Positions 1 to 64,000 are shown, counted from the stretch's first letter. The stretch is DNA of 64,000 bases from Candidatus Latescibacterota bacterium (GCA_965215195.1 CBDCDC010000002.1:3552001-3616000); one strand, 5' to 3'. Numbers and translations: made by a program. The notes: generated by a model from the sequence alone, not told the origin.

Positions 1-881
1 GCACCGAAAAACCGTTGGATTGATTCGTGAATAAGGTGGCCTTCGGCCCCCGGGCGGATGTGGTCTAAGCCCAATTGTTGCGCCTCCAGCACGGTTTCGT
101 ACAGGTGCCGCAGCAGCTTGGGTGCCGGCCCCTTGCAGACGGTCCGCGTCAGGTCTCCGTAGTAGCCGCTCGCCTCGTCGCGTGGAAAAACGTCGATGAT
201 GATGGTCTCACGGGTGCGCAAAGGTCCAAAGCCCACTTGGTGTGGGTCGCAGCCTTGGTCGCCTCCGGCGATGATGGTACGTTCGCCAATACTGTCGCAG
301 TCCATTAGGGTCTGATGCACCATGCGCCGCAACCGCTCTGAAGTGAGTACGTCGCCGTTGAGGAAGAGTATGCCATCGCGCACATCGGCTGCGCGCAGCC
401 CCTCAATCGCCGTTTGCATGCCCGCTTCGGCGGCCCGCATTGCCCGGCGCATGCCCTCAATCTCTACGGCGTCCTTGATCTTGCGCTGGGGAAAGAGCGG
501 CTCGGCCGCAATGGCGAGTTCGATGCCCTCCTCCCACAGAAAGTCGGCCGTACCAAGGGGAAAATCAGCGGGTACTTGCAGCTTCTCCAAGCCGAGGTCG
601 CGCAAAAGTTCCACCAAGACGGCTTTGCCGTTGGGCCGCTCCTCGCCCCTTTCCTTGAGCTGATTCTCGTACTGGGCATAAGGCAATACCCGGTTGACGC
701 AGGCTTGGTCGCGTGCGCGGTCGATTTCGAGCTTGTGGGCGAGCATGAGTTTTTCGCTGGGAGTCCACAGAAAGACAAAGGGATCGGGAGCGCGAAAGCG
801 GGTGGCGTAAAACAGATTGGCGCAGCGTTCGCTGCTGCCGATCATCAGCAGGGCATCGGCACCTTTTAGGTCGGGTGTCAT
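1..881 (-). CDS. Xaa-Pro aminopeptidase (M24 family), runs off the left edge
   Basis: Not in the ORF track. Manual translation from ATG at 881 gives MTPDLKGADALLMIGSSERCANLFYATRF...TIIAGGDQGCDPH...IIIDVFPRDEASGYYGDLTRTV, the M24 metal-ligand motifs. Confidence 0.85.
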   Translation of the reverse strand, partial: MTPDLKGADALLMIGSSERCANLFYATRFRAPDPFVFLWTPSEKLMLAHKLEIDRARDQACVNRVLPYAQYENQLKERGEERPNGKAVLVELLRDLGLEKLQVPADFPLGTADFLWEEGIELAIAAEPLFPQRKIKDAVEIEGMRRAMRAAEAGMQTAIEGLRAADVRDGILFLNGDVLTSERLRRMVHQTLMDCDSIGERTIIAGGDQGCDPHQVGFGPLRTRETIIIDVFPRDEASGYYGDLTRTVCKGPAPKLLRHLYETVLEAQQLGLDHIRPGAEGHLIHESIQRFFG

Positions 882-886
882 GGTTT

Positions 887-2362
887 TTACTCCGGGATAC
901 TCAGCGCCCGGACATCGATTCCGGTATCGGGCCGCCAAAACCAGAACAACGCAGACTGTCCCGTTTCCAGCCCGGAAACAAAGCGCACAAATTGCTCCAG
1001 CGAGGTAACGCGCTCCTGGTCCACTTCGGTGATCACGTCGCGTACTTGAATGCCTTTGTCCGCGGCCAGCCCCTCCGGCTCTACTTCAACTACCACCACT
1101 GGCTCCTCGCCTTGTTCAAAACCCAGTTCTGCGGCCAGTTCGCCGGCAAAGCCCAGCTCGGTAGCCAACTCGGCGGGCAAAGACTCAACTGAGAACCCTA
1201 GCTGTGCTAGCCGCTGATGCCCCTCGGAGAGGAGCCGGTCCTCTTCGCGCTCGCCGAGCACCACGGCGACTTGGTGGAGCTGGCTCTGACGCACGATTTG
1301 CAGGTTGACCGTCTCGCCCGGGTCGCGGCTGTAGATCAGCGTCTGTAGGTGGTTGAAGTGGTTCACCTCGATACCATTGAGCGACAGTATGACATCTCCG
1401 ACGAGCAGGCCACCGCGCTCGGCGGGGCTGTTGGGCTGCACTTCTTTGAGGCAAACGCCCCGCGGCCGCTCCATGTCGAGGCCGTGCTTGCGGATTAGCT
1501 CTTGAGTCATCTCAGATTCCATGGTCACGCCCAAATGGCCGCGTACGATCCGTCCGTGGACCAGCAGATCATCTACCACTTCGTGCGCTAGGTTTATCGG
1601 CACGGCCAGCCCGTAGCCGATGTAGTAACCAGTGCGCGTTGAAATGGCCGTGTTGATCCCTACAACTCTGCCCTGTAGGTCGAGTAGAGGGCCGCCGGAG
1701 TTGCCGGGGTTAATCACGGCATTGGTCTGGATGAAACTCTCGATAGCGTAGCGATTTTCACTACTGCGGTTGAAAATGCCTGTTTGGCGCCCTAGGGCAC
1801 TGACGATGCCGTGCGTCAGCGTTGACCCCATGCCCAAGGGATGCCCGATGGCCAACACCCAGTCGCCGATTTGCAAAAGGTCTGAGTCGGCCAACTGCAC
1901 AGTAGGCAGCCCCTGCGCCTCAACCTTGAGCAGGGCGATGTCAATCAGCGAGTCGAAGCCGATGATCTTAGCCTGATAGGTGCGGCGGTCAGAGAGGGTG
2001 ACTTGGATGGAGTCGGCACCGGCGACGACGTGGTAATTGCTCAGAATGTAGCCATCGTCGCTGACGATAGTACCCGATCCTATGCCGCGGAAGTCTTCGT
2101 CGGGGACTTCTGGGTGGAAGGGGGGCAATACGCGCTTCTGCCAAGGTCGGGCCGTCGCCGCGATTAGAACCACGGCCGGGCGCACTTGTTCATAAGCTCG
2201 GCGGAAAGCTCTGCTGAGATCTGCTAGTGGCTGGGTGCTCTCCACTGGCATTTGCGCCCCGGTCGGCCGGGCACTTGCGAACGACGCGGCAATAAAGATG
2301 CTCACCCACGGACGACAAGTGCTGAACAGAGCGGAGGCATTTAGCGAGTCTCGCCGCTTCAT
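887..2362 (-). CDS. HtrA/DegP-family serine protease with PDZ domains
   Basis: GSGTIV, SNYHVV, DIALLK and INPGNSGGPL motifs; two PDZ-like C-terminal regions; N-terminal signal. Confidence 0.93.
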   Translation of the reverse strand: MKRRDSLNASALFSTCRPWVSIFIAASFASARPTGAQMPVESTQPLADLSRAFRRAYEQVRPAVVLIAATARPWQKRVLPPFHPEVPDEDFRGIGSGTIVSDDGYILSNYHVVAGADSIQVTLSDRRTYQAKIIGFDSLIDIALLKVEAQGLPTVQLADSDLLQIGDWVLAIGHPLGMGSTLTHGIVSALGRQTGIFNRSSENRYAIESFIQTNAVINPGNSGGPLLDLQGRVVGINTAISTRTGYYIGYGLAVPINLAHEVVDDLLVHGRIVRGHLGVTMESEMTQELIRKHGLDMERPRGVCLKEVQPNSPAERGGLLVGDVILSLNGIEVNHFNHLQTLIYSRDPGETVNLQIVRQSQLHQVAVVLGEREEDRLLSEGHQRLAQLGFSVESLPAELATELGFAGELAAELGFEQGEEPVVVVEVEPEGLAADKGIQVRDVITEVDQERVTSLEQFVRFVSGLETGQSALFWFWRPDTGIDVRALSIPE

Positions 2363-3930
2363 CCGAGGTCGTATTCCTTCAATTTCCGGTAGAGGGTACG
2401 AGCACTAATGCCGAGGATTGCCGCCGCCTTCCGGCGATTGCCGCCGACGCGGTCGAGTGTCTGCTCGATGGCTTCCCTCTCCCGGTCTTTGAGTGTGGGC
2501 AAAGGCTCAATAGCTGCATTCTCGGGGATGCGTATTGCCGCGGGCTGGGGCTCTGCGGGATTGTATGGGGCACCCTCAACCGGGTAGATCGGTTGACTTG
2601 ATTCCTCTGGTGCTACCGGCTGAACGACCGCTGGTGCTACGGGAGGTGTAGAAGACGGCATCACGGGGGCATTGCGCTCAACCGTGGCTCTTAGTTCAGC
2701 GACCTCGCGCTTGAGATCCAAGAGAGCAAAGTAGATCAACTCGCGCTCGGATTGATCCGGCGTCTTGCTGGTTGGCACTGGCAAATGGCGCGTGGGCTGG
2801 ATCCTGAGGTGAGGCAACAAGTCTTCGGGTTCGACGAGGGCACGCGGGGCGAGGAAGACCAAGTGCTCAATTAGGTTGCGCAACTCGCGCACATTGCCAG
2901 GCCAAGCATAGCTTTGCAAAAGGTCAATCGCCGCAGCCGAGAATCCCTCTAGGCGGCTCTTGTTATCCTCGGTCAACTCGCCGATAAAGCGCTCGATCAA
3001 GAGGGGAATGTCCTCGGCCCGGCGGCGCAGCGGGGGAATGTCGAGCTCGACGACCTTGAGCCGATGGTAGAGGTCGAGGCGGAACTCGCGCTGGTCAACC
3101 GCCTTTTGTAGATCGCGATTGGTCGCGGCAATGACGCGAATGTTCACCGCGATAGACGCACTGCCGCCGATGCGGGTAACCTCGCGCTGTTCGAGGACCC
3201 GCAAGAGACGCACTTGCGCCGCCAGCGACATCTCGCCGATTTCGTCTAGAAAGACCGTTCCGCCGTTAGCTTGTTCAAAGAGGCCTCGGTACTGGGCGCG
3301 GGCGTCGGTGAAGGCCCCTTTCTCGTGCCCGAAGAGTTCGTTCTCCAACAGATTCTCCGGAATAGCACCGCAGTTGAGCGGACGGAAAGGATGTTCGCGC
3401 CGGCTGCTGTAGCGATGTATAGCTTCGGCAACTAGGTCCTTGCCCGCGCCGCTTTCGCCCGTCAGTAGAATAGAGGAAACCGGCGTCGGTGCCACGATTA
3501 AGATGCGTTCGCGCAATTGGCGCATTAAGGGCGACTGACCCACCAGCTCGGCCCCGTGCAAAAAATCCCCTCGCTCTAGCAACTGGTCCAGATGTTGGCG
3601 CAGGACTTCGGCCTTAAAGGGCACGGCGACTTGGTCTTTGAGAGGCGAGCCCCACAAAAGTCGGTCCCAGTTCTCGTCGGCATTGCCCAAGCCCAGTACG
3701 GGCACATCGCGATGCTGGTCGAGTGCGGCGACGCCCGCTGCTAGGACGGCGGGCGGGAGTTCCATATCAAAGGCGACCAGATCCACCCCGCGCCGCAGCA
3801 ACGGCCCAAGTGCATCGCCATTAGCCGCGTTGAGTACGCGCAACCGCACGTCGTGGAGCGCAGACTTGAACTCCGCTTCCAGCTCTGCTCGCTGGGTCAA
3901 GAGCAAAATGTGACTTTGAGTCGGGGCCAT
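2359..3930 (-). CDS. Sigma-54-dependent transcriptional activator with degenerate receiver-like N-terminus and Fis HTH
   Basis: GESGAGKD Walker A, GAFTDA, FLDEIGE, WPGNVREL, C-terminal LGISARTLYRKL. Start placed at ATG 3930 after GGGAG. Confidence 0.92.
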   Translation of the reverse strand: MAPTQSHILLLTQRAELEAEFKSALHDVRLRVLNAANGDALGPLLRRGVDLVAFDMELPPAVLAAGVAALDQHRDVPVLGLGNADENWDRLLWGSPLKDQVAVPFKAEVLRQHLDQLLERGDFLHGAELVGQSPLMRQLRERILIVAPTPVSSILLTGESGAGKDLVAEAIHRYSSRREHPFRPLNCGAIPENLLENELFGHEKGAFTDARAQYRGLFEQANGGTVFLDEIGEMSLAAQVRLLRVLEQREVTRIGGSASIAVNIRVIAATNRDLQKAVDQREFRLDLYHRLKVVELDIPPLRRRAEDIPLLIERFIGELTEDNKSRLEGFSAAAIDLLQSYAWPGNVRELRNLIEHLVFLAPRALVEPEDLLPHLRIQPTRHLPVPTSKTPDQSERELIYFALLDLKREVAELRATVERNAPVMPSSTPPVAPAVVQPVAPEESSQPIYPVEGAPYNPAEPQPAAIRIPENAAIEPLPTLKDREREAIEQTLDRVGGNRRKAAAILGISARTLYRKLKEYDLG

Positions 3931-3952
3931 GGTACTCCCTGCTGGCGTCGCC

Positions 3953-6900
3953 TCAGTTGAGGGTTTCCAGCTTGTGGCGCAGGGTCTCAATCCGCTCGCG
4001 GGCTAGCTGCCCCTGTGGACTCTGGCCCCCTTCGCGACGAGCGATGCGCTCGTAGATGGTCATGGCTGTGGCGTGTTCGCCCAGCGATTCGTGGCAGCGG
4101 CCGCGCTGGAAATCCGCCGAGGTAATCCACATGCTGAGTCCTTCGGCGCCGTGGTAGCTGACTTTGTAATAGGCTTGGATAGCCTTGCGGTACTCGCCCA
4201 TGTTCTGATAGGATTCGCCGATGTAAAACCGGGCTTCGGAAGCGTCGTTGCCATTGAGTAGCTGTTGGGAGAGCAATTCATCTAGCTGTTCAATGGCTTG
4301 GGCGTATTGGCCCTTACTCTTGAGGATGATACCCAGTTCGAGTTGGACCTCGATGGCTTTGGGGTGCTCGGGGTACTGGCTCAGTAGCTGATTGGCCACT
4401 TGGTGAGCGGCCTCGTACTCGTGGGCACTTTGGTAGCTCTTGAGGAGCTTCCACATCGCATCTTGGGCCTGTTCGCGACTGACTTCTGGCGCATCTAAGG
4501 CGTGCTTGTAGGCTCCTGCCGCTTGCAGAAAGTTGTGCAGCGAAAAGTGGTAGTCGCCTAGGCGCAAGTAGGCGTCAGCTACTTGGGGACTCGTCGGATA
4601 TTCCCGCACAAAGCGCGATATGGCTTCCAACGCGTACGCCGCCCCTTCCTCGCTGGGCGTCACCTTGTTGCGCTTCCACAAGGTCACGGCCATCCAATAG
4701 GCCCCGTCGTCAGCCCACTTACCTCCTTGCTTTTCCACCGCTTGAAACAGCTCGTGAGCCTTCTTGTAGTTACCAGCCTGCAAATAGTATTTCCCCTCTT
4801 CGACCCGGAAGTGTTGACGCCACTCCGTCTCCTCCTTGAACCGCTTGGCAAAGCGCTTGGCTGCTTTGCGCCCCTCCTCTATGCGCTTGAGTCGGAACAG
4901 GGCGAGGATAGCTTGTCCGTGGATCAGGGTATCCTCGCTTTGCTCCAGCAAGGGCTGATATAGCTGGTAGGCTTGTTTGTATTGCTGTCGGGCAAAGGCG
5001 ATGTGGCCGGCCCGCGCCGAGGCTTCGGCCGCCAATCCGCCGGATGCAAACTCTCGGCCGACCTTGCGGAAGAGCCGAGATGCTTTGTCTTCTCGACCTA
5101 ACCTCAGTTGCAATACCGCTTGGGCAAAGTAAATGCTGTCTAGCCCTGCCGGGTTTGGTTCTTCGGCGAGTATTTGCCGATAGGTCTCCATGGCCTCGCC
5201 ATAGCGGTTGAGGTGGTGGTAAGCGCGGCCGATTCGTCGGAGGATCGGCCCTTTGTCGTCGGTGATCGTCGAGCTGGAGACCAGCGGTTGGTACAGCTCA
5301 ATGGCAGCGGCGTATTGACCGAGCTGAAAATAGATGTCGCCCAACAGTTTCTGGGCGGCGCGGCGCTGGGGAAAGGCCGGGTAGCCCCAGCGCAATTCTT
5401 GCAGTCGGGCGATGGCTTCTTGGGGCCGCTCCTGCGCCAAGCGAATATGGCCCAACTCAAAGAGCACCGGTGCCGTCAGCGGACTGTCGGGGTAGTCTTG
5501 CAGGACGCGACTGAGCAAGTCGGCCGCTGCTTGGTGTTGGCCTTTTTGCACTAGGCAAAGACTCTTGCCGTACAGGGCGCGGGGTACGAGCGGACTATCA
5601 GAAGAAAGCTGGCGGAGTTGGTCGTAGGCCGCAATGGCCCCGTCGATCCAAGTGGTATCGGTCGCCCCGAGCTGGCGGCGGGCATCGCCTAGCTGCAAAA
5701 GGGCTTGGTCTAGGTGGGCCCCTCGGCTCTCGGAAAATTCGGCGACGAAAGCGGCAATCCCCTCTTCGAGATTTGATAACCGCAGCGAATCGGGGCTGTC
5801 CTCGGCTTCGATTTTAATGAGGCTAAGTCGTGCGCGCCGGACCCATGTGCTGTCGGCGGGAGATTGCTCGGCGAGGCTGTCAGTGGAAGACCGCTCGGCG
5901 AGAATGCGGTATTCTCGCCGAGCAAGGGTCCGCAGCGAGTCTGCGCTGGCAGGCTGCGCCTCTAGCTGGCGTTGGCGGGCGAGCCGGAGCAGGCTTTCGG
6001 CCAGAAAGTACTGTGCTTCGTTGTTGTAGTGGTCGTCTGGATAGACCGTGGTGTAGTGTTTGAAGGATTGGGCGGCCGCTACAAAATCGTGGTGCGAGAA
6101 AAGCACCCGGGCGACATCTAGCTGCACTAGCTGGCGCGACTTGCCGCTCAACTCGTCGATCCAGGATTTTTGTAAGGCTTGGTTGAGGCCGGCCGGGTCT
6201 AAGACGGTGAATTCGCGCAAATACTCGATTCGCTGGCGCACCTCCTCGCTCTGGCGGTCGGCGGGGAAGAGTTCGAGGAAAGCCACGTATTCGCGCAGTG
6301 CCGTGCGCGGCTGTCCACTTTGCTCAAAGGTTTGGGCGAGGGCGAATTGCGCTTTGGTTGCTACCTCGTCCCGACCCGAAGCTAGCTGGCGATAGAGAGC
6401 GATGGCTTCTTCGTAGTAGCCGGTTGAGGCATAGAGTGCGGCGAGCTCGAAGCGCACGGCGTCGGCGTCGGAAGCCGTATCGGCTTCCCGCAGGTAGCGG
6501 CGATACCAAGTTATCGCGCGGCTGTGGTCTCCACGCTGCTTGTAGAGGACGCCCAGTTCCCTCAGAGCACTGATGGCTTCGGGGCTGGTCACGCCAAGGC
6601 GCGGTGAAGCGCCGGTCTGGATCAACCCTTGAAACAGACCTACCGCGAGGGCGAATTGTCCGGCTTGGCCTAAAGCGATGGCTCGGCCTAGCTGCGCCTT
6701 GAGGTAAGCAGGGTGTCCGGGTTGGAGCATGGTGCTTAGCTCGTTGTAGTGGGCGATGGCTTTGCGCGTCTGATGACTCTGGCGGCGGGCATCAGCTAGT
6801 CCTAGGAGCGCGTGTTCTTTGAGGGAGCGGTCGTCAATTTTCTTAAACGCCCGCTGATAGGCGTCCCCAGCTTGGCTAAAGAGGCTCGATCCATAGAGAT

Positions 6901-7663
6901 AGTCTGCGCGATCTAGATAGGCGCTGTCGGTCTGCGCTGCCGCGGGAAAGCGGCGCTCCAGCGATTTGAACCGCTTCTCAGCGATTTCTCTGTTGCCCAT
7001 AAAGAGTGCAATGCGCCCGCCGAGGAGCAGGGCGCTAGGGGCTTCTGGCGGCGGCGGTGTAGTGGCGGCGATTTGCCCGAGTAGCTGTTGGGCTTCTTCG
7101 GCCCGACCAGCGGCAAAGCGCAACTGAGCCAGCCGGTAGCGCGCCAAATGCACTTGGGCAGAAGTCGCGTAGTCGGTCAACAGACGTCCATAAGCCGCTT
7201 CGGCTTGCTGCAAATTTTCGGCGCGGGTATAATTAGCCGCTGCGTCAATCAGGGCACTGGCGGCGAATTTGCTGGCACTGAAACGACGCTGCACCTCTTC
7301 GTATGAGCGGGCAGCCAGCAGGTATTGACCTTGCTCGGCCAAACAAGCCGCTCGCTCGCGCCGTGCGTCGGCCGTGTTCAAGTGATCGGGATGTTCGAGA
7401 TAAAACGTCTCGTAGGCCGGTGCCGCTAGGTCGCAACGGCCGCTCTGGCGGTACGCATGCGCCAGCATCAACCGGGCTTCGGCCAGTTGCGGATTATCGG
7501 GATAGTTGCGAATAAACTCGGCGAATAGCGCGGCGGCCGTGGCATAGTCGCCGGCGTCCCGGAAGAGATTGCGGGCTAGTTTGAAGTCGTCCTCTGCGCT
7601 CGTTTGCGCCCAGCTCTGGGTGCTTAGGCAGAGGAGAAGCACTAATATCAACTTTGGGAACAT
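3953..7663 (-). CDS. Large exported tetratricopeptide-repeat protein (BamD/CpoB-like repeats)
   Basis: Signal peptide MFPKLILVLLLCLSTQSWA; many TPR units ending in yP.s motifs. Confidence 0.85.
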   Translation of the reverse strand: MFPKLILVLLLCLSTQSWAQTSAEDDFKLARNLFRDAGDYATAAALFAEFIRNYPDNPQLAEARLMLAHAYRQSGRCDLAAPAYETFYLEHPDHLNTADARRERAACLAEQGQYLLAARSYEEVQRRFSASKFAASALIDAAANYTRAENLQQAEAAYGRLLTDYATSAQVHLARYRLAQLRFAAGRAEEAQQLLGQIAATTPPPPEAPSALLLGGRIALFMGNREIAEKRFKSLERRFPAAAQTDSAYLDRADYLYGSSLFSQAGDAYQRAFKKIDDRSLKEHALLGLADARRQSHQTRKAIAHYNELSTMLQPGHPAYLKAQLGRAIALGQAGQFALAVGLFQGLIQTGASPRLGVTSPEAISALRELGVLYKQRGDHSRAITWYRRYLREADTASDADAVRFELAALYASTGYYEEAIALYRQLASGRDEVATKAQFALAQTFEQSGQPRTALREYVAFLELFPADRQSEEVRQRIEYLREFTVLDPAGLNQALQKSWIDELSGKSRQLVQLDVARVLFSHHDFVAAAQSFKHYTTVYPDDHYNNEAQYFLAESLLRLARQRQLEAQPASADSLRTLARREYRILAERSSTDSLAEQSPADSTWVRRARLSLIKIEAEDSPDSLRLSNLEEGIAAFVAEFSESRGAHLDQALLQLGDARRQLGATDTTWIDGAIAAYDQLRQLSSDSPLVPRALYGKSLCLVQKGQHQAAADLLSRVLQDYPDSPLTAPVLFELGHIRLAQERPQEAIARLQELRWGYPAFPQRRAAQKLLGDIYFQLGQYAAAIELYQPLVSSSTITDDKGPILRRIGRAYHHLNRYGEAMETYRQILAEEPNPAGLDSIYFAQAVLQLRLGREDKASRLFRKVGREFASGGLAAEASARAGHIAFARQQYKQAYQLYQPLLEQSEDTLIHGQAILALFRLKRIEEGRKAAKRFAKRFKEETEWRQHFRVEEGKYYLQAGNYKKAHELFQAVEKQGGKWADDGAYWMAVTLWKRNKVTPSEEGAAYALEAISRFVREYPTSPQVADAYLRLGDYHFSLHNFLQAAGAYKHALDAPEVSREQAQDAMWKLLKSYQSAHEYEAAHQVANQLLSQYPEHPKAIEVQLELGIILKSKGQYAQAIEQLDELLSQQLLNGNDASEARFYIGESYQNMGEYRKAIQAYYKVSYHGAEGLSMWITSADFQRGRCHESLGEHATAMTIYERIARREGGQSPQGQLARERIETLRHKLETLN

Positions 7664-7698
7664 ATCAATTCTCAAGTGTATGCCAATCTGACACTTAA

Positions 7699-7727
7699 TA
7701 TATAATTGTACAGTAAAATGCGGTCAA
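7699..7727 (-). promoter_or_regulatory. Putative sigma-70 promoter for the TPR operon
   Basis: Minus strand TTGACC-N17-TATATA in the AT-rich divergent gap. Confidence 0.4.
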
Positions 7728-7738
7728 GGTTTGCAGCG

Positions 7739-8596
7739 ATGGAGGGTCTGCTAGTCGAAAAAGCATACGCAAAAATAAACTTAGGGCTTAAGGTCCTCGG
7801 CCGCCGCCCCGATGGCTATCACGAGATCCTCAGCGTGGCCCAATGCGTGGATTTAGCGGACGTCTTGTACTTTGAATTCGCTTCCTCCGATCAGTTGACC
7901 TGTAGCCTCGATAGCCTATCGGTGGGGCCGGATAACTTGGTGCGCCGCGCAGTTGATGCCTTTCGCGCTCAACTCGACCGCCCGGCCCAATCGTTCCGCA
8001 TCCACCTAGAAAAGAACATACCCATAGGCGCGGGCCTAGGCGGGGGTAGTGCCGACGCGGCCGCAGCCCTGCGAGCGCTCAATCGCTTGTACGACCAGCC
8101 ATTCTCGAACGCAGACCTCCGCCAGATCGCCGCCACCCTTGGCTCGGACATTCCCTTTCTAGTGGAAGGCGGCACCGCCCTACTAAGAGGCCGGGGCGAG
8201 ATACTCGAAGAGCTGAACTGGGAGGGCGCGGTCTTTTACGTACTGGCGTTCCCCGAGGTCGAAGTCAGCACGGCGTGGGCTTATGAGCAACTCGGCTCCA
8301 TCTTGACAGAAAGTACTCCCTATTTTAACTTTACTGCTTCCCTGAGCGGCGGGTGCATTGACCACGACAGGTTATTTGAAGTGCTGGAGAACGACTTCAC
8401 GCCCGCGGTAGATCGCACCTATCCCATCGTCGCAGACCTTCGTTCTCAACTGGACCGAGTTGGTGCTCGCGCCACGTCAATGTCGGGCAGCGGCTCCACT
8501 GTTTACGGCATCTTCGACGACCGGAAGACCGCCTCTCAGGTGCAGAGCGCACTGCAAAGGCAAGGTTGCCGGTCTTTTTTATGCCAGCCGGTCTAG
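7739..8596 (+). CDS. ispE: 4-diphosphocytidyl-2-C-methyl-D-erythritol kinase
   Basis: AKINLGL, KNIPIGAGLGGGSADAA, LGSDIPF, LENDF, MSGSGS; adjacent to tRNA-Gln. Confidence 0.96.
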   Translation: MEGLLVEKAYAKINLGLKVLGRRPDGYHEILSVAQCVDLADVLYFEFASSDQLTCSLDSLSVGPDNLVRRAVDAFRAQLDRPAQSFRIHLEKNIPIGAGLGGGSADAAAALRALNRLYDQPFSNADLRQIAATLGSDIPFLVEGGTALLRGRGEILEELNWEGAVFYVLAFPEVEVSTAWAYEQLGSILTESTPYFNFTASLSGGCIDHDRLFEVLENDFTPAVDRTYPIVADLRSQLDRVGARATSMSGSGSTVYGIFDDRKTASQVQSALQRQGCRSFLCQPV

Positions 8597-8626
8597 CTCG
8601 GGGCAGTGCGAGGCATAGACATAGGT

Positions 8627-8701
8627 AGCCCGGTCGTTCAACTGGTAGGACAACGGATTTTGGTTCCGTTTATCGAGGTTCGAGTCCTCGCCGGGCTGCC
8701 A
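8627..8701 (+). tRNA. tRNA-Gln(TTG)
   Basis: Acceptor AGCCCGG/CCGGGCT, anticodon arm ACGGA-TTTTGGT-TCCGT, T arm CGAGG-TTCGAGT-CCTCG, encoded GCCA. Confidence 0.95.
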
Positions 8702-8746
8702 TTATGCCATTGATATTTGATCGAGTTTTTTTGAGGAGATGTTCCG

Positions 8747-9436
8747 ATGCCACAAGTTCCACTACAAATCCAAGTGCGCGAGCAGGTCGCGCTCAAAGTC
8801 CAGTCCCGCCGGGAGCAGGGCAAGGGTCCGGTGGGCCAAATGCGTCGCCTGCAAGGCCAGTTGCCCGGGGTGATCTACGGTCACAGTCAGCCCGCTGAGG
8901 CCTTCAAGACGGATGCCCATGGCTTGGAGCGCATTCTGAGCAAGGGGGGGCAAAACGCGATCATCTTGGTTGAGCACGAAGAGTCCGGCAGAGTCCCTGA
9001 GCAGGCCCTGATCCGCGACATCCAATACCACAAGGTCCGCGGCCATGTGTTGCACTTAGACCTCTTGCGCATCGATCCGGGCGAGACGCTGCGCGCCAGT
9101 GTCCCGCTCCTGACTGAAGGGGTGCCCGAAGGCGTCCGCAACGAGGGCGGGGCCTTGCAGCAGACGCTGACCTCAATCGAAATGGAATGCGTCGTTTCGG
9201 AAATGCCCGCCGCGATGGTGATCGACATCTCTTCGCTGGTCATCGGCGATAGCCTGCACGTGAGCGACCTCCTCGAACAAGAGCCGCGCATTACCACCGA
9301 CTCGGCCCGCACGATTGTCAATATCTTGGCCCCGCGCTTGGTCGCAGCCGAGGCAGAAGCCGAGGAGACCGAAGTTCCCGAGGGTGAAGGAGAGGCAGTC
9401 GAAGGCGGCGAGGATCGCGAAGGTGGCGAAGAGTAG
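8747..9436 (+). CDS. rplY: 50S ribosomal protein L25/Ctc
   Basis: R..GQLPGVIYG, IQYH..RGHVLHLDL, GV..EGG, IGDSLHVSDL, acidic tail. Confidence 0.95.
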   Translation: MPQVPLQIQVREQVALKVQSRREQGKGPVGQMRRLQGQLPGVIYGHSQPAEAFKTDAHGLERILSKGGQNAIILVEHEESGRVPEQALIRDIQYHKVRGHVLHLDLLRIDPGETLRASVPLLTEGVPEGVRNEGGALQQTLTSIEMECVVSEMPAAMVIDISSLVIGDSLHVSDLLEQEPRITTDSARTIVNILAPRLVAAEAEAEETEVPEGEGEAVEGGEDREGGEE

Positions 9437-9438
9437 GT

Positions 9439-9996
9439 TTGCAAGTAGCCTTGGGTCTGGGTAATCCCGGTGTGCGCTACGCGGCGACGCGGCACAACAT
9501 AGGCTTTATGATGGTAGATCACCTAGCGGCCCGCTGTGGTGTTGACTGGCAGCATCAAGCAGACGTACAGGGCCAAGTTGTCCGAGTAGTGCTGGGCGGT
9601 CGAGAAGTGCTATTGGCCAAGCCCCAGACCTATATGAACCACAGCGGCCGGACCGCCGCGGCCCTTTGCGCCCAATGGGAGGTGCTTCCCGAAGACGTAC
9701 TGGTCATCTTCGACGACTTCCTCCTCGACTTCGGACGCCTGCGCTTTCGCCGCGGCGGGAGTGATGGCGGGCACAATGGTTTGGCTTCGGTACTCGAAGC
9801 GCTCAACACTGAGGCTGTACCGCGCCTGCGTCTAGGAATCGGTATCCCACCCGCAGGTGCTGACATCATCGACTACGTACTGGATCCGTTTTCCCCAGAG
9901 GACGAGGTAGAAAACTTGATTGAGCGCGGGAATGCGGCGCTCGAAATGTACTACGCCGAAGGCATTGAGGCGACCATGAACAGGTTCAATGGTTAA
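9439..9996 (+). CDS. pth: Peptidyl-tRNA hydrolase
   Basis: GLGNPG..YAATRHNIGF, KPQTYMN, GGHNGL, RLRLGIG. Confidence 0.96.
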   Translation: MQVALGLGNPGVRYAATRHNIGFMMVDHLAARCGVDWQHQADVQGQVVRVVLGGREVLLAKPQTYMNHSGRTAAALCAQWEVLPEDVLVIFDDFLLDFGRLRFRRGGSDGGHNGLASVLEALNTEAVPRLRLGIGIPPAGADIIDYVLDPFSPEDEVENLIERGNAALEMYYAEGIEATMNRFNG

Positions 9997-10030
9997 AAGT
10001 AAAGGAGCCGAGGGAGGGTTATAAACGCAT

Positions 10031-12073
10031 ATGGAAATCTGGACAAGCGCAGCGCCATTCATAGGTCTGGGCGGGTTGCTTTGCTCGCTCTTGCTCTACT
10101 TTTACATCAAAAAAGCTCCGGCCGGTACTCCAGAGATGGTGGAAATCTCAGAGGCCATCCACGAGGGAGCCATGGCCTTTCTCAAACGCGAGTACACGAT
10201 CCTCGCCGGGTTTATTGTCATCGTCTTTGTCCTCCTTTTTGCCTTCGTCGGCTCCCACACCGCGTACGCTTTTTTGTTGGGAGCCGTTTGCTCTATCTCG
10301 GCCGGTTATACCGGCATGAAGGCGGCCTGTCACGCCAATGTGCGCACTGCTCAAGCGGCCAACCAGTACGGCCAAGGGCCGGCACTGGGCATCGCCTTTT
10401 CGGGCGGTGCCGTGATGGGGCTTGCGGTGGCGGGCTTGGGGCTTTTCGGCGTTGGGGCGCTCGCGAGTGCCTTTGGTATCTGGGACGATATAAGCCAAGC
10501 ATCTACGATCAATGGCTTCGCTATGGGGGCCTCTTCGATTGCTCTTTTCGCGCGCGTTGGCGGCGGTATCTTCACCAAGTCCGCCGATGTGGGTGCCGAC
10601 TTAGTGGGCAAAGTGGAGGCGGGAATTCCCGAGGATGATCCCCGCAATCCGGCCGGTATCGCCGACAATGTCGGCGATAACGTCGGCGATGTCGCCGGCA
10701 TGGGTGCCGACATCTTTGAATCGTATGTCGGATCGGTCATCGCCACCATTGCCATCGCCGCCACCGCGTCCGCGTCATTGCTGGCCACTCTCGCCCCCGG
10801 CATCTCCGATCCAACCGATGCAAAACTCGCGGCCATGAGCTTCCCGCTGATCGTCATTATGATCGGTATAGCCGCATCGCTTTTGGGCGTTTTAATGGTG
10901 CGGATACTGCAAAATTTTGACCCGGGTGCCGCATTGCGCTACTCGACTTGGGTTGCAGCCGCACTAATGATTTTGGGTGCTTGGTGGGTCGCCGGGACAA
11001 TCGGCTTATCCAATCAGCCGGTGTGGGCACTGTGCGCGGGCTGTTTGGCCGGGATCGCGATTGGCCTTTTTACCGAGTACTACACCGCCGGCAAACCCAT
11101 CCGCACCATCGCTGAAACCTCCAAGACCGGCGTGGCGACCAATATTATTTCCGGTCTGGCCATAGGCATGGAGAGCGTCGTCCTGCCGACCTTGGGGATC
11201 GTCGTCGCCATTGGCTTGGCCTTCCACTTTGCCGGGCTTTTTGGGATTGGCATCGCGGCCGTCGGTATGCTGGCCACAGTAGGTATCACCATGTCGGTTG
11301 ATGCCTATGGCCCCATCGCCGACAATGCCGGCGGCATTACCGAAATGGCGGGCTTGGGCGAAGATACTCGCAAGATCACCGATGGCCTCGATTCACTCGG
11401 CAACACGACCGCGGCCATGGGCAAGGGGTTTGCCATTGGTTCGGCGGCGTTGACCGCATTGGCGCTTTTCTCGGCGTATTCTTCGGCCATCGAAGTCGAA
11501 ACGGGTGAGCCGGTGGTCATTGACGTGACTACGCCGGAAGTCGTCGTCGGGCTTTTTATCGGCGCGATGATTCCCTACCTAGCAGCCTCCATCACCATGA
11601 CCTCGGTCGGCAAGGCCGCCTTCAAGATGGTCGAGGAAGTCCGGCGTCAGTTCCGCGAGATCGAGGGGCTGATGGAGGGCAAAGCTAAACCCGACACCCG
11701 GCGCTGCGTGGAGATCAGCACGACGGCGGCCCTGCGCGAAATGATTCTACCGGGCCTCTTGGCGGTGTTGGCTCCGGTCGCCGTTGGCTTTGGTCTCGGC
11801 CCCGTCGCCTTAGGCGGAATGCTCGCCGGGGCGACGGTCAGCGGCGTACTGCTGGCGCTGATGATGGCCAATAGCGGCGGGGCTTGGGACAACGCCAAAA
11901 AGTGGATCGAAGAGGGCCATCTGGGAGGCAAGGGCTCCGACCCGCACAAAGCCGCTGTCGTCGGCGATACGGTCGGCGACCCATTCAAGGACACTTCGGG
12001 GCCGTCTCTGAACATACTCATCAAGCTGATGTCGGTGATATCTCTCGTCCTGGCACCGCTTTTTGTCGTCTGA
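10031..12073 (+). CDS. hppA: Membrane pyrophosphatase, K+-dependent, probably Na+-translocating
   Basis: [11 protein letters not shown] and DNVGDNVGD motifs; GNTTAA with Ala marks K+ dependence; ADIFESY places Glu as in Na+-PPases. Confidence 0.93.
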
Positions 12074-12111
12074 GGAATGGCCTCAGACTAGAACCAAGAA
12101 AGCGCAATACA

Positions 12112-12627
12112 ATGAGAAACTACGAACTCGTATGTATCTTGGACCCCCAAGTCGGCGAGGGCCAATATGAGCAAGTCGTCGAAAAATACGAGGCACATCT
12201 CGAAGAAAACGGCGGGCAAGTCGCCCGGATCGACAATTGGGGCCTGCGGCGTCTGGCCTATACCTCGACTAGCCTGAAGAATCGGCACCAAGGCTACTAC
12301 GTGCTCTATCAGTTTTCCGCCGCGCCGACAGCGATCGAAGGATTGGAGCAGACGCTCAAGCTCGACGAAGCGGTGCTGCGCTATCTCATCACCGCTGTCG
12401 AAGGCGAGTTTATCCACGTGCCTCAGCTAGCGGCCGACAATTTCCTCGAAGAAGCCTTTGCCCGACCGACCCGTGGCCCGAGGGACCGAGGCGGCCCCCA
12501 CCGGGACTCCCGCGGCCCGAGGGACCGCACCGACAGCCGCGATACTGCCTCTGAAGACGAGAAACCTAATAAGGCGGCAGATGCTTCACCAGAAGAGGCT
12601 GTCGTCCAAGAGTCCGACGACTCTTAG
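12112..12627 (+). CDS. rpsF: 30S ribosomal protein S6 with long C-terminal extension
   Basis: MRNYELVCILDP...WGLRRLAY...GYY...VLRYLI; true start ATG 12112. Confidence 0.93.
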   Translation: MRNYELVCILDPQVGEGQYEQVVEKYEAHLEENGGQVARIDNWGLRRLAYTSTSLKNRHQGYYVLYQFSAAPTAIEGLEQTLKLDEAVLRYLITAVEGEFIHVPQLAADNFLEEAFARPTRGPRDRGGPHRDSRGPRDRTDSRDTASEDEKPNKAADASPEEAVVQESDDS

Positions 12628-12642
12628 AGTCGTCGTGCGCCG

Positions 12643-13455
12643 ATGCTGATTCTGCTGGGCATAGCGCTGGCGGTCGTTTCGTTTTTGGCCAGTTTGCGCT
12701 ACGGCTCGCTTGGTGCCCTGCTCTTGATCGGCCCGCTTTGCTTGTTCACCACCATGCTGCTAGGCGCCACGTTGGGGCTGGTGCCCATTATGGGGTTGCT
12801 CGCCGTTTTGCAAATAGAGCGTCAGCAGACCTACGGTCGCGTCATAGCCATGGCCTGCACACCGGCGGCGGGCTTGTGTCTCTGGCAGTTAATTCAGGGG
12901 CACGATGGCGTACATCGCCAAGAGCAGGCGGCCGCCATCTTGGAGCAGTTTCAAGCCTTGGGGATGGACGTTGAGGAAGGCGGCCAGATGCTACGCGCGA
13001 TGGTCGACGCGGGCCTGCGGGTGCAGCCGGCCATCGAGATGGCGACCCTACTTTTAACGTTTGTCTTAGCGTATCGGTTGAGCGAGAGCTTGGCCTTGCG
13101 GCTGGAACTGTCACTGCCCGCTCCCCTGCCGCTGCCCTTGTGGCGGCCTTGGGAAGAGCTGATCTGGGTGTTGATCGCAGCCTTGGGCCTAAGCCTTTTG
13201 AGTGATGGGTTGTGGGCCGATTTAGGCCTCAACCTGATCGTGTTGGTGGGGATTATCTACGGGGTTCAAGGATTGGCCGTGCTGCGCTTTTTCGCCCAGC
13301 GCCAAAGGGTGCCGCTTTGGGTTGAGCTATTTTTTTACGTAGGGCTTTTTTTTATAGCAGGATTGGCGCTTTTGCTCTTGGCTGGATTGGGGCTTTTGGA
13401 TACTTGGTTCGATTGGCGTCGGCTGCGCCCAGTCCCCACAGAGGAAGAAGCATAA
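12643..13455 (+). CDS. DUF2232/YybS-like membrane protein
   Basis: Multi-TM protein with YGVQGLAV and GLGLLDTWFDWRRL motifs; located upstream of rplI. Confidence 0.85.
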   Translation: MLILLGIALAVVSFLASLRYGSLGALLLIGPLCLFTTMLLGATLGLVPIMGLLAVLQIERQQTYGRVIAMACTPAAGLCLWQLIQGHDGVHRQEQAAAILEQFQALGMDVEEGGQMLRAMVDAGLRVQPAIEMATLLLTFVLAYRLSESLALRLELSLPAPLPLPLWRPWEELIWVLIAALGLSLLSDGLWADLGLNLIVLVGIIYGVQGLAVLRFFAQRQRVPLWVELFFYVGLFFIAGLALLLLAGLGLLDTWFDWRRLRPVPTEEEA

Positions 13456-13499
13456 GGCTCAAACAACATCGCCGTTTTCTATGAAGTGGAGGACAAGTT

Positions 13500-13943
13500 G
13501 TGAAAGTGATTCTGTTAAAGGACATTGAAGCCTTGGGTTCGGCCGGCGAGGTCGTGGAGGTGAAGAACGGGTATGGTCGCAACTTCCTGATTCCCCGCAA
13601 TGAGGCATTGGTCGCCACCGCCGCCAACATGGCCCAGTTCAAGTCTAGACGCAAACAGCAAGAGACTTTGGCCGAGCGCGATCGCCGTGCCGCCGAGGCC
13701 CTCGCCAAGAAGCTGGAAACGGAGTCTATCACCGCCCAGGTCAAGGTCGGCGAGGAGGATCGCCTCTTCGGTTCGGTAACCTCCCAGAATATCGCCGAAT
13801 TGCTCAATGAAAAGGGCTACGAGATAGATCGCCGCGCCATCCATCTCGAAGATCCCATCCGCGAACTGGGTGTTTACAATGTCGAAGTGCGCCTCTACCC
13901 AGAGGTAGTAGCAGCGGTCAAGCTCTGGGTCGTCAAGGAATAG
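13500..13943 (+). CDS. rplI: 50S ribosomal protein L9
   Basis: MKVILLKDI..LG..GEVVEVKNGYGRNFLIP, LFGSVT. Confidence 0.98.
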   Translation: MKVILLKDIEALGSAGEVVEVKNGYGRNFLIPRNEALVATAANMAQFKSRRKQQETLAERDRRAAEALAKKLETESITAQVKVGEEDRLFGSVTSQNIAELLNEKGYEIDRRAIHLEDPIRELGVYNVEVRLYPEVVAAVKLWVVKE

Positions 13944-13983
13944 TGCGGCGCTAGGCACCCTCCCTCCTCAACGGAGGTAATTC

Positions 13984-14913
13984 ATGCCAAGCAGGGTCTT
14001 GCTCCTTTGCTGGATGTGCGCGGCGGTCACCGGCTGCGGCCCGGAACATTCGGAAGGCCCTTTCGCGCACGTCGGGCAGGAAGTATGGCGCACCGTAAAT
14101 AGAAGCCACCGGGGTGCTGACGGCGTCTTGGTGCAAGCGACCTTGCACACCTTTGCCTATGAGATCGCCCGCGCCTATGCGCGTGCTGAGCGCGAGAATT
14201 TGGGGCAGGAGCAGCTCGAATACCGCATCAAGCAGCTACTCTACTCCTACGTTGATGGCACCTACCCGGCCGAAGACGGCACGGACATCAACAGCCTCTA
14301 CCTTCAATATCTGATCTACGTAAATCCGTCCTTCGATGTGCGCAATCCCCTGCAGAAACGCGCCTTCGACATCTGGAGAGCCGAATACATACGCCGGGTC
14401 GTCGATGCCATCTACGACCCCAAGTTTCCCATCCTGCGCGACCAGTACGACGACCGTTGGGGCTTGACGCTCTACAGTCGCTTAGTCTTTACCGTTTACC
14501 TGTCGAGCGGAGAGTCTCAGCTCAAGCCATATATTGCCGATATTGGTGCGCGTACGTTCTTGGTCGATCAGCGAGGTGCGCGTTTCCAGCCCAGCGGGAC
14601 GTTTAATTCCTATCCTTACGAGAGTGACCGGCCCGAAGGTGAGATACTCGACGGCAAGACCTACTACCGAGTCTTCTTTCCCAATCGCAAGAGCGACGAC
14701 AAGGCACCTATTGTCCGGCGCGACGACGGTTATCTCGAGTTGCAGATCGAGAACTTGGGTGACGTCCCATTGCGAACCCTGCGCTGGGAGTTGCCGCTCG
14801 CGTATCCAGAAATGCCTTCGCGGCGCTTGCCGACCGAGGCCGAGGTGGCCGAGCGCAAGGCAGCAGCACGGGCCGAGCGCGAGGCGCGAGCAGAAGCAAT
14901 GCGGACAAAATAG
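13984..14913 (+). CDS. Hypothetical lipoprotein
   Basis: 309-aa ORF with SD GGAGG and lipobox-like AVTGC; no family recognised. Confidence 0.7.
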   Translation: MPSRVLLLCWMCAAVTGCGPEHSEGPFAHVGQEVWRTVNRSHRGADGVLVQATLHTFAYEIARAYARAERENLGQEQLEYRIKQLLYSYVDGTYPAEDGTDINSLYLQYLIYVNPSFDVRNPLQKRAFDIWRAEYIRRVVDAIYDPKFPILRDQYDDRWGLTLYSRLVFTVYLSSGESQLKPYIADIGARTFLVDQRGARFQPSGTFNSYPYESDRPEGEILDGKTYYRVFFPNRKSDDKAPIVRRDDGYLELQIENLGDVPLRTLRWELPLAYPEMPSRRLPTEAEVAERKAAARAEREARAEAMRTK

Positions 14914-14967
14914 CGCCGTGAGTCTCGTTGGTGCTATATTTCTGCGTAATACAGACGAGAGTATTTC

Positions 14968-15066
14968 GGGAGCGGATGCGTGCCTGGTGGCTGCCGCGGA
15001 CTTCAAATCCGTTGCGGCGTAGCGAGAGTTGCGCTGGGTGGGTTCGATTCCCACACGTTCCCGCCA
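14968..15066 (+). tRNA. selC: tRNA-Sec(TCA)
   Basis: GCGGA-CTTCAAA-TCCGT anticodon arm, 9-bp variable arm with GAGA loop, T arm GTGGG-TTCGATT-CCCAC, GCCA end, 99 nt. Confidence 0.93.
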
Positions 15067-15096
15067 GATTTTAAGTAATGGATAACAGTCGGCTGT

Positions 15097-16533
15097 TCAT
15101 TGTGAGTCGGTCTGTTCGATCTCCCAACTGAAGTGATTGTTAGCTGGATCATTGTAATCAACGTAGACCGTCGGGTCCGTCGCGTTGAGGAATTCCTCGA
15201 GATTAGTATAGCCGTCGTTGTCGCGATCTGTGGAGCCATCGGTGGGATCGGCCGGATCTAGCTTATACCGGGTCTCCCAAGCGTCAGGCATACCATCGTG
15301 GTCTCCATCGGCAGGCGGTTGAGCAGGGGCCAAGTCGGGCCAGCCGCCAACCGTTTCCTGCGAGTCGATGATGCCTAAACTCTCACCATACGTACCACCA
15401 TAAGTCGCTGTCCCGGATTCGACTTCGGCGACGATGCGTTCATCGTGCGCGTCGCGGCGGGGCAGGAAAGCACCTACATGCTTGAGTACGCGCCGGTATG
15501 CGAGTGCGGGAGAATCGGTGCGGACGGGCGCGACCTCGAAAGCGCCCTTGGCGCGAAAGTGATCTAAGGGAAAATCTTTGTCAGGATGGACGCCAAGCCA
15601 GTTGTCTGCTGTGACATCGGGTGCGCCGATAACGAGATTGTCGGCAATCCACCAGCGCTCCAGTCCTTCAGAGCCCTCGTAGGGATTAGCCACGCGGGCG
15701 CGGACATTTTCGCGGGTTGCAGGACCGGGTTTGAAAACGTTGTTGACCAGATTGATGCGCACGTCGCCCTCGCCGCCGTAGACGGAGTTGTAGCCCCAGT
15801 TATAGATGACGTTGTTACGCAGGTCGACGAATTGGGTGAAGGGTTCGCGGCCGGCGATCCGCGGATTGCGGCTGGAGTGGTGCGCCAGCAGGTTGTGGTG
15901 GTAGCTGGTGCGCTGGCCACCCCAAATGCCGCCAAAGCCGTGGGCTCCTTTGTCGTGCACCGACTCCCGGAGGCTTTCCGAGATCAGGCACCATTGGACG
16001 GTGACGTCCTCCCCGCGATAGACCGAGACGCATTCGTCCACGCTCCAACTGGCGGAGCAGTGGTCGATGATGATGTTCTTGTGGTAGCGGCTGCCGATGG
16101 CGTCCATGTCTTCGCCGGTAGTATCGCCGAGTCGGACGCGCAGGAAGCGCAGGATGACTTGGTCGGCGTTGATGCTGAGTTGGTAGTCGCGCAGGCAGAT
16201 GCCTCCGCCAGGAGCAGTCTGGCCGGCGATAGTGATATAAGGCTCGCTGATCTTGAGCGGGCTGCGCAGGCGAATTGTGCCACTGACGCGAAAAATGACG
16301 ATTCGAGGACCGGTAGCCTCGACAGCGGCGCGCAGGCTGCCGGGACCGCTGTCGTCGAGGTTGGCGACCTCAATAACGCGACCACCCCGGCCACCAACCG
16401 TTTGGGCACCGGCACCTTCGGCACCGGGAAACGCCGGAATCGCAGGGGCCTCGGCACCTACAGCCACGCCGACGGCAGTGAGTACGAGGGTTGCTGCGAT
16501 GAGAAACACGAATGGGTTTATAGGGCGATTCAT
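15097..16533 (-). CDS. Pectate lyase (PL1-like), secreted
   Basis: AFPGAEG.G..TVGGRGG, TIAGQTAPGGG, IIDHCSASWSVDE, RNPR, DGDHDGMPDAWE. Confidence 0.9.
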   Translation of the reverse strand: MNRPINPFVFLIAATLVLTAVGVAVGAEAPAIPAFPGAEGAGAQTVGGRGGRVIEVANLDDSGPGSLRAAVEATGPRIVIFRVSGTIRLRSPLKISEPYITIAGQTAPGGGICLRDYQLSINADQVILRFLRVRLGDTTGEDMDAIGSRYHKNIIIDHCSASWSVDECVSVYRGEDVTVQWCLISESLRESVHDKGAHGFGGIWGGQRTSYHHNLLAHHSSRNPRIAGREPFTQFVDLRNNVIYNWGYNSVYGGEGDVRINLVNNVFKPGPATRENVRARVANPYEGSEGLERWWIADNLVIGAPDVTADNWLGVHPDKDFPLDHFRAKGAFEVAPVRTDSPALAYRRVLKHVGAFLPRRDAHDERIVAEVESGTATYGGTYGESLGIIDSQETVGGWPDLAPAQPPADGDHDGMPDAWETRYKLDPADPTDGSTDRDNDGYTNLEEFLNATDPTVYVDYNDPANNHFSWEIEQTDSQ

Positions 16534-16697
16534 AGCATAAGAGCCTTGTAAAAATCAATATCAGAAGACGATCCTAGCCTTTTGTCTGTATCTGTCCGGC
16601 AAGGACCCCAAACAGTTCGTTTGGCCGCCAAATGGCGCGTCTTGAGGCGGATTGAAGGCATGGGCGCTAGCTGAAGAGTCCGGTTATGAACTGTGTA

Positions 16698-16807
16698 ACC
16701 AATGGTGCTAGTAGGTTGACCGGTGGTCGCGGTCGTTCCTACGCTGGCTGAGAGTATCCCATCTTCAGCCTCGGAGCGTCCTGATGACCACGGCCGATTT
16801 TATAATA
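16698..16807 (+). mobile_element. Left part of a degenerate IS982-like element (outer layer of nest)
   Basis: Starts ACCAATGGTGCTAGT like the inner copy and encodes MTTADFI; the reading resumes at about 18918 (ALFYHIDKQMP). Confidence 0.8.
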
Positions 16808-16888
16808 ACCAATGGTGCTAGTGAGTTGACCGTGGTCGAGGTAGTTCCTACGCTGAGGGTGTCCCCCCTTCCAGCGAAGGAGCGTCCC

Positions 16889-17674
16889 ATGACCACGGCC
16901 GAGTTTATAATAGCCCTCTTCTATCGGATCGACAACCAGATGGGCGATGTGCCCAAACACCCCCAAGCCGCCTTATATCCCAGCGAAACGGTGACCCTGG
17001 CGGTTCTATATGCGCTCAAAGGGGACGGCAAACGGGCGTTTTATCGCTGGGTAGTGCGCGATTGGCGCGCCTTTTTCCCGCGCCTGCCCGAACGCACCCG
17101 CTTGTTCCGCCTGTTTGTCGCCCATGCGGACTGGACCGATCGCTTTCGAGCGGACCCCACCCCCTTAGGCGTGATCGATAGCTATGGCATCGAGTTGATC
17201 CATCCAGTACGCGAAGGCCGCTCCGCTCACCCTATCGGCCAGAAAGGGTTGTCCAATCACCGCTGGATCGTCGGCGGCAAGCTGGGCTTGATCGTCAACC
17301 AGTGGGGCTTGATCGTCGATTGGGATTGTAACACGGCCAATGTCCACGATTCGGTCTTTCACCCGATGATTGGTCGCTACGAAGAGCAGATGATCCTCCT
17401 CAGCGACCAAGGCTTTCATGCCAAAGAAGGTGATCCGGCTAATCTGAAAGTGTGTCCCCGCAAAACCTGGGGCGACCGGATGGTCATCGAGACCGTCTTT
17501 TCGATGCTGACCCGCATCGGCCGGTTCAAGCGACAGACCCATCGAGCTTGGGCCTACTTTAGAGCGTATCTGAGCGCGGCCATGGCCGCCTTTAACCTGC
17601 TGGCACAGTGGCATGGATTGCAACCGGATGAAAATGGATTCGTCCGGTTGTCCATCGCGGAATTTAGCTTGTAG
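16889..17674 (+). CDS. DDE transposase, IS982-like
   Basis: LPERTRLFR, VIDSYG, LSDQGF, RMVIETVFSML; family assigned from motifs and AC-starting IRs. Confidence 0.8.
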   Translation: MTTAEFIIALFYRIDNQMGDVPKHPQAALYPSETVTLAVLYALKGDGKRAFYRWVVRDWRAFFPRLPERTRLFRLFVAHADWTDRFRADPTPLGVIDSYGIELIHPVREGRSAHPIGQKGLSNHRWIVGGKLGLIVNQWGLIVDWDCNTANVHDSVFHPMIGRYEEQMILLSDQGFHAKEGDPANLKVCPRKTWGDRMVIETVFSMLTRIGRFKRQTHRAWAYFRAYLSAAMAAFNLLAQWHGLQPDENGFVRLSIAEFSL

Positions 17675-17681
17675 CCCACTA

Positions 17682-18899
17682 GTGTCTTTTGACAACTAAA
17701 GTTATGGATGCGATATTCATGTCGAATCTCCAGCGCGAACTGATACCTGAGGAGTCTAGATATGAAGAAATATATCGTGCGTCTCCCCGACGAAGCGCGT
17801 CAGCAGTTAGAAGCTCTGGTCAGCACAGGTCACGCCCCAGCCTACAAGATCAAACACGCGAATATACTTTTGAAAGCCGATGCAGCAGGGCCCTGCTGGA
17901 CAGATAGGGCTATTGCGGAAGCATTCGCCTGCCATAGAGTCACCGTCGAAAACGTTCGGAAACGTTTTGTAGAGCACGGGATGCAGGCGGCCTTAGAACG
18001 TAAAAAGCGCGTACAGCCGCCCCGCGAGAAGATTCTGGATGGAGCCGGTGAAGCCCGTTTGATCGCGCTGGCTTGTAGCCATCCCCCCGAAGGACGCAAC
18101 CGCTGGACATTGGAGTTACTGGCCGACACGTTGGTCGAACTCAACGTGGTGGACTCCATTTCGTATCGCACGGTGGGACGGACGCTAAAAAAAACGAATT
18201 GAAGCCGCATCTGCGTACCTGTTGGGTGATTCCACCTGAACAAAATGCAGCCTTTGTAGCCTGCATGGAAGATGTTCTGGATCTGTATCATCGGCCCTAC
18301 GATCCGAAAAGGCCTTGGGTGTGCATGGATGAGCAGCCCATCCAGTTGATTGGAGAAACCCGTATCCCGCTGCCCGCACGGCCTGGACACCCCCAACGGT
18401 ATGATTACGAATACGCGCACAATGGCACAGCGGTCAATTTTCTGTTTACAGACCCCTTGGCCGGTTGGCGCAAGGTCAATGTGCGCTCACGCAAGACCGC
18501 TGTGGACTGGGCTTTTGAAATCAAAGAGCTATTGGAGGTGGATTATCCAGATGCTGAAGTGGTCTTGGTGGTGTGTGATAATCTCAACACGCACACGATT
18601 GCCGCTTTGTATGAAGCGTTTGAACCGGCCCAAGCGCGCCGGTTAGTTAGACGACTTGAGTTGCATTACACCCCCAAACATGGCAGTTGGCTCAATATCG
18701 CTGAAATTGAGTTGCGCATTTTGTCCCAGCAATGTCTAAATGCGCGCATACCCGATGAAGAGACCTTGAAGGCGGAAACCCACGCTTGGGAACAGGCACG
18801 CAACGAAAACCAGAAAGCCGTGGACTGGCGGTTTACCACCGATGATGCGCGCATTAAACTGAAACGGCTTTACCCAAAATTTTAAGTGTCAATAGATAC
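17682..18899 (+). mobile_element. IS630-family element
   Basis: IRs GTGTCTTTTGACA and TGTCAATAGATAC; TA duplication at 17680-81 and 18900-01. Confidence 0.92.
17762..18885 (+). CDS. IS630 transposase in two ORFs (17762-18202 and 18199-18885) joined by a -1 frameshift
   Basis: HTH ORF A; ORF B has CMDE, DNLNTH, YTPKHGSWLNIAE; A8 run at 18187-18194 at the junction. Confidence 0.9.
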
Positions 18900-19088
18900 T
18901 AGCACCATTGGTTAATAGCCCTGTTTTATCATATCGACAAGCAGATGCCGAACGCGCCCACTCAGGGTGCGCCTTGTTCAATCTACCTAGCGGAGAGGGT
19001 AAGGAGAAATACCTATTCTCTGCAATGTGCAGCTCTTCCAGCTTAGTTTTTTGGCCGGTCAGAATCTCGAGGAAGAGAGAGACAAGCG

Positions 19089-21734
19089 ATGAAATGGACT
19101 TTGGCAGCGGTGGCGTTGTTGATGGCGGCACTGGCGTGGGCTCAGGACCCGGCGGTGGTGCCAAGTGCATCCGGGACAATTCCGACGGACCGTCCGGGCG
19201 AGAACATCGCACTAGGGGCGAGCTACACGATAGAGCCGGGGCCGAATTACGGGCTTTGCTCGGACCCCGGTGATCACGAACAACTGACGGACGGGGTCTA
19301 CACGGAGGGCTATTTCTGGGCGCAGATATCGACCGTGGGCTGGCAGGAAAAGACGCCCTCGATCCTGACGCTGGATTTGGGTGCGGTGAAACCGATACGC
19401 GGGGTATCGTTCCACACGGCGGCGGGTTTTGCGGACGTGAGGTGGCCGCTGACGATCCGCATCCTCGTGGCGGGTGAAGACAGGGAATTCCATGAAATCG
19501 GGGACTTGGTGCAGTTGAGCGCAGAACAACACGGTCCGCTCGTACCGACGAAGGCGAGCGATGCCATGTGGGCCCAGGGCGGCGCGAGTTTCAATGAAGC
19601 CGAGATACACCATCATTACGACCTCCACCGGGATCGCTACCCACCGGAGCTCACCGCCGAAGTGCGTCAGCAGATCCTCCGAGATCTCGATGAGGAGCGC
19701 ACCGCTAAGTATGGGACCTATCGGTACTGGACGGACCGGTTGCGGACGCACGGGCGATATGTCAGCCTCGTTGTGTGGAACGAGCCGTATACATTCGTGG
19801 ACGAGATCGAGGTTTACGCGGGAGAGCCGGAGTGGGTGGGTGAGCCGATGCCGGGGCCAGTCATTGCAGACGTGAAGGAGTATGTGCGCCGGATCGCCAT
19901 CCAGAAAGGGATTCGGACGCGCCTTGTGCGGGACATTGAGGCCCTGAAAGAAGCGGTGGAAGAAGAGGATGTCCCGGCGCAGACGCAGGGCGATGTGCTG
20001 AGCGAGTTGGCGTCTGTGGAAGGGGAGTTGGGGCTGGCCACCGCGTTCGGGGATGACTTCCAAGCCGTGCTGCCGTTGAATCCGTGGCACGAACGGGTGT
20101 TGCGTACGCAGGCGTGGCTCTGGCGCGCCAGAGGATTTGAGCCGCTCACGTTCTGGTGCTCGAATCTGTGGGATCCGCTGCCGCTCATCGGCACGCCGGA
20201 CGCGGCGGCGGAATTGGCCGTCGAGGTGCATCTGATGCGCAGGGAATACCGCGCGGCGGCGTTCAATGTGAGCAACAGCAGTGACGAGCCGATGCAGGTG
20301 ATGTTCCGCTTGAGCGGGCTGCCTGGAGGCGACAATCCGGGGTATGTGACCGTTCACGAGGTGGCTTGGACGGACACGCGGTCCGGGGTGCCGGTGGCGG
20401 CGGCCCTGCCAGAGGTTGTTGTCGAGAACGATCTGTATGCGGTGACCGTGCCCTCGGGCATGACGCGGCAGGTGTGGCTGACATTCCATCCGGTGGAGGT
20501 GGAGCCGGGCACCTACGAGGGCGAAGTCGTCGTGGAGTCTGTGTCCGGGGGCAGGAAATTTCCGTTGCGCATGTACCTGTATCCCTTGGATTTCCCGGAG
20601 CAGCAGTCGCTGCATCTGGGCGGATGGGACTATACGGATCAGGTCGGTCATTTCCGCTTTGTGACAGAGCAGAACCGGTTGGCGCTCATTGAGCACCTGC
20701 GCGACCATTTCGTCGACTCGCCGTGGGCCCTCAAACTGGCGCTGCCGCGGGGTACGCACAATGCGCAGGGGGCAATGACGGCACCACCCGCCACCGACCA
20801 CTTCGATGCGTGGATCGAATTGTGGCCGGATGCAGCCCAGTACCTCGTGTTCGCGAAAGTGGGCGACCATTTCGAGGCGTGGCCCATGGGCACGCCAGAA
20901 TTCACGACCGCGGTGAAGGCGTGGGTGACGTTCTGGGCGGAGCATATGGTGGCGAAGGGGTTGAAGCCGGAGCAGTTCGCGCTGCTGCTGGTGGATGAGC
21001 CTGACGAGCCGTGGATGGACGAGCGCATTCTGGCGTGGGCGAAGGCGATCCGCGAAGCAGACACGGGCGTCCGCATCTGGGAGGATACGAACCACCGGGA
21101 CATGGACGACGCGGATCAGGAGATGATTGATGCGTGCCACGTGTTGTGCCCGAACTATTCAGCCTTCCTGAGACAGGGCGAGGACTATCGCGACTACTAC
21201 CTGAAGAAGCGCGATCAGGGGATCGGCTTGGAGTTCTATGCGGCGTGGACGGGTCGAGTTTTTGATCCGTACGCGGGCCGGCTTATGGCGTGGTCGAGCT
21301 GGCGCTATGGGGCGACGGCAATCTACATGTGGTCATTGGGCGACACGGCCGGCGCGTCATCGTGGAACGAGTACCTGACTTTCAAGGATCCATACACGCC
21401 CTTGTTTATCGCCGAGGACTCGGTGACGGCCGGGAAACACCTCGAGGCGGTGCGGGAGGGGGTGGAGGACTACGAGTATTTCGCGATGTTGGACCAGGCG
21501 ATCAAGAACGCGTCTGCGCAGGGGGCGACGGGGCCGGAGGTGGAGGCGGCACATCGCCTGCTAGAGAGCCTGCCGGCCAAGGTCTGTGATGCGGCGGGCC
21601 ACGTGGGTGGGATGGACTCCGCCCAGCCGCTGGGCGGCTTTCACTGGCTGAACGAAAAAGTGGACCGCACACTGGCGGACAAGGCGCGGATCCAGGTGTT
21701 GGAGACCTTGACGGCACTGGTTGAGCATCACTGA
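19089..21734 (+). CDS. Secreted protein with discoidin-like N-domain and DUF4091/GH123-like C-terminal region
   Basis: Signal peptide, LTDG...LTLDLGAVKPI, LVDEP, EAVREGVEDYEYFAML. Confidence 0.7.
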   Translation: MKWTLAAVALLMAALAWAQDPAVVPSASGTIPTDRPGENIALGASYTIEPGPNYGLCSDPGDHEQLTDGVYTEGYFWAQISTVGWQEKTPSILTLDLGAVKPIRGVSFHTAAGFADVRWPLTIRILVAGEDREFHEIGDLVQLSAEQHGPLVPTKASDAMWAQGGASFNEAEIHHHYDLHRDRYPPELTAEVRQQILRDLDEERTAKYGTYRYWTDRLRTHGRYVSLVVWNEPYTFVDEIEVYAGEPEWVGEPMPGPVIADVKEYVRRIAIQKGIRTRLVRDIEALKEAVEEEDVPAQTQGDVLSELASVEGELGLATAFGDDFQAVLPLNPWHERVLRTQAWLWRARGFEPLTFWCSNLWDPLPLIGTPDAAAELAVEVHLMRREYRAAAFNVSNSSDEPMQVMFRLSGLPGGDNPGYVTVHEVAWTDTRSGVPVAAALPEVVVENDLYAVTVPSGMTRQVWLTFHPVEVEPGTYEGEVVVESVSGGRKFPLRMYLYPLDFPEQQSLHLGGWDYTDQVGHFRFVTEQNRLALIEHLRDHFVDSPWALKLALPRGTHNAQGAMTAPPATDHFDAWIELWPDAAQYLVFAKVGDHFEAWPMGTPEFTTAVKAWVTFWAEHMVAKGLKPEQFALLLVDEPDEPWMDERILAWAKAIREADTGVRIWEDTNHRDMDDADQEMIDACHVLCPNYSAFLRQGEDYRDYYLKKRDQGIGLEFYAAWTGRVFDPYAGRLMAWSSWRYGATAIYMWSLGDTAGASSWNEYLTFKDPYTPLFIAEDSVTAGKHLEAVREGVEDYEYFAMLDQAIKNASAQGATGPEVEAAHRLLESLPAKVCDAAGHVGGMDSAQPLGGFHWLNEKVDRTLADKARIQVLETLTALVEHH

Positions 21735-21904
21735 CCACGACTTGTCGTGCGCTCGCAATCTATTTCAGCAGCCGAACGTCTTTGTCCCCCTACGGCCTGC
21801 CAGAGTCCATCCCTGACATATATACGTGCCATCACGCCGCTGAGGAAATGAAACGGATGAACCTATGACGTGCGTTAAGGCGTGGGGCTTCACCGTTGCA
21901 GAAG

Positions 21905-22399
21905 AAGCTGTCGGTCCACGGGGGCAGGTGCCGTTCCTCCAAGAAAGTCGCTGTTTTGAAGCGTCGGGCAGCATGACGTGCTCCACCTCAATATGCACGA
22001 AGACGAGACGGACAAGACCGCGATGTTTTCGCGGAAGTGCCTGACCTGTCACGAGCAGTCCTTAGTACACGACCCCTAAAGTAGACGACCCTTACTTTGA
22101 GTACGCCTTTTCTGCTGTTTCCGCTGGGTCCGGGATCGAGGGCGTCTCGCCCTCGACGAGGGCAAGATGCCCTCGATCCTTGGCAGGCTGAAGGCTGGTG
22201 TCGTGTAGTAAGCGAGTAGTCCCACGCTGAAGAGTCCGAATTAGCGCAGGGCGACCGCTGTACCGAATGCCACATGCCCGATCAGCTAGCGAGCAATCTA
22301 CTGGTGTACCACGAGGGAGAGGAGTGGTTCCTGTCAATGGCCAATCACCGCATCGGGATCTGCGCACCGTCTATCGCGTTAGAAAGGGGGAACACTTGA
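21905..22399 (+). pseudogene. C-terminal remnant of a multiheme c-type cytochrome, frameshifted and MITE-interrupted
   Basis: Manual translation: QVPFLQESRCFEASGSMTCST / NMHEDE...KCLTCHEQ [MITE] SHAE...RCTECHMP...MANHRIGI. Confidence 0.75.
22061..22212. mobile_element. MITE copy 1 (152 bp)
   Basis: TIRs CTTAGTACACGAC and GTCGTGTAGTAAG; 9-bp TSD CGAGCAGTC/CGAGTAGTC; homologous copy at 52375. Confidence 0.9.
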
Positions 22400-22562
22400 T
22401 CAAACAAGCATGCGGACATGGCTTTCTCCTTGACTTTCACATGCGTACCTTTCATTAGATCATAGTGCGTTTGGCAACATCAACGACTCTAGAGCAGCTA
22501 GCCACGCTTGGGGGTGCTTGACATTTCTAATGATATCAGGTTCCGCCAAATTTTTCTGCCAG

Positions 22563-24524
22563 ATGACGACAGGAATGTTCCTGCTTGTCTTAATTGCCCT
22601 CGCTCTCAATGCGCGCGACGCTTCGGGCGTGATCGTCTACCGCATCGGCACGCCCTTTTCCAAGGCGGAAAAGGATAGCTTGGAGAGGATCGGCATCGAT
22701 TTCAGGGAGCTCGGCTGGTCGGAAAACTCGCAGCTAGAGGACGCCCTTGACCCGGACTCGCTACAGGCGGGCGTACTGCAGCCCAATTTCTTCGCCGAAG
22801 ACGAGGATATCGCCGCAACGCTGTTGAGCAGAGACGGCTGGGTGGCAGTGCAGCGGGAAGCTGGTAGGAGCAACTTCGACCAGGCGATCGGAAACCTGCT
22901 GGTCGATCAGGACCCGAGTACGGCGCACACGTGGAAGGCCATAGATCAAGCGACCCTCGACTTTCGCGCCGCCTGTTGCAACGACCCCGGTGCATCGTTG
23001 AGAGTGCATTTCGATCTAGGCGGACGATTCCTCATCAGAGAGGTGAGACTGCGGCCTCTGGCGGACAGGTCGGATCACTTCTTGGAGCAATTCGTCATCG
23101 GTGTCAGCGACGAGAGATACGGTATAGTTGGCCACGTCCCGAATCTCCCAACTGTTGTGGAGGTAGAGGGCAATACTGAACCCGAAGTCAGCGTGATGCT
23201 CAATCGACCCGTGACGACCAACTTTGTGCAGTTGCGGATCCTTCGGCAAACGCCCAAGGAGATCGGGCTGGCCGCTTTCGAGTTGTACGGGGGGGGATAC
23301 GTGAGGAAGGCCTCCTATGAATCCGACGTCATCGAACTGGACGACATCGCCAGTCTAGGCGAGATCCGCTGGTTGGGACAGCAGGATCCCCACGCCCAGG
23401 TCGCGATCCGCACCCGGGCAGGAACCGATCCGCACCCGGTCATTTTCTGGGAGACCCGCCCCGAGCAGCAGGACATCGTCAGGTTTCTCCAAGGGGGCGG
23501 CGATCTGAGTCTGACGGAGTACAAGCGCCGGTATCACAAACTGGCTGATTTCCTCAAACCGGAAGACGAGCAGGACAGGATGCGTCCCGACACGGAGCAC
23601 TGGAGCTTCTATTCGAGTCCGTATGCGTTCGGGCATCCTGGGGTCCCTATTGCATCCCCCGGGCCGCGGAAGTTCGTCCAGCTCAGAGTGGATTTTGCCT
23701 CTACCACCGTCGCAGAGGGGGGCAAGATCGACTACATAGAGTTCAAGGCGTCGGTCCCGCCGTTGGTTCGCCGCTTGGTAGGGGAGATTCACCCGACCGA
23801 GACCGAGGTGGGCGAAGCGACGCAATTTACGTATTACATCAGTCCGACGATCCGGTCCATCGACAGCAGTTTTGACGGGGTGGAGATCGCGACGCCTTCA
23901 GGGGTGGTGTCGGTTGATTCGCTGCGCCTAGCCGGCATCAATCAGGAGGATTTCTCGTGGACTATCCACGCAGACGGTCTGGGGTTTGAGGGTCTGCTCC
24001 CGCGCCGGCTGGAGCCGACGGACAGCGGTGCGCTGGTGGAGGTGGTGTTCACCGCTCCGGTACTGAGAGAAGTGGGCACCCTGTTTGCAGGCCGGGTGTT
24101 CGACTCGACTAGGCCGCACGAGGTGCGGCAGCGGGTCGTGCCGGGCAATGCTACCGATGAGATCGAAGGCGATCGTTTGTCGGTGAGAACGGCCCTGAGC
24201 GAGTCGCTGGTGTTTTCGCCGCGGATCTCGCCGAATCCGTTCACGCCGAACGGCGATGGGGTGAATGAGGTGGTGAACATATCGTACAAGCTGCTGCGGT
24301 TGACCGCAGCGGTGCCGGTGTCGCTCGAGATCTACGATCTGTCGGGCCGGCTGGTGAGGTGGGTGTATAAGGGGGAGGATCCGGTGGGTGAGTACAGCCA
24401 CGTGTGGGATGGCCGGGACGACTCGAACGGGCTGGTGCCGCCGGGGCTGTATCTGTACCGGCTGGTGGTGGACGTGCAGTCAGAGAAGGAGACCCGCAGC
24501 GGCGTCGTTGCGGTGGCCTATTGA
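22563..24524 (+). CDS. Exported discoidin-like plus FlgD-Ig/CHU_C-type protein (paralogue 1)
   Basis: Signal peptide, FDLGGRF, IASPGPRKFVQLR, PNPFTPNGDGVN, IYDLSGRLVR, WDGRD...PPGLYL; ends VAVAY. Confidence 0.8.
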   Translation: MTTGMFLLVLIALALNARDASGVIVYRIGTPFSKAEKDSLERIGIDFRELGWSENSQLEDALDPDSLQAGVLQPNFFAEDEDIAATLLSRDGWVAVQREAGRSNFDQAIGNLLVDQDPSTAHTWKAIDQATLDFRAACCNDPGASLRVHFDLGGRFLIREVRLRPLADRSDHFLEQFVIGVSDERYGIVGHVPNLPTVVEVEGNTEPEVSVMLNRPVTTNFVQLRILRQTPKEIGLAAFELYGGGYVRKASYESDVIELDDIASLGEIRWLGQQDPHAQVAIRTRAGTDPHPVIFWETRPEQQDIVRFLQGGGDLSLTEYKRRYHKLADFLKPEDEQDRMRPDTEHWSFYSSPYAFGHPGVPIASPGPRKFVQLRVDFASTTVAEGGKIDYIEFKASVPPLVRRLVGEIHPTETEVGEATQFTYYISPTIRSIDSSFDGVEIATPSGVVSVDSLRLAGINQEDFSWTIHADGLGFEGLLPRRLEPTDSGALVEVVFTAPVLREVGTLFAGRVFDSTRPHEVRQRVVPGNATDEIEGDRLSVRTALSESLVFSPRISPNPFTPNGDGVNEVVNISYKLLRLTAAVPVSLEIYDLSGRLVRWVYKGEDPVGEYSHVWDGRDDSNGLVPPGLYLYRLVVDVQSEKETRSGVVAVAY

Positions 24525-24541
24525 TAATCGTTTTTTTTAGC

Positions 24542-26155
24542 ATGACCAGCACTGAGTTGCGTCGCCAATGCTGTCGACGGAAAGCTCGCGGTGGCGGCCC
24601 CAATACTGGGGCCGGACTGCTCGTCGGCTGCGCGGCATTCGCCATCTGCTTCTTGGTATGCACCCAGAAGCTTCTCAGCGAGGAGTCCGACGGACTCGTG
24701 GCGTCGCCAATGCCGTCGACGGAAAGTTCCCGACAGAGTGAACACCACTACAGACTCGGTCTGCGCCATGCGCAGAGCGGTGACTTCCAGAGCGCCGAGC
24801 GGGAATACAGGAAAGCGATCGAGATGGACTCGAATGACATTCGCCCGCACGACGGCCTCGGTTTCATCTATGCTTTGCAGAACAGATTCCGAGAGGCAGA
24901 GGCAGAATTCGAGAGAGTACTGGAGATCAACCCCGACTATGCGCCGTCTCTCTACAAGCTGGGAAAGATCTTCCTGATCCGCCAAGATCGCGAAAAAGCG
25001 AAGGATGCCTACGAAAGAGTGATCGCATCTGAGCCGACATACTTCCCCGCTCATCACGGGCTCGGCATGATCTACTCGCAGGAGGGAAAACCGGCGGCGG
25101 CGGCGGAGCACTTCAAGACTGTGCTCCGGCTCAAGTCCGACTACGGCCCCTCTCGCTATCGACTTGGAGCCATCTATCTTCAGGAACAGGAATACGCGAA
25201 AGCGATAGAAGAACTACAGCAGGCTGCACAGCTAATCGAGAATGAACCGTCAATTCACTACATCTTGGGAAATGCGTACATGGCCATCGGCAGACTGAGC
25301 GAAGCAGCAGACGCATTTGCCGCAACCCTGCGGCTCGACCCCCGCCGTGCAGATGCGCACGACAAGCTGGGGCTCGTCTACACCGAACAATCACACGTGC
25401 CCTTGGGAGCGGCAATGGCAGACCAAGACAAACTCGCTGCCGCCGTGAAGGAACACCGCGAGGCGGTTGAGCTGGCCCCCGACAACGGCTGGTTCCAGCA
25501 CAACCTCGGCATGGCCTATGAGCGGCAGCGCAACTACGAGGAAGCGGCGGCCCAGTACAGAAAGACCCTGACGGTGGAGCCCGACCTTGCGTACACGCGC
25601 TATCGCCTCGGTATGATTTACTTTAGAAACAGGAAATACGAGGAGGCTATCGACCAGTACAGGCAGGCAATTGAGCGCGGGCCGGACAACACGCTCTTCC
25701 ACTACGCCCTCGGAGCTGTGTATGCCCGGACCGGAAGGACCGAAGAGGCGATTGCGGAGTATGAGAAGGCCATCGGACTTGACTACTTCAACGCAGAAGC
25801 GCATTTCGGTCTCGCTAACGCCTATCTCAAGCAAGGGAATCGCGAAGAGGGCGAGAGGGAGATGCAGATATACTGGAAGCAGCGCGAAGGCAACATCGCC
25901 GAACTCGAGCGCAGCGTCGCCTTGGCCCCGGACAATCCTCAGTTTCACTTCGCGCTCGCTGTGCAGTACTCCAGACAGGGGCGGGACATCAGCGCCATCA
26001 ATGAGTACAAGCTCGCCATTGCTCTCGACCCTGCCAATGCCGAATACCATCGCCGTCTCGGCGACGCCTACCTGAAAACGGGCAGGTACCATGAAGCGGA
26101 TGAGCAGTTCCAGCTCGCTCGCCGACTGGAGCCGGCAGACGAGAACGGACCCTGA
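24542..26155 (+). CDS. TPR-repeat protein
   Basis: Regular 34-aa TPR units after an N-terminal hydrophobic segment; start uncertain. Confidence 0.85.
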   Translation: MTSTELRRQCCRRKARGGGPNTGAGLLVGCAAFAICFLVCTQKLLSEESDGLVASPMPSTESSRQSEHHYRLGLRHAQSGDFQSAEREYRKAIEMDSNDIRPHDGLGFIYALQNRFREAEAEFERVLEINPDYAPSLYKLGKIFLIRQDREKAKDAYERVIASEPTYFPAHHGLGMIYSQEGKPAAAAEHFKTVLRLKSDYGPSRYRLGAIYLQEQEYAKAIEELQQAAQLIENEPSIHYILGNAYMAIGRLSEAADAFAATLRLDPRRADAHDKLGLVYTEQSHVPLGAAMADQDKLAAAVKEHREAVELAPDNGWFQHNLGMAYERQRNYEEAAAQYRKTLTVEPDLAYTRYRLGMIYFRNRKYEEAIDQYRQAIERGPDNTLFHYALGAVYARTGRTEEAIAEYEKAIGLDYFNAEAHFGLANAYLKQGNREEGEREMQIYWKQREGNIAELERSVALAPDNPQFHFALAVQYSRQGRDISAINEYKLAIALDPANAEYHRRLGDAYLKTGRYHEADEQFQLARRLEPADENGP

Positions 26156-26166
26156 GCTGACACCGG

Positions 26167-27876
26167 ATGGTTCGCGGATCTCGCCTCTACACCTCTGGGC
26201 TCTATCTCATCTCGCTCTCCCTCTGTGGCCCCTTGCAGGCCGACGACGGGTTCGTGCTCGGCACCCGCGTACAGTTTGTCGATGTCTCGGCCGAGGTCGG
26301 CGTCACCTTGATGAACGTCTCCGGTGATGGCGAACAGCAGTACGTGGTTGATGCCTTCATGGGGGGGTCGGCCTTCTTCGACTACGACCGGGATGGGGAC
26401 CTAGATCTGTATGTGCTGAACGGGTCGAGAGTGGGAGGATTTCCCGGCCGGGATCGTCCGCGCAATGCCCTCTACCGCAACGAGGGTGCGACGTTTTCGA
26501 ACGCCACAGAAGAATCGGGTCTCGGGGACACCGGTTGGGGAATGGGCTGCGCTGTCGCCGATTACGACAACGACGGGGATGGGGACATCTACGTGACCAA
26601 CTACGGCAGCAACGCGCTGTACGAAAATCGGGGAGATGGGGTCTTTGCCGATGTCGCGCAGCGCACCGGAGTCTTCGGAGATGAGGCATTCAGCACTGGA
26701 TGTGCTTTCTTCGACTACGACCGCGATGGTGATCTCGACCTGTATGTGGCGAACTACGTCGATTTCGATCATTTCATGGAAACCACTCCCGACAGGAGGC
26801 ACGAGTGGCGGGGGTTGACCGTCCATTTCGGACCTCACGGGATGCGGGGAGAGGCGGACGTATTCTACCGCAACGAGGGCGAAGGCGTCTTTTCCGATGC
26901 GACGGCCGTAGCCGGTCTTGTGGAGCGCGACATGCTGTACGGACTCGGTGTAGTTGCGGGAGACTACGACAATGACGGCGATTCGGATATTTACGTGGCC
27001 AATGATACGGGGCCCAACTATCTCTACGAGAACAAGGGCGACGGGACCTTTACCGACGTGGCTTGGATGAAGGGTGCGGCATACGGCGAGGGCGGCGAGC
27101 CACAGGGATGCATGGGCATCGCCTTCGGGGACTACGACAACGACGCGTATCCAGACATACTGGTCACCAACTTTTGGGAAGAGACGAACACCTTGTATCA
27201 CAACGACGGAGGGCGGTTTTTCTCGGATCGCACTTTCGATGCGGGAGTGGGGTTGGAGAGCTTCCAGTTCCTCGCTTGGGGCACCGGGTTCTTCGACTAC
27301 GACAACGATGGCGACAAGGATCTTTTCGTCGCCAACGGCCATGTCTATCCGCAGATCGACAGGGCGAACTTGGGAGTCAGCTATGCCCAGACCAATCAGC
27401 TGTTCGAGAACGTGGGGGATGGCACCTTTGCCGAAGTGTCCCGGACCTCGGGCGCGGGACTACAGATCGAGAAGGTAAGTAGGGGCGCTTCTTTCGGGGA
27501 TTATGATGAGGATGGCGACCTCGACATATTCATCTTGGAGCTCAACGATCTCCCGACGCTGCTGCGCAACGACGGGGGGGGTCGAAACAACTATCTGATA
27601 GTGCGAACGGAAGGCACCGAGAGCAACAGAGACGGCATCGGCGCTCGGGTAAAACTCCGCTGCGGGGACGCGACTCAGGTCGCTGAGGTGCGGAGCGGTT
27701 CGAGCTATCTATCGCAGAACGACTTGAGGGTCCACTTCGGCTTGGGCGAATGCACTACTGTAAACCGGCTGGAAGTATTCTGGCCGAGCGGTCTGGTCGA
27801 GAGCTTTGCAGATCTGTCCTCCAACAGGGTCTTGGTGATTCGCGAGGGAAGCGGAATCGTTCAGCAGAGCCAGTGA
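26167..27876 (+). CDS. CRTAC1-like FG-GAP/ASPIC-UnbV protein
   Basis: Repeated DYDxDGDxDLYV motifs; SNRDGIGARV and SGSSYLSQNDLRVHFGLG. Confidence 0.92.
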   Translation: MVRGSRLYTSGLYLISLSLCGPLQADDGFVLGTRVQFVDVSAEVGVTLMNVSGDGEQQYVVDAFMGGSAFFDYDRDGDLDLYVLNGSRVGGFPGRDRPRNALYRNEGATFSNATEESGLGDTGWGMGCAVADYDNDGDGDIYVTNYGSNALYENRGDGVFADVAQRTGVFGDEAFSTGCAFFDYDRDGDLDLYVANYVDFDHFMETTPDRRHEWRGLTVHFGPHGMRGEADVFYRNEGEGVFSDATAVAGLVERDMLYGLGVVAGDYDNDGDSDIYVANDTGPNYLYENKGDGTFTDVAWMKGAAYGEGGEPQGCMGIAFGDYDNDAYPDILVTNFWEETNTLYHNDGGRFFSDRTFDAGVGLESFQFLAWGTGFFDYDNDGDKDLFVANGHVYPQIDRANLGVSYAQTNQLFENVGDGTFAEVSRTSGAGLQIEKVSRGASFGDYDEDGDLDIFILELNDLPTLLRNDGGGRNNYLIVRTEGTESNRDGIGARVKLRCGDATQVAEVRSGSSYLSQNDLRVHFGLGECTTVNRLEVFWPSGLVESFADLSSNRVLVIREGSGIVQQSQ

Positions 27877-28140
27877 CGGCGGCCTGACGTGTATGGAACG
27901 CAACCGATCACCATCGGGGGGCAAAATAGTCACGACTCAACTCATCAGACGGTGTTTGCCCAACTCTTGATTGCAACAAAGAATCGCCCCTCGCTGGTTA
28001 GGCGGCTTCGTCGCTTTTGCCGGTGCAAAAACAGCATACTCTGCTTCCGTAAAATCGCAATAGCGCTCATTCTGGGCTTTCCCCTACTGGAGGAACTGTA
28101 CAGTTGGGAACCAACGACGAGGTTGAGCAAAGGGGAGATC

Positions 28141-29565
28141 ATGTTCGAGCAAATCGGCAAAGGTATCAACGTGGATGTCTCCCATCTTGAAGGTGGTCCA
28201 CCCGAAAAGGTGTTGTATGATCCTGCCCAGTATGATGCCGTCCAAGCAGCGGGATTCCAAAGCGTCCGCTTCTTCGTTGGTGCTGGGGAAGATCCTGCTA
28301 TCTACAAAAACAGGATACAGGACGCGCTTGACCGAGACCTTGCTGTCGTGATCTGCTTGTGGGGGAGCGGTCAATGGGCATCGAAGCCGAAAGAAGGGAT
28401 ACAGGAGTTTGTCGCAATTTGGGATAGAATTGCGAAGTACTACAAGGACTACCCCGGTAGCGTTGTCTTTGAACTTTGGAACGAACCGGCGGGGCTGATA
28501 GTGGAACCGGGAGGGATTCAGGGGATAAAGGACGGCAAAACCGTTATGGAATACCTCAACGCGGCGATCCCCATCATCAGGAAGACCAACCCAGACCGCA
28601 CTCTCGGAATCGGCGGACCTGGCTTTAACGGGTGTCGCGAACTCGAGGAATTCGTCACACCGGAATATCTGACGTACAGGCTGGAAGACGGCTCAGGGTT
28701 TGAGGACGACACCAATATCATCGGCATCTTCCACATGTATCAACCTCACAAGTTCACGCATGGAACCTCGGGACTAGGCGAAGTTCCTCGGTGGAAGGAT
28801 GAAGTGAGAGAGCAGATGGCACACCCGGTGGCATGGTCGAAGAAATGGAGGAAGCCTCTGCTTCTGAGCGAATGGGGCGCTTGGGTGCCGCCCTGCCATA
28901 CGGTTGAAGACTTCAAGGCCTATATTGGGTTTGTGGTCGACGAATGCAAGAAACACAACATCGGCTGGATGTATTATTGTGCAGGTTTCAACAACCAATG
29001 GGCCTTCAACATTCTCAATACCGAGGACGGTTGGAACCAGGACGCACTTGATATCCTTACGGAAGTCACGGCCCCCCCGCCTCCGCCTATGTCGCCACTC
29101 ATCAATTCGGAGTTCAGCAGCGGAACTGATCACTGGACTAGCGAAGGGTCCGTGCAGATGTCCATGGCGAGGAGCGCAGGCCTGAGCGGCTTGGCTGCAC
29201 TCAAAGTGGAAATCAAAAAATCGGACCGTGCCGAAATCTATCAGGAAACCCCGAAGAGAGAGTGGAGTCCTCCGGGTAGATACCTGATCTCCCTGAGAAA
29301 GGGAAGGCTCTATAAGGTATCCTTCTTGGCCAAGTCCGTGGGTGGGATGGGAACTCTCAAAGTGCGATTGGCCGACGTCTCCGGTTCGAGCGATGGGTTT
29401 TGGACATCCCCGCCGGTGACAATCTCGAACGCAAAAAGGGAATATACGATTGAGTACAAGCATACCGGCAGGGATGTAAGAGATGTCCGGGTGGCGTTCC
29501 TGTTTGGCGACAGAGACCAGGTTACCCTGCTGGATCGAATTGCACTGCACGGCTATCGGGAATAG
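28141..29565 (+). CDS. GH5-family glycoside hydrolase with C-terminal CBM4/9-like domain
   Basis: FELWNEP, FHMY, LLSEWG, IGWMYY; start ATG 28141 after GGGGAG. Confidence 0.82.
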   Translation: MFEQIGKGINVDVSHLEGGPPEKVLYDPAQYDAVQAAGFQSVRFFVGAGEDPAIYKNRIQDALDRDLAVVICLWGSGQWASKPKEGIQEFVAIWDRIAKYYKDYPGSVVFELWNEPAGLIVEPGGIQGIKDGKTVMEYLNAAIPIIRKTNPDRTLGIGGPGFNGCRELEEFVTPEYLTYRLEDGSGFEDDTNIIGIFHMYQPHKFTHGTSGLGEVPRWKDEVREQMAHPVAWSKKWRKPLLLSEWGAWVPPCHTVEDFKAYIGFVVDECKKHNIGWMYYCAGFNNQWAFNILNTEDGWNQDALDILTEVTAPPPPPMSPLINSEFSSGTDHWTSEGSVQMSMARSAGLSGLAALKVEIKKSDRAEIYQETPKREWSPPGRYLISLRKGRLYKVSFLAKSVGGMGTLKVRLADVSGSSDGFWTSPPVTISNAKREYTIEYKHTGRDVRDVRVAFLFGDRDQVTLLDRIALHGYRE

Positions 29566-29672
29566 GTAGCAGCACTCGGAAAACGCGGATTACAGATCTG
29601 GCTAGCATCAGCCTAGAGACGACGGCTAAGGCCACCCCTCAGGCACTTTATTATTGAGGAGCGCGATGACCC

Positions 29673-31334
29673 CTACCGCACGGTAAACGCTGCCTCGAGC
29701 CTGTCCTCGTGGATTGACACCTCTGACTCGTAGCGGCTGTGCAGTTCCTTCATGTACTCGTTGAACGCGTTCCGGTGTCTCTCGCGTCTGAGCTGAGATC
29801 GGACCTTCATCTCAGCTTCGGCAAAGGTCTCGCGCTTGCGTTCCCGGGAGAGCACCTTGAAGATGGAGTAGCCCTCCTGCACCTCGACCGGTCCCGTGAG
29901 CTCGCCGATTTCGGCCTCAACCGCAGCTTCCACAAAACCGCCGAACTGGGGCGATTCGTAACGATGCACGTGGAATCGACCCTCGTCATCACGCACCTCA
30001 AGCGCGCGAATCGAATGTCTCTTCGCTAGGTCGCCCAAGGCGGTGCCGTCCTCAATCATCCCTTTCAACTGTAGTGCTTCTATTTCTGTTCTTACGAGGA
30101 TTTCCTGCACCTCGGTCTGTTCGGGATGCAGGAATCTCTCAGCGTTGTCCTCGTAGTACTGGCTCAGGTCGTCTTCAGTGATAGTCACTTTCTCCTTTAA
30201 CATCTTGGACCTGAGGACCCTTACCAATAGCTGTTTTCCCTGCTCTTTGAGCCATCGGGCCACTTCCTCTTCGCGATCGATCCCCTGGCGCACAGCCGCC
30301 TCCTGAATCATCACGTCCGGGACGATGTACTGCTCGACGAAGGAGGCCACCTGATCGGCGTCGCGGAGTGTCTTTAGGCCATTGCCCTTGCGGCTTTTGG
30401 CCGCGCCAATGAGGTCGGTAGCTGTGATCTGTCCGCTGTCGTACTGGTAGAGTACGATCGCAGATGGGTCGTGGCCGACAGCCGCCGCACCGGGGCGCAG
30501 TGCCTCAACGGCAGCGGCTATGCCGTCTCGGACCGGCTCAAGGCGGTATTTGTCCCTCAATTCCGCCACCAGCTCGGCCTTCGCGATTCTGCGCTTCTTT
30601 CGTTCGAGTTCTTTAGCGACTTTCATCCGCTGCTGCGGATTGAACTGAGCGGTCGTCTCATCGAGAATCTTGAAGATGGCGTATCGGTCACCGATTCGAA
30701 CCGGATCCGACACCGAGCCTACAGCGAGCCCGAACAGCTTCTCGGCGAGGCTGGGAATCATCTCGTACCTAGTGGTGAACCGGCCTGTGTCCCCGCCCCG
30801 GGCAGCGGTCTCTTCGTTCATCGACAGCTTCCTCGCGACATCCGCGAAGCTCGCCCCTTCCTCGATCTCCCTCGCGGCCTTCTCTGCCGTCGCGAGGTCG
30901 GCGACCAGGATGTCGCCTAGTCTGACAGCGCGGGCGAGCCCCTCCCGGTCTATGTACTCTTCTACTTCACCGTCTTCTACCGTTGCGTCGATCGCTCTTC
31001 GCTCGTACTCAAGGACGAGCTTCGCCTTCCTGATCCGGATCATCTTGGTCAGGTAGGCCGAGCTCTTCTCGAGGCCTTGGCTTCGGGCTTCCAGCAGCAG
31101 CAGTTCTATGTCGATCATGGTCTGTAGATGGTCTCTCAACGGCATCTTCCCGGCCTCCTCGCCCTTGGCGTACTCGGGCAGTTTGGCGAGGAAATCCCGC
31201 ACGTCCTGGACAGTGATCGTCTGGTCTCCAACCGCCGCGACCGTGGGATTTTCATCCTGCGGTCCGCAGCCTGTGCAAACTAAAAGGATCGCTAGGCTGC
31301 CTAGCGATCCGTAGGATAGAGAAAAAGCCCGCAT
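29673..31334 (-). CDS. PpiC/PrsA-type peptidyl-prolyl isomerase lipoprotein with two rotamase domains
   Basis: Lipobox-like VCTGC; FADVARKLS...RGGDTG and LAKRHS...GELTGPVEVQEGYSIFKV. Confidence 0.88.
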   Translation of the reverse strand: MRAFSLSYGSLGSLAILLVCTGCGPQDENPTVAAVGDQTITVQDVRDFLAKLPEYAKGEEAGKMPLRDHLQTMIDIELLLLEARSQGLEKSSAYLTKMIRIRKAKLVLEYERRAIDATVEDGEVEEYIDREGLARAVRLGDILVADLATAEKAAREIEEGASFADVARKLSMNEETAARGGDTGRFTTRYEMIPSLAEKLFGLAVGSVSDPVRIGDRYAIFKILDETTAQFNPQQRMKVAKELERKKRRIAKAELVAELRDKYRLEPVRDGIAAAVEALRPGAAAVGHDPSAIVLYQYDSGQITATDLIGAAKSRKGNGLKTLRDADQVASFVEQYIVPDVMIQEAAVRQGIDREEEVARWLKEQGKQLLVRVLRSKMLKEKVTITEDDLSQYYEDNAERFLHPEQTEVQEILVRTEIEALQLKGMIEDGTALGDLAKRHSIRALEVRDDEGRFHVHRYESPQFGGFVEAAVEAEIGELTGPVEVQEGYSIFKVLSRERKRETFAEAEMKVRSQLRRERHRNAFNEYMKELHSRYESEVSIHEDRLEAAFTVR

Positions 31335-31366
31335 CAAGCACCTCCACTCAAGCTCGCGTCTATGCC

Positions 31367-34075
31367 CTAATCTAGACCGGCGTACATCGTGGCAAAGGAT
31401 ACGCTGCCCGTCTCGGTCTCGTTATCTATCGATCTTCTGGTCAATCTCATACCCATGTTCGTCAAAAGCCGGTAACCGAGGTAGTTGGTGACGTTCGAGA
31501 ACTGCACCGCTCCGACGATCTCGGTGAAATCGTCGAGCAGTCCCTCCTTGACCGCGGTCTCCGATTTGCGTAGCTGGTTGAAGATCGTGTACTCCACACC
31601 GGCCTGCATGGTGGAAGAAGAGAACAGCGGCCATCGCGCCAGCAGGGAAAGCTGCAGCGTGTCTTCCCTGCGCTTGGGATCAGACCTGAGCGCCGGAGCC
31701 TCCAGCCTGAGTTCGTTCTTTATTCTCGGCATGAGATCGACATAGGCGACCTTGCGCTCGAGGTCCACCTTGTTGATGAGACCGAAGAAGGTGTAGTCCT
31801 CGCGCAGATCGGGCTGTCGTTCGTTCTGGTGCCAGCGATCGTATTTGAACTTACTCACGAAATTCACATCCTCGATCTTGGTGTACTTGAAGCTCATGAA
31901 CGTGGAGTTTATCCATGTGTCCTGAGCCGCGAGGGGATCAACGGTTGGAACGTTCCGCCTCTCGAACTCGTTCCACTGGCGAAGATCGTTCTCGATGTTG
32001 TCCTTCGCGATTCTGAAATTCTCGTAAATCTTCAGCCTTCCAAGACCCGGATAGTCCCGTTCTAGGGTGAAGAGCACGTAATTAGTCGTGTTCTCCCCGT
32101 CGCCTGCAATCAGTCTCTCATCCGTTCGTCCGACGGTCAGCCTAATGCTCGGAAGCAGGTCGACGCCGCCGTAGATGTTGTATCCTTTGTGGTCCCTCGG
32201 GTAGGGAAAATCCGGCTCATCGTCGTTTTCGAACCGATCTACCCAGATGTTGTTGTTCATGTCTAATCCGAACAAGTACTCCGGCCGGTCTGTTCCGTAT
32301 CTCAAGAACGGCTCGTCGTAGTCCGGGACGAGATTGGGAAGGTCTTCGCTGTCGTTCTGGTTGAAATCGGATATGAAGTCGAGGTTTTCGTCGTACCCGG
32401 GAAACACCTCAATGTCTATGTTTTGGAATATCCTCTGCCAGTCGGGGAATCTGTCCTGATCGTCGTTGTCGTCGACGAGCTCGTAGAAGAACCTCCCCTC
32501 GTCCGAGTAGTCTATGTTGGTCTCGCCCCTAGCCAGTATGGCGCTGGTGTTGTAGTTGTGGGCCATTCTGTAGGCTTCGCTGAAAAAGAAGAAAGGATGG
32601 GCGATCTTCGACAAATTCAACATCCAGCCATCGCCTTGGTCAGAGGCCCCTAGGTGCTTGGTGTGCGCCCTGTTGGGGTACTTCCTGTAACTCACGCTGC
32701 GGTCCCATTCTCCGTACAAGTCGAATCCCCAGAGGCGGGTCGCCTCCAGCGTAAATCCGAATATCTCGGTGGCTGTCGGCAGACCATACGGGATCTTCAG
32801 GACTGTCAGGTTGGAGCCATCCTTGACGTTTTCATCGGCCCTCGCAGCCAGCAGATAGACGTTGGCCAACTGCCTGTCGAACTGGCGGTCCGAGGTCATC
32901 TCGATTCTGTAGTCGTTGGCGACTATCAGCTCGAATGTCACCATTCTTATCTCTGACGGATCCGGGCCTGTGTACGTCGCCACCGAGAAGTCGTAGACCA
33001 GTTCGATCTGCTCGGAGCCGTTCGCCTCCCAGAACCCCAGCCTCTGAAAGCCGCCTTGGGGCGCGGGAATCAGCCCGACTTCGCTGGCCCGGACGGTCTC
33101 CCTCTCGAAACTCACATCCCCCGCTTCATCGATCGCTTCGACGTCGGCCTCTATGATCATGTCCCACGCGAACAGCGTGGCACCGCCTTCGTTGTCCTCT
33201 GGCGAGTCGTCCGAGAGTCGCACGAAGACCTGAGTGACGTTCTCTGCGTTCTGACTGGAGGCGATCGAACCGCTTCGCGGGCTGCCCTCGAAGGCGTCGA
33301 GGAGCTGAGAGGAGTTGTGGGCGCTCACGTGGTTGACACCGAGTTTGAGATAATCTCCAACTTGGGCTGTCGCGCGTCGGCCGGTCAGAGTCGTCGAGTT
33401 CGTCTGCTGGTTATTGGGGCTTCGCGAGCCGGCGGCACCCGGCGAGCTGATCCGCGAGAGGAGAGCCGTTACTTCGTACTTGTCGGACTGATAGTCCACC
33501 TGAATGCCGTCGAACGCCGGCTTAGAGAAGGTCATCGGGGTCAGGGTCGATCGGATCTCGTCGCCTATGGTGATGGCCAGATTGTGCTGTCCCTTCTGAT
33601 CGGAGGCTATGACCAGATTGCTGAAGAAACTCTGGAACCGTGCGGTCTTGAACAGGTTGCTTCCCCCTTGCTGGGGCTGGGTCTGGCTCCAGTCGTAGAT
33701 CAGCCATCCTCTGGTGATGTACGAACCGTAGATGTCGTAGAAGTAGTCTCCCTCGAGATTGGTCGATACATAGCGCTGGTAGTGATCTCTCGCGTAGTTG
33801 CTGTACTCCGACTGCTTCCACTGATATTCGCGAAACAGCTCCTGTGGGACGTACCACTTTTTGACCGCGGGGTCTAGAGCGCCGAACAGGACGCCGGGCC
33901 CTGTCGGTTCGAACGTGAGCTCGCCGCCGCGGCGAAACCCCTTTATCCGATCTCGATCGGGACCTTGGGCTTCCGAGCGAGTACTGTGCAGCAGAATTGC
34001 CGAGACGATGGTGCATCCTATGGCCAGCGCACCGATTAGGCGCATCGCGGCTCTGAATGTATGACCGGTCACCAT
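31367..34075 (-). CDS. 902-aa exported protein, predicted outer-membrane beta-rich
   Basis: Signal peptide, aromatic-rich amphipathic strands, Asp-rich loops, C-terminal SFATMYAGLD; no family recognised. Confidence 0.7.
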   Translation of the reverse strand: MVTGHTFRAAMRLIGALAIGCTIVSAILLHSTRSEAQGPDRDRIKGFRRGGELTFEPTGPGVLFGALDPAVKKWYVPQELFREYQWKQSEYSNYARDHYQRYVSTNLEGDYFYDIYGSYITRGWLIYDWSQTQPQQGGSNLFKTARFQSFFSNLVIASDQKGQHNLAITIGDEIRSTLTPMTFSKPAFDGIQVDYQSDKYEVTALLSRISSPGAAGSRSPNNQQTNSTTLTGRRATAQVGDYLKLGVNHVSAHNSSQLLDAFEGSPRSGSIASSQNAENVTQVFVRLSDDSPEDNEGGATLFAWDMIIEADVEAIDEAGDVSFERETVRASEVGLIPAPQGGFQRLGFWEANGSEQIELVYDFSVATYTGPDPSEIRMVTFELIVANDYRIEMTSDRQFDRQLANVYLLAARADENVKDGSNLTVLKIPYGLPTATEIFGFTLEATRLWGFDLYGEWDRSVSYRKYPNRAHTKHLGASDQGDGWMLNLSKIAHPFFFFSEAYRMAHNYNTSAILARGETNIDYSDEGRFFYELVDDNDDQDRFPDWQRIFQNIDIEVFPGYDENLDFISDFNQNDSEDLPNLVPDYDEPFLRYGTDRPEYLFGLDMNNNIWVDRFENDDEPDFPYPRDHKGYNIYGGVDLLPSIRLTVGRTDERLIAGDGENTTNYVLFTLERDYPGLGRLKIYENFRIAKDNIENDLRQWNEFERRNVPTVDPLAAQDTWINSTFMSFKYTKIEDVNFVSKFKYDRWHQNERQPDLREDYTFFGLINKVDLERKVAYVDLMPRIKNELRLEAPALRSDPKRREDTLQLSLLARWPLFSSSTMQAGVEYTIFNQLRKSETAVKEGLLDDFTEIVGAVQFSNVTNYLGYRLLTNMGMRLTRRSIDNETETGSVSFATMYAGLD

Positions 34076-34102
34076 GTGACTCCCCCTATCCTTCGCGAAA
34101 AA

Positions 34103-35845
34103 TCAATAGACCAAAGGCACGACCGCAGTCTTGCTCTCTTCACCTTTATCTGTAGCGACTTCCACGCGCACGAGATAGACGCCCGGCGATAGCATTTGTC
34201 CGTTGTCGTCCACGCCGTCCCACACTCTCTGATATCTTCCACCGATGTCGAGGTCGGAGTAGAGCACCCTTCTGAGGCCTCCGGCGAGATCGTAGACTTG
34301 TACCGACACCGGAGAGCCACCCGTCAGGTTGACGATATCGTAGATGACGATGGCTTGGTCGTTAACTCCATCGCCATTGGGCGTAAACGGAGCCGGGGCA
34401 ACCTCGAGGAAGTGGATGCGGTTGTCGGCGACCCGGGTGGTGACCGACAGGTCGTCGCCCGCGGCGACGGGGTCAGCGTCCACGTCTCCCGGGACGAGCG
34501 TCTGCGGCAGGTTATGCGGTCTCTGGGTGTCGAAGATCCTGCCGACGAAGACGGTGTTGTAGTGCAGCGCGATACTCTCGAACACGACGCGCAGCAGCCG
34601 GTCGTCACCGGTGATCCTCGGGAAGCTGATCCGGACGCCGACGATGTCGCCGTCGTCTTCGGTGTCCTCCTTGTCCCACGCCACGTCGGTCCCGTCGATC
34701 TGGACGGATCGGATGACCTCCACCGGTGCCTGCGTCTTGATGTCGAGCTGGTCGAAGCCGCTGCTGTTGTAGCTGCGCACCCAGTAAGTCAGTTCGGTCG
34801 CCTGCCCGAGCACGGCGTCTTGGGGCCACACCTCCCCCACCACGGAATCGGCCAGTGCTGGCGAGACCTCCACGGCGATCGAATCGACCGTCGCTGCCGA
34901 GAGGATGTCGCTGCTGTGGAACAGAACGCGAAACTGCCAGTACCGGCGGGGTACAGGTGATGCGATCGGTGTACGGACTCCGGCCGGATAGGGAGGAGAC
35001 CATCCGCTCCACTTTAGGCTATCGCTCGGGTCCGGCGTACTGCCTCTGCGGGTGGAGACGGTAGCAGATACCTTGGTAGGCTCTCCTATCGTCTCCTTTG
35101 CCCACGTTATACCGCCGAAGACAGCGGGCTGACCCTCATCGAACACATTCGAAGTGTACGCAGCAGCAGATGGGAAACCTTCGCCGAAGATCTCAAACTC
35201 GTCGATCTCCCATTCCCCTCGAACGAGCTGTCTCACCTCTATGAAACGCACGAATTGCAGCGGCACAGCTATGTCGACGACCGGGTCGAGATTGCGCTCA
35301 ACGGTCTTGAAGAGCCTGAGATCGGGATTGCCGGAAACGGTCTTCTGCTCCTCGCTGCCGTCGTTCAGCCTCACCTCGTAACCCTTCAGGAAGAACTCCT
35401 CAAACCCTTCGCGGGGAAAAAATCTGATCCTGTTGACTCCGAAACGCTCGCCCAGATCAAACCTGAATATGATCCCTGTGGCCTTTGGGATCTTGACTTC
35501 GAAGGCCGTGTTCCTGCCATCCACCATGTTGTCCAACAAGTCCTCGAATTCACTCTGGGTGACTGCGAGGACCGTGCGCGCATTTGGCGACGTTATTTGC
35601 CCCCCCCTTTCGATCAACTTCAGGGAAATATTCTCTTCAGGATCATTCTGTAACGGTTGAATGAAACCGGGATTGGCTTCGAAATCGATGACCGTTATGT
35701 CAGAATGTGCCTGATCCCAGGCGCGGGAACCCGGGCCACCTCCGAAGACGATCGTCTCTCCATTGCCTGCCGCCGCAAGTCCGAGGAGAGCTACGGACAG
35801 AACGGGCAGGGCCACTGCTCTATGAGGTGACGTTCCAGTTATCAC
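34103..35845 (-). CDS. Exported discoidin-like plus FlgD-Ig protein (paralogue 2)
   Basis: FDLGERF, WSGWSPPY, IASPVPRRYWQFR, PFTPNGDGVND, WDGVD...PGVYL; ends VPLVY. Probable GTG start at 35845. Confidence 0.8.
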   Translation of the reverse strand: MITGTSPHRAVALPVLSVALLGLAAAGNGETIVFGGGPGSRAWDQAHSDITVIDFEANPGFIQPLQNDPEENISLKLIERGGQITSPNARTVLAVTQSEFEDLLDNMVDGRNTAFEVKIPKATGIIFRFDLGERFGVNRIRFFPREGFEEFFLKGYEVRLNDGSEEQKTVSGNPDLRLFKTVERNLDPVVDIAVPLQFVRFIEVRQLVRGEWEIDEFEIFGEGFPSAAAYTSNVFDEGQPAVFGGITWAKETIGEPTKVSATVSTRRGSTPDPSDSLKWSGWSPPYPAGVRTPIASPVPRRYWQFRVLFHSSDILSAATVDSIAVEVSPALADSVVGEVWPQDAVLGQATELTYWVRSYNSSGFDQLDIKTQAPVEVIRSVQIDGTDVAWDKEDTEDDGDIVGVRISFPRITGDDRLLRVVFESIALHYNTVFVGRIFDTQRPHNLPQTLVPGDVDADPVAAGDDLSVTTRVADNRIHFLEVAPAPFTPNGDGVNDQAIVIYDIVNLTGGSPVSVQVYDLAGGLRRVLYSDLDIGGRYQRVWDGVDDNGQMLSPGVYLVRVEVATDKGEESKTAVVPLVY

Positions 35846-35883
35846 TTGCTGAACACGGACTCCTTGGTGTCCTGTCGCGGAGA

Positions 35884-38622
35884 CTAGTAGGCGACGCGCA
35901 CCAATCGATGGACCGAGGTTTCCTTCTCGGATGTCGAATCCACTTTCAGGTCGATGCGCATCAGATAGATCCCCGGTGGCACGACCGCTCCCGACTGGTC
36001 GACGCCCGTCCACGCCACCGTATGACGGCCTGCCATTATGGTCGTCTCGGCTATACGCGCCACCGGCCGGCCAGCCAGATCGTACACGTCCACTTGGACC
36101 GGTGCCGAACTGAGCACCCGCATCAGCGAAAAACGGACCTCCAGCTCGTCGTTGACGCCATCTCCATTGGGCGTGAAAACGCGATCGACCTGTAGATCCC
36201 CCAGCAACTCGCCGCGCTCCAGCGCCAACACCACCGTCGTCTCGCTGTCCACAACCCCGTTGGCATCGCCGTCATCCACCCGCTGCCACGAATTTTCGAA
36301 CGCCGAGTTCCCCGTGGAGCCGATGAAAAACGTGTTGAACCCGAATAGGGTCGTCTCGAACTGGAGCTCCACCAGCGCGGATCCCCTTGTCGTCTTGATC
36401 GGGGCCGGCAGACGCACCCACAGCGAATCCGTCTCCATCACCACCTCGAACTCCTCGCTCTCCGCCGTATACGTCACGGCGTCCTGCCCGGTCACGTCCA
36501 CACTCACCTGTTTCAGCTTCATGTCGGTGCCGTCGGGCGCCTCAATGAGGATCTCGTCGAACCCCCTGCTGCCCGACTCAAAGGTTGAGCGAATGAAATA
36601 CGACAGCAGCAGCTTCGTGCCGATCTTCTCCAGACGCGAGGGCAGCACCTCGCCGACGATCGCGCCGGCCACCGGCGTCACGAAGTTCAGTGCCACCGAA
36701 CGCAGCGTGGCCGCCGCCTTGGGGTCTTCTGTCAGGAAGATCGCCCTGATGGCGACGAACCGTCTGGGACTGGGCGAGGTAATTTTTGCGCCTGAATCGA
36801 AGTAGGGCTGACTCCAGCCGCTCCAGTCATTGCCCGGGCGCGTCTCGGTTAAGACCGGCCCTACCGAAGCATCCCCGAAGAACTTTTTGTCCGTCTCCCA
36901 GGCCTTGGCCGCCTCCTCTTCGGTGCCCGGGTACAAATCCCCGTTCTTCTTGTAATAACGGGTTATGCTCTCGACCGTATCGCCAGTCCGGGTTTGCAAA
37001 ATTAGATCCGTACCCGGCGGTACATCGGCCTCCCATTCAATGGTGGCTAGGTTCTGAGGGATCCGCGCCACCTCTATGAACGGGGCCTCCCCTCCGAACT
37101 CAGACGAGATCTGCGACTCCGGCAGGAACCCTTCCCCGAAAAATTGGACCTCCGACACCCCGTGGCTCCCTTGCCCGGGCTCGTACGTGGAGCGGTCGTG
37201 GAGCCTATAGGTAAAGGCAAAATGCTCGACCTTCGTGAGCGGGAACTTGAAGTCGTGGAAATTCTGCCCCCGCACGATGTCGCTGAGCAACCCCACTGTC
37301 TTCCAAGCCAGTTCGCCGCCGGCATTGGTGGAGCCGTCCGAGAGCTGAATGCGGTAGGCTCTGAACGGAGGTGGGTTGGGGAGGGCGTGGAGTACTCTGA
37401 TATTGTCCACAAAATAGGAGCCTCCGAGATCTATGAACATTGAGCGCTCCGCATCCCGCGGATCCGCAATCGGCAACCTGTTGGGATCGTAACTCCCGTT
37501 GGCAGACCAGAACACGAGCTCGCCGAAGAGGTCCCCATCTACCACGGCCGCCCCCTTGTTGACATTCTCTCGGGCGGTCACCCTGCCGCCCCGCTCCAGT
37601 ACGCCCGTGCCGATGTTGTCGCCGATGGTCCAGACCTCGATCTCGGCCAGCCTCGGTGTTTCGCGGCGGTAGTAAACTACCGGCCCCTGCCGCTCCGTGC
37701 CCGCCAGAGCTTCCCAATCCTCTTTCCCATCCAGCAACCTCACCGCCCCCGACACTTCTCGCCGGAAGTACTCTATCTCTCCCTGTTGGTCGGCTGGCAG
37801 GCTATCGTATTCGGACTGAGAAACCTGCCTCGCCTTGTCGAAGTCGCTGTCCTGGATCCCCACTCCGACGTATTGGATGACGTCGCCGGTGAAGTCGCCC
37901 AGTGCATCGGGCCACTTCGTCGGTAGCTGTCCGGTCAGGTCGATCTCGAAAACCCGCTCGTTCTTGTTCGGTCCGTCCGTGGTGAAGCGCGTCCGGAAAA
38001 GGAGCTGATCGAGGGTTTTCTGTCCTTGTGAGGTGGTCACCTTGAACTGTAGAAAAGGGTCTCCCAGATCTTCACCGACAAACTTGAGGACGATCCTGGT
38101 GGCCGATACCGTCCGCCCCAGATCGATCTGCACCCACCAATCCTGCAACAGGTCGGCCGTGTCCGGTTCCCAGAAGGTGTCCATCCTGCCATCCATGAGG
38201 TTGATGGCGCTCGAGCGATTGGATCCGGCATCGAATACACCGCCGCCGAAATCGTCGGCATTGAGGACGGCGTTGATGCCGGGAACGACGACTTCCTCAT
38301 CTTCTATTTTTAGTCTCGTGTGCTTGCGGATGAAGGCGGGCTTCACTCCCTCATCGCTGATCTGGACCGTGTTGGCAGTGGAGTGCCAGCGTTCCCAATG
38401 CTCCTTGGAATCGACGACCACCCTGCCTGACTGTAGCGAATACCCCTCCTGTCCCCAGCATGGACTTACCGCCGACAACGTCAACGCGGAACAGACGAGT
38501 GCCGTGCGGAGGGGGTCCGTTAGCCGTTGAGCGCCGACCCATCCCCGCTCGCGGTGCTCCCTACCTACACCGCGAGGCACTCGGGTTCTCGTCGAGTTCA
38601 GCAATAGTGCCGTTGAGCGCAC
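35884..38622 (-). CDS. Exported protein with two discoidin-like units plus FlgD-Ig (paralogue 3)
   Basis: IDLGRTV and IDLGGSY, WSGWSQPY, ITSPSPRRFV, FTPNGDGVND, WTGVD...PPGIYL; ends VRVAY. GTG start after AAGGAG. Confidence 0.8.
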   Translation of the reverse strand: MRSTALLLNSTRTRVPRGVGREHRERGWVGAQRLTDPLRTALVCSALTLSAVSPCWGQEGYSLQSGRVVVDSKEHWERWHSTANTVQISDEGVKPAFIRKHTRLKIEDEEVVVPGINAVLNADDFGGGVFDAGSNRSSAINLMDGRMDTFWEPDTADLLQDWWVQIDLGRTVSATRIVLKFVGEDLGDPFLQFKVTTSQGQKTLDQLLFRTRFTTDGPNKNERVFEIDLTGQLPTKWPDALGDFTGDVIQYVGVGIQDSDFDKARQVSQSEYDSLPADQQGEIEYFRREVSGAVRLLDGKEDWEALAGTERQGPVVYYRRETPRLAEIEVWTIGDNIGTGVLERGGRVTARENVNKGAAVVDGDLFGELVFWSANGSYDPNRLPIADPRDAERSMFIDLGGSYFVDNIRVLHALPNPPPFRAYRIQLSDGSTNAGGELAWKTVGLLSDIVRGQNFHDFKFPLTKVEHFAFTYRLHDRSTYEPGQGSHGVSEVQFFGEGFLPESQISSEFGGEAPFIEVARIPQNLATIEWEADVPPGTDLILQTRTGDTVESITRYYKKNGDLYPGTEEEAAKAWETDKKFFGDASVGPVLTETRPGNDWSGWSQPYFDSGAKITSPSPRRFVAIRAIFLTEDPKAAATLRSVALNFVTPVAGAIVGEVLPSRLEKIGTKLLLSYFIRSTFESGSRGFDEILIEAPDGTDMKLKQVSVDVTGQDAVTYTAESEEFEVVMETDSLWVRLPAPIKTTRGSALVELQFETTLFGFNTFFIGSTGNSAFENSWQRVDDGDANGVVDSETTVVLALERGELLGDLQVDRVFTPNGDGVNDELEVRFSLMRVLSSAPVQVDVYDLAGRPVARIAETTIMAGRHTVAWTGVDQSGAVVPPGIYLMRIDLKVDSTSEKETSVHRLVRVAY

Positions 38623-38674
38623 TTCTTTCTCCTTATCTTGCTCCCTGCTCATGTCGGAAACGCCGTTGAGTGCC

Positions 38675-38715
38675 AAAAAAAGGGGGGGCGAGGATCAACG
38701 ATCTCGCCCCCCCTT
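38675..38715 (-). terminator. Intrinsic terminator between the 306-aa gene and the rest of the operon
   Basis: Minus strand GGGGGGGCGAG...CTCGCCCCCCC followed by T7. Confidence 0.85.
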
Positions 38716-38756
38716 CAACAACACCTGTCTTGGGTCCTTACAGCCGACCTTTCTTC

Positions 38757-39674
38757 CTATTTGGAGAAGCTCGCCTTAATGCGGCCCCAGCTATCGTCCT
38801 CGACCGCTGTGGCGTCGGTGTCGGACACCCAGTTGTTGGCGTCAAAACCAAGTAGCACGTAGTCTACCAAGGAGTCGGCGTGGAAGTACATGTTGATGTC
38901 GCCAGTGGAGACCCAGTAGCCGTTGTACGAATCGCCTGGGCCGTTGTCATCGTCCTGAATGGCCATGCCGATGCCCATGACCTGGCCTTCCTCCAAGTCA
39001 TGGATAATCAGGTCGGGATCGTCGGGACCGGTCGAACTGGCAGGCAAGTCGTCGAAAGTGGTGAACCAACTCTCCTGAAAGAGGGTGGCGGGTCCACCGG
39101 CCTCGCCCTCGACGTTCCATCTGATACCGGCGTAAGGCTCCACGGAAGCCCATACTCCGCCGCCCCATAACCACAGGTTGTTGTCCTCGTTATTGAGCGA
39201 CTGCTGCCAGTCCTGCGCGGTGGCCCCGGCCCATCGTTCCGGATCTAGGTCGATAGATTCCACGCCTTGGAACTGTTGGCCGCTGTGGTCGGCATCAATC
39301 ACGAGCTCGAGCTTGTCGTTGGTATCGTCGAGGGTGCCGTACCAGACGTCGTCGAACCTTTCCTCCATGACGTACACAAGGTTAGTCTCTGGGTTCCAGC
39401 CGACGATGATGCGCTCGGCGAGATTGCCCGGATCCGGGTCCCCTTGGGTGCCCGTGACGACCTCAATTAGGTCATCTTGGGTTACCCAGAAGACAGACGG
39501 TACGTTGTCCCAATCGCTGAGATCACCATCCATTACGACATCCCTGATTCCATCGACGTCAATGGGCACCTGTACCGCTGCCCAGTTCCGGTCTGTCCGC
39601 TGGTGGGCCGAACTCGGAGTAAAGGAGGCGAGAACGAGGCCCAAAACGGCAGCTATGATGATAATCTTCTTCAC
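38757..39674 (-). CDS. Secreted acidic CBM9/DOMON-like protein with C-terminal TAVExxSWGxIK motif
   Basis: Signal MKKIIIIAAVLGLVLASFTPSSA, MDGDLSDW, VGWN...LVYVMEERFDD; ends ATAVEDDSWGRIKASFSK. Confidence 0.8.
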   Translation of the reverse strand: MKKIIIIAAVLGLVLASFTPSSAHQRTDRNWAAVQVPIDVDGIRDVVMDGDLSDWDNVPSVFWVTQDDLIEVVTGTQGDPDPGNLAERIIVGWNPETNLVYVMEERFDDVWYGTLDDTNDKLELVIDADHSGQQFQGVESIDLDPERWAGATAQDWQQSLNNEDNNLWLWGGGVWASVEPYAGIRWNVEGEAGGPATLFQESWFTTFDDLPASSTGPDDPDLIIHDLEEGQVMGIGMAIQDDDNGPGDSYNGYWVSTGDINMYFHADSLVDYVLLGFDANNWVSDTDATAVEDDSWGRIKASFSK

Positions 39675-40356
39675 TGTTGCTTCTCCTTTCATCTGTAGAA
39701 AGATGACTATTGTTACTGCGTTGATTCTGAAATGCGGGCTTTTCCCTTGAACACCTCCTTTCAGCGCACCATTTGCTCAGCGAGCGAGAGCAAACAGGAA
39801 CTGGTGATTTTGTGCAAAAATGGCTCTAAGCGCTTCTTTATTAGCCACTGTGAATAAGTAACTTACGGTCTTTATGGATGAGTGACCGGCGTTCGTCTCT
39901 CTGCATTGAATCACACAGTTAGGAAGTTGTAAAAGCAATTTGGCGTTAAATATGGGGAATTATGCCCGAAAATCCAAAGAAAATTTCCAGCATGTTAATG
40001 CCCCAAGCAAGATAGACATCGCCCGTGTACGCGCCACCCATAACGGCAAAGACGTCGTGATCGAGGTTGCCGAAGGAATCGTCCCTTGCGGCGGGCCAAT
40101 TCCTGCTCCAGTTCGGCGATTCGCGTCGTCTGTTGTTCCACGATCTGCTCGAACTGGACAATGCGCTTTCGGAAATCGCAATCTCAGCAGGTCTTTTCAC
40201 GAGGGTTTGCCCGTATCCGGAGAATTGCAACACACAACCGGACCCGAAGACCGGATAGTACTAGCTTTAGGAATCTCTGATTTAGTATCCTGAAAAGGCT
40301 TTCCTACTTGGCGATTACCTTACTACTATAAAGGAAGACAAGCGGAGGTAATAGCG

Positions 40357-40575
40357 ATGGATCAGCTCAGTTTTTCCGATGCCGCCTACCCCCACAAAAA
40401 GAAGACCATTCGCAAAGAACGCTTCCTTTCGGAGATAGACGACCTGTTGCCGTGGAAACTCTTACTCAAGCTCATTGTGCGAAAGTATCCAAAACCGGGT
40501 CAAGGGGCCGGCCGGTTCCCCCCGAGGTGGTGTTACGCATCTATTTCATGCAACAGTGGTATGGCCTCAGCGTCA
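40357..40575 (+). pseudogene. IS5-family transposase N-terminal fragment
   Basis: MDQLSFSD...KKKTIRKERFLSEIDDLLPW...YPK; after a frameshift, PEVVLRIYFMQQWYGLS. Confidence 0.8.
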
Positions 40576-40669
40576 GCAGAAGGCCCAATCCGACGGGGTA
40601 GAGTGGCGCGTTCTTCGCAAGATCGCTCCTTTAATAACCCCTCCAAACCGCTAAAAATTTCACTTGGGT

Positions 40670-40814
40670 AGAAGCTGTTTCAAAACTAGCGTCGGGTCGC
40701 ATCAAGGATCGTCAAGTGCCTTCGCATGGAGCGTTTTTCATAGGGCGAGACGCTTTTGAGCCGACGCTTTTTCTTTACACAAGGAACCGAATCCGGAGTT
40801 TTGGGACCACTTCT
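40670..40814. mobile_element. Short IR-bounded non-coding element (MITE-like)
   Basis: Imperfect IRs AGAAGCTGTTTCAAAACT and AGTTTTGGGACCACTTCT, with TAG at both ends. Confidence 0.5.
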
Positions 40815-40834
40815 AGTTCTTTCGCAAGGCGTAG

Positions 40835-42313
40835 ATGATGCAGACAAAAACGGGACAAACTATTAAACGGCCTGGAAAAACCATCATTTTCATTAAAATC
40901 CTTTTGGTTCTCATCCCGTTTCTACCGCTTATAGGACTAGAAATCTATTTGCGGCATACTCATTACGGCCTTGATGATAGGCTATTTATCCCCATGCGTG
41001 ATCCTCAGTATGGCCTTGAGGATAGGTCATACATCCCTCAAAGATCCTCTTTTACTTATCAACTTAACCAGGAGTTGTACCGAAAATATTATTCAATTAA
41101 TAATCCAATGCTTAAACATCTAATTCCCAAGATAAGTATGAAACAGCGAAAGTCCGAAAAGGATTTTCGCATATTTTGTCTTGGGGGATCAACGACAAGA
41201 GGGCCGTTTCCCATGCTACTTCACGAATTATTAAAACGATCCAAAGTGGATAAAACGGTAGAAGTGGTTAACTTGGGCATAGATACCTTTAATAGTTATC
41301 AGATTCTCGACATTACGAAAAAACTTCCTCAGTATGATCCAGATCTTTTGGTTATTTATATGGGACATAACGAAATTTATGGACCAGTTGGCGTAGCATC
41401 GAATGTGGCATTGGGCACGTCTCGCGAAGTAATCAATCTGATTTTACAATTACGCGAGATTAAGATATTTCAGCTAGCAAACAGCTTTTACTCAAAATTA
41501 AGAGCACCGTCTAGTCAATTTGAAAGGAAAAGATCGCCATATAAAATGATGGTGAACAGTTCTCTTGCCCCTCATCATCCTCTACGGGAGCAAGCCATTG
41601 AGAATTTCAGGGGAAATCTCCATGAAATTATCTCTATTGCAAAGCGTCATCAAATCCCTGTGATTTTAGGGACGATCGTTTCCAATCTCCGAGATTGGCA
41701 CCCATTTGATTCACAACCACCGCCATATTCTCTCGATGTTACCCAATGGCAACAGTTATTAAAGAATGGTAAGGCTGCATTTGAACAAAATCATCTGGAA
41801 GAGGCGGAGCGTATCTACCAGACAGCAATTGAACTTTTCCCAGATCATGCCCAAACTCATTTTGATCTGGGTCATGTTTACCTTGCCCAAGGACATCAAG
41901 ATAAAGCTAAACGAGCCTTCACAAGAGCAAGAGACTTGGATATTTTACCGATCAGAGCCCCATCAGAGGTAAACGAAACTATAAAAAGTGTTGCCAAGGA
42001 AACAGACATCATATTAGCAGACCTTGAAACCGCATTCCAAGATTACGATCCCAAGAGTGTGATTGGCAAACCTATCATTGTTGAACACCTGCATCCTTCA
42101 AATGAAGGATATTATTTAATCGCAAGCCACCTAACCCACATCATTCTTAAAGAAGGGTTTTTGACCGCGAGTAAAAGATTGGATTTTGATGATCCATCCT
42201 TAAAAAGGGAACTGGATATAGGGGAACTAGATAAAGGTGACCTTATTCGACTCAGACATATGTTGAAGATATGGCCATTTAATATCAACAATGAAGGTTA
42301 TCATTATCCTTGA
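40835..42313 (+). CDS. SGNH/GDSL-like protein with TPR insert, AT-rich
   Basis: IFCLGGSTT, YMGHNE, EHLHP, TPR pair, N-terminal TM; visibly low GC. Confidence 0.8.
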   Translation: MMQTKTGQTIKRPGKTIIFIKILLVLIPFLPLIGLEIYLRHTHYGLDDRLFIPMRDPQYGLEDRSYIPQRSSFTYQLNQELYRKYYSINNPMLKHLIPKISMKQRKSEKDFRIFCLGGSTTRGPFPMLLHELLKRSKVDKTVEVVNLGIDTFNSYQILDITKKLPQYDPDLLVIYMGHNEIYGPVGVASNVALGTSREVINLILQLREIKIFQLANSFYSKLRAPSSQFERKRSPYKMMVNSSLAPHHPLREQAIENFRGNLHEIISIAKRHQIPVILGTIVSNLRDWHPFDSQPPPYSLDVTQWQQLLKNGKAAFEQNHLEEAERIYQTAIELFPDHAQTHFDLGHVYLAQGHQDKAKRAFTRARDLDILPIRAPSEVNETIKSVAKETDIILADLETAFQDYDPKSVIGKPIIVEHLHPSNEGYYLIASHLTHIILKEGFLTASKRLDFDDPSLKRELDIGELDKGDLIRLRHMLKIWPFNINNEGYHYP

Positions 42314-42337
42314 ACTTAAAAGAAAAACTCCGATAGA

Positions 42338-42368
42338 GCTGTCTCCCACATCGGGATGGCTTTTTTTA
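42338..42368 (+). terminator. Putative intrinsic terminator
   Basis: AGCTGTCTC...GGGATGGCT hairpin followed by a T run. Confidence 0.55.
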
Positions 42369-42570
42369 AGGCATCACCGGCCTCTTGCTCCCTTCTTGCA
42401 AGAGATTCTCTTTACCTTCATCAGTTTGCTCGTCCTTTCGGCATAGACGACCGTCCCCGGCTGTAGGACCACTGTCGGGCACGAGTACCGCATTGCATCG
42501 CCACAGAAGATCTGCATCTCCGCTGATTCAGCGCCTGCGGCATCATGTTGGGGCATTAGATTGCCCTTTC

Positions 42571-44025
42571 TCAGACAGGCAGCGGCGTGAACTGTAGGCT
42601 GTACAGGTCGGCGTCGCTGAGGGCGAAGCGCAGGCTCACCGGTCTGCCGGCTAGGCCGCTGATGTCGGCGGTGCCCTTCCAAGTGACCGTATGTTCTAGA
42701 TAGTCGCCGTAGATCTCGTCGCAGTCGCTTAGGGTGTGTCCCTTCAACGCCTTGCCGTCGCAGTCCTGGATCTCGACGCGCACGGAGCCGGCGGCGGAGG
42801 TGCTTGTGTTCAGGCTCAGGGCACCGCCAGCGAAGGTGAAGGGCCGCGTGATCAGCTCGCCTCCCTTCAGCGGCGCATTGGCGGCCACAAAGCCGTCCAC
42901 GCGCAGCGTGAAGCGCCGCAGCCGGGAGGCCTCGCCGCGGTAGTATCCCTCGCTGATGAAAATCGACAACTCCTTCGGTGCCGTGGGAAGATCGTTAGCC
43001 GTCTCCAGAATGCCCCAGGCGATCATGTTGTTGCGGGTTTCCCAGCGCTCCGGCTGTAGGCCGGGCCGCACGAAGGCCTCGCCCCAGCGCTTGAAGTGCA
43101 GGCCGTCGCGGCTGATCATGTACACGCCATCCGATACACCGCCGGCCCGATTGCCGGATATGCGGCGATCCGGCGACAGGCGCTTTGGGAAGCCCATGTA
43201 GATGTGCGGGGCCCGGTGGTAGGGCGTCACCGCGTTCGTGTAGAGGTGCTCGAGGGGCGCGTCTCCGAAGTCGAGCAATTGCGGCTTCGTCCACTGGCGG
43301 AAGTCCGTTGAGGTGCAGGTCATGATCTGGCGGAAGCGCACACCGTCGGGGTAGATGGAGTCGCGGTGGTACTCGACGTAGCAGCCGCGCTGCGGGTCGT
43401 AGAAGGCGAGGTTCTGCGAGTCGAAGACATTGGTGCCCACGGTGTGATCCATCACCGGCTTCTCCGACAGCAGACTCCAATGCACGCCGTCCGCCGACTT
43501 GAAGGCATAGAGGGCCTGCTCCTCATGCGTGTTTGCGGACGGGCTGCCGAGGGCCTTGTACTGCTCGCCCTCGCGGCAGTCCGGGTTGCGGTCGCGGAAG
43601 GGCGTGAAGTTGAGCGAGCCGGGGCCGTCCCAGATGATGTTGTTGCGCGTCGAGCCCTTATAGTTCACTAGGCCCAGCTCCGGGCGGTACCACTCGATAC
43701 CGTCACGGCTCTCGGCGTAGCACACGACCGGCCTGTAATCACCGGACGGGTCGTAGTGGGAGCCGCGGTAGTAGGCCCGGAACAACTTGCCGTCTTGGAA
43801 CACCGTGTGGTAGCCGCTGGTGTTTCCCTCCCACGGCGCGTCGTGGTCGATAGCCACGTTCCGCGGCACCGGCTTTTGCAGGCGCAGCTCGACGCCGCGC
43901 AGCCGCTCGATCAGGTAGTCGTCGACGAACAGTTCGCGCCTGTCGCCCAGCTCGATGACGCCCGCCGGGGCACCGCTGGCGGTCTTTCTCTTCGTCGTCG
44001 GCTTCGCTCTCTTGTTCTTGGCCAT
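42571..44025 (-). CDS. Hypothetical beta-propeller glycoside-hydrolase-like protein
   Basis: RELFVDDYLIE, repeated S.DG..W boxes, FDSQN, LRVDGFV...ADLYSLQF; start MAKNKR at 44025. Confidence 0.7.
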   Translation of the reverse strand: MAKNKRAKPTTKRKTASGAPAGVIELGDRRELFVDDYLIERLRGVELRLQKPVPRNVAIDHDAPWEGNTSGYHTVFQDGKLFRAYYRGSHYDPSGDYRPVVCYAESRDGIEWYRPELGLVNYKGSTRNNIIWDGPGSLNFTPFRDRNPDCREGEQYKALGSPSANTHEEQALYAFKSADGVHWSLLSEKPVMDHTVGTNVFDSQNLAFYDPQRGCYVEYHRDSIYPDGVRFRQIMTCTSTDFRQWTKPQLLDFGDAPLEHLYTNAVTPYHRAPHIYMGFPKRLSPDRRISGNRAGGVSDGVYMISRDGLHFKRWGEAFVRPGLQPERWETRNNMIAWGILETANDLPTAPKELSIFISEGYYRGEASRLRRFTLRVDGFVAANAPLKGGELITRPFTFAGGALSLNTSTSAAGSVRVEIQDCDGKALKGHTLSDCDEIYGDYLEHTVTWKGTADISGLAGRPVSLRFALSDADLYSLQFTPLPV

Positions 44026-44109
44026 CTCCGGTTCCCTTTCTGTACTACGGGCTATCTGCGCCAGTGTCAACCATAGCTCAATATCCCCACGGGCAATGCC
44101 CCGTCGCCC

Positions 44110-44450
44110 TGCGCTGCCATGAAAAGAACAGGGGGTTGAGGTTGATGCCGCCGTGCCCGTAAGCCATGACCAAGGTGACGTAGGAGGAACCCGCCAAGCT
44201 GACCAAGATGGCGAGGACAATCGCCGGGAACAGCCGACGCTTCTGGCCGCGGATCATCTCATTCATCTTCAGCCCGTTGGCGACCGAGGCCATCACGAAG
44301 GAGCGGACCTCGGCGTACCAGCCGTAGGAGAAGCCGAGCGCCACTAGGCCTTGGGTGCCGATGGAGGAGGTGCCGACCGCGGAGATCACGAAGGTTGAGG
44401 TCATTAGGGGAGGACGCATGGCCGGGATGCCGCCCTCGGCGACCACCCCC
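44110..44450 (-). pseudogene. Internal fragment of a polytopic membrane protein (DUF6785-like)
   Basis: VVAEGGIP...AYGHGGINL segment with no plausible N- or C-terminus. Confidence 0.55.
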
Positions 44451-44466
44451 TGCGGAGGTGCTGTCG

Positions 44467-45525
44467 TCATTGAGACCAAGCCTGAGGGTCTAGCCCGAGG
44501 CTTTGAGCGGCCTCGACGATGTGGCCCCAAGTCGTGTCGTCGATGGGAATACCCTCTTCTTGACGCCGGCGTCCCGTGCGGTATTCGGGGTCGCCGGGCA
44601 GCAGTATCTCGCCGATGTGCGGATCGACGCGGCTGGTGGACACATGGCGGATTAGGCTTTCAAGTTCGTCGAAGTAGTAGGACATTTCGACGAAGTGCTC
44701 AATGTTGTAAACCGTCAGGTGCAGCCCGTTGCTCTGCATGACGGTCTCGCCGTTGGCACAGCCCTGACCGCTGAGGGCTCCGCCTAGGATCTCTACTACC
44801 ATACTCAGGCAGTATCCCTTATAGGCCACCGGGCCGCCGAAAGGCAGGATCGCACCGGGCGGATCGCCGACAAATGCCTGCGGATCAGTAGAGGGGTTGC
44901 CATCGTGGTCGATGATTCGGCCCTCGGGTAGCTGTTCTCCGCGGTTATGGGCGACGCGGACCTTGCCCTCGGCGCAGACCGAGGTGGTCATATCGACCAA
45001 GAGCGGATCGGCGTTGCGCCGAGGCGCAGCGCAGGATATGGGGTTGGTGCTGAGCTTGCCGTCGATCCCACCGTAGGGAGCAATTTGGCGTCCGAGATGC
45101 CCGGCGTTGCAAAAGGCTAGACCAATCATGCCTTGACGGGCGGCCTGTAGCGGATAAGCCCCCACCCGGCCAACGTGCCCGCAGTTGCGCAGGGTGGCGG
45201 TAGCAACCCCGTGCTGAGCGGCCTTGTCGATGGCTAACTGGGTGGCGAAGGTCCCGCCGATCTGGCCCATGGTCCCGCCGCCATCGACGACCACCGTGCA
45301 GGGTCTTTCGCTGACAATAGAAGGCTGGCCCTTGGGATCAAAGATGCCGTCTTGGATCTGTTGGATGTATTCGTAGAGACGCAGGCTGCCGTGCGAGTCG
45401 TGCCCGTAGAGAGAGGACTCGACTAGGTGATCGGTCACGGCGCGGGCGCTTGCGGAAGGGCAGCCGGCCGTCTCGAAAAGCTGGTAGCCGATCTGGCGCA
45501 GGTCGTCGGGTTTGATGTGCGGCAT
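44467..45525 (-). CDS. Ldh_2-family (type 2 malate/L-lactate dehydrogenase-like) oxidoreductase
   Basis: GHDSHG, HVGRVG.Y, STNPI, DMTTS..AEGKV, YKGY.L; ATG coupled to the upstream TAA (TAATG). Confidence 0.9.
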   Translation of the reverse strand: MPHIKPDDLRQIGYQLFETAGCPSASARAVTDHLVESSLYGHDSHGSLRLYEYIQQIQDGIFDPKGQPSIVSERPCTVVVDGGGTMGQIGGTFATQLAIDKAAQHGVATATLRNCGHVGRVGAYPLQAARQGMIGLAFCNAGHLGRQIAPYGGIDGKLSTNPISCAAPRRNADPLLVDMTTSVCAEGKVRVAHNRGEQLPEGRIIDHDGNPSTDPQAFVGDPPGAILPFGGPVAYKGYCLSMVVEILGGALSGQGCANGETVMQSNGLHLTVYNIEHFVEMSYYFDELESLIRHVSTSRVDPHIGEILLPGDPEYRTGRRRQEEGIPIDDTTWGHIVEAAQSLGLDPQAWSQ

Positions 45526-46340
45526 TAGTTGGTGGCTTCCTCGAGGACGCGCTCGATTTCCCGTTCCCAAGCCCCAGTGACTTGTACGCCGTGTTCGGCT
45601 TTGCCACCAGTGGCTTCCGGCCCCACCAAGATGGGCTGGCCGCGTCTTGCGCCGATGAGGTTGGCGCGATCGACGCAGGCGGTGTGCAGGAAGTGGAAGG
45701 CGAGCCCGGCGCGCTCGCGATGGGTAGTGTTTGCCTTGGTAGCGTGGGCAGTGCCGTAGCAGAAGAAGACGACGCCACCGGCCTTTAGCTCAATGGGCAC
45801 GGCGCGTTCTTCGGGCACTTGGCAGTGGATGTGGTGATCGGAGTAGGGATCGCGGTCGTGTGGGTATTCCTCCTTAAAGGAGTCATGCACGACGTGGATG
45901 GTACCATTTTCGATGGTTGCGTCGTGAACGGCAACCCACATGGCAGTGCCCTTTAATGGGTCGTCTATTTTGAAATAGGCGTTGTCTTGGTGCCAATCCG
46001 TGCCAATGCCGTGCCCGGCCGGCTTGAGAAACATCTGGTCTAGGTGTAGGATGAAGGGAGTGCCGATGAGTTGTGAGACAGCGACGGTGATTTTTTCGTC
46101 AAAGGGCAGGGCGCGAATGAGGTCGCTTTTGTCGTACAGAGGAATCAGTTGCAAGTTGACCTTGACGGTGGAAGGGGTCTTACCGTCGCCCTCGGTGGCG
46201 ACATTGCGGACCAAGCCCTCGCGTTTGAAGCGCTCGACTTCGGCTTGCATGGCTCGGACTTCGCGGGAGTCAAAAAAATCGGGAACCGCAGTGTAGCCGT
46301 GGTCTTTGAAGTGGGTTACTTGGGCGTGGGAAAGAGACAC
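45525..46340 (-). CDS. Phytanoyl-CoA dioxygenase (PhyH) family Fe(II)/2OG enzyme
   Basis: WHQDNAY, WVAVHDATIENG, TAHATKAN...R. Confidence 0.9.
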   Translation of the reverse strand: MSLSHAQVTHFKDHGYTAVPDFFDSREVRAMQAEVERFKREGLVRNVATEGDGKTPSTVKVNLQLIPLYDKSDLIRALPFDEKITVAVSQLIGTPFILHLDQMFLKPAGHGIGTDWHQDNAYFKIDDPLKGTAMWVAVHDATIENGTIHVVHDSFKEEYPHDRDPYSDHHIHCQVPEERAVPIELKAGGVVFFCYGTAHATKANTTHRERAGLAFHFLHTACVDRANLIGARRGQPILVGPEATGGKAEHGVQVTGAWEREIERVLEEATN

Positions 46341-46373
46341 GGGTGGCTCCTTGCCTTGTGCAGGGTGGCAGGA

Positions 46374-47789
46374 CTACGTTGTGCGCTGAGATGCTCGCGC
46401 CAACTCGCATAAGAGCGCGGCCGAAGTGCGGATGCCGCAGTGAAAATCGCGCGTGGAAAAGCGCTCGTTGGGGCCGTGCCAATTGTCGGTGATTTGCCCT
46501 AGACCGATGAGCAGGACTGGTGCCCCTGTCGCGGCGGCAAAATCGACGACGATGGGGATGGCGCCGCCCTCGCGGGTAAACACCGGCTCGACCCCGAATC
46601 CCTTGCGCATGGCCTCGAGTGCCGGCTCGACTAGTGGGTGATCTAGGTCCAAGCAGTAGGCCGGTGAGCAATGCTGGTTTTTGAACTCGACGCGGGTGCC
46701 TGCGGGCAGCCGAGCGCGGATGTGCCCTTCGAGGGCGGCTTGGATGCGTGCGGGATTCTGGTCGGGCACTAATCGGCAGGAGACGGCAGCTCGGGCTACA
46801 GCCGGAACGACGGTGCGTGGACTGCCGCCGCTGAGGAGGTTGATGTCGAGCGTGGGACGAGTCCAGCGCCTTTCGAGGACGGAGTACTCCTGCTCTCCCG
46901 CCAGTGAGGTCACGCCCAAGGTGCGGCAATAGGCATCCTCGTCAACCGTGAGGGCGGCGTAGAGGCTTTTTTCGCGGGCCGAAAGCGGCTGCACCCCCTC
47001 GTAGAAACCGGGCACAGCAATGTGCCCTTCGGCGTTGATGAGGCCGGCCAAGGCGTTGACGAGAAGTTGATTGGGGTTGTGAACAATGCCGCCGAAAAGG
47101 CCGGAATGCACGTCCTGCACCGGCCCAAAAACCTCGACCTCGGTATAGACAATGCCGCGCAAACCCAAAGTCAGGGAGGGCTGGTCCGGCCCGTACATGC
47201 TGGTATCGGAAATCACCGTACAGAGCACCGGGGCAAATTCGTCAAGCCCGTCCTCGGCCACAAACTGGCTCAACGCAGCGCTGCCGCACTCCTCCTCGCC
47301 TTCGATCAGGAAGACCAAATCGAACGGAAGCTGATTTCCACTGGCGAGAACGGCTTCGGCTGCCTTCAGATGTGCAAAGCAGGGTCCCTTATTGTCGCTG
47401 GCTCCCCGGGCGATGAGAAAGCCGCCCCGCTCCTCGCCAGCAAAGGGATCCACCTCCCAAGCCGAGCGCGGGTTATCTACTCCTTGCACGTCGTAATGGC
47501 CATAGATCAAGACGGTGGAGCGGTCCGGCGAGAACGCGGGACTGCGGGCGAGGACTAGGGGGTTGGTAGCGGCCCTCACTTGGATCTTCTCGACCCCAAA
47601 CCCCATTTGCTTGAATTGGCCGACGAGGAAATCGGCCGCTTGAGCAAGGCCGTCGCCTGTGTCGCCATCGGCACCAGCACTGACGCTGGGGATGCGGACA
47701 AAGGCTTTCAGTTGTTCGATATAGGCCCGCTGCTGCTCGTCGATGCACAGCAGAGCGTTTTCCAAGGCTATGCCTTCCTCTCGCATCAC
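46374..47789 (-). CDS. M20-family dipeptidase/deacylase
   Basis: YGHYDVQ, RGASDNKG, EGEEECGS, DVHSG, HGPNE. Confidence 0.92.
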   Translation of the reverse strand: MMREEGIALENALLCIDEQQRAYIEQLKAFVRIPSVSAGADGDTGDGLAQAADFLVGQFKQMGFGVEKIQVRAATNPLVLARSPAFSPDRSTVLIYGHYDVQGVDNPRSAWEVDPFAGEERGGFLIARGASDNKGPCFAHLKAAEAVLASGNQLPFDLVFLIEGEEECGSAALSQFVAEDGLDEFAPVLCTVISDTSMYGPDQPSLTLGLRGIVYTEVEVFGPVQDVHSGLFGGIVHNPNQLLVNALAGLINAEGHIAVPGFYEGVQPLSAREKSLYAALTVDEDAYCRTLGVTSLAGEQEYSVLERRWTRPTLDINLLSGGSPRTVVPAVARAAVSCRLVPDQNPARIQAALEGHIRARLPAGTRVEFKNQHCSPAYCLDLDHPLVEPALEAMRKGFGVEPVFTREGGAIPIVVDFAAATGAPVLLIGLGQITDNWHGPNERFSTRDFHCGIRTSAALLCELARASQRTT

Positions 47790-47975
47790 TCCTCTGTTCT
47801 TTGATCGTCCTCCCCGCCCTTCAGCCTAGCCCGCCATCGCGCATCTCGGCCAGTGGTAGTGCTCTTGCTGAGGTTGGATTTATTCATTAGGTTGTTGCAA
47901 CGCAAAAGTTGAAAATTGAGAATCAAATCCGACTTGCCCGCCTCGTACGCTTCCCGCGACTGTGCAATATACGTT

Positions 47976-47993
47976 TTTACAGCGGGCTGTAAA
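47976..47993. promoter_or_regulatory. Perfect palindrome, possible operator upstream of gap
   Basis: TTTACAGC-GG-GCTGTAAA in a divergent intergenic region, near an extended -10 TGGTACTAT. Confidence 0.4.
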
Positions 47994-48061
47994 GTTCCGT
48001 TCATCCGTTTGGTACTATATCCCTTTGGATAGCCGCATAGCCCGCAGAGATGCGCGGTTGA

Positions 48062-49114
<1,053 letters not shown>

Positions 49115-49165
49115 CTCAATACGAGGCCCTGCGCCGCCTTAGGCGGAGGCAGAAAGGCGAAACGC

Positions 49166-49711
49166 ATGTTTGAGGAAGTCTGGAGAGCCTACGAAGAAAA
49201 CGAACTAAGCCACAGCGCTGCGCATCACCTGATGGCCATCCACGAGTTGCGCGAGATGCACGGCTACGCCCGCGTCTCGGATATCGCCAAGCACCTGAGC
49301 ATCACCAAAGGCAGCGTCTCGACGGCAATGAAGCACCTCAAGGAGCGCGGCTATGTGCAAGAGGACCTCAACCGCTTCCTCAAACTTACCGAACAGGGTT
49401 TGAAAGTGGTGCAGGAGGTTGAGGCCACGCGCTTGGTTGTGCAGCGGTTCCTCAGAGACGCCCTCGGCATGGACGAGGACGACGCCATGATCGACGCCTG
49501 CAAGGTTGAGCACCTCATCAGCAATGAGGCGCGGGCGCGGCTAGTTTGCTTTTTGCGCATGTTGTTTTCGGAAAAACCTTCGGCCAATGAGTTTCTCCAC
49601 ATGTTCCGCGAAGGTGCCCAAGAGTGCCGCGATGGCGATGTGGAATCGTGCAACCTCTGTGAGGACATCTGTTACGGCTACCCCATAGTTGCTATAGCAG
49701 AGAGCGAGTAA
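49166..49711 (+). CDS. DtxR/MntR-family metal-dependent regulator with Cys-rich tail
   Basis: ARVSDIAKHLSITKGSVS HTH, DACKVEHLIS, tail CRDGDVESCNLCEDIC. Confidence 0.88.
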   Translation: MFEEVWRAYEENELSHSAAHHLMAIHELREMHGYARVSDIAKHLSITKGSVSTAMKHLKERGYVQEDLNRFLKLTEQGLKVVQEVEATRLVVQRFLRDALGMDEDDAMIDACKVEHLISNEARARLVCFLRMLFSEKPSANEFLHMFREGAQECRDGDVESCNLCEDICYGYPIVAIAESE

Positions 49712-49738
49712 GGGTCAGATCGCAAAACTGCACAGATC

Positions 49739-49766
49739 GGGTCGGACATCGTCCGGCCCTTTTTTT
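49739..49766 (+). terminator. Intrinsic terminator after gap and the regulator
   Basis: GGGTCGGAC-ATC-GTCCGGCCC followed by T7. Confidence 0.75.
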
Positions 49767-50735
49767 ATGGCGAAAATCACGCTGGGTTTACTACAAAGTC
49801 AGTTTCTCCCCATCGGTCTGGTGACCGCGGCCGTGGTCGGCGTCTTCTTTCCAGCGCCGGGCCAGTACATGGCCGAATTGCCCACTCAGTACATCGCCGT
49901 CAGCTTTATCTTTTTTCTAGCCGGGCTGATGTTGAAGACCGACGAAGTCCACGCTGCCCTTGCCGCGTGGAAGGCGACGTCTTGGGGGTGTGTTTCGATT
50001 CTCTTCGCGACGCCCGTTCTCGGTGCAGCAATCGCGTTCCAACTCCCGATGCAGCCCGCCTTCCAATTCGGTTTGGCCCTGTTCTGCTGTATGCCCACGA
50101 CTCTGACTTCGGGCGTGGCGTTGACGGCGCAGGCCCGAGGCAACGTAGCCTTAGCCCTGCTTTTGACGGTGCTGACCAATATCGCCGGTATCGTCACGGT
50201 GCCCTTTGTGCTAGCGCATCTTCTGAGTGCCCTAGGCCAAGTTGAGCTTTCGGCCGGCGATCTGTTCGCCAAACTCTGTCTTTCGATCTTGCTGCCCTTG
50301 GGCATCGGCAAGTACCTGCGGCGCTTCGCCGCCGATTGGATCAACGCCCAGCGCTCGCGGCTGACTTTGGCCAGCAACGCGGCGCTGATCTCGATTCCGT
50401 GGATGAAATTCAGCGAGTCTGCTGGACGGCTGGCCGAGGTAGAACCGGCGAGCTTGTTGATTCTGGCGTTGTCTGGCTTGGCAATCCACGCGCTCTACCT
50501 GCTGCTCAACGGCGGTGCTTGCGTGCTGTTGCAGCTCGAAGCCGCGGCGCGCAAGGCCGTTGTGCTGATGGCCAGCCAAAAGACCCTGCCGGTGGCAATG
50601 ACGGTGCTGGCGTTTTTGCCGGAGTCGGCGGTGTCGCCCGAGCTGAAGGGGCTAATAGCAATACCTTGTATTGTGTTTCACCTAGGGCAGATTTTCATGG
50701 ATGCAGTTATCGCGACGCGGTGGGGAAACGTTTAG
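49767..50735 (+). CDS. Bile acid:sodium symporter-like transporter
   Basis: Multi-TM; CMPTTLTSGV, ARGNVALAL, SQKTLP. Confidence 0.88.
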   Translation: MAKITLGLLQSQFLPIGLVTAAVVGVFFPAPGQYMAELPTQYIAVSFIFFLAGLMLKTDEVHAALAAWKATSWGCVSILFATPVLGAAIAFQLPMQPAFQFGLALFCCMPTTLTSGVALTAQARGNVALALLLTVLTNIAGIVTVPFVLAHLLSALGQVELSAGDLFAKLCLSILLPLGIGKYLRRFAADWINAQRSRLTLASNAALISIPWMKFSESAGRLAEVEPASLLILALSGLAIHALYLLLNGGACVLLQLEAAARKAVVLMASQKTLPVAMTVLAFLPESAVSPELKGLIAIPCIVFHLGQIFMDAVIATRWGNV

Positions 50736-51832
50736 TTCTTTGCTCGAAAGATCCCCGCCCGACGCAGCGCCTCGACGCCGGATTCGGCGAGCGAGACCGG
50801 GAAGTGAACGGGGCGGTTGCCCTCTAGCTGCGACTGGTAGATGGCCATGACCATTTCCAACGAGCGGCGACCCACTGCGCCGTCGCTGCGCAAGGTGCCG
50901 CGGCCTTCGAGGGCGTCAATCAACTCGGACAGTGCTGCGACGTACGTAGAGACCGGGGTCGGCCGTTCGACCTCGACTTCTTCGAGGCTGCTCCACTCAA
51001 AGCCGCTGTCCGGCTCAGAAAGCGAAACCTTGGACTGAAAGAGGCGGACTTGTTCGAGGTCCATGCGGATCAGGCCGGTCGTGCCGCGCAGTTCAAAGGC
51101 GTTGTCGTTATACTGCGTCAGTTCGGCACCGCAGATCAGCCCAGTGCCCCCCCCTTTGAACTTGAGCATCGCAGCCGAAAAATCCTCGACCGCCCAAGGA
51201 CGCATGCGCTGCTCAGCCATGCCGCACAGCCACTCCACTTCGCCGGCGTAGAGATCCATCAGGTCGAAATAGTGGGTGAAGTCGTGCAGTAAGGGGCCTT
51301 CGTTGTCGCTGCGCCACCAAGGGGCCGGCTTGCCCCCGTCCATGTAGCAATAGATGTGGTTGAGCTCGCCGATAGCTCCCTCGCCGAGGAGTGTTTTGGC
51401 GAGAACCCACTCGGAGTGCCAGCGGCGGTTGTGGTTGATCTGCAATAGCACACCCTCCGCTTGGCAGGCCGCGATCATCTGGTCGCATTCCTCCAGCGAA
51501 AGGGCCATTGGCTTCTCGCAGATGATGGCGCGCGTTGAGGAGGCTTGGGCGCAGCCGGTGACCATTTCGGCGTGGAGTTCGGGGTGGGTGGCGACGATGC
51601 AGATGTCGGGCTGGACCTCGGCGAGCATTTGCCGATAGTCGCGGTAGAGTGCCTCCACGCCGAAGCGCTCGCCGAAGGCATTGAGCTTGTCGCGCCCTCG
51701 GTTGACGCCGGCGACCAGCGCACAGGATGGGTGTTGAGCGACAGCGGCGGCGTGGTTGTCGGGCAAGTCGGAGAAACTGAACTGATAGCCGACGCGACCC
51801 GTGCCGATAATAGCAACGCGATAAGTCTTCAT
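50732..51832 (-). CDS. Gfo/Idh/MocA-family oxidoreductase
   Basis: VAIIGTG, ICEKPMA, NHNRRW, THYFD; start MKTYR. Confidence 0.9.
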   Translation of the reverse strand: MKTYRVAIIGTGRVGYQFSFSDLPDNHAAAVAQHPSCALVAGVNRGRDKLNAFGERFGVEALYRDYRQMLAEVQPDICIVATHPELHAEMVTGCAQASSTRAIICEKPMALSLEECDQMIAACQAEGVLLQINHNRRWHSEWVLAKTLLGEGAIGELNHIYCYMDGGKPAPWWRSDNEGPLLHDFTHYFDLMDLYAGEVEWLCGMAEQRMRPWAVEDFSAAMLKFKGGGTGLICGAELTQYNDNAFELRGTTGLIRMDLEQVRLFQSKVSLSEPDSGFEWSSLEEVEVERPTPVSTYVAALSELIDALEGRGTLRSDGAVGRRSLEMVMAIYQSQLEGNRPVHFPVSLAESGVEALRRAGIFRAKN

Positions 51833-51845
51833 GGGACCTCCAGCC

Positions 51846-52346
51846 TTAAAAGAGATCGAGTTGAGGAGCAAGCGCACCTTCGAGGGCGAGCAACGCTCTT
51901 TTGATCGGCAGCCCTCCGGCGTAGCCGACCAGTGCGCCATTGCTGCCAATGACGCGGTGACAAGGCACGACAATGGGCAGAGGGTTCCTGCCGTTGGCCA
52001 AGCCGACGGCGCGGACCGAGCTCGGGTTGCCGATGCGGCGCGCTAGCTCCGAGTAGGAGATCGTCTCGCCGTAGGGAATCTCCGCGAGTGCGGCCCAGAC
52101 TTTGCGCTGAAACGCCGTTCCTTGGGGATGGAGCGGTAGATCAAAGCCGCGCAAGTGCCCGGCGAAGTAGGAATCGAGCTGTTCGGCGACCGGATAGGGC
52201 AGAGCCGCCACGGCCTGCCAATCCGGCGGCGGGGTAAAGTCGCGGCCCTTGAACTGGATGTGCCGCAAGCCCGTGCGGTCGCCGGCTAGGACCAGCTCGC
52301 CGATGAGGCTATATATAGTAGTATAGAGCAGGCCTTCAGCAGGCAT
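51846..52346 (-). CDS. ogt: Methylated-DNA-protein-cysteine methyltransferase
   Basis: GTAFQRKVW, IPYGET.SY, VPCHRVIG. Confidence 0.95.
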   Translation of the reverse strand: MPAEGLLYTTIYSLIGELVLAGDRTGLRHIQFKGRDFTPPPDWQAVAALPYPVAEQLDSYFAGHLRGFDLPLHPQGTAFQRKVWAALAEIPYGETISYSELARRIGNPSSVRAVGLANGRNPLPIVVPCHRVIGSNGALVGYAGGLPIKRALLALEGALAPQLDLF

Positions 52347-52374
52347 AGTGCTCCTTCGATTTTCTCTTAATTGC

Positions 52375-52506
52375 CTTAGTACACGACACCTAAAGTAGGC
52401 GATACTTACTTTGAGTACGCATTTTCTGCGGTTTCCGCTGGGTCCGGGATCGAGGGCGGGACGCCCTCGATCCTTGGCAGGCTGAGGGCTGGTGTCGTGT
52501 AGTAAG
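52375..52506. mobile_element. MITE copy 2 (132 bp)
   Basis: TIRs CTTAGTACACGACACC and GGTGTCGTGTAGTAAG; perfect 9-bp TSD CTTAATTGC. Confidence 0.92.
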
Positions 52507-52548
52507 CTTAATTGCTGACGTTAGGCGTTGTCTAGCGATCGTTATTTC

Positions 52549-53799
52549 CTACTGCGATATCCCCAGTGCCCGAAAGTCCGTCCCAGTCGGCTCCTGAAAA
52601 ACCCGCAGATCAAAGGCGGGCACAATGGCGAAGATGTGGTCGAAAATGTCGGCCTGAATCGCCTCGTAGTTGGCCCAGACTATATCCTTGCAGAAGACAT
52701 AGATTTCGAGGGGTAGCCCCTTGGAGGTCGGAGCTAGCTGGCGCACCAGAAAGGTCATCTCTTGGTTGATCTGCGGATGGTTTTGCAGATAGGCCCGCAC
52801 ATAGGCGCGGAAGGTGCCGATATTGGTCATGCGCCGGCCATTTACCAGATGCGAAAGGTCCACTTGGTTGAGCTTGTTGTATTCGGCTAGCTCTTGCTTC
52901 TTGCGCTCAATGTGGGCGGTGATGTACTGGATTTTGGCGAAGCGTGCGAGCATTTCCTCGTCGCAAAACTTGATGGTGCTGACATCGAGGTGGATTGCCC
53001 GCTTGATCCGTCGCCCGCCCGAGTCCTGCATTCCGCGCCAGTTTTTGAACGACTCGCTGATCAGCGCGTACGTGGGAATGGTCGTGATGGTCTTGTCCCA
53101 GTTTTGGACCTTGACCGTCGTCAGCGTTATGTCGAGCACGTCGCCATCGGCCCCGTATTGGGGCATTTCAATCCAGTCGCCATAGGCGACCATGCGGTTT
53201 ACCGAGATCTGGATGCCGGCGACCAACCCGAGGATTGAGTCGCGGAAGATCAAGAGCAACACCGCGGTCATCGCCGTCAGGCCGCCGAGCAAGTAGAGTG
53301 GCGATTGGCCGATTAGGATTGCGACGACGATGACGCTGCCGAGCAAATAGAGGATGATCTTGAGAAACTGCACCAGCCCCTTGATAGAGACTTCGTGCGA
53401 GTCCTTCATGCCGTGGTAGATGCGGACGCCCGCGCTTATCAACGCATCGATGGCCAGTAAGCCGGAGAGCACTAGGTAAACATGCGCCGCGGTCTGGATG
53501 ATTTTGACGGAAACGGGGTGGCCCTCTAAGGCTAGCGGCCCTAGATGGTAGAAGATGAGGCCGGGCACTAGATGGGCCAGCCGGTGCAGGACCCGGCATT
53601 CGATTAGGGCGTCGTCCCAAGGGATATCGGTGCGGCGAATGATGGCGTTGAGGCCGCGGAGTAGCGGCCCTCTGGCTAAGCGATGGGCGAGCAAGGCCAC
53701 GAAGGCGACTAAGGCCAAGGCGACCAGTGCGGCGAGGTCTTCGCTGAGGTCCCTGCTGAGGCCCCATTCGAGAAATTGGCGGCGCAGTGAGTTGAGCAT
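52549..53799 (-). CDS. MscS-family mechanosensitive channel (YbdG-like)
   Basis: GDWIEMP.YGADGDV, VQNWDKTITTIPTY, GGRRIKR, TNIGTFR. Confidence 0.93.
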   Translation of the reverse strand: MLNSLRRQFLEWGLSRDLSEDLAALVALALVAFVALLAHRLARGPLLRGLNAIIRRTDIPWDDALIECRVLHRLAHLVPGLIFYHLGPLALEGHPVSVKIIQTAAHVYLVLSGLLAIDALISAGVRIYHGMKDSHEVSIKGLVQFLKIILYLLGSVIVVAILIGQSPLYLLGGLTAMTAVLLLIFRDSILGLVAGIQISVNRMVAYGDWIEMPQYGADGDVLDITLTTVKVQNWDKTITTIPTYALISESFKNWRGMQDSGGRRIKRAIHLDVSTIKFCDEEMLARFAKIQYITAHIERKKQELAEYNKLNQVDLSHLVNGRRMTNIGTFRAYVRAYLQNHPQINQEMTFLVRQLAPTSKGLPLEIYVFCKDIVWANYEAIQADIFDHIFAIVPAFDLRVFQEPTGTDFRALGISQ

Positions 53800-53834
53800 T
53801 GGTTGTTTGCGGGAAAGGGGATTCCGCTAGAAGG

Positions 53835-54317
53835 TTACGCTGGAACCGCTAGGGCAGAGGGAAAGGCGGCGAACAGGGTCGATTGCTCTTGTTCACCGCC
53901 ATAAGAGTAAAAGCGCAGGCGACCTTCTTCATTGACGAGCCAGAATTCTTGGGCACCGCGAGCCAAGTACAGGTCCTTCTTGGCCAGCATCTCGCCGATG
54001 GAGTTGGAGGGCGAGCGGATTTCGACGCATAGTTCCGGTGCTTGGCGATAGGGCGTATCCATCCCGTGGCGGGCGAAGAATGCGTCCGAACCCCAAGCTA
54101 CATCGGCGACTTTGACGCCTTGGCTGGTCTGGATTGAGCACTCGGTCAGGACGCGCCCGGCTGTTTTCTGCTGCATCAAGGTGAAGGCGATGAGGACTTG
54201 GATGTGGCCGTGTTTATTGGAGGCCGGCGTCATGGTTATTTGCCCCCATTCGTTTAGTTCGATCTTGAAGGGCAGGTCCTGCAGGGCCTTGTTTTGGCAC
54301 ACTTCAATCCAGTCCAT
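53835..54317 (-). CDS. Uma2-family endonuclease
   Basis: VADVAW, APELCVEIRSPSN, YLARGAQEFWLV. Confidence 0.88.
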   Translation of the reverse strand: MDWIEVCQNKALQDLPFKIELNEWGQITMTPASNKHGHIQVLIAFTLMQQKTAGRVLTECSIQTSQGVKVADVAWGSDAFFARHGMDTPYRQAPELCVEIRSPSNSIGEMLAKKDLYLARGAQEFWLVNEEGRLRFYSYGGEQEQSTLFAAFPSALAVPA

Positions 54318-54456
54318 GGACGCGGTTCTCCTATTGAGCTAGTATCATAGAGGGAAGATAGCCTACTCCCGCAGCGAACTCAAATGAGGCGACAATCACT
54401 TGGAGGAACTATGGAACCCGATCATGGTTGATCAATGGGAAGCGGAAGAACAGTGA

Positions 54457-54699
54457 ATGGCTGAGTACGAGTTCACAGAATATTTTGAGCAGCAAGTCCT
54501 GCGTAAGCGGTCTTATTTGAAGAAAGAGTGGTGCATCTATGTCATTGAGAACGCTGTTCGTTCCGAGCCACAGGAGCATAACAGATTCCGTTTTTGGGCT
54601 GCAATTCCCGAATTCGGGGGTCGCTATCTAAGAGTCATTACGCTCGACGATAAAATGACTATTCACAACGCTTTTCCAGATCGAGGGTTCAAGCCATGA
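54457..54699 (+). CDS. Putative toxin of a type II TA pair (DUF4258/RelE-like)
   Basis: 80 aa, RYLRVI...HNAFPDR; ATGA overlap with the DUF2283 gene. Confidence 0.65.
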   Translation: MAEYEFTEYFEQQVLRKRSYLKKEWCIYVIENAVRSEPQEHNRFRFWAAIPEFGGRYLRVITLDDKMTIHNAFPDRGFKP

Positions 54700-54914
54700 A
54701 GCTCAACTACTACCCGGAAACGGACTCACTGTACATTGACTTGTCCGAGCAGTCTAGCGTAGAGAGTCGGGAAATCTCGGAAGGTATCATTCTTGATTAT
54801 GATGCCGACGGTAGGCTTGTTGGTATTGATATCGATAATGCTAGCAACAAAGTTGAAATGGAAAAACTGATTCTCAGTAAACTCCCCGGCAAGGTTGAAA
54901 TGACTAGTGCATAG
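54696..54914 (+). CDS. DUF2283 protein (putative antitoxin)
   Basis: MKLNYYPETDSLYIDL...LDYDADGRLVGIDI. Confidence 0.85.
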   Translation: MKLNYYPETDSLYIDLSEQSSVESREISEGIILDYDADGRLVGIDIDNASNKVEMEKLILSKLPGKVEMTSA

Positions 54915-54997
54915 CGCGGCGGGGGGACGCACCTTGCTGCGAACAGGTCGCGGTCTCTCTCACGAGCCTATATTCCCAATGGAAAGGATCTGTTTGC

Positions 54998-55557
54998 ATG
55001 AGTACGCGAGTCTTGCTGGTGGACGCTCACGAAATTACGCGCCAAGGGGTGCGGTCGCTGTGTGAGAAAGAAAACGATATTGAGATGGTCGCCGAGGCCG
55101 GGGACGGCCACACGGCCGTCGCCTTGGTCTCCGAGCACCTACCCGACTTGTGGTCATGGATATTGCCCTGCTCAACTTGAATGGCATTGAGGCGACGCGG
55201 CAGATACGGGATAGGGAACCGAGCGTGAAAGTGGTGGCACTGTTGTGCTATGACCGGCAGGGCGTCTACCTAAACAACGTAAAGATGAACGCTCTAGTCA
55301 TGCGGGGTACCCCAAATGGTGACCTACTGATCGTAGTGGACCATTGGTCCAATAAGACCGTTTTTTTTCAAAAAGTAAACCCAAAAAATGGACAGATAAA
55401 ATACAGTGTGGGACTTTCTACAAGGGAATTCGATCTTACTGTCCATAATCAGGTATGGCTGCCTTATCATAGCACCTTGAATCGTGCCTATTATGTAGGA
55501 GCGATGGAGTACATGATAAAAGAAATCGACGTGACTACACGCAAGATCCTCCGTTGA
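54998..55557 (+). pseudogene. Frameshifted NarL-type receiver fragment fused to an unrelated AT-rich fragment
   Basis: MSTRVLLVDAH...EHLPDL / VMDIALLNLNGIEATRQIR...KVVAL, then unrelated sequence. Confidence 0.7.
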
Positions 55558-55693
55558 TTTGGTTGGGAGCCATCCGAATTCATCCCGCTTGCAGAGAAAT
55601 ACTACACTGAATTCAATAGTATTGATGAACTGCGCCTCCCTCCTCGCCGACCAATCGCCCTCCGCTGCTCAGGCGTGGTGAGGGGGTGAAGGA

Positions 55694-56986
55694 GTGATAG
55701 TGCAATCTCTGTCCGAGTCTTTCCGATTTCTCCGTGGCAATGTCCTCGTGCTCACCGTGTCGGGAAGTCTGGGCATGTTCTGCCGGGCCATGGTATTCCC
55801 ATACGTCCCTCTCTACATCTTGGCCCTCGGCGGCGAGCCAGAGCAAATCGGGATCGTTTATGCCCTAGGGCCTCTCGGCGGGCTGATCGCGTTTCCGATC
55901 GCCGGCTATCTAGCCGACCACATGAACCGGGCTTGGTTGATCGCGGGGGCCGGCTATTTCTCAGCTATAGCCGTGCTGGTAAACGCCGTAGCGCCGAGTT
56001 GGGAATGGGTGGCCGCGGCAATGCTGATACGGGGCTTTGCCGTGTTCCACTTTCCAGCCTCATCGGCCATCGTCGCCGACTCTCTGCCCTCTAGAAACCG
56101 GGGTCGTGGGATGGCGACGATGGCCGGCCTGACCGGGGGCTTGGCGCTGTCCGCTCCGTTTGTCGCCGGCGTGGCTATCGACGCTTGGGGAACTGAGAAG
56201 GGGATGCGGATCCTCTACGTGGTGATGGGCTCGGCCTACGCCGCGGGTGCTACGATCAACCTGATCTTCATCCGCGAGACCCGGGAGCCTCCAGCGGAAG
56301 CAGTGAGTGTCGTCAACCTCGGACAGACGCTACGCCGCTCCTACACTGGGATTCCGGCGCTGCTGCGGGGTTTCCCGCGCTCTCTGCGGGCCGTGACCGC
56401 AGTGATCATTCTGTGTTTCATCGCCAATGGCGTGGCCAGCCCCTTCTGGGTGGTGTACGCGAAGACCCACCTTGGGCTGACGGCTGCGCAGTGGGGGCTG
56501 ATCTTGCTGGTAGAATTCGGCTTGCGGAACCTGACGACGGTTCCCGCGGGGTTTCTCATTGACCGCTTTGGACGTACGCGGTTTCTCATCGCTGCCTTGC
56601 TGATCTCGGCTGCGACTCCATTGTATCTGCTGGCTAGCTCCTTTGGGTTCGCGCTGGCGATCCGCTGTACCATCGCCGTGGCCGCGGCCTTTTTCAGCCC
56701 GGCTATGGGTGCCCTGTTAGCCGACACCGTGCCCAGCGCAATCCGCGGCCGCGTGATGGCCGCCATTGGCCGAGGATCCGTGTCGATCGGCAGTGCCTCT
56801 GGCGGGACGGGCGGCCCTGCAACCGGGCTCTTGACCACCTTGCCGCTGATGGCGGCGGCGCTCTGTGGCGGATTCCTCTACGCTTGGAGCCCGGCGGTTC
56901 CGTTTCTGCTCGTCTTTGGACTGACCGTCGTTGCCTTGCTCGTGTCGGTCGCGTTCGTGCGCGATCCAAAAACGGCGCAGGAATAG
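55694..56986 (+). CDS. MFS transporter
   Basis: About 12 TM segments; GYLADHMNR and GFLIDRFGR motif A. Confidence 0.9.
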   Translation: MIVQSLSESFRFLRGNVLVLTVSGSLGMFCRAMVFPYVPLYILALGGEPEQIGIVYALGPLGGLIAFPIAGYLADHMNRAWLIAGAGYFSAIAVLVNAVAPSWEWVAAAMLIRGFAVFHFPASSAIVADSLPSRNRGRGMATMAGLTGGLALSAPFVAGVAIDAWGTEKGMRILYVVMGSAYAAGATINLIFIRETREPPAEAVSVVNLGQTLRRSYTGIPALLRGFPRSLRAVTAVIILCFIANGVASPFWVVYAKTHLGLTAAQWGLILLVEFGLRNLTTVPAGFLIDRFGRTRFLIAALLISAATPLYLLASSFGFALAIRCTIAVAAAFFSPAMGALLADTVPSAIRGRVMAAIGRGSVSIGSASGGTGGPATGLLTTLPLMAAALCGGFLYAWSPAVPFLLVFGLTVVALLVSVAFVRDPKTAQE

Positions 56987-57000
56987 CTACTAAGTCGCGG

Positions 57001-57029
57001 TTGACCCGTTGTAGTAGCGGGCGTACTAT
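57001..57029 (+). promoter_or_regulatory. Sigma-70 promoter
   Basis: TTGACC-N17-TACTAT upstream of the deaminase gene. Confidence 0.65.
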
Positions 57030-57075
57030 CTCCGACCAACCCGCATTCCGCATAGCTAGCAGGTGGTGAGCCATT

Positions 57076-57618
57076 ATGTCGAGGAAGGGAAGCACTATAT
57101 TCGAGCGGCCCGACTGGGACGAGTACTACATGCGCATCGCCATGGCCGTCCGGGCGCGTGCCAACTGCACGGGCAACCGCGTTGGCGCCATCTTGGTGCA
57201 GAACGACCGGATCATTTCGACTGGCTACAACGGCACCCCGCACAACATGGCCAACTGCCTCGACGGGGGGTGCGACCGCTGCAACCGCCGCGACCAGTAC
57301 GCTTCGGGCAAGGGCTACGATTTGTGTATCTGCGTCCACGCCGAGCAAAACGCGCTGTTGTCGGCGGCCCGCTTTGGGATCGCCACCGAAGGAGCGGTGA
57401 TGTATTCGACTATGCGGCCTTGTTTTGGCTGTGCCAAAGAAATCCTCCAAGCCAAGATACACGCGGTGTACTACTTGCACGATTGGATCTATCCCAACGC
57501 CGAGCGGCAGGCCAGCTACGAGGAGCTGTTGTCCTTTGTGCCCGGAGGCGTACGGGCCGTGGCCATGGACGATCCGGACGCGGCTTGGGCCGTTTCCTCC
57601 TTGCGCCAAGAGGGGTGA
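57076..57618 (+). CDS. dCMP deaminase (ComEB-like)
   Basis: RPDWDEYYM, TGYNGTP, VHAEQNA, PCFGC. Confidence 0.92.
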   Translation: MSRKGSTIFERPDWDEYYMRIAMAVRARANCTGNRVGAILVQNDRIISTGYNGTPHNMANCLDGGCDRCNRRDQYASGKGYDLCICVHAEQNALLSAARFGIATEGAVMYSTMRPCFGCAKEILQAKIHAVYYLHDWIYPNAERQASYEELLSFVPGGVRAVAMDDPDAAWAVSSLRQEG

Positions 57619-57619
57619 G

Positions 57620-59062
57620 ATGAGGTGCGCGGCTTGGGCCGCGTGGGCGAGCCTAATGGCCGCGGGGGCCGGCGGCGCAGAGCCAGTCGCCGCAGTGCCG
57701 GCCGGCCACAAGCCAACGCTCGACGGCATCTTGGTAGAGTGGGGAGCGCCTGAGCGCATCGGCCTAGTCCCCGGGGGCGTGCGCGTGGGTGTGCGCGGGG
57801 CCTTTGCCGGCTCAGCCGATCACGAGGCCGACCTCTACCTCATGTGGGACGCCGACTACCTGTACGTGGCGGCCGCGGTAGTTGACGACACCGTAGATGC
57901 CCAACAGATTCCCCCGGGCAAAAGCGAATGGCGCGGCCCATCCGGGGAGCGCAAGGACGCGATGTTTTACTACGATCACTTGAAAATTTTCTTGCGCGGC
58001 CCAGAGCAGCCCTTGGGGCATACCATCTGGCTGAGTCCGGCCGACGGTGCGCCCTATCTGTGGGGGGGCATGCAGCGCGAGAAGCCTACCGAGCGCGTGC
58101 CCGTACAGGCCGGAGGGGTGCTGCGCGCTCAGCTCTACACCTTTGAAGTGGGCATTCCCTGGGGCTGGTTGGGCCTCTCTCCCCAGCCCGACATGGTGCT
58201 TGACGCGCTCTTTCTGCTGCCGGATTCCGACCGGCCCACCGAGGCCCTGCGCAACAAGGTGCGGCAGAGCAACAAGTGGATCTGGTGGCAGGGCAAGGTG
58301 CAGCTCAAGGGGCGACCACCCGGGTTGCGCCAACCGCCCAAGGCGCAGGTCATTGCCGAGATCGCGGCGATGACGCGAAAAATTAGCGTACCGAAGCTGG
58401 ACCGGGATGGGGAGAATGAAAAGCTGGACCGGGATGGACAGGATTCGGTTGGCGTTGGCGCAAGTCTGGGTGGACAGAGGAAAATTCCGGCTGAGGTGGA
58501 CAGCGGCGATGCTGGCACAGGAAGGGCACAAAAGGCCGTGCAAGCTGCGGCCGTGCCGGCGCTTAGGTCGCGGCTAAACAGGTCGTTGTTGGCCAAGACA
58601 AAGCCAGCACCGGCTTGGGTGCGGGCACTCAATGACGACGAGGGGGTATCGCCGGGCCAAGTCGATTCTCTCTATTATAGATTGACCCACTCGCTGGTGC
58701 GCCTGACCGCGGACCGCATTAATGCCCGCAGCGACGGGATTGTCATGGACCTAGCTGAATACGCAGGGACTTGGCGGGCGCAGGCGCGGCACTTCTTGCA
58801 AAAACTGCTGGCCAAGACGCTCGCCGACCTAGAGCAGGGGCGGCTGCAAGAGCAGATCGCCGCTACAGCCGCAGAGGTTGGCGTGGATGGCGACAAAGCT
58901 GCCCGCTTAGTGCAATCGCTCTGCCGCGAAGCCCTAAAGATATATACTGAGGGCAAGGTCGCTAGTTCCGAAACCCTAATCGACAGGGCGCGGCGGCGGG
59001 CCAAACTCTCCGAGGAGCAGGCGCGCCACCTGCTGGCGGTGCTGGCAGCTATACCCCGATAA
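57620..59062 (+). CDS. Exported protein with CBM9/DOMON-like N-domain, linker and helical C-domain
   Basis: Signal-like N-terminus, LDGILVEW, LMWDADYLYVAAAVVDD; start ATG 57620. Confidence 0.65.
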   Translation: MRCAAWAAWASLMAAGAGGAEPVAAVPAGHKPTLDGILVEWGAPERIGLVPGGVRVGVRGAFAGSADHEADLYLMWDADYLYVAAAVVDDTVDAQQIPPGKSEWRGPSGERKDAMFYYDHLKIFLRGPEQPLGHTIWLSPADGAPYLWGGMQREKPTERVPVQAGGVLRAQLYTFEVGIPWGWLGLSPQPDMVLDALFLLPDSDRPTEALRNKVRQSNKWIWWQGKVQLKGRPPGLRQPPKAQVIAEIAAMTRKISVPKLDRDGENEKLDRDGQDSVGVGASLGGQRKIPAEVDSGDAGTGRAQKAVQAAAVPALRSRLNRSLLAKTKPAPAWVRALNDDEGVSPGQVDSLYYRLTHSLVRLTADRINARSDGIVMDLAEYAGTWRAQARHFLQKLLAKTLADLEQGRLQEQIAATAAEVGVDGDKAARLVQSLCREALKIYTEGKVASSETLIDRARRRAKLSEEQARHLLAVLAAIPR

Positions 59063-59064
59063 TT

Positions 59065-60135
59065 ATGCCCGTATTTTCCATCGAACACTTGCGCCAAGTC
59101 GGCGCAGCCATTTTCGCGGCCGCCGGTGCGCCACCCGCAGCCGCCGACGTCGTCGCCAAGCTGCTGGCCGACGCCAATGCCGTGGGGCACGATTCGCACG
59201 GCGTCATCCGCATTCCCCAATACATAAGCACCATCGAAAAGGGGGAGATCGTGCCCCACGCCGAGGTCGAAGTCGTGCGCCAGACCGCTGCAGCGGCCGT
59301 GCTCGACGGGCACTGGGGATTTGGCCAAGTCGCAATGAATCAAGCGGTGGAGATGGCTCTAGAGTGCGCCGGCCACTGCGGGGTCGCGGCCATAACCGTC
59401 AAGAACGCCAACCACATCGGTCGCCTCGGCAGCTACGTGGAGCGCATTGCCGAGGAGAACATGATCGGCCTGCTCTGCGCCAACTCGCACGGCGGCGGGG
59501 CCAGCGTGGCCCCTTGGGGCGGCATGGCCGGGCGTTTGGGCACCAACCCGCTGGCGGGCGGCTGGCCCGATGGCGAGGGCGGCGCACTCGTGCTGGACAT
59601 CACCACCAGCGTAGTGGCCGAGGGCAAGGTGCGGGTCAAGCGCAACCGCGGCGAGCCGGTCCCCGAGGGATGGATCATGGACGCGGCTGGCCGGCCATCG
59701 ACCGATCCCGCGGACTTTTACGACGAGCCGCGCGGCAGCCTCTTGCCCTTTGGCGGCGTCATGGGCCACAAGGGCTACGGACTCGGAGTAGTGGTGGAGC
59801 TGTTGGGCGGGGCGCTGAGCGGGGCGGGTTGTGCGCGGGGCCGGAAGGCGCGGATCGGCAACGGCTGCTTCTTGCTGGTCATCGACATTGGCCGCTTTCA
59901 GCCGCTCGCCGAGTACGCGGCCCAAGTGCGGGCGTACGCGGCCTATCTGCGGGCCTCGCCCAAGGCCGCGGGCGTTGAGGCCATCCTGCTGCCCGGCGAT
60001 CTGGAAAAGCGCGAGCGACAGGGGCGACAGTCCGGCGTGGTCGTCGAGGAAGAGACTTGGCGGCAAATTCTAGATTGCGCTCACCGGGTCGGTGCGGCAT
60101 TGCCGGCGCACGAGTCCGATCCTTGCACCCAATGA
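59065..60135 (+). CDS. Ldh_2-family oxidoreductase (second paralogue)
   Basis: GHDSHG, HIGRLG.Y, GTNPL, DITTSVVAEGKV, GHKGYGL. Confidence 0.9.
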   Translation: MPVFSIEHLRQVGAAIFAAAGAPPAAADVVAKLLADANAVGHDSHGVIRIPQYISTIEKGEIVPHAEVEVVRQTAAAAVLDGHWGFGQVAMNQAVEMALECAGHCGVAAITVKNANHIGRLGSYVERIAEENMIGLLCANSHGGGASVAPWGGMAGRLGTNPLAGGWPDGEGGALVLDITTSVVAEGKVRVKRNRGEPVPEGWIMDAAGRPSTDPADFYDEPRGSLLPFGGVMGHKGYGLGVVVELLGGALSGAGCARGRKARIGNGCFLLVIDIGRFQPLAEYAAQVRAYAAYLRASPKAAGVEAILLPGDLEKRERQGRQSGVVVEEETWRQILDCAHRVGAALPAHESDPCTQ

Positions 60136-60141
60136 GAACCC

Positions 60142-61023
60142 ATGATGCAGGAACCGCAAATCGCTCAACACCCAACGGAGATATTCGGCTATTCTTTTGT
60201 GGATTTTTCCGCCGAGGCCCAAGCGGCAAGACAAGAACAGTTTTGTCCTTTTCTATGTGGCGAATGCAAGAAGCCTCGAAAGAGCCAACCAGAAATAAAA
60301 ATAGGCGTCTGCTCAGTGGGCTATAAGGGGAGGTTCCTCGAGAAAATATCCCCGATTATCATCTGTCCCTATAGAATAGGGCAAAAAATTGTCTATAACA
60401 CCATTGAAGAATTGTATTTCCCAGCGAGCTCGTCAGAAGATGAAGTACGGTGGGCTTCAGAAGTATCGTGTGGTGTCGCAGGTAGTATAGATTTTGTAGC
60501 TGCAAAAATTGGCGATAGAGGGATTGAAGATTTTATCTGTGTCGAATTTCAAGCAGCCGGCACGACGGGAACTCCTTGGGAAGCAGTTTTAGACTTTCAA
60601 CGCAGAGCCACATTCAGCAAAGAAGCTTATGGATATGGAATAAATTGGGCGAATGAATTTGCGAAAACGATGATGCAGCAGGTGTACAAGAAGGGAATGG
60701 TCGTCGAGTCTTGGGGGACAAAAATAGTATTCGTTCTTCAAGATGTCGGCCTTGATTATATTCAGTGTACCACTGATGCCAGCGATTTACATGAAGCAAC
60801 CGATGGGGATCCTATCCACTTTTGTACGTTCAAGATGGTCTGGAGCGAGAGCCGATCTACGTGGAAATTGGCTTTTGATAAGAGGGTTGGAACAAATACC
60901 GAGGGAATACGAAAGATTCTAGGAGGCGCACATGAAGATACATTTCCAACAATTGATGAATTCAAAAATAACATAAATTATAGACTGGAGCTAAATTCGG
61001 AGGCTCAAAGGAGTCTTTTCTAA
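60142..61023 (+). CDS. NotI-family type II restriction endonuclease
   Basis: CPF...CKKPRKS...GVCSV...IICPYR Cys cluster, IDFV...VEFQAAGTTG; low GC. Confidence 0.8.
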   Translation: MMQEPQIAQHPTEIFGYSFVDFSAEAQAARQEQFCPFLCGECKKPRKSQPEIKIGVCSVGYKGRFLEKISPIIICPYRIGQKIVYNTIEELYFPASSSEDEVRWASEVSCGVAGSIDFVAAKIGDRGIEDFICVEFQAAGTTGTPWEAVLDFQRRATFSKEAYGYGINWANEFAKTMMQQVYKKGMVVESWGTKIVFVLQDVGLDYIQCTTDASDLHEATDGDPIHFCTFKMVWSESRSTWKLAFDKRVGTNTEGIRKILGGAHEDTFPTIDEFKNNINYRLELNSEAQRSLF

Positions 61024-62061
61024 TCGTCGTCGGGCGATTTTTATATAATTTCCGCTCAATTCGATCCCCATACCGCGTCTATGTAATAGGTTGGCCGCTA
61101 CTAACGTGCTACCTGTTCCCATAAATGGATCGAGTACTATACCGTTCTCTCTACTAGTTGCCTTAATCGGAATTTGCAACAGCTCAATGGGAAACACCGC
61201 GTAATGCGCGTCTTTTCTCCACTCATCTTCCGGGACTATGTTCCACACGTCGGAAGGAATATAGCCCTTAGCCTTACTCGTCAAAATGAAGTACCCTTTT
61301 TTTTGCAACTCTTTGGCTCTTCCGCTTACGTTGCCATCATTGCTGTGATACGTGCGTTGTGTACCTCTAATCGTCATTCTGAAATCGACGAGTTCGCCGG
61401 CGCGAATTTTTTTTAGCGTCTCGTCGAGAGCGTTTATCGCTGCTTCTTTTTCGCTCTGATTCAAGGCATCCGAGTTGAGAATTTGCTGGCGATATTTTTT
61501 TCCACTTACGCCGGTCGCAGATACTACCTCTTTGCCGTTCACTTTGGGGAGTTTAGTAGGTTTGATTCTTATACTATCTGCATCGTAATAGTATCTCTTG
61601 TTTTTTACAAAGTGAAAGACATGCTCATACATATCTCTCAGTCTATCTTTAGCACTTTGCGTTCCCTTTAGCTGGTGCCATATTACGTCGTTGCGCAGAA
61701 TCCATCCATCCTCCTGCATCGCGATGGCAACGCGCCAAGGCATTCCCATCAAGTTCTTATTATGATATTTATCGCCAAGGTTCAGCCATACTGAACCCGT
61801 CTTTTTTAAGATTCGTTTAATTTGTTTAAAAATACCTGCAATGGTATCGACGTATTCTTTAGGGGTCTTTTCCGCACCAATTAACGCGCCTAGATTTTCG
61901 CTTAGGTCGTAATCTCTTAACTGCCAGTAGGGAGGCGACGTCACTACGCAGTCAATACTTTCATCGGGTATCCGTTCAATTATCTCTATACAATTGCCTT
62001 GCAATAGGCCAGCGTCCCGCTCGCCATCAATAATCTGCCGAATGATGTGATCGTTATCCAT
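60991..62061 (-). CDS. Beta-class DNA amino-methyltransferase (probably N4-cytosine)
   Basis: Motif IV TSPPY precedes motif I LDPFMGTG; HYAVFP. Confidence 0.92.
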   Translation of the reverse strand: MDNDHIIRQIIDGERDAGLLQGNCIEIIERIPDESIDCVVTSPPYWQLRDYDLSENLGALIGAEKTPKEYVDTIAGIFKQIKRILKKTGSVWLNLGDKYHNKNLMGMPWRVAIAMQEDGWILRNDVIWHQLKGTQSAKDRLRDMYEHVFHFVKNKRYYYDADSIRIKPTKLPKVNGKEVVSATGVSGKKYRQQILNSDALNQSEKEAAINALDETLKKIRAGELVDFRMTIRGTQRTYHSNDGNVSGRAKELQKKGYFILTSKAKGYIPSDVWNIVPEDEWRKDAHYAVFPIELLQIPIKATSRENGIVLDPFMGTGSTLVAANLLHRRGMGIELSGNYIKIARRRLEKTPLSLRI

Positions 62062-62238
62062 AATAGCTTATTACCGCGTCGTTTCTGTGAGGCCAGAGTA
62101 TGCAACCAAATTGATGCAGGACGGGAACTGTGTCAAGGCAAGACGTCCCCTGCCCCACGGGCGATCACACCGCAAAGGTGCTTGCGCTCTTTACGCTTCT
62201 CACATTGACTTAGATAGACCAGAAAGGCCATCCTACCA

Positions 62239-63873
<1,635 letters not shown>

Positions 63874-63884
63874 CGGCTCCCGGC

Positions 63885-64000
63885 TCAGTGGACAATCTGC
63901 ATCAGCCGCTGCGTCATGGACCCCTCTTGGGTCAGGGCGTAGATCACGGTGTTGATTGCAAACTGTAGGATGCGGGTCGAATCGCGGCCACTGGCAAAGC
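63885..64000 (-). CDS. C-terminus of a DUF4159-like protein (partial)
   Basis: Manual translation ...TRILQFAINTVIYALTQEGSMTQRLMQIVH*. Confidence 0.6.
   Translation of the reverse strand, partial: FASGRDSTRILQFAINTVIYALTQEGSMTQRLMQIVH

Follow-up and report, generated by a model that had tools for sequence, protein, structure and literature searches.

Polysaccharide utilization loci (PULs) of the Bacteroidota combine a SusC/SusD pair with surface glycan-binding proteins and enzymes, the Sus binding proteins being lipoproteins. Also in the Bacteroidota, barrels of the PorP/SprF family (~300 aa) serve type B C-terminal-domain proteins, as with SprB/SprF of Flavobacterium. In E. coli, lptD and surA form a gene pair. 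The locus analysed here lies in a stretch of 64,000 nucleotides from a Candidatus Latescibacterota genome (the window; positions are counted from its first letter). We tentatively read it, with slightly more doubt than confidence, as one copy of a Latescibacterota-wide, multi-copy surface module for the capture and uptake of polymers, Sus-like but not homologous to Sus. Full-text literature searches gave no description of the module; those on the Latescibacteria outer membrane combined with type IX secretion found nothing, those on DUF6785 and on the tag motif strings discussed below found nothing relevant, and those on Latescibacterota polysaccharide utilization brought up no paper about such a module. 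The module is built around a predicted outer-membrane barrel family that is new.

Table 1. Features of the locus, with positions in the window.
Feature	Position	Strand	Description
T	38757..39692	-	311-aa ORF; exported protein with CBM9 fold in its model, 305 aa from probable start
C-terminal tag TAVEDDSWGRIKASFSK of T, coding stretch	38760..38810	-	
Intrinsic terminator between T and F1	38674..38713	-	
F1 (class Fb)	35884..38676	-	Discoidin-type domain and T9SS-like C-terminal domain; 912 aa from probable start
F2 (class Fc)	34103..36013	-	F1 paralogue, same type of C-terminal domain
O	31367..34075	-	902 aa; predicted outer-membrane beta-barrel, unclassified family
P	29673..31337	-	Lipoprotein-like parvulin-type PPIase, two rotamase domains
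Fa	22518..24524	+	Third F-class gene of the module, opposite strand, 5 kb beyond P
Probable accessory genes: TPR, FG-GAP/ASPIC, GH5 with CBM_4_9	24404..29565	+	Pfam

The five genes T, F1, F2, O and P are closely packed and co-directional, and signal-peptide-like N-termini are recognised by eye in all five translations, in agreement with the first-pass annotation, which had proposed a run of exported proteins. Its statement that the locus contains no type IX secretion (T9SS), usher, Sus or Bam gene holds as well, SprA and PorU being encoded elsewhere in the genome; this copy of the module is also devoid of an inner-membrane transporter gene. Translation of T probably starts at GTG 39674, preceded 7 nt ahead by AAGGAG, and the resulting 305 aa match the length of its homologues (303-305 aa). 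The probable start of F1 is GTG 38622, behind another AAGGAG, and is kept in a relative that is deleted just upstream. The start codon of F2 is not fixed because its ORF overlaps the end of F1. Upstream of T lies an AT-richer spacer of 1.1 kb that carries no known RNA, since an Rfam scan of positions 29000-41500 returned nothing at E <= 0.1. A triple GCNCTCAACGGC repeat was considered as an operator and dropped, because it is unique in the genome to this locus, lies partly within the F1 frame and is only partly kept in close relatives.

The locus had been proposed to be a single dedicated operon; instead it is one of 38 paralogous clusters in this genome, often arranged in the order T-Fa-Fb/Fc-O-P. 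By blastp the genome encodes 53 O, ~136-137 F, 34 P and 25 T proteins (28 paralogous places for T by tblastn), together with ~45 tagged genes, and the F classes occur near 1:1:1 with O (Fa 45, Fb 51, Fc 41). Rough arithmetic, multiplying counts by typical gene lengths, gives the module ~0.5 Mb, or 8-9% of the 6.1-Mb genome. In the sister locus C2:4767744-4779596 a paralogue of Fa (61% identical) separates T from Fb, and the displaced position of Fa is shared by the related locus L067. Conservation of the neighbourhood, which the first-pass annotation had proposed to check, was found in other Latescibacterota MAGs: all 80 related loci have an F gene directly upstream of O, 58 have P and 57 have T, and in 48 of them T, F and P occur together beside O. 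Of 151 genomes sampled from the phylum, 96 were positive for O, 93 for T and 74 for the strict form of the tag. Other copies of O have ABC permeases and a MalK-like ATPase with a TOBE domain in their vicinity, and 14 of the 45 DUF6785/DUF6784 membrane proteins are encoded within 8 kb of an O gene. Paralogues of the TPR and FG-GAP/ASPIC genes recur near O (42 near-O members in one BLAST-linked group), while the GH5 gene, whose nearest solved structures are endoglucanases (7vt5, E 4e-17), has no paralogue in the genome.

Neither Pfam nor NCBIfam provided a match to T at E <= 0.01, the CBM9 model PF06452 included. Its structural model (pLDDT 87.4) was aligned by Foldseek with the CBM9 of Thermotoga maritima Xyn10A (PDB 1i82; E 9e-9, TM-score on target 0.70), 7nwn (E 2.2e-8) and 7nwo (E 5.2e-8, TM-score on target 0.75), and is closest to CBM9 and the DOMON-like fold. 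On the evidence of this model T is a CBM9-fold protein, which agrees with the CBM9-like reading given to it at first. A tagged paralogue (L059) reaches 16.2 bits against PF06452, below the cut-off of 23.4, and PF06452 is present in 13%, 37% and 94% of the members of the Atlas clusters nearest T. Unlike a family 9 CBM, which is a module of an enzyme, T is a free-standing exported protein, ~100 residues larger, whose family has His almost invariably as the first residue of the predicted mature form and which ends in a sorting-type tag. T-family proteins with this His could even be metal-dependent partners rather than plain lectins.

The strong intrinsic terminator reported after T is real. It consists of an 11-bp G/C stem (38713-38703 pairing with 38692-38682), extended by ATC/GAT and followed by a run of eight T (38681-38674), with a hairpin folding energy of -28.7 kcal/mol as calculated with our own script. 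A scan for consensus promoters and terminators missed it and found no more sites than in shuffled sequences. It is also recurrent: in this genome a terminator follows 12 of 51 tagged genes versus 154 of the 4606 others. In related loci 31 of 61 tagged ORFs have one, and equivalent hairpins of differing sequence stand behind T (L067, L069, L071, L074-L077 and L080). Its conservation fits production of T in excess over the other module genes. The transcript coverage step predicted at about 38.7 kb is hinted at in some runs, inconsistently. In the contigs of RNA libraries, T pieces have a depth of 72-88 (run X2) and 166-306 (run X6) versus 1-20 downstream, an apparent ~10-15-fold drop behind T that is limited to two of the four runs; run X4 has no such step and in run X1 one contig of 3411 nt spans T and F1 across the terminator. 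These contigs come from relatives 90-95% identical to the locus, in runs that hold 8-14% of the sampled words, and carry one depth figure each, which is not a sound measure of expression, so the step is a weak hint of T excess only.

No Pfam or NCBIfam family was found in O at E <= 0.01, including Plug, TonB_dep_Rec and LptD; its 1031 database relatives are all unnamed or hypothetical, and a profile of the family had no hit among PDB sequences at E <= 1. The model (pLDDT 74.5, pTM 0.73) is all-beta, with ~26-28 long strands by our count. Foldseek aligned it to generic barrels only (TM-scores 0.14-0.28). The VIA list was flat: its 50 unrelated barrels spanned Z 13.5 down to 11. The usher FimD was nominally first (Z 13.5, 334 residues aligned, rmsd 5.1), but porins unrelated to it followed at a distance of 1-2 Z units. 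Since this ranking is flat, the fold of O does not point to import. All listed structural matches are nevertheless bacterial outer-membrane barrels, with the sole exception of mouse VDAC1, a mitochondrial outer-membrane barrel. O is thus predicted to be a large outer-membrane beta-barrel without a known family, consistent with the initial description of a beta-rich outer-membrane protein, and matches no characterised system in these sequence and structure searches. For the known large barrels LptD, BamA/TamA, MtrB and SlpA, Pfam and NCBIfam gave no hit in O. By its sequence O is not a TonB-dependent transporter; the 21 ordinary Plug-domain receptors of the genome are all encoded away from the locus. 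O has a near-invariant, Trp/Tyr-rich N-terminal segment (residues ~59-127), which is of low confidence in the model, and an invariant insert rich in Asp/Asn. The Atlas search for O returned DUF6029 alone, with a score of 0.88 that is below the trusted range.

The order of a small, possibly abundant gene, a terminator, larger genes, a roughly usher-sized barrel and a periplasmic folding factor had suggested an analogy with chaperone-usher operons, in which T would be polymerised through O into a fibre, the F proteins supplying its minor subunits and P acting as chaperone. The nominal first rank of FimD goes in the same direction, in the flat list described above. No homology stands behind the analogy: no usher, PapD-type or pilin/fimbrial family was found in the five proteins with Pfam or NCBIfam, T is modelled as a complete CBM9-fold sandwich, P is a parvulin-type PPIase that matches no Ig-like chaperone of the PapD type in Pfam, and the tag of T is common to unrelated enzymes and binding proteins. 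We regard such a fibre as very improbable.

P was correctly described as a PpiC lipoprotein with two domains, as far as its family matches and N-terminus tell. Two rotamase stretches (residues 150-224 and 386-508) score above cut-off (PF13145 75.7 bits, PF00639 64.7 bits), and the N-terminus has a lipobox-like motif (LLVCTGC). A hydrophobic-x-[GAS]-C motif is present by eye in ~29 of the 34 paralogues, 16 of which were flagged by a script regular expression. No NCBIfam equivalog matched P at its cut-off. Like the chaperones SurA and PrsA, P combines two PpiC domains with a weak match to a SurA N-terminal domain (SurA_N_3, 24.2 bits for a cut-off of 27.2), and its gene directly follows that of a large barrel, as in the lptD-surA pair. 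It differs from SurA in being lipoprotein-like and in its 34 divergent copies, one per module, and the barrel it accompanies has no LptD hit.

F1 and F2 had been annotated as paralogous discoidin/FlgD-Ig proteins. Their paralogy (32% identity over 315 aa, E 4e-36) and their tails are confirmed, but a discoidin-type domain was detected in F1 only (F5_F8_type_C_2 at residues 159-228; PF22633, 39.8 bits), Pfam finding in F2 the CHU_C/FlgD_ig tail alone. Against a cut-off of 27 bits for each family, the F1 tail reaches 33.7 with PF13585 (CHU_C) and 33.4 with PF13860 (FlgD_ig), and the F2 tail 27.8 and 26.5, respectively. Fa, which is 30% identical to F2 over its full length (E 1e-64), scores 40.1 with CHU_C. 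The tails begin with FTPNGDGVND, as type B domains do. At E <= 0.01 they matched neither a type A nor a type B model of NCBIfam; the hits obtained were weak and fell on the PorU tail (NF033707 for F1). They are probably type IX secretion signals, because SprA (499.4 bits, cut-off 200) and PorU (628.6 bits, cut-off 420) are encoded elsewhere in the genome; a PorV-like gene beside PorU scores 147.6 bits, under the cut-off of 250. Searches for GldM and PorP (TIGR03519) gave no match in this genome and none in the control genomes either, so neither gene is shown to be absent and the lack of a PorP match is weak evidence.

These tails are central to the main rival reading, rather unlikely in our judgement, in which O imports nothing but anchors or partners Fa, Fb and Fc as T9SS cargo in a surface lectin/adhesin complex. 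The locus resembles type B cargo loci in that genes with CHU_C-type tails adjoin a barrel gene, in many copies, in a genome with SprA and PorU. F is invariably found directly upstream of O in the related loci. The near 1:1:1:1 proportion of Fa, Fb, Fc and O suggests a fixed complex, and with no PorP/SprF match in the genome the role of such a barrel is left vacant. O, at ~900 aa about three times larger than PorP/SprF, is unlike that family, whose model matched nothing, O included. Furthermore, the F-type C-terminal domain was found in 151 of 151 genomes of the phylum sample, including 50 of families f2-f4 that lack O, and therefore the tails do not generally need O; this distribution speaks neither for nor against uptake. 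The transporter genes and CAZymes near many copies fit uptake better. Judged by the model, in which no plug is seen, a barrel of 26-28 strands might just as well enclose or anchor a protein.

The C-terminal stretch of T was first seen as the mark of an operon or pilus subunit. This view was not sustained, because the same tag is carried by many unrelated exported domains: at least 45 proteins have it, among them proteins with FGE-sulfatase, LTXXQ, SBP_bac_3, Cache, fasciclin and HmuY domains. Judged by this distribution it is a proteome-wide signal. The motif WG.[ILVM]K lies in the last 30 residues of 62 of the 81 ORFs of this genome that contain it, and the strict form, [ST][AS][VI]..WG.[ILVM]K, selects 45 genes (the total of tagged genes is given as 45-51). 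No Pfam match lies on the tag stretch of the tagged proteins scanned. In the model of T the tag is of low confidence (pLDDT < 50 for residues 296-311, with a helix at 302-310). WGxIKxxF is followed by 0-12 mostly polar residues without a hydrophobic stretch; the tag consequently differs from LPXTG, PEP-CTERM and GlyGly-CTERM signals, whose tripartite organisation includes a trailing hydrophobic helix and a basic tail. Some domains that carry the tag are classically periplasmic (SBP_bac_3, LTXXQ, Cache), so T may never reach the cell surface.

If O itself read the tag (TAVExxSWGxIKxxF) and carried or docked tagged proteins such as T, the locus would represent a new sorting route, which we hold to be improbable. 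Such a role is suggested by the similar numbers of O and tagged genes, by proximity, an O gene being found within 10 kb for 24 of 45 tagged genes versus 6.8% of other genes, and by the distribution of the strict tag, all 74 genomes with it being O-positive and none of the 55 O-negative genomes having it (the reversed pattern, used as control, gave 0 in every sampled genome). The near-invariant N-terminal segment of O is of low confidence in the model, as an interaction site could be. The remaining 21 tagged genes lie more than 10 kb from any O gene, however. O, T and tag are found in the same families of the phylum, but 13 genomes sampled from family f10 have O and T without the strict tag pattern. 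The nested distribution is explicable by shared ancestry alone. A prediction of the complex between O (residues 37-902) and the T tail (268-311), run without controls, scored 0.00 and speaks neither for nor against binding.

We return to the reading of the locus as a capture and uptake module. The type IX system would export Fa, Fb and Fc, which would stay at the cell surface and act as binding proteins. The polymer would be cut by an enzyme particular to each locus, here the GH5, and its fragments would cross the outer membrane through O, a channel possibly gated by its Trp/Tyr-rich N-terminal segment and/or its Asp/Asn-rich insert. As for T, it may bind sugars, kept by its tag either at the barrel or in the periplasm, and P may aid folding or assembly of the barrel or of the F proteins. 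This reading is based on the paralogy typical of substrate-specific uptake loci, on the association of binding and degrading parts (CBM9 fold in T, discoidin-type domain in F1, GH5 with CBM_4_9) and on the transporter genes near other module copies. Against it stands the lack of a recognisable plug, TonB box or energy coupling in O, and of an inner-membrane transporter gene at this locus. A more general proposal, possible but doubtful, is that Latescibacterota nutrient acquisition is built on an outer-membrane system of its own, with a new barrel family replacing SusC-type transporters, lectins exported by type IX secretion and a new short C-terminal sorting tag read by that family. The barrel family is widespread (96/151 sampled genomes) and the components that define the module, barrel and tag, have no Pfam family. 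If this is an uptake system, it would be a second, independent invention of the utilisation-locus strategy and the carbon-turnover annotation of this widespread uncultured phylum would change; if the barrel anchors or sorts proteins, a new branch of protein sorting at the outer membrane would join type IX secretion. In both cases three targets emerge, namely barrel, tag and the CBM9-like protein that bears the N-terminal His.

The comparison with Bacteroidota PULs shows where the two types of locus diverge and where they meet. O has no Plug or TonB_dep_Rec domain and no homology to SusC. None of the five proteins is a SusD, the genome having a single SusD_RagB match (C2:2053347). The binding proteins of the module have T9SS-type tails or a short C-terminal tag whereas those of Sus are lipoproteins, and the module, unlike PULs, regularly includes a PPIase lipoprotein. 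As in PULs, there are dozens of paralogous loci per genome, and each O barrel is paired with exported proteins of carbohydrate-binding type, often together with a locus-specific glycoside hydrolase or an inner-membrane transporter.

Five genes encoded on the minus strand and separated by gaps of 27–80 nt occupy positions 29673–39692 of the window, within a genome of 6.13 Mb (two contigs, C1 and C2; 60% G+C). They code for T, an exported protein with a C-terminal tag of the WGxIK type; F1 and F2, two proteins with FlgD-Ig/CHU_C tails; O, a predicted outer-membrane barrel; and P, a lipoprotein-like peptidyl-prolyl isomerase. No match to Pfam or NCBIfam was found for T or for O. The C-terminal domains of F1 and F2, two proteins that share 32% identity over their final 315 residues, pass or touch the Pfam cut-offs of CHU_C (“type IX secretion signal”) and FlgD_ig. 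The description of the locus in the first-pass annotation holds in all items except the discoidin domain of F2: Pfam identified such a domain in F1 and no discoidin match was found in F2. The AAGGAG-GTG unit of F1 is retained exactly in a close relative that has lost ~45 nt directly past the terminator. The displaced gene resembling class Fa of the F proteins is followed by genes coding TPR, FG-GAP/ASPIC and GH5-CBM_4_9 proteins, an arrangement also found in the 97% identical related locus L067. Two long ORFs flank the extended locus (19089–21734 (+), 881 aa; 42571–44220 (−), 549 aa). Neither has a Pfam match or a paralogue among the own-genome paralogue records, and tblastn detected no paralogue of the 881-aa ORF in this genome.

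Features of the five-gene locus and its displaced Fa gene (window positions)
Feature	Position	Strand	Description
T	38757–39692	−	signal peptide; C-terminal end TAVEDDSWGRIKASFSK
Intrinsic terminator	44 nt past T stop codon	−	stem of 11 G/C pairs plus three inner pairs, then eight T
F1	35884–38676	−	start codon most likely GTG 38622, six bases past AAGGAG
O	31367–34075	−	902 aa
P	29673–31337	−	two PpiC rotamase domains; weak SurA-N match; lipobox-like LLVCTGC
Fa counterpart	22518–24524	opposite, beyond P	matches Fa of C2:4767744–4779596

The locus is one of many copies of a module. A search of the own genome with the five proteins as queries identified 53 O paralogues (40 at ≥535 bits and 13 divergent) and, by BLAST, 137 F-type ORFs, 34 P and 25 T, grouped into 38 clusters, many of which have the order T-F-F-F-O-P or a permutation of it. 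The nearest copy (C2:4767744–4779596; 61–76% identity gene by gene) is ordered T-Fa-Fb-Fc-O-P. Assignment of F ORFs by their best-matching window query, which is coarse, gives 45 Fa, 51 Fb (the class of F1) and 41 Fc (that of F2) versus 53 O, the three classes being found together in 16 of the 38 clusters. The first-pass annotation likened this layout to chaperone-usher operons; the analogy has gene order in its favour and nothing beyond, and we consider it very improbable. Three O genes are present in each of the clusters C1:164604–198473, C2:2505257–2542180 and C2:3754603–3792588, and two in C2:1878590–1907043. The tandem O-like barrels of these four clusters are divergent (97–250 bits). Three of the four have a nearby TPR gene coding 1040–1090 aa (C1:170194, C2:1895984, C2:2510362) and three a DUF4159 gene (C1:167947, C2:2513591, C2:3765616). 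These clusters resemble a separate version of the system, perhaps an older one.

Among the database candidates scored, 1031 relatives of O were found at E ≤ 0.001, all unnamed or “hypothetical” and none with a Pfam domain; those with a source label come from Latescibacteria or Gemmatimonadota metagenome-assembled genomes (MAGs). At least 633 stretches of species-representative genomes encode an O relative, and the best 80 of these loci belong nearly all to Latescibacterota MAGs. Failure of the genes to co-occur in other genomes would have counted against the first-pass proposal, but they do co-occur: within these best 80 loci F adjoins O in every case, P is found in 58 and T in 57. F, P and T occur together in 48, and many of the remaining loci are short contigs. 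In a sample of 151 genomes spread evenly over the phylum, O was detected in 96 and T in 93, in families in common (64/64 for both in family f1; 0/30 and 0/18 for both in f2 and f3); three genomes have O without T and none has T without O. In 50 near-complete genomes of the same class, those of families f2, f3 and f4 (e.g., G007 and G063), no O, T or tag pattern was detected; few copies of the F-type C-terminal domain are present. These genomes form a natural comparison group. No account of the module was found in the full-text literature searched.

In its predicted structure (pLDDT 87.4), T resembles carbohydrate-binding modules of family 9 (1i82, E 9e-9; TM on target 0.70–0.75) and, more weakly, DOMON-like heme subunits, and neighbouring Atlas clusters carry PF06452. 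The earlier label “CBM9-like” is correct at the fold level. Residues D114, H136 (in DADHSG), E207 and D249 are invariant in a 40-row alignment. Directly past the predicted cut A-x-A|H, His30 (window 39585–39605, −) is a histidine in at least 90% of the rows. A mature N-terminal histidine is reminiscent of the histidine brace in copper proteins; judged from sequence, a role in binding heme or calcium, within the DOMON-like fold, is also conceivable.

For O, a structure model built with a 42-row alignment (pLDDT 74.5, pTM 0.73) has long antiparallel strands, of which we counted about 26–28. Foldseek retrieved outer-membrane barrels only (SlpA, MtrB, BtuB, LptD, FimD and porins, at TM 0.14–0.28), VIA-align gave a flat ranking from Z 13.5 (FimD) down to 11, and no PDB sequence matched the O family profile at E ≤ 1. 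O is thus a predicted barrel without a named family; it does not have a soluble-enzyme fold and matched no characterised system in these comparisons. Residues 29–108 of its N-terminal part have pLDDT < 50. Two conserved stretches are modelled poorly or in part only: residues ~59–127 (window ~33695–33901, −), rich in invariant or near-invariant Trp/Tyr, and the Asp/Asn-rich insert 505–628 (window ~32192–32563, −), in which over 20 acidic or amide residues are invariant, including a dense run of Asp and Asn (D536, N537, D538, D539, D541 ... D622). The insert is probably calcium-binding and, by strand parity from the C-terminus, would face the periplasm or sit inside the barrel. The constant adjacency of F and O also suits the main rival to an uptake function, namely that O displays or anchors its F neighbours; this we regard as unlikely, though less so than the other alternatives.

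No type IX secretion gene, a pathway cited in the first-pass annotation, is found within the window. The genome codes for SprA (499 bits; cut-off 200) and PorU (629 bits; cut-off 420), the latter adjoined by a PorV-like gene that at 148 bits is below its cut-off. The PorU search also matched at least 50 further ORFs, F1 among them, at their C-termini. The F2 tail retrieved 216 candidates in the own genome, 34 of them scored. All 151 phylum genomes have it, those of the O-less families f2–f4 with just 8–33 candidates. The simplest reading of the F tails is thus as type IX sorting domains, whose number has risen along with that of O. The tail itself is independent of O.

The tag of T is not a feature peculiar to this operon. 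The motif WG.[ILVM]K occurs 81 times in own-genome ORFs, 62 of them in the last 30 residues, and the fuller form [ST][AS][VI]..WG.[ILVM]K was found in 45 selected genes. In 20 tagged proteins left out of the T family by BLAST, Pfam identified FGE-sulfatase, LTXXQ, PD40, SBP_bac_3, Cache, lipocalin-like, WD40, fasciclin, Temptin_C and HmuY domains. No hydrophobic helix is found past the motif and the tag is therefore, unlike LPXTG or PEP-CTERM signals, not of their kind. A bolder rival, which we hold to be improbable, is that O reads the tag. Of the 45 tagged genes, 24 are no more than 10 kb away from an O gene (versus 6.8% of other genes) and 21 are farther away. A strict DNA pattern for AVE-xxx-WG-x-IK is present in 74 of the 151 phylum genomes, all 74 O-positive, and absent from all 55 O-negative ones, the reversed control pattern giving zero everywhere. 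This nesting is only suggestive, given the shared ancestry of the genomes compared. Family f10 (13 genomes) has O and T without the exact pattern and may use a variant tag. In genome G055, seven tag-pattern matches spaced ~1 kb (G055:C2:4105865–4115449) suggest small tagged genes arranged in tandem.

The terminator 3′ of T has a folding energy of −28.7 kcal/mol. Of the 51 tagged genes in the own genome, 12 are followed by a strong hairpin with a T-run, versus 154 of 4606 other genes (by class, 1/53 O, 4/136 F and 0/34 P). In the 80 related loci, 31 of the 61 tagged ORFs are; among these are the T orthologues of eight loci, with a hairpin sequence that varies between lineages. Four RNA libraries, each from a different study, yielded contigs that cover the locus with 90–95% identity. 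The coverage step anticipated past T appears in two libraries, in which T pieces have 10–15x the downstream depth (contig depth cannot rank genes). One library has no depth step, and another has one 3411-nt contig covering T together with most of F1. The contigs are compatible with a step, a hint only given that limit on depth. The motif GC[GA]CTCAACGGC is found three times within 150 nt (38523–38673, −), directly past the terminator and into the F1 5′ end; the expectation is 0.06 such triples per window, and no second cluster of this kind exists in the genome, which has 20 single copies in all. It is partly retained in L067 and partly deleted or mutated in the related locus L068. The segment upstream of T (39693–42313) includes a 1.1-kb non-coding spacer, without match in an Rfam scan, and a GDSL-lipase/TPR gene (40835–42313) located in a stretch of 45% G+C versus ~60% elsewhere; another low-G+C stretch is 60001–62000.

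Several gene groups recur within 8 kb of own-genome O genes: 42 genes near O code for TPR and FG-GAP/ASPIC proteins, 14 (of 45) for DUF6785/DUF6784 membrane proteins and 14 for a family of 250 aa that has no Pfam match. ABC permeases, a MalK-like ATPase with TOBE, and DUF4159 make up the other groups. The present locus has TPR and ASPIC genes and a unique GH5 whose closest solved structures are endoglucanases. The genome also codes for 21 ordinary Plug-domain receptors and one SusD-like frame. This sole SusD_RagB match (C2:2053347–2053700) has an in-frame TAA stop and lies adjacent to a Plug-domain receptor (C2:2049536); the two may be a decaying classical SusC/D pair. The reading we find best supported, and hold tentatively, is that of a capture and uptake module. 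Export of the surface lectins would proceed via type IX secretion, the polymer would be cut by a locus-specific enzyme, and the dedicated barrel would act as conduit, with the CBM9-like partner produced in excess and assembly handled by the parvulin lipoprotein. Such a module would be like a polysaccharide utilisation locus in its working without being one.
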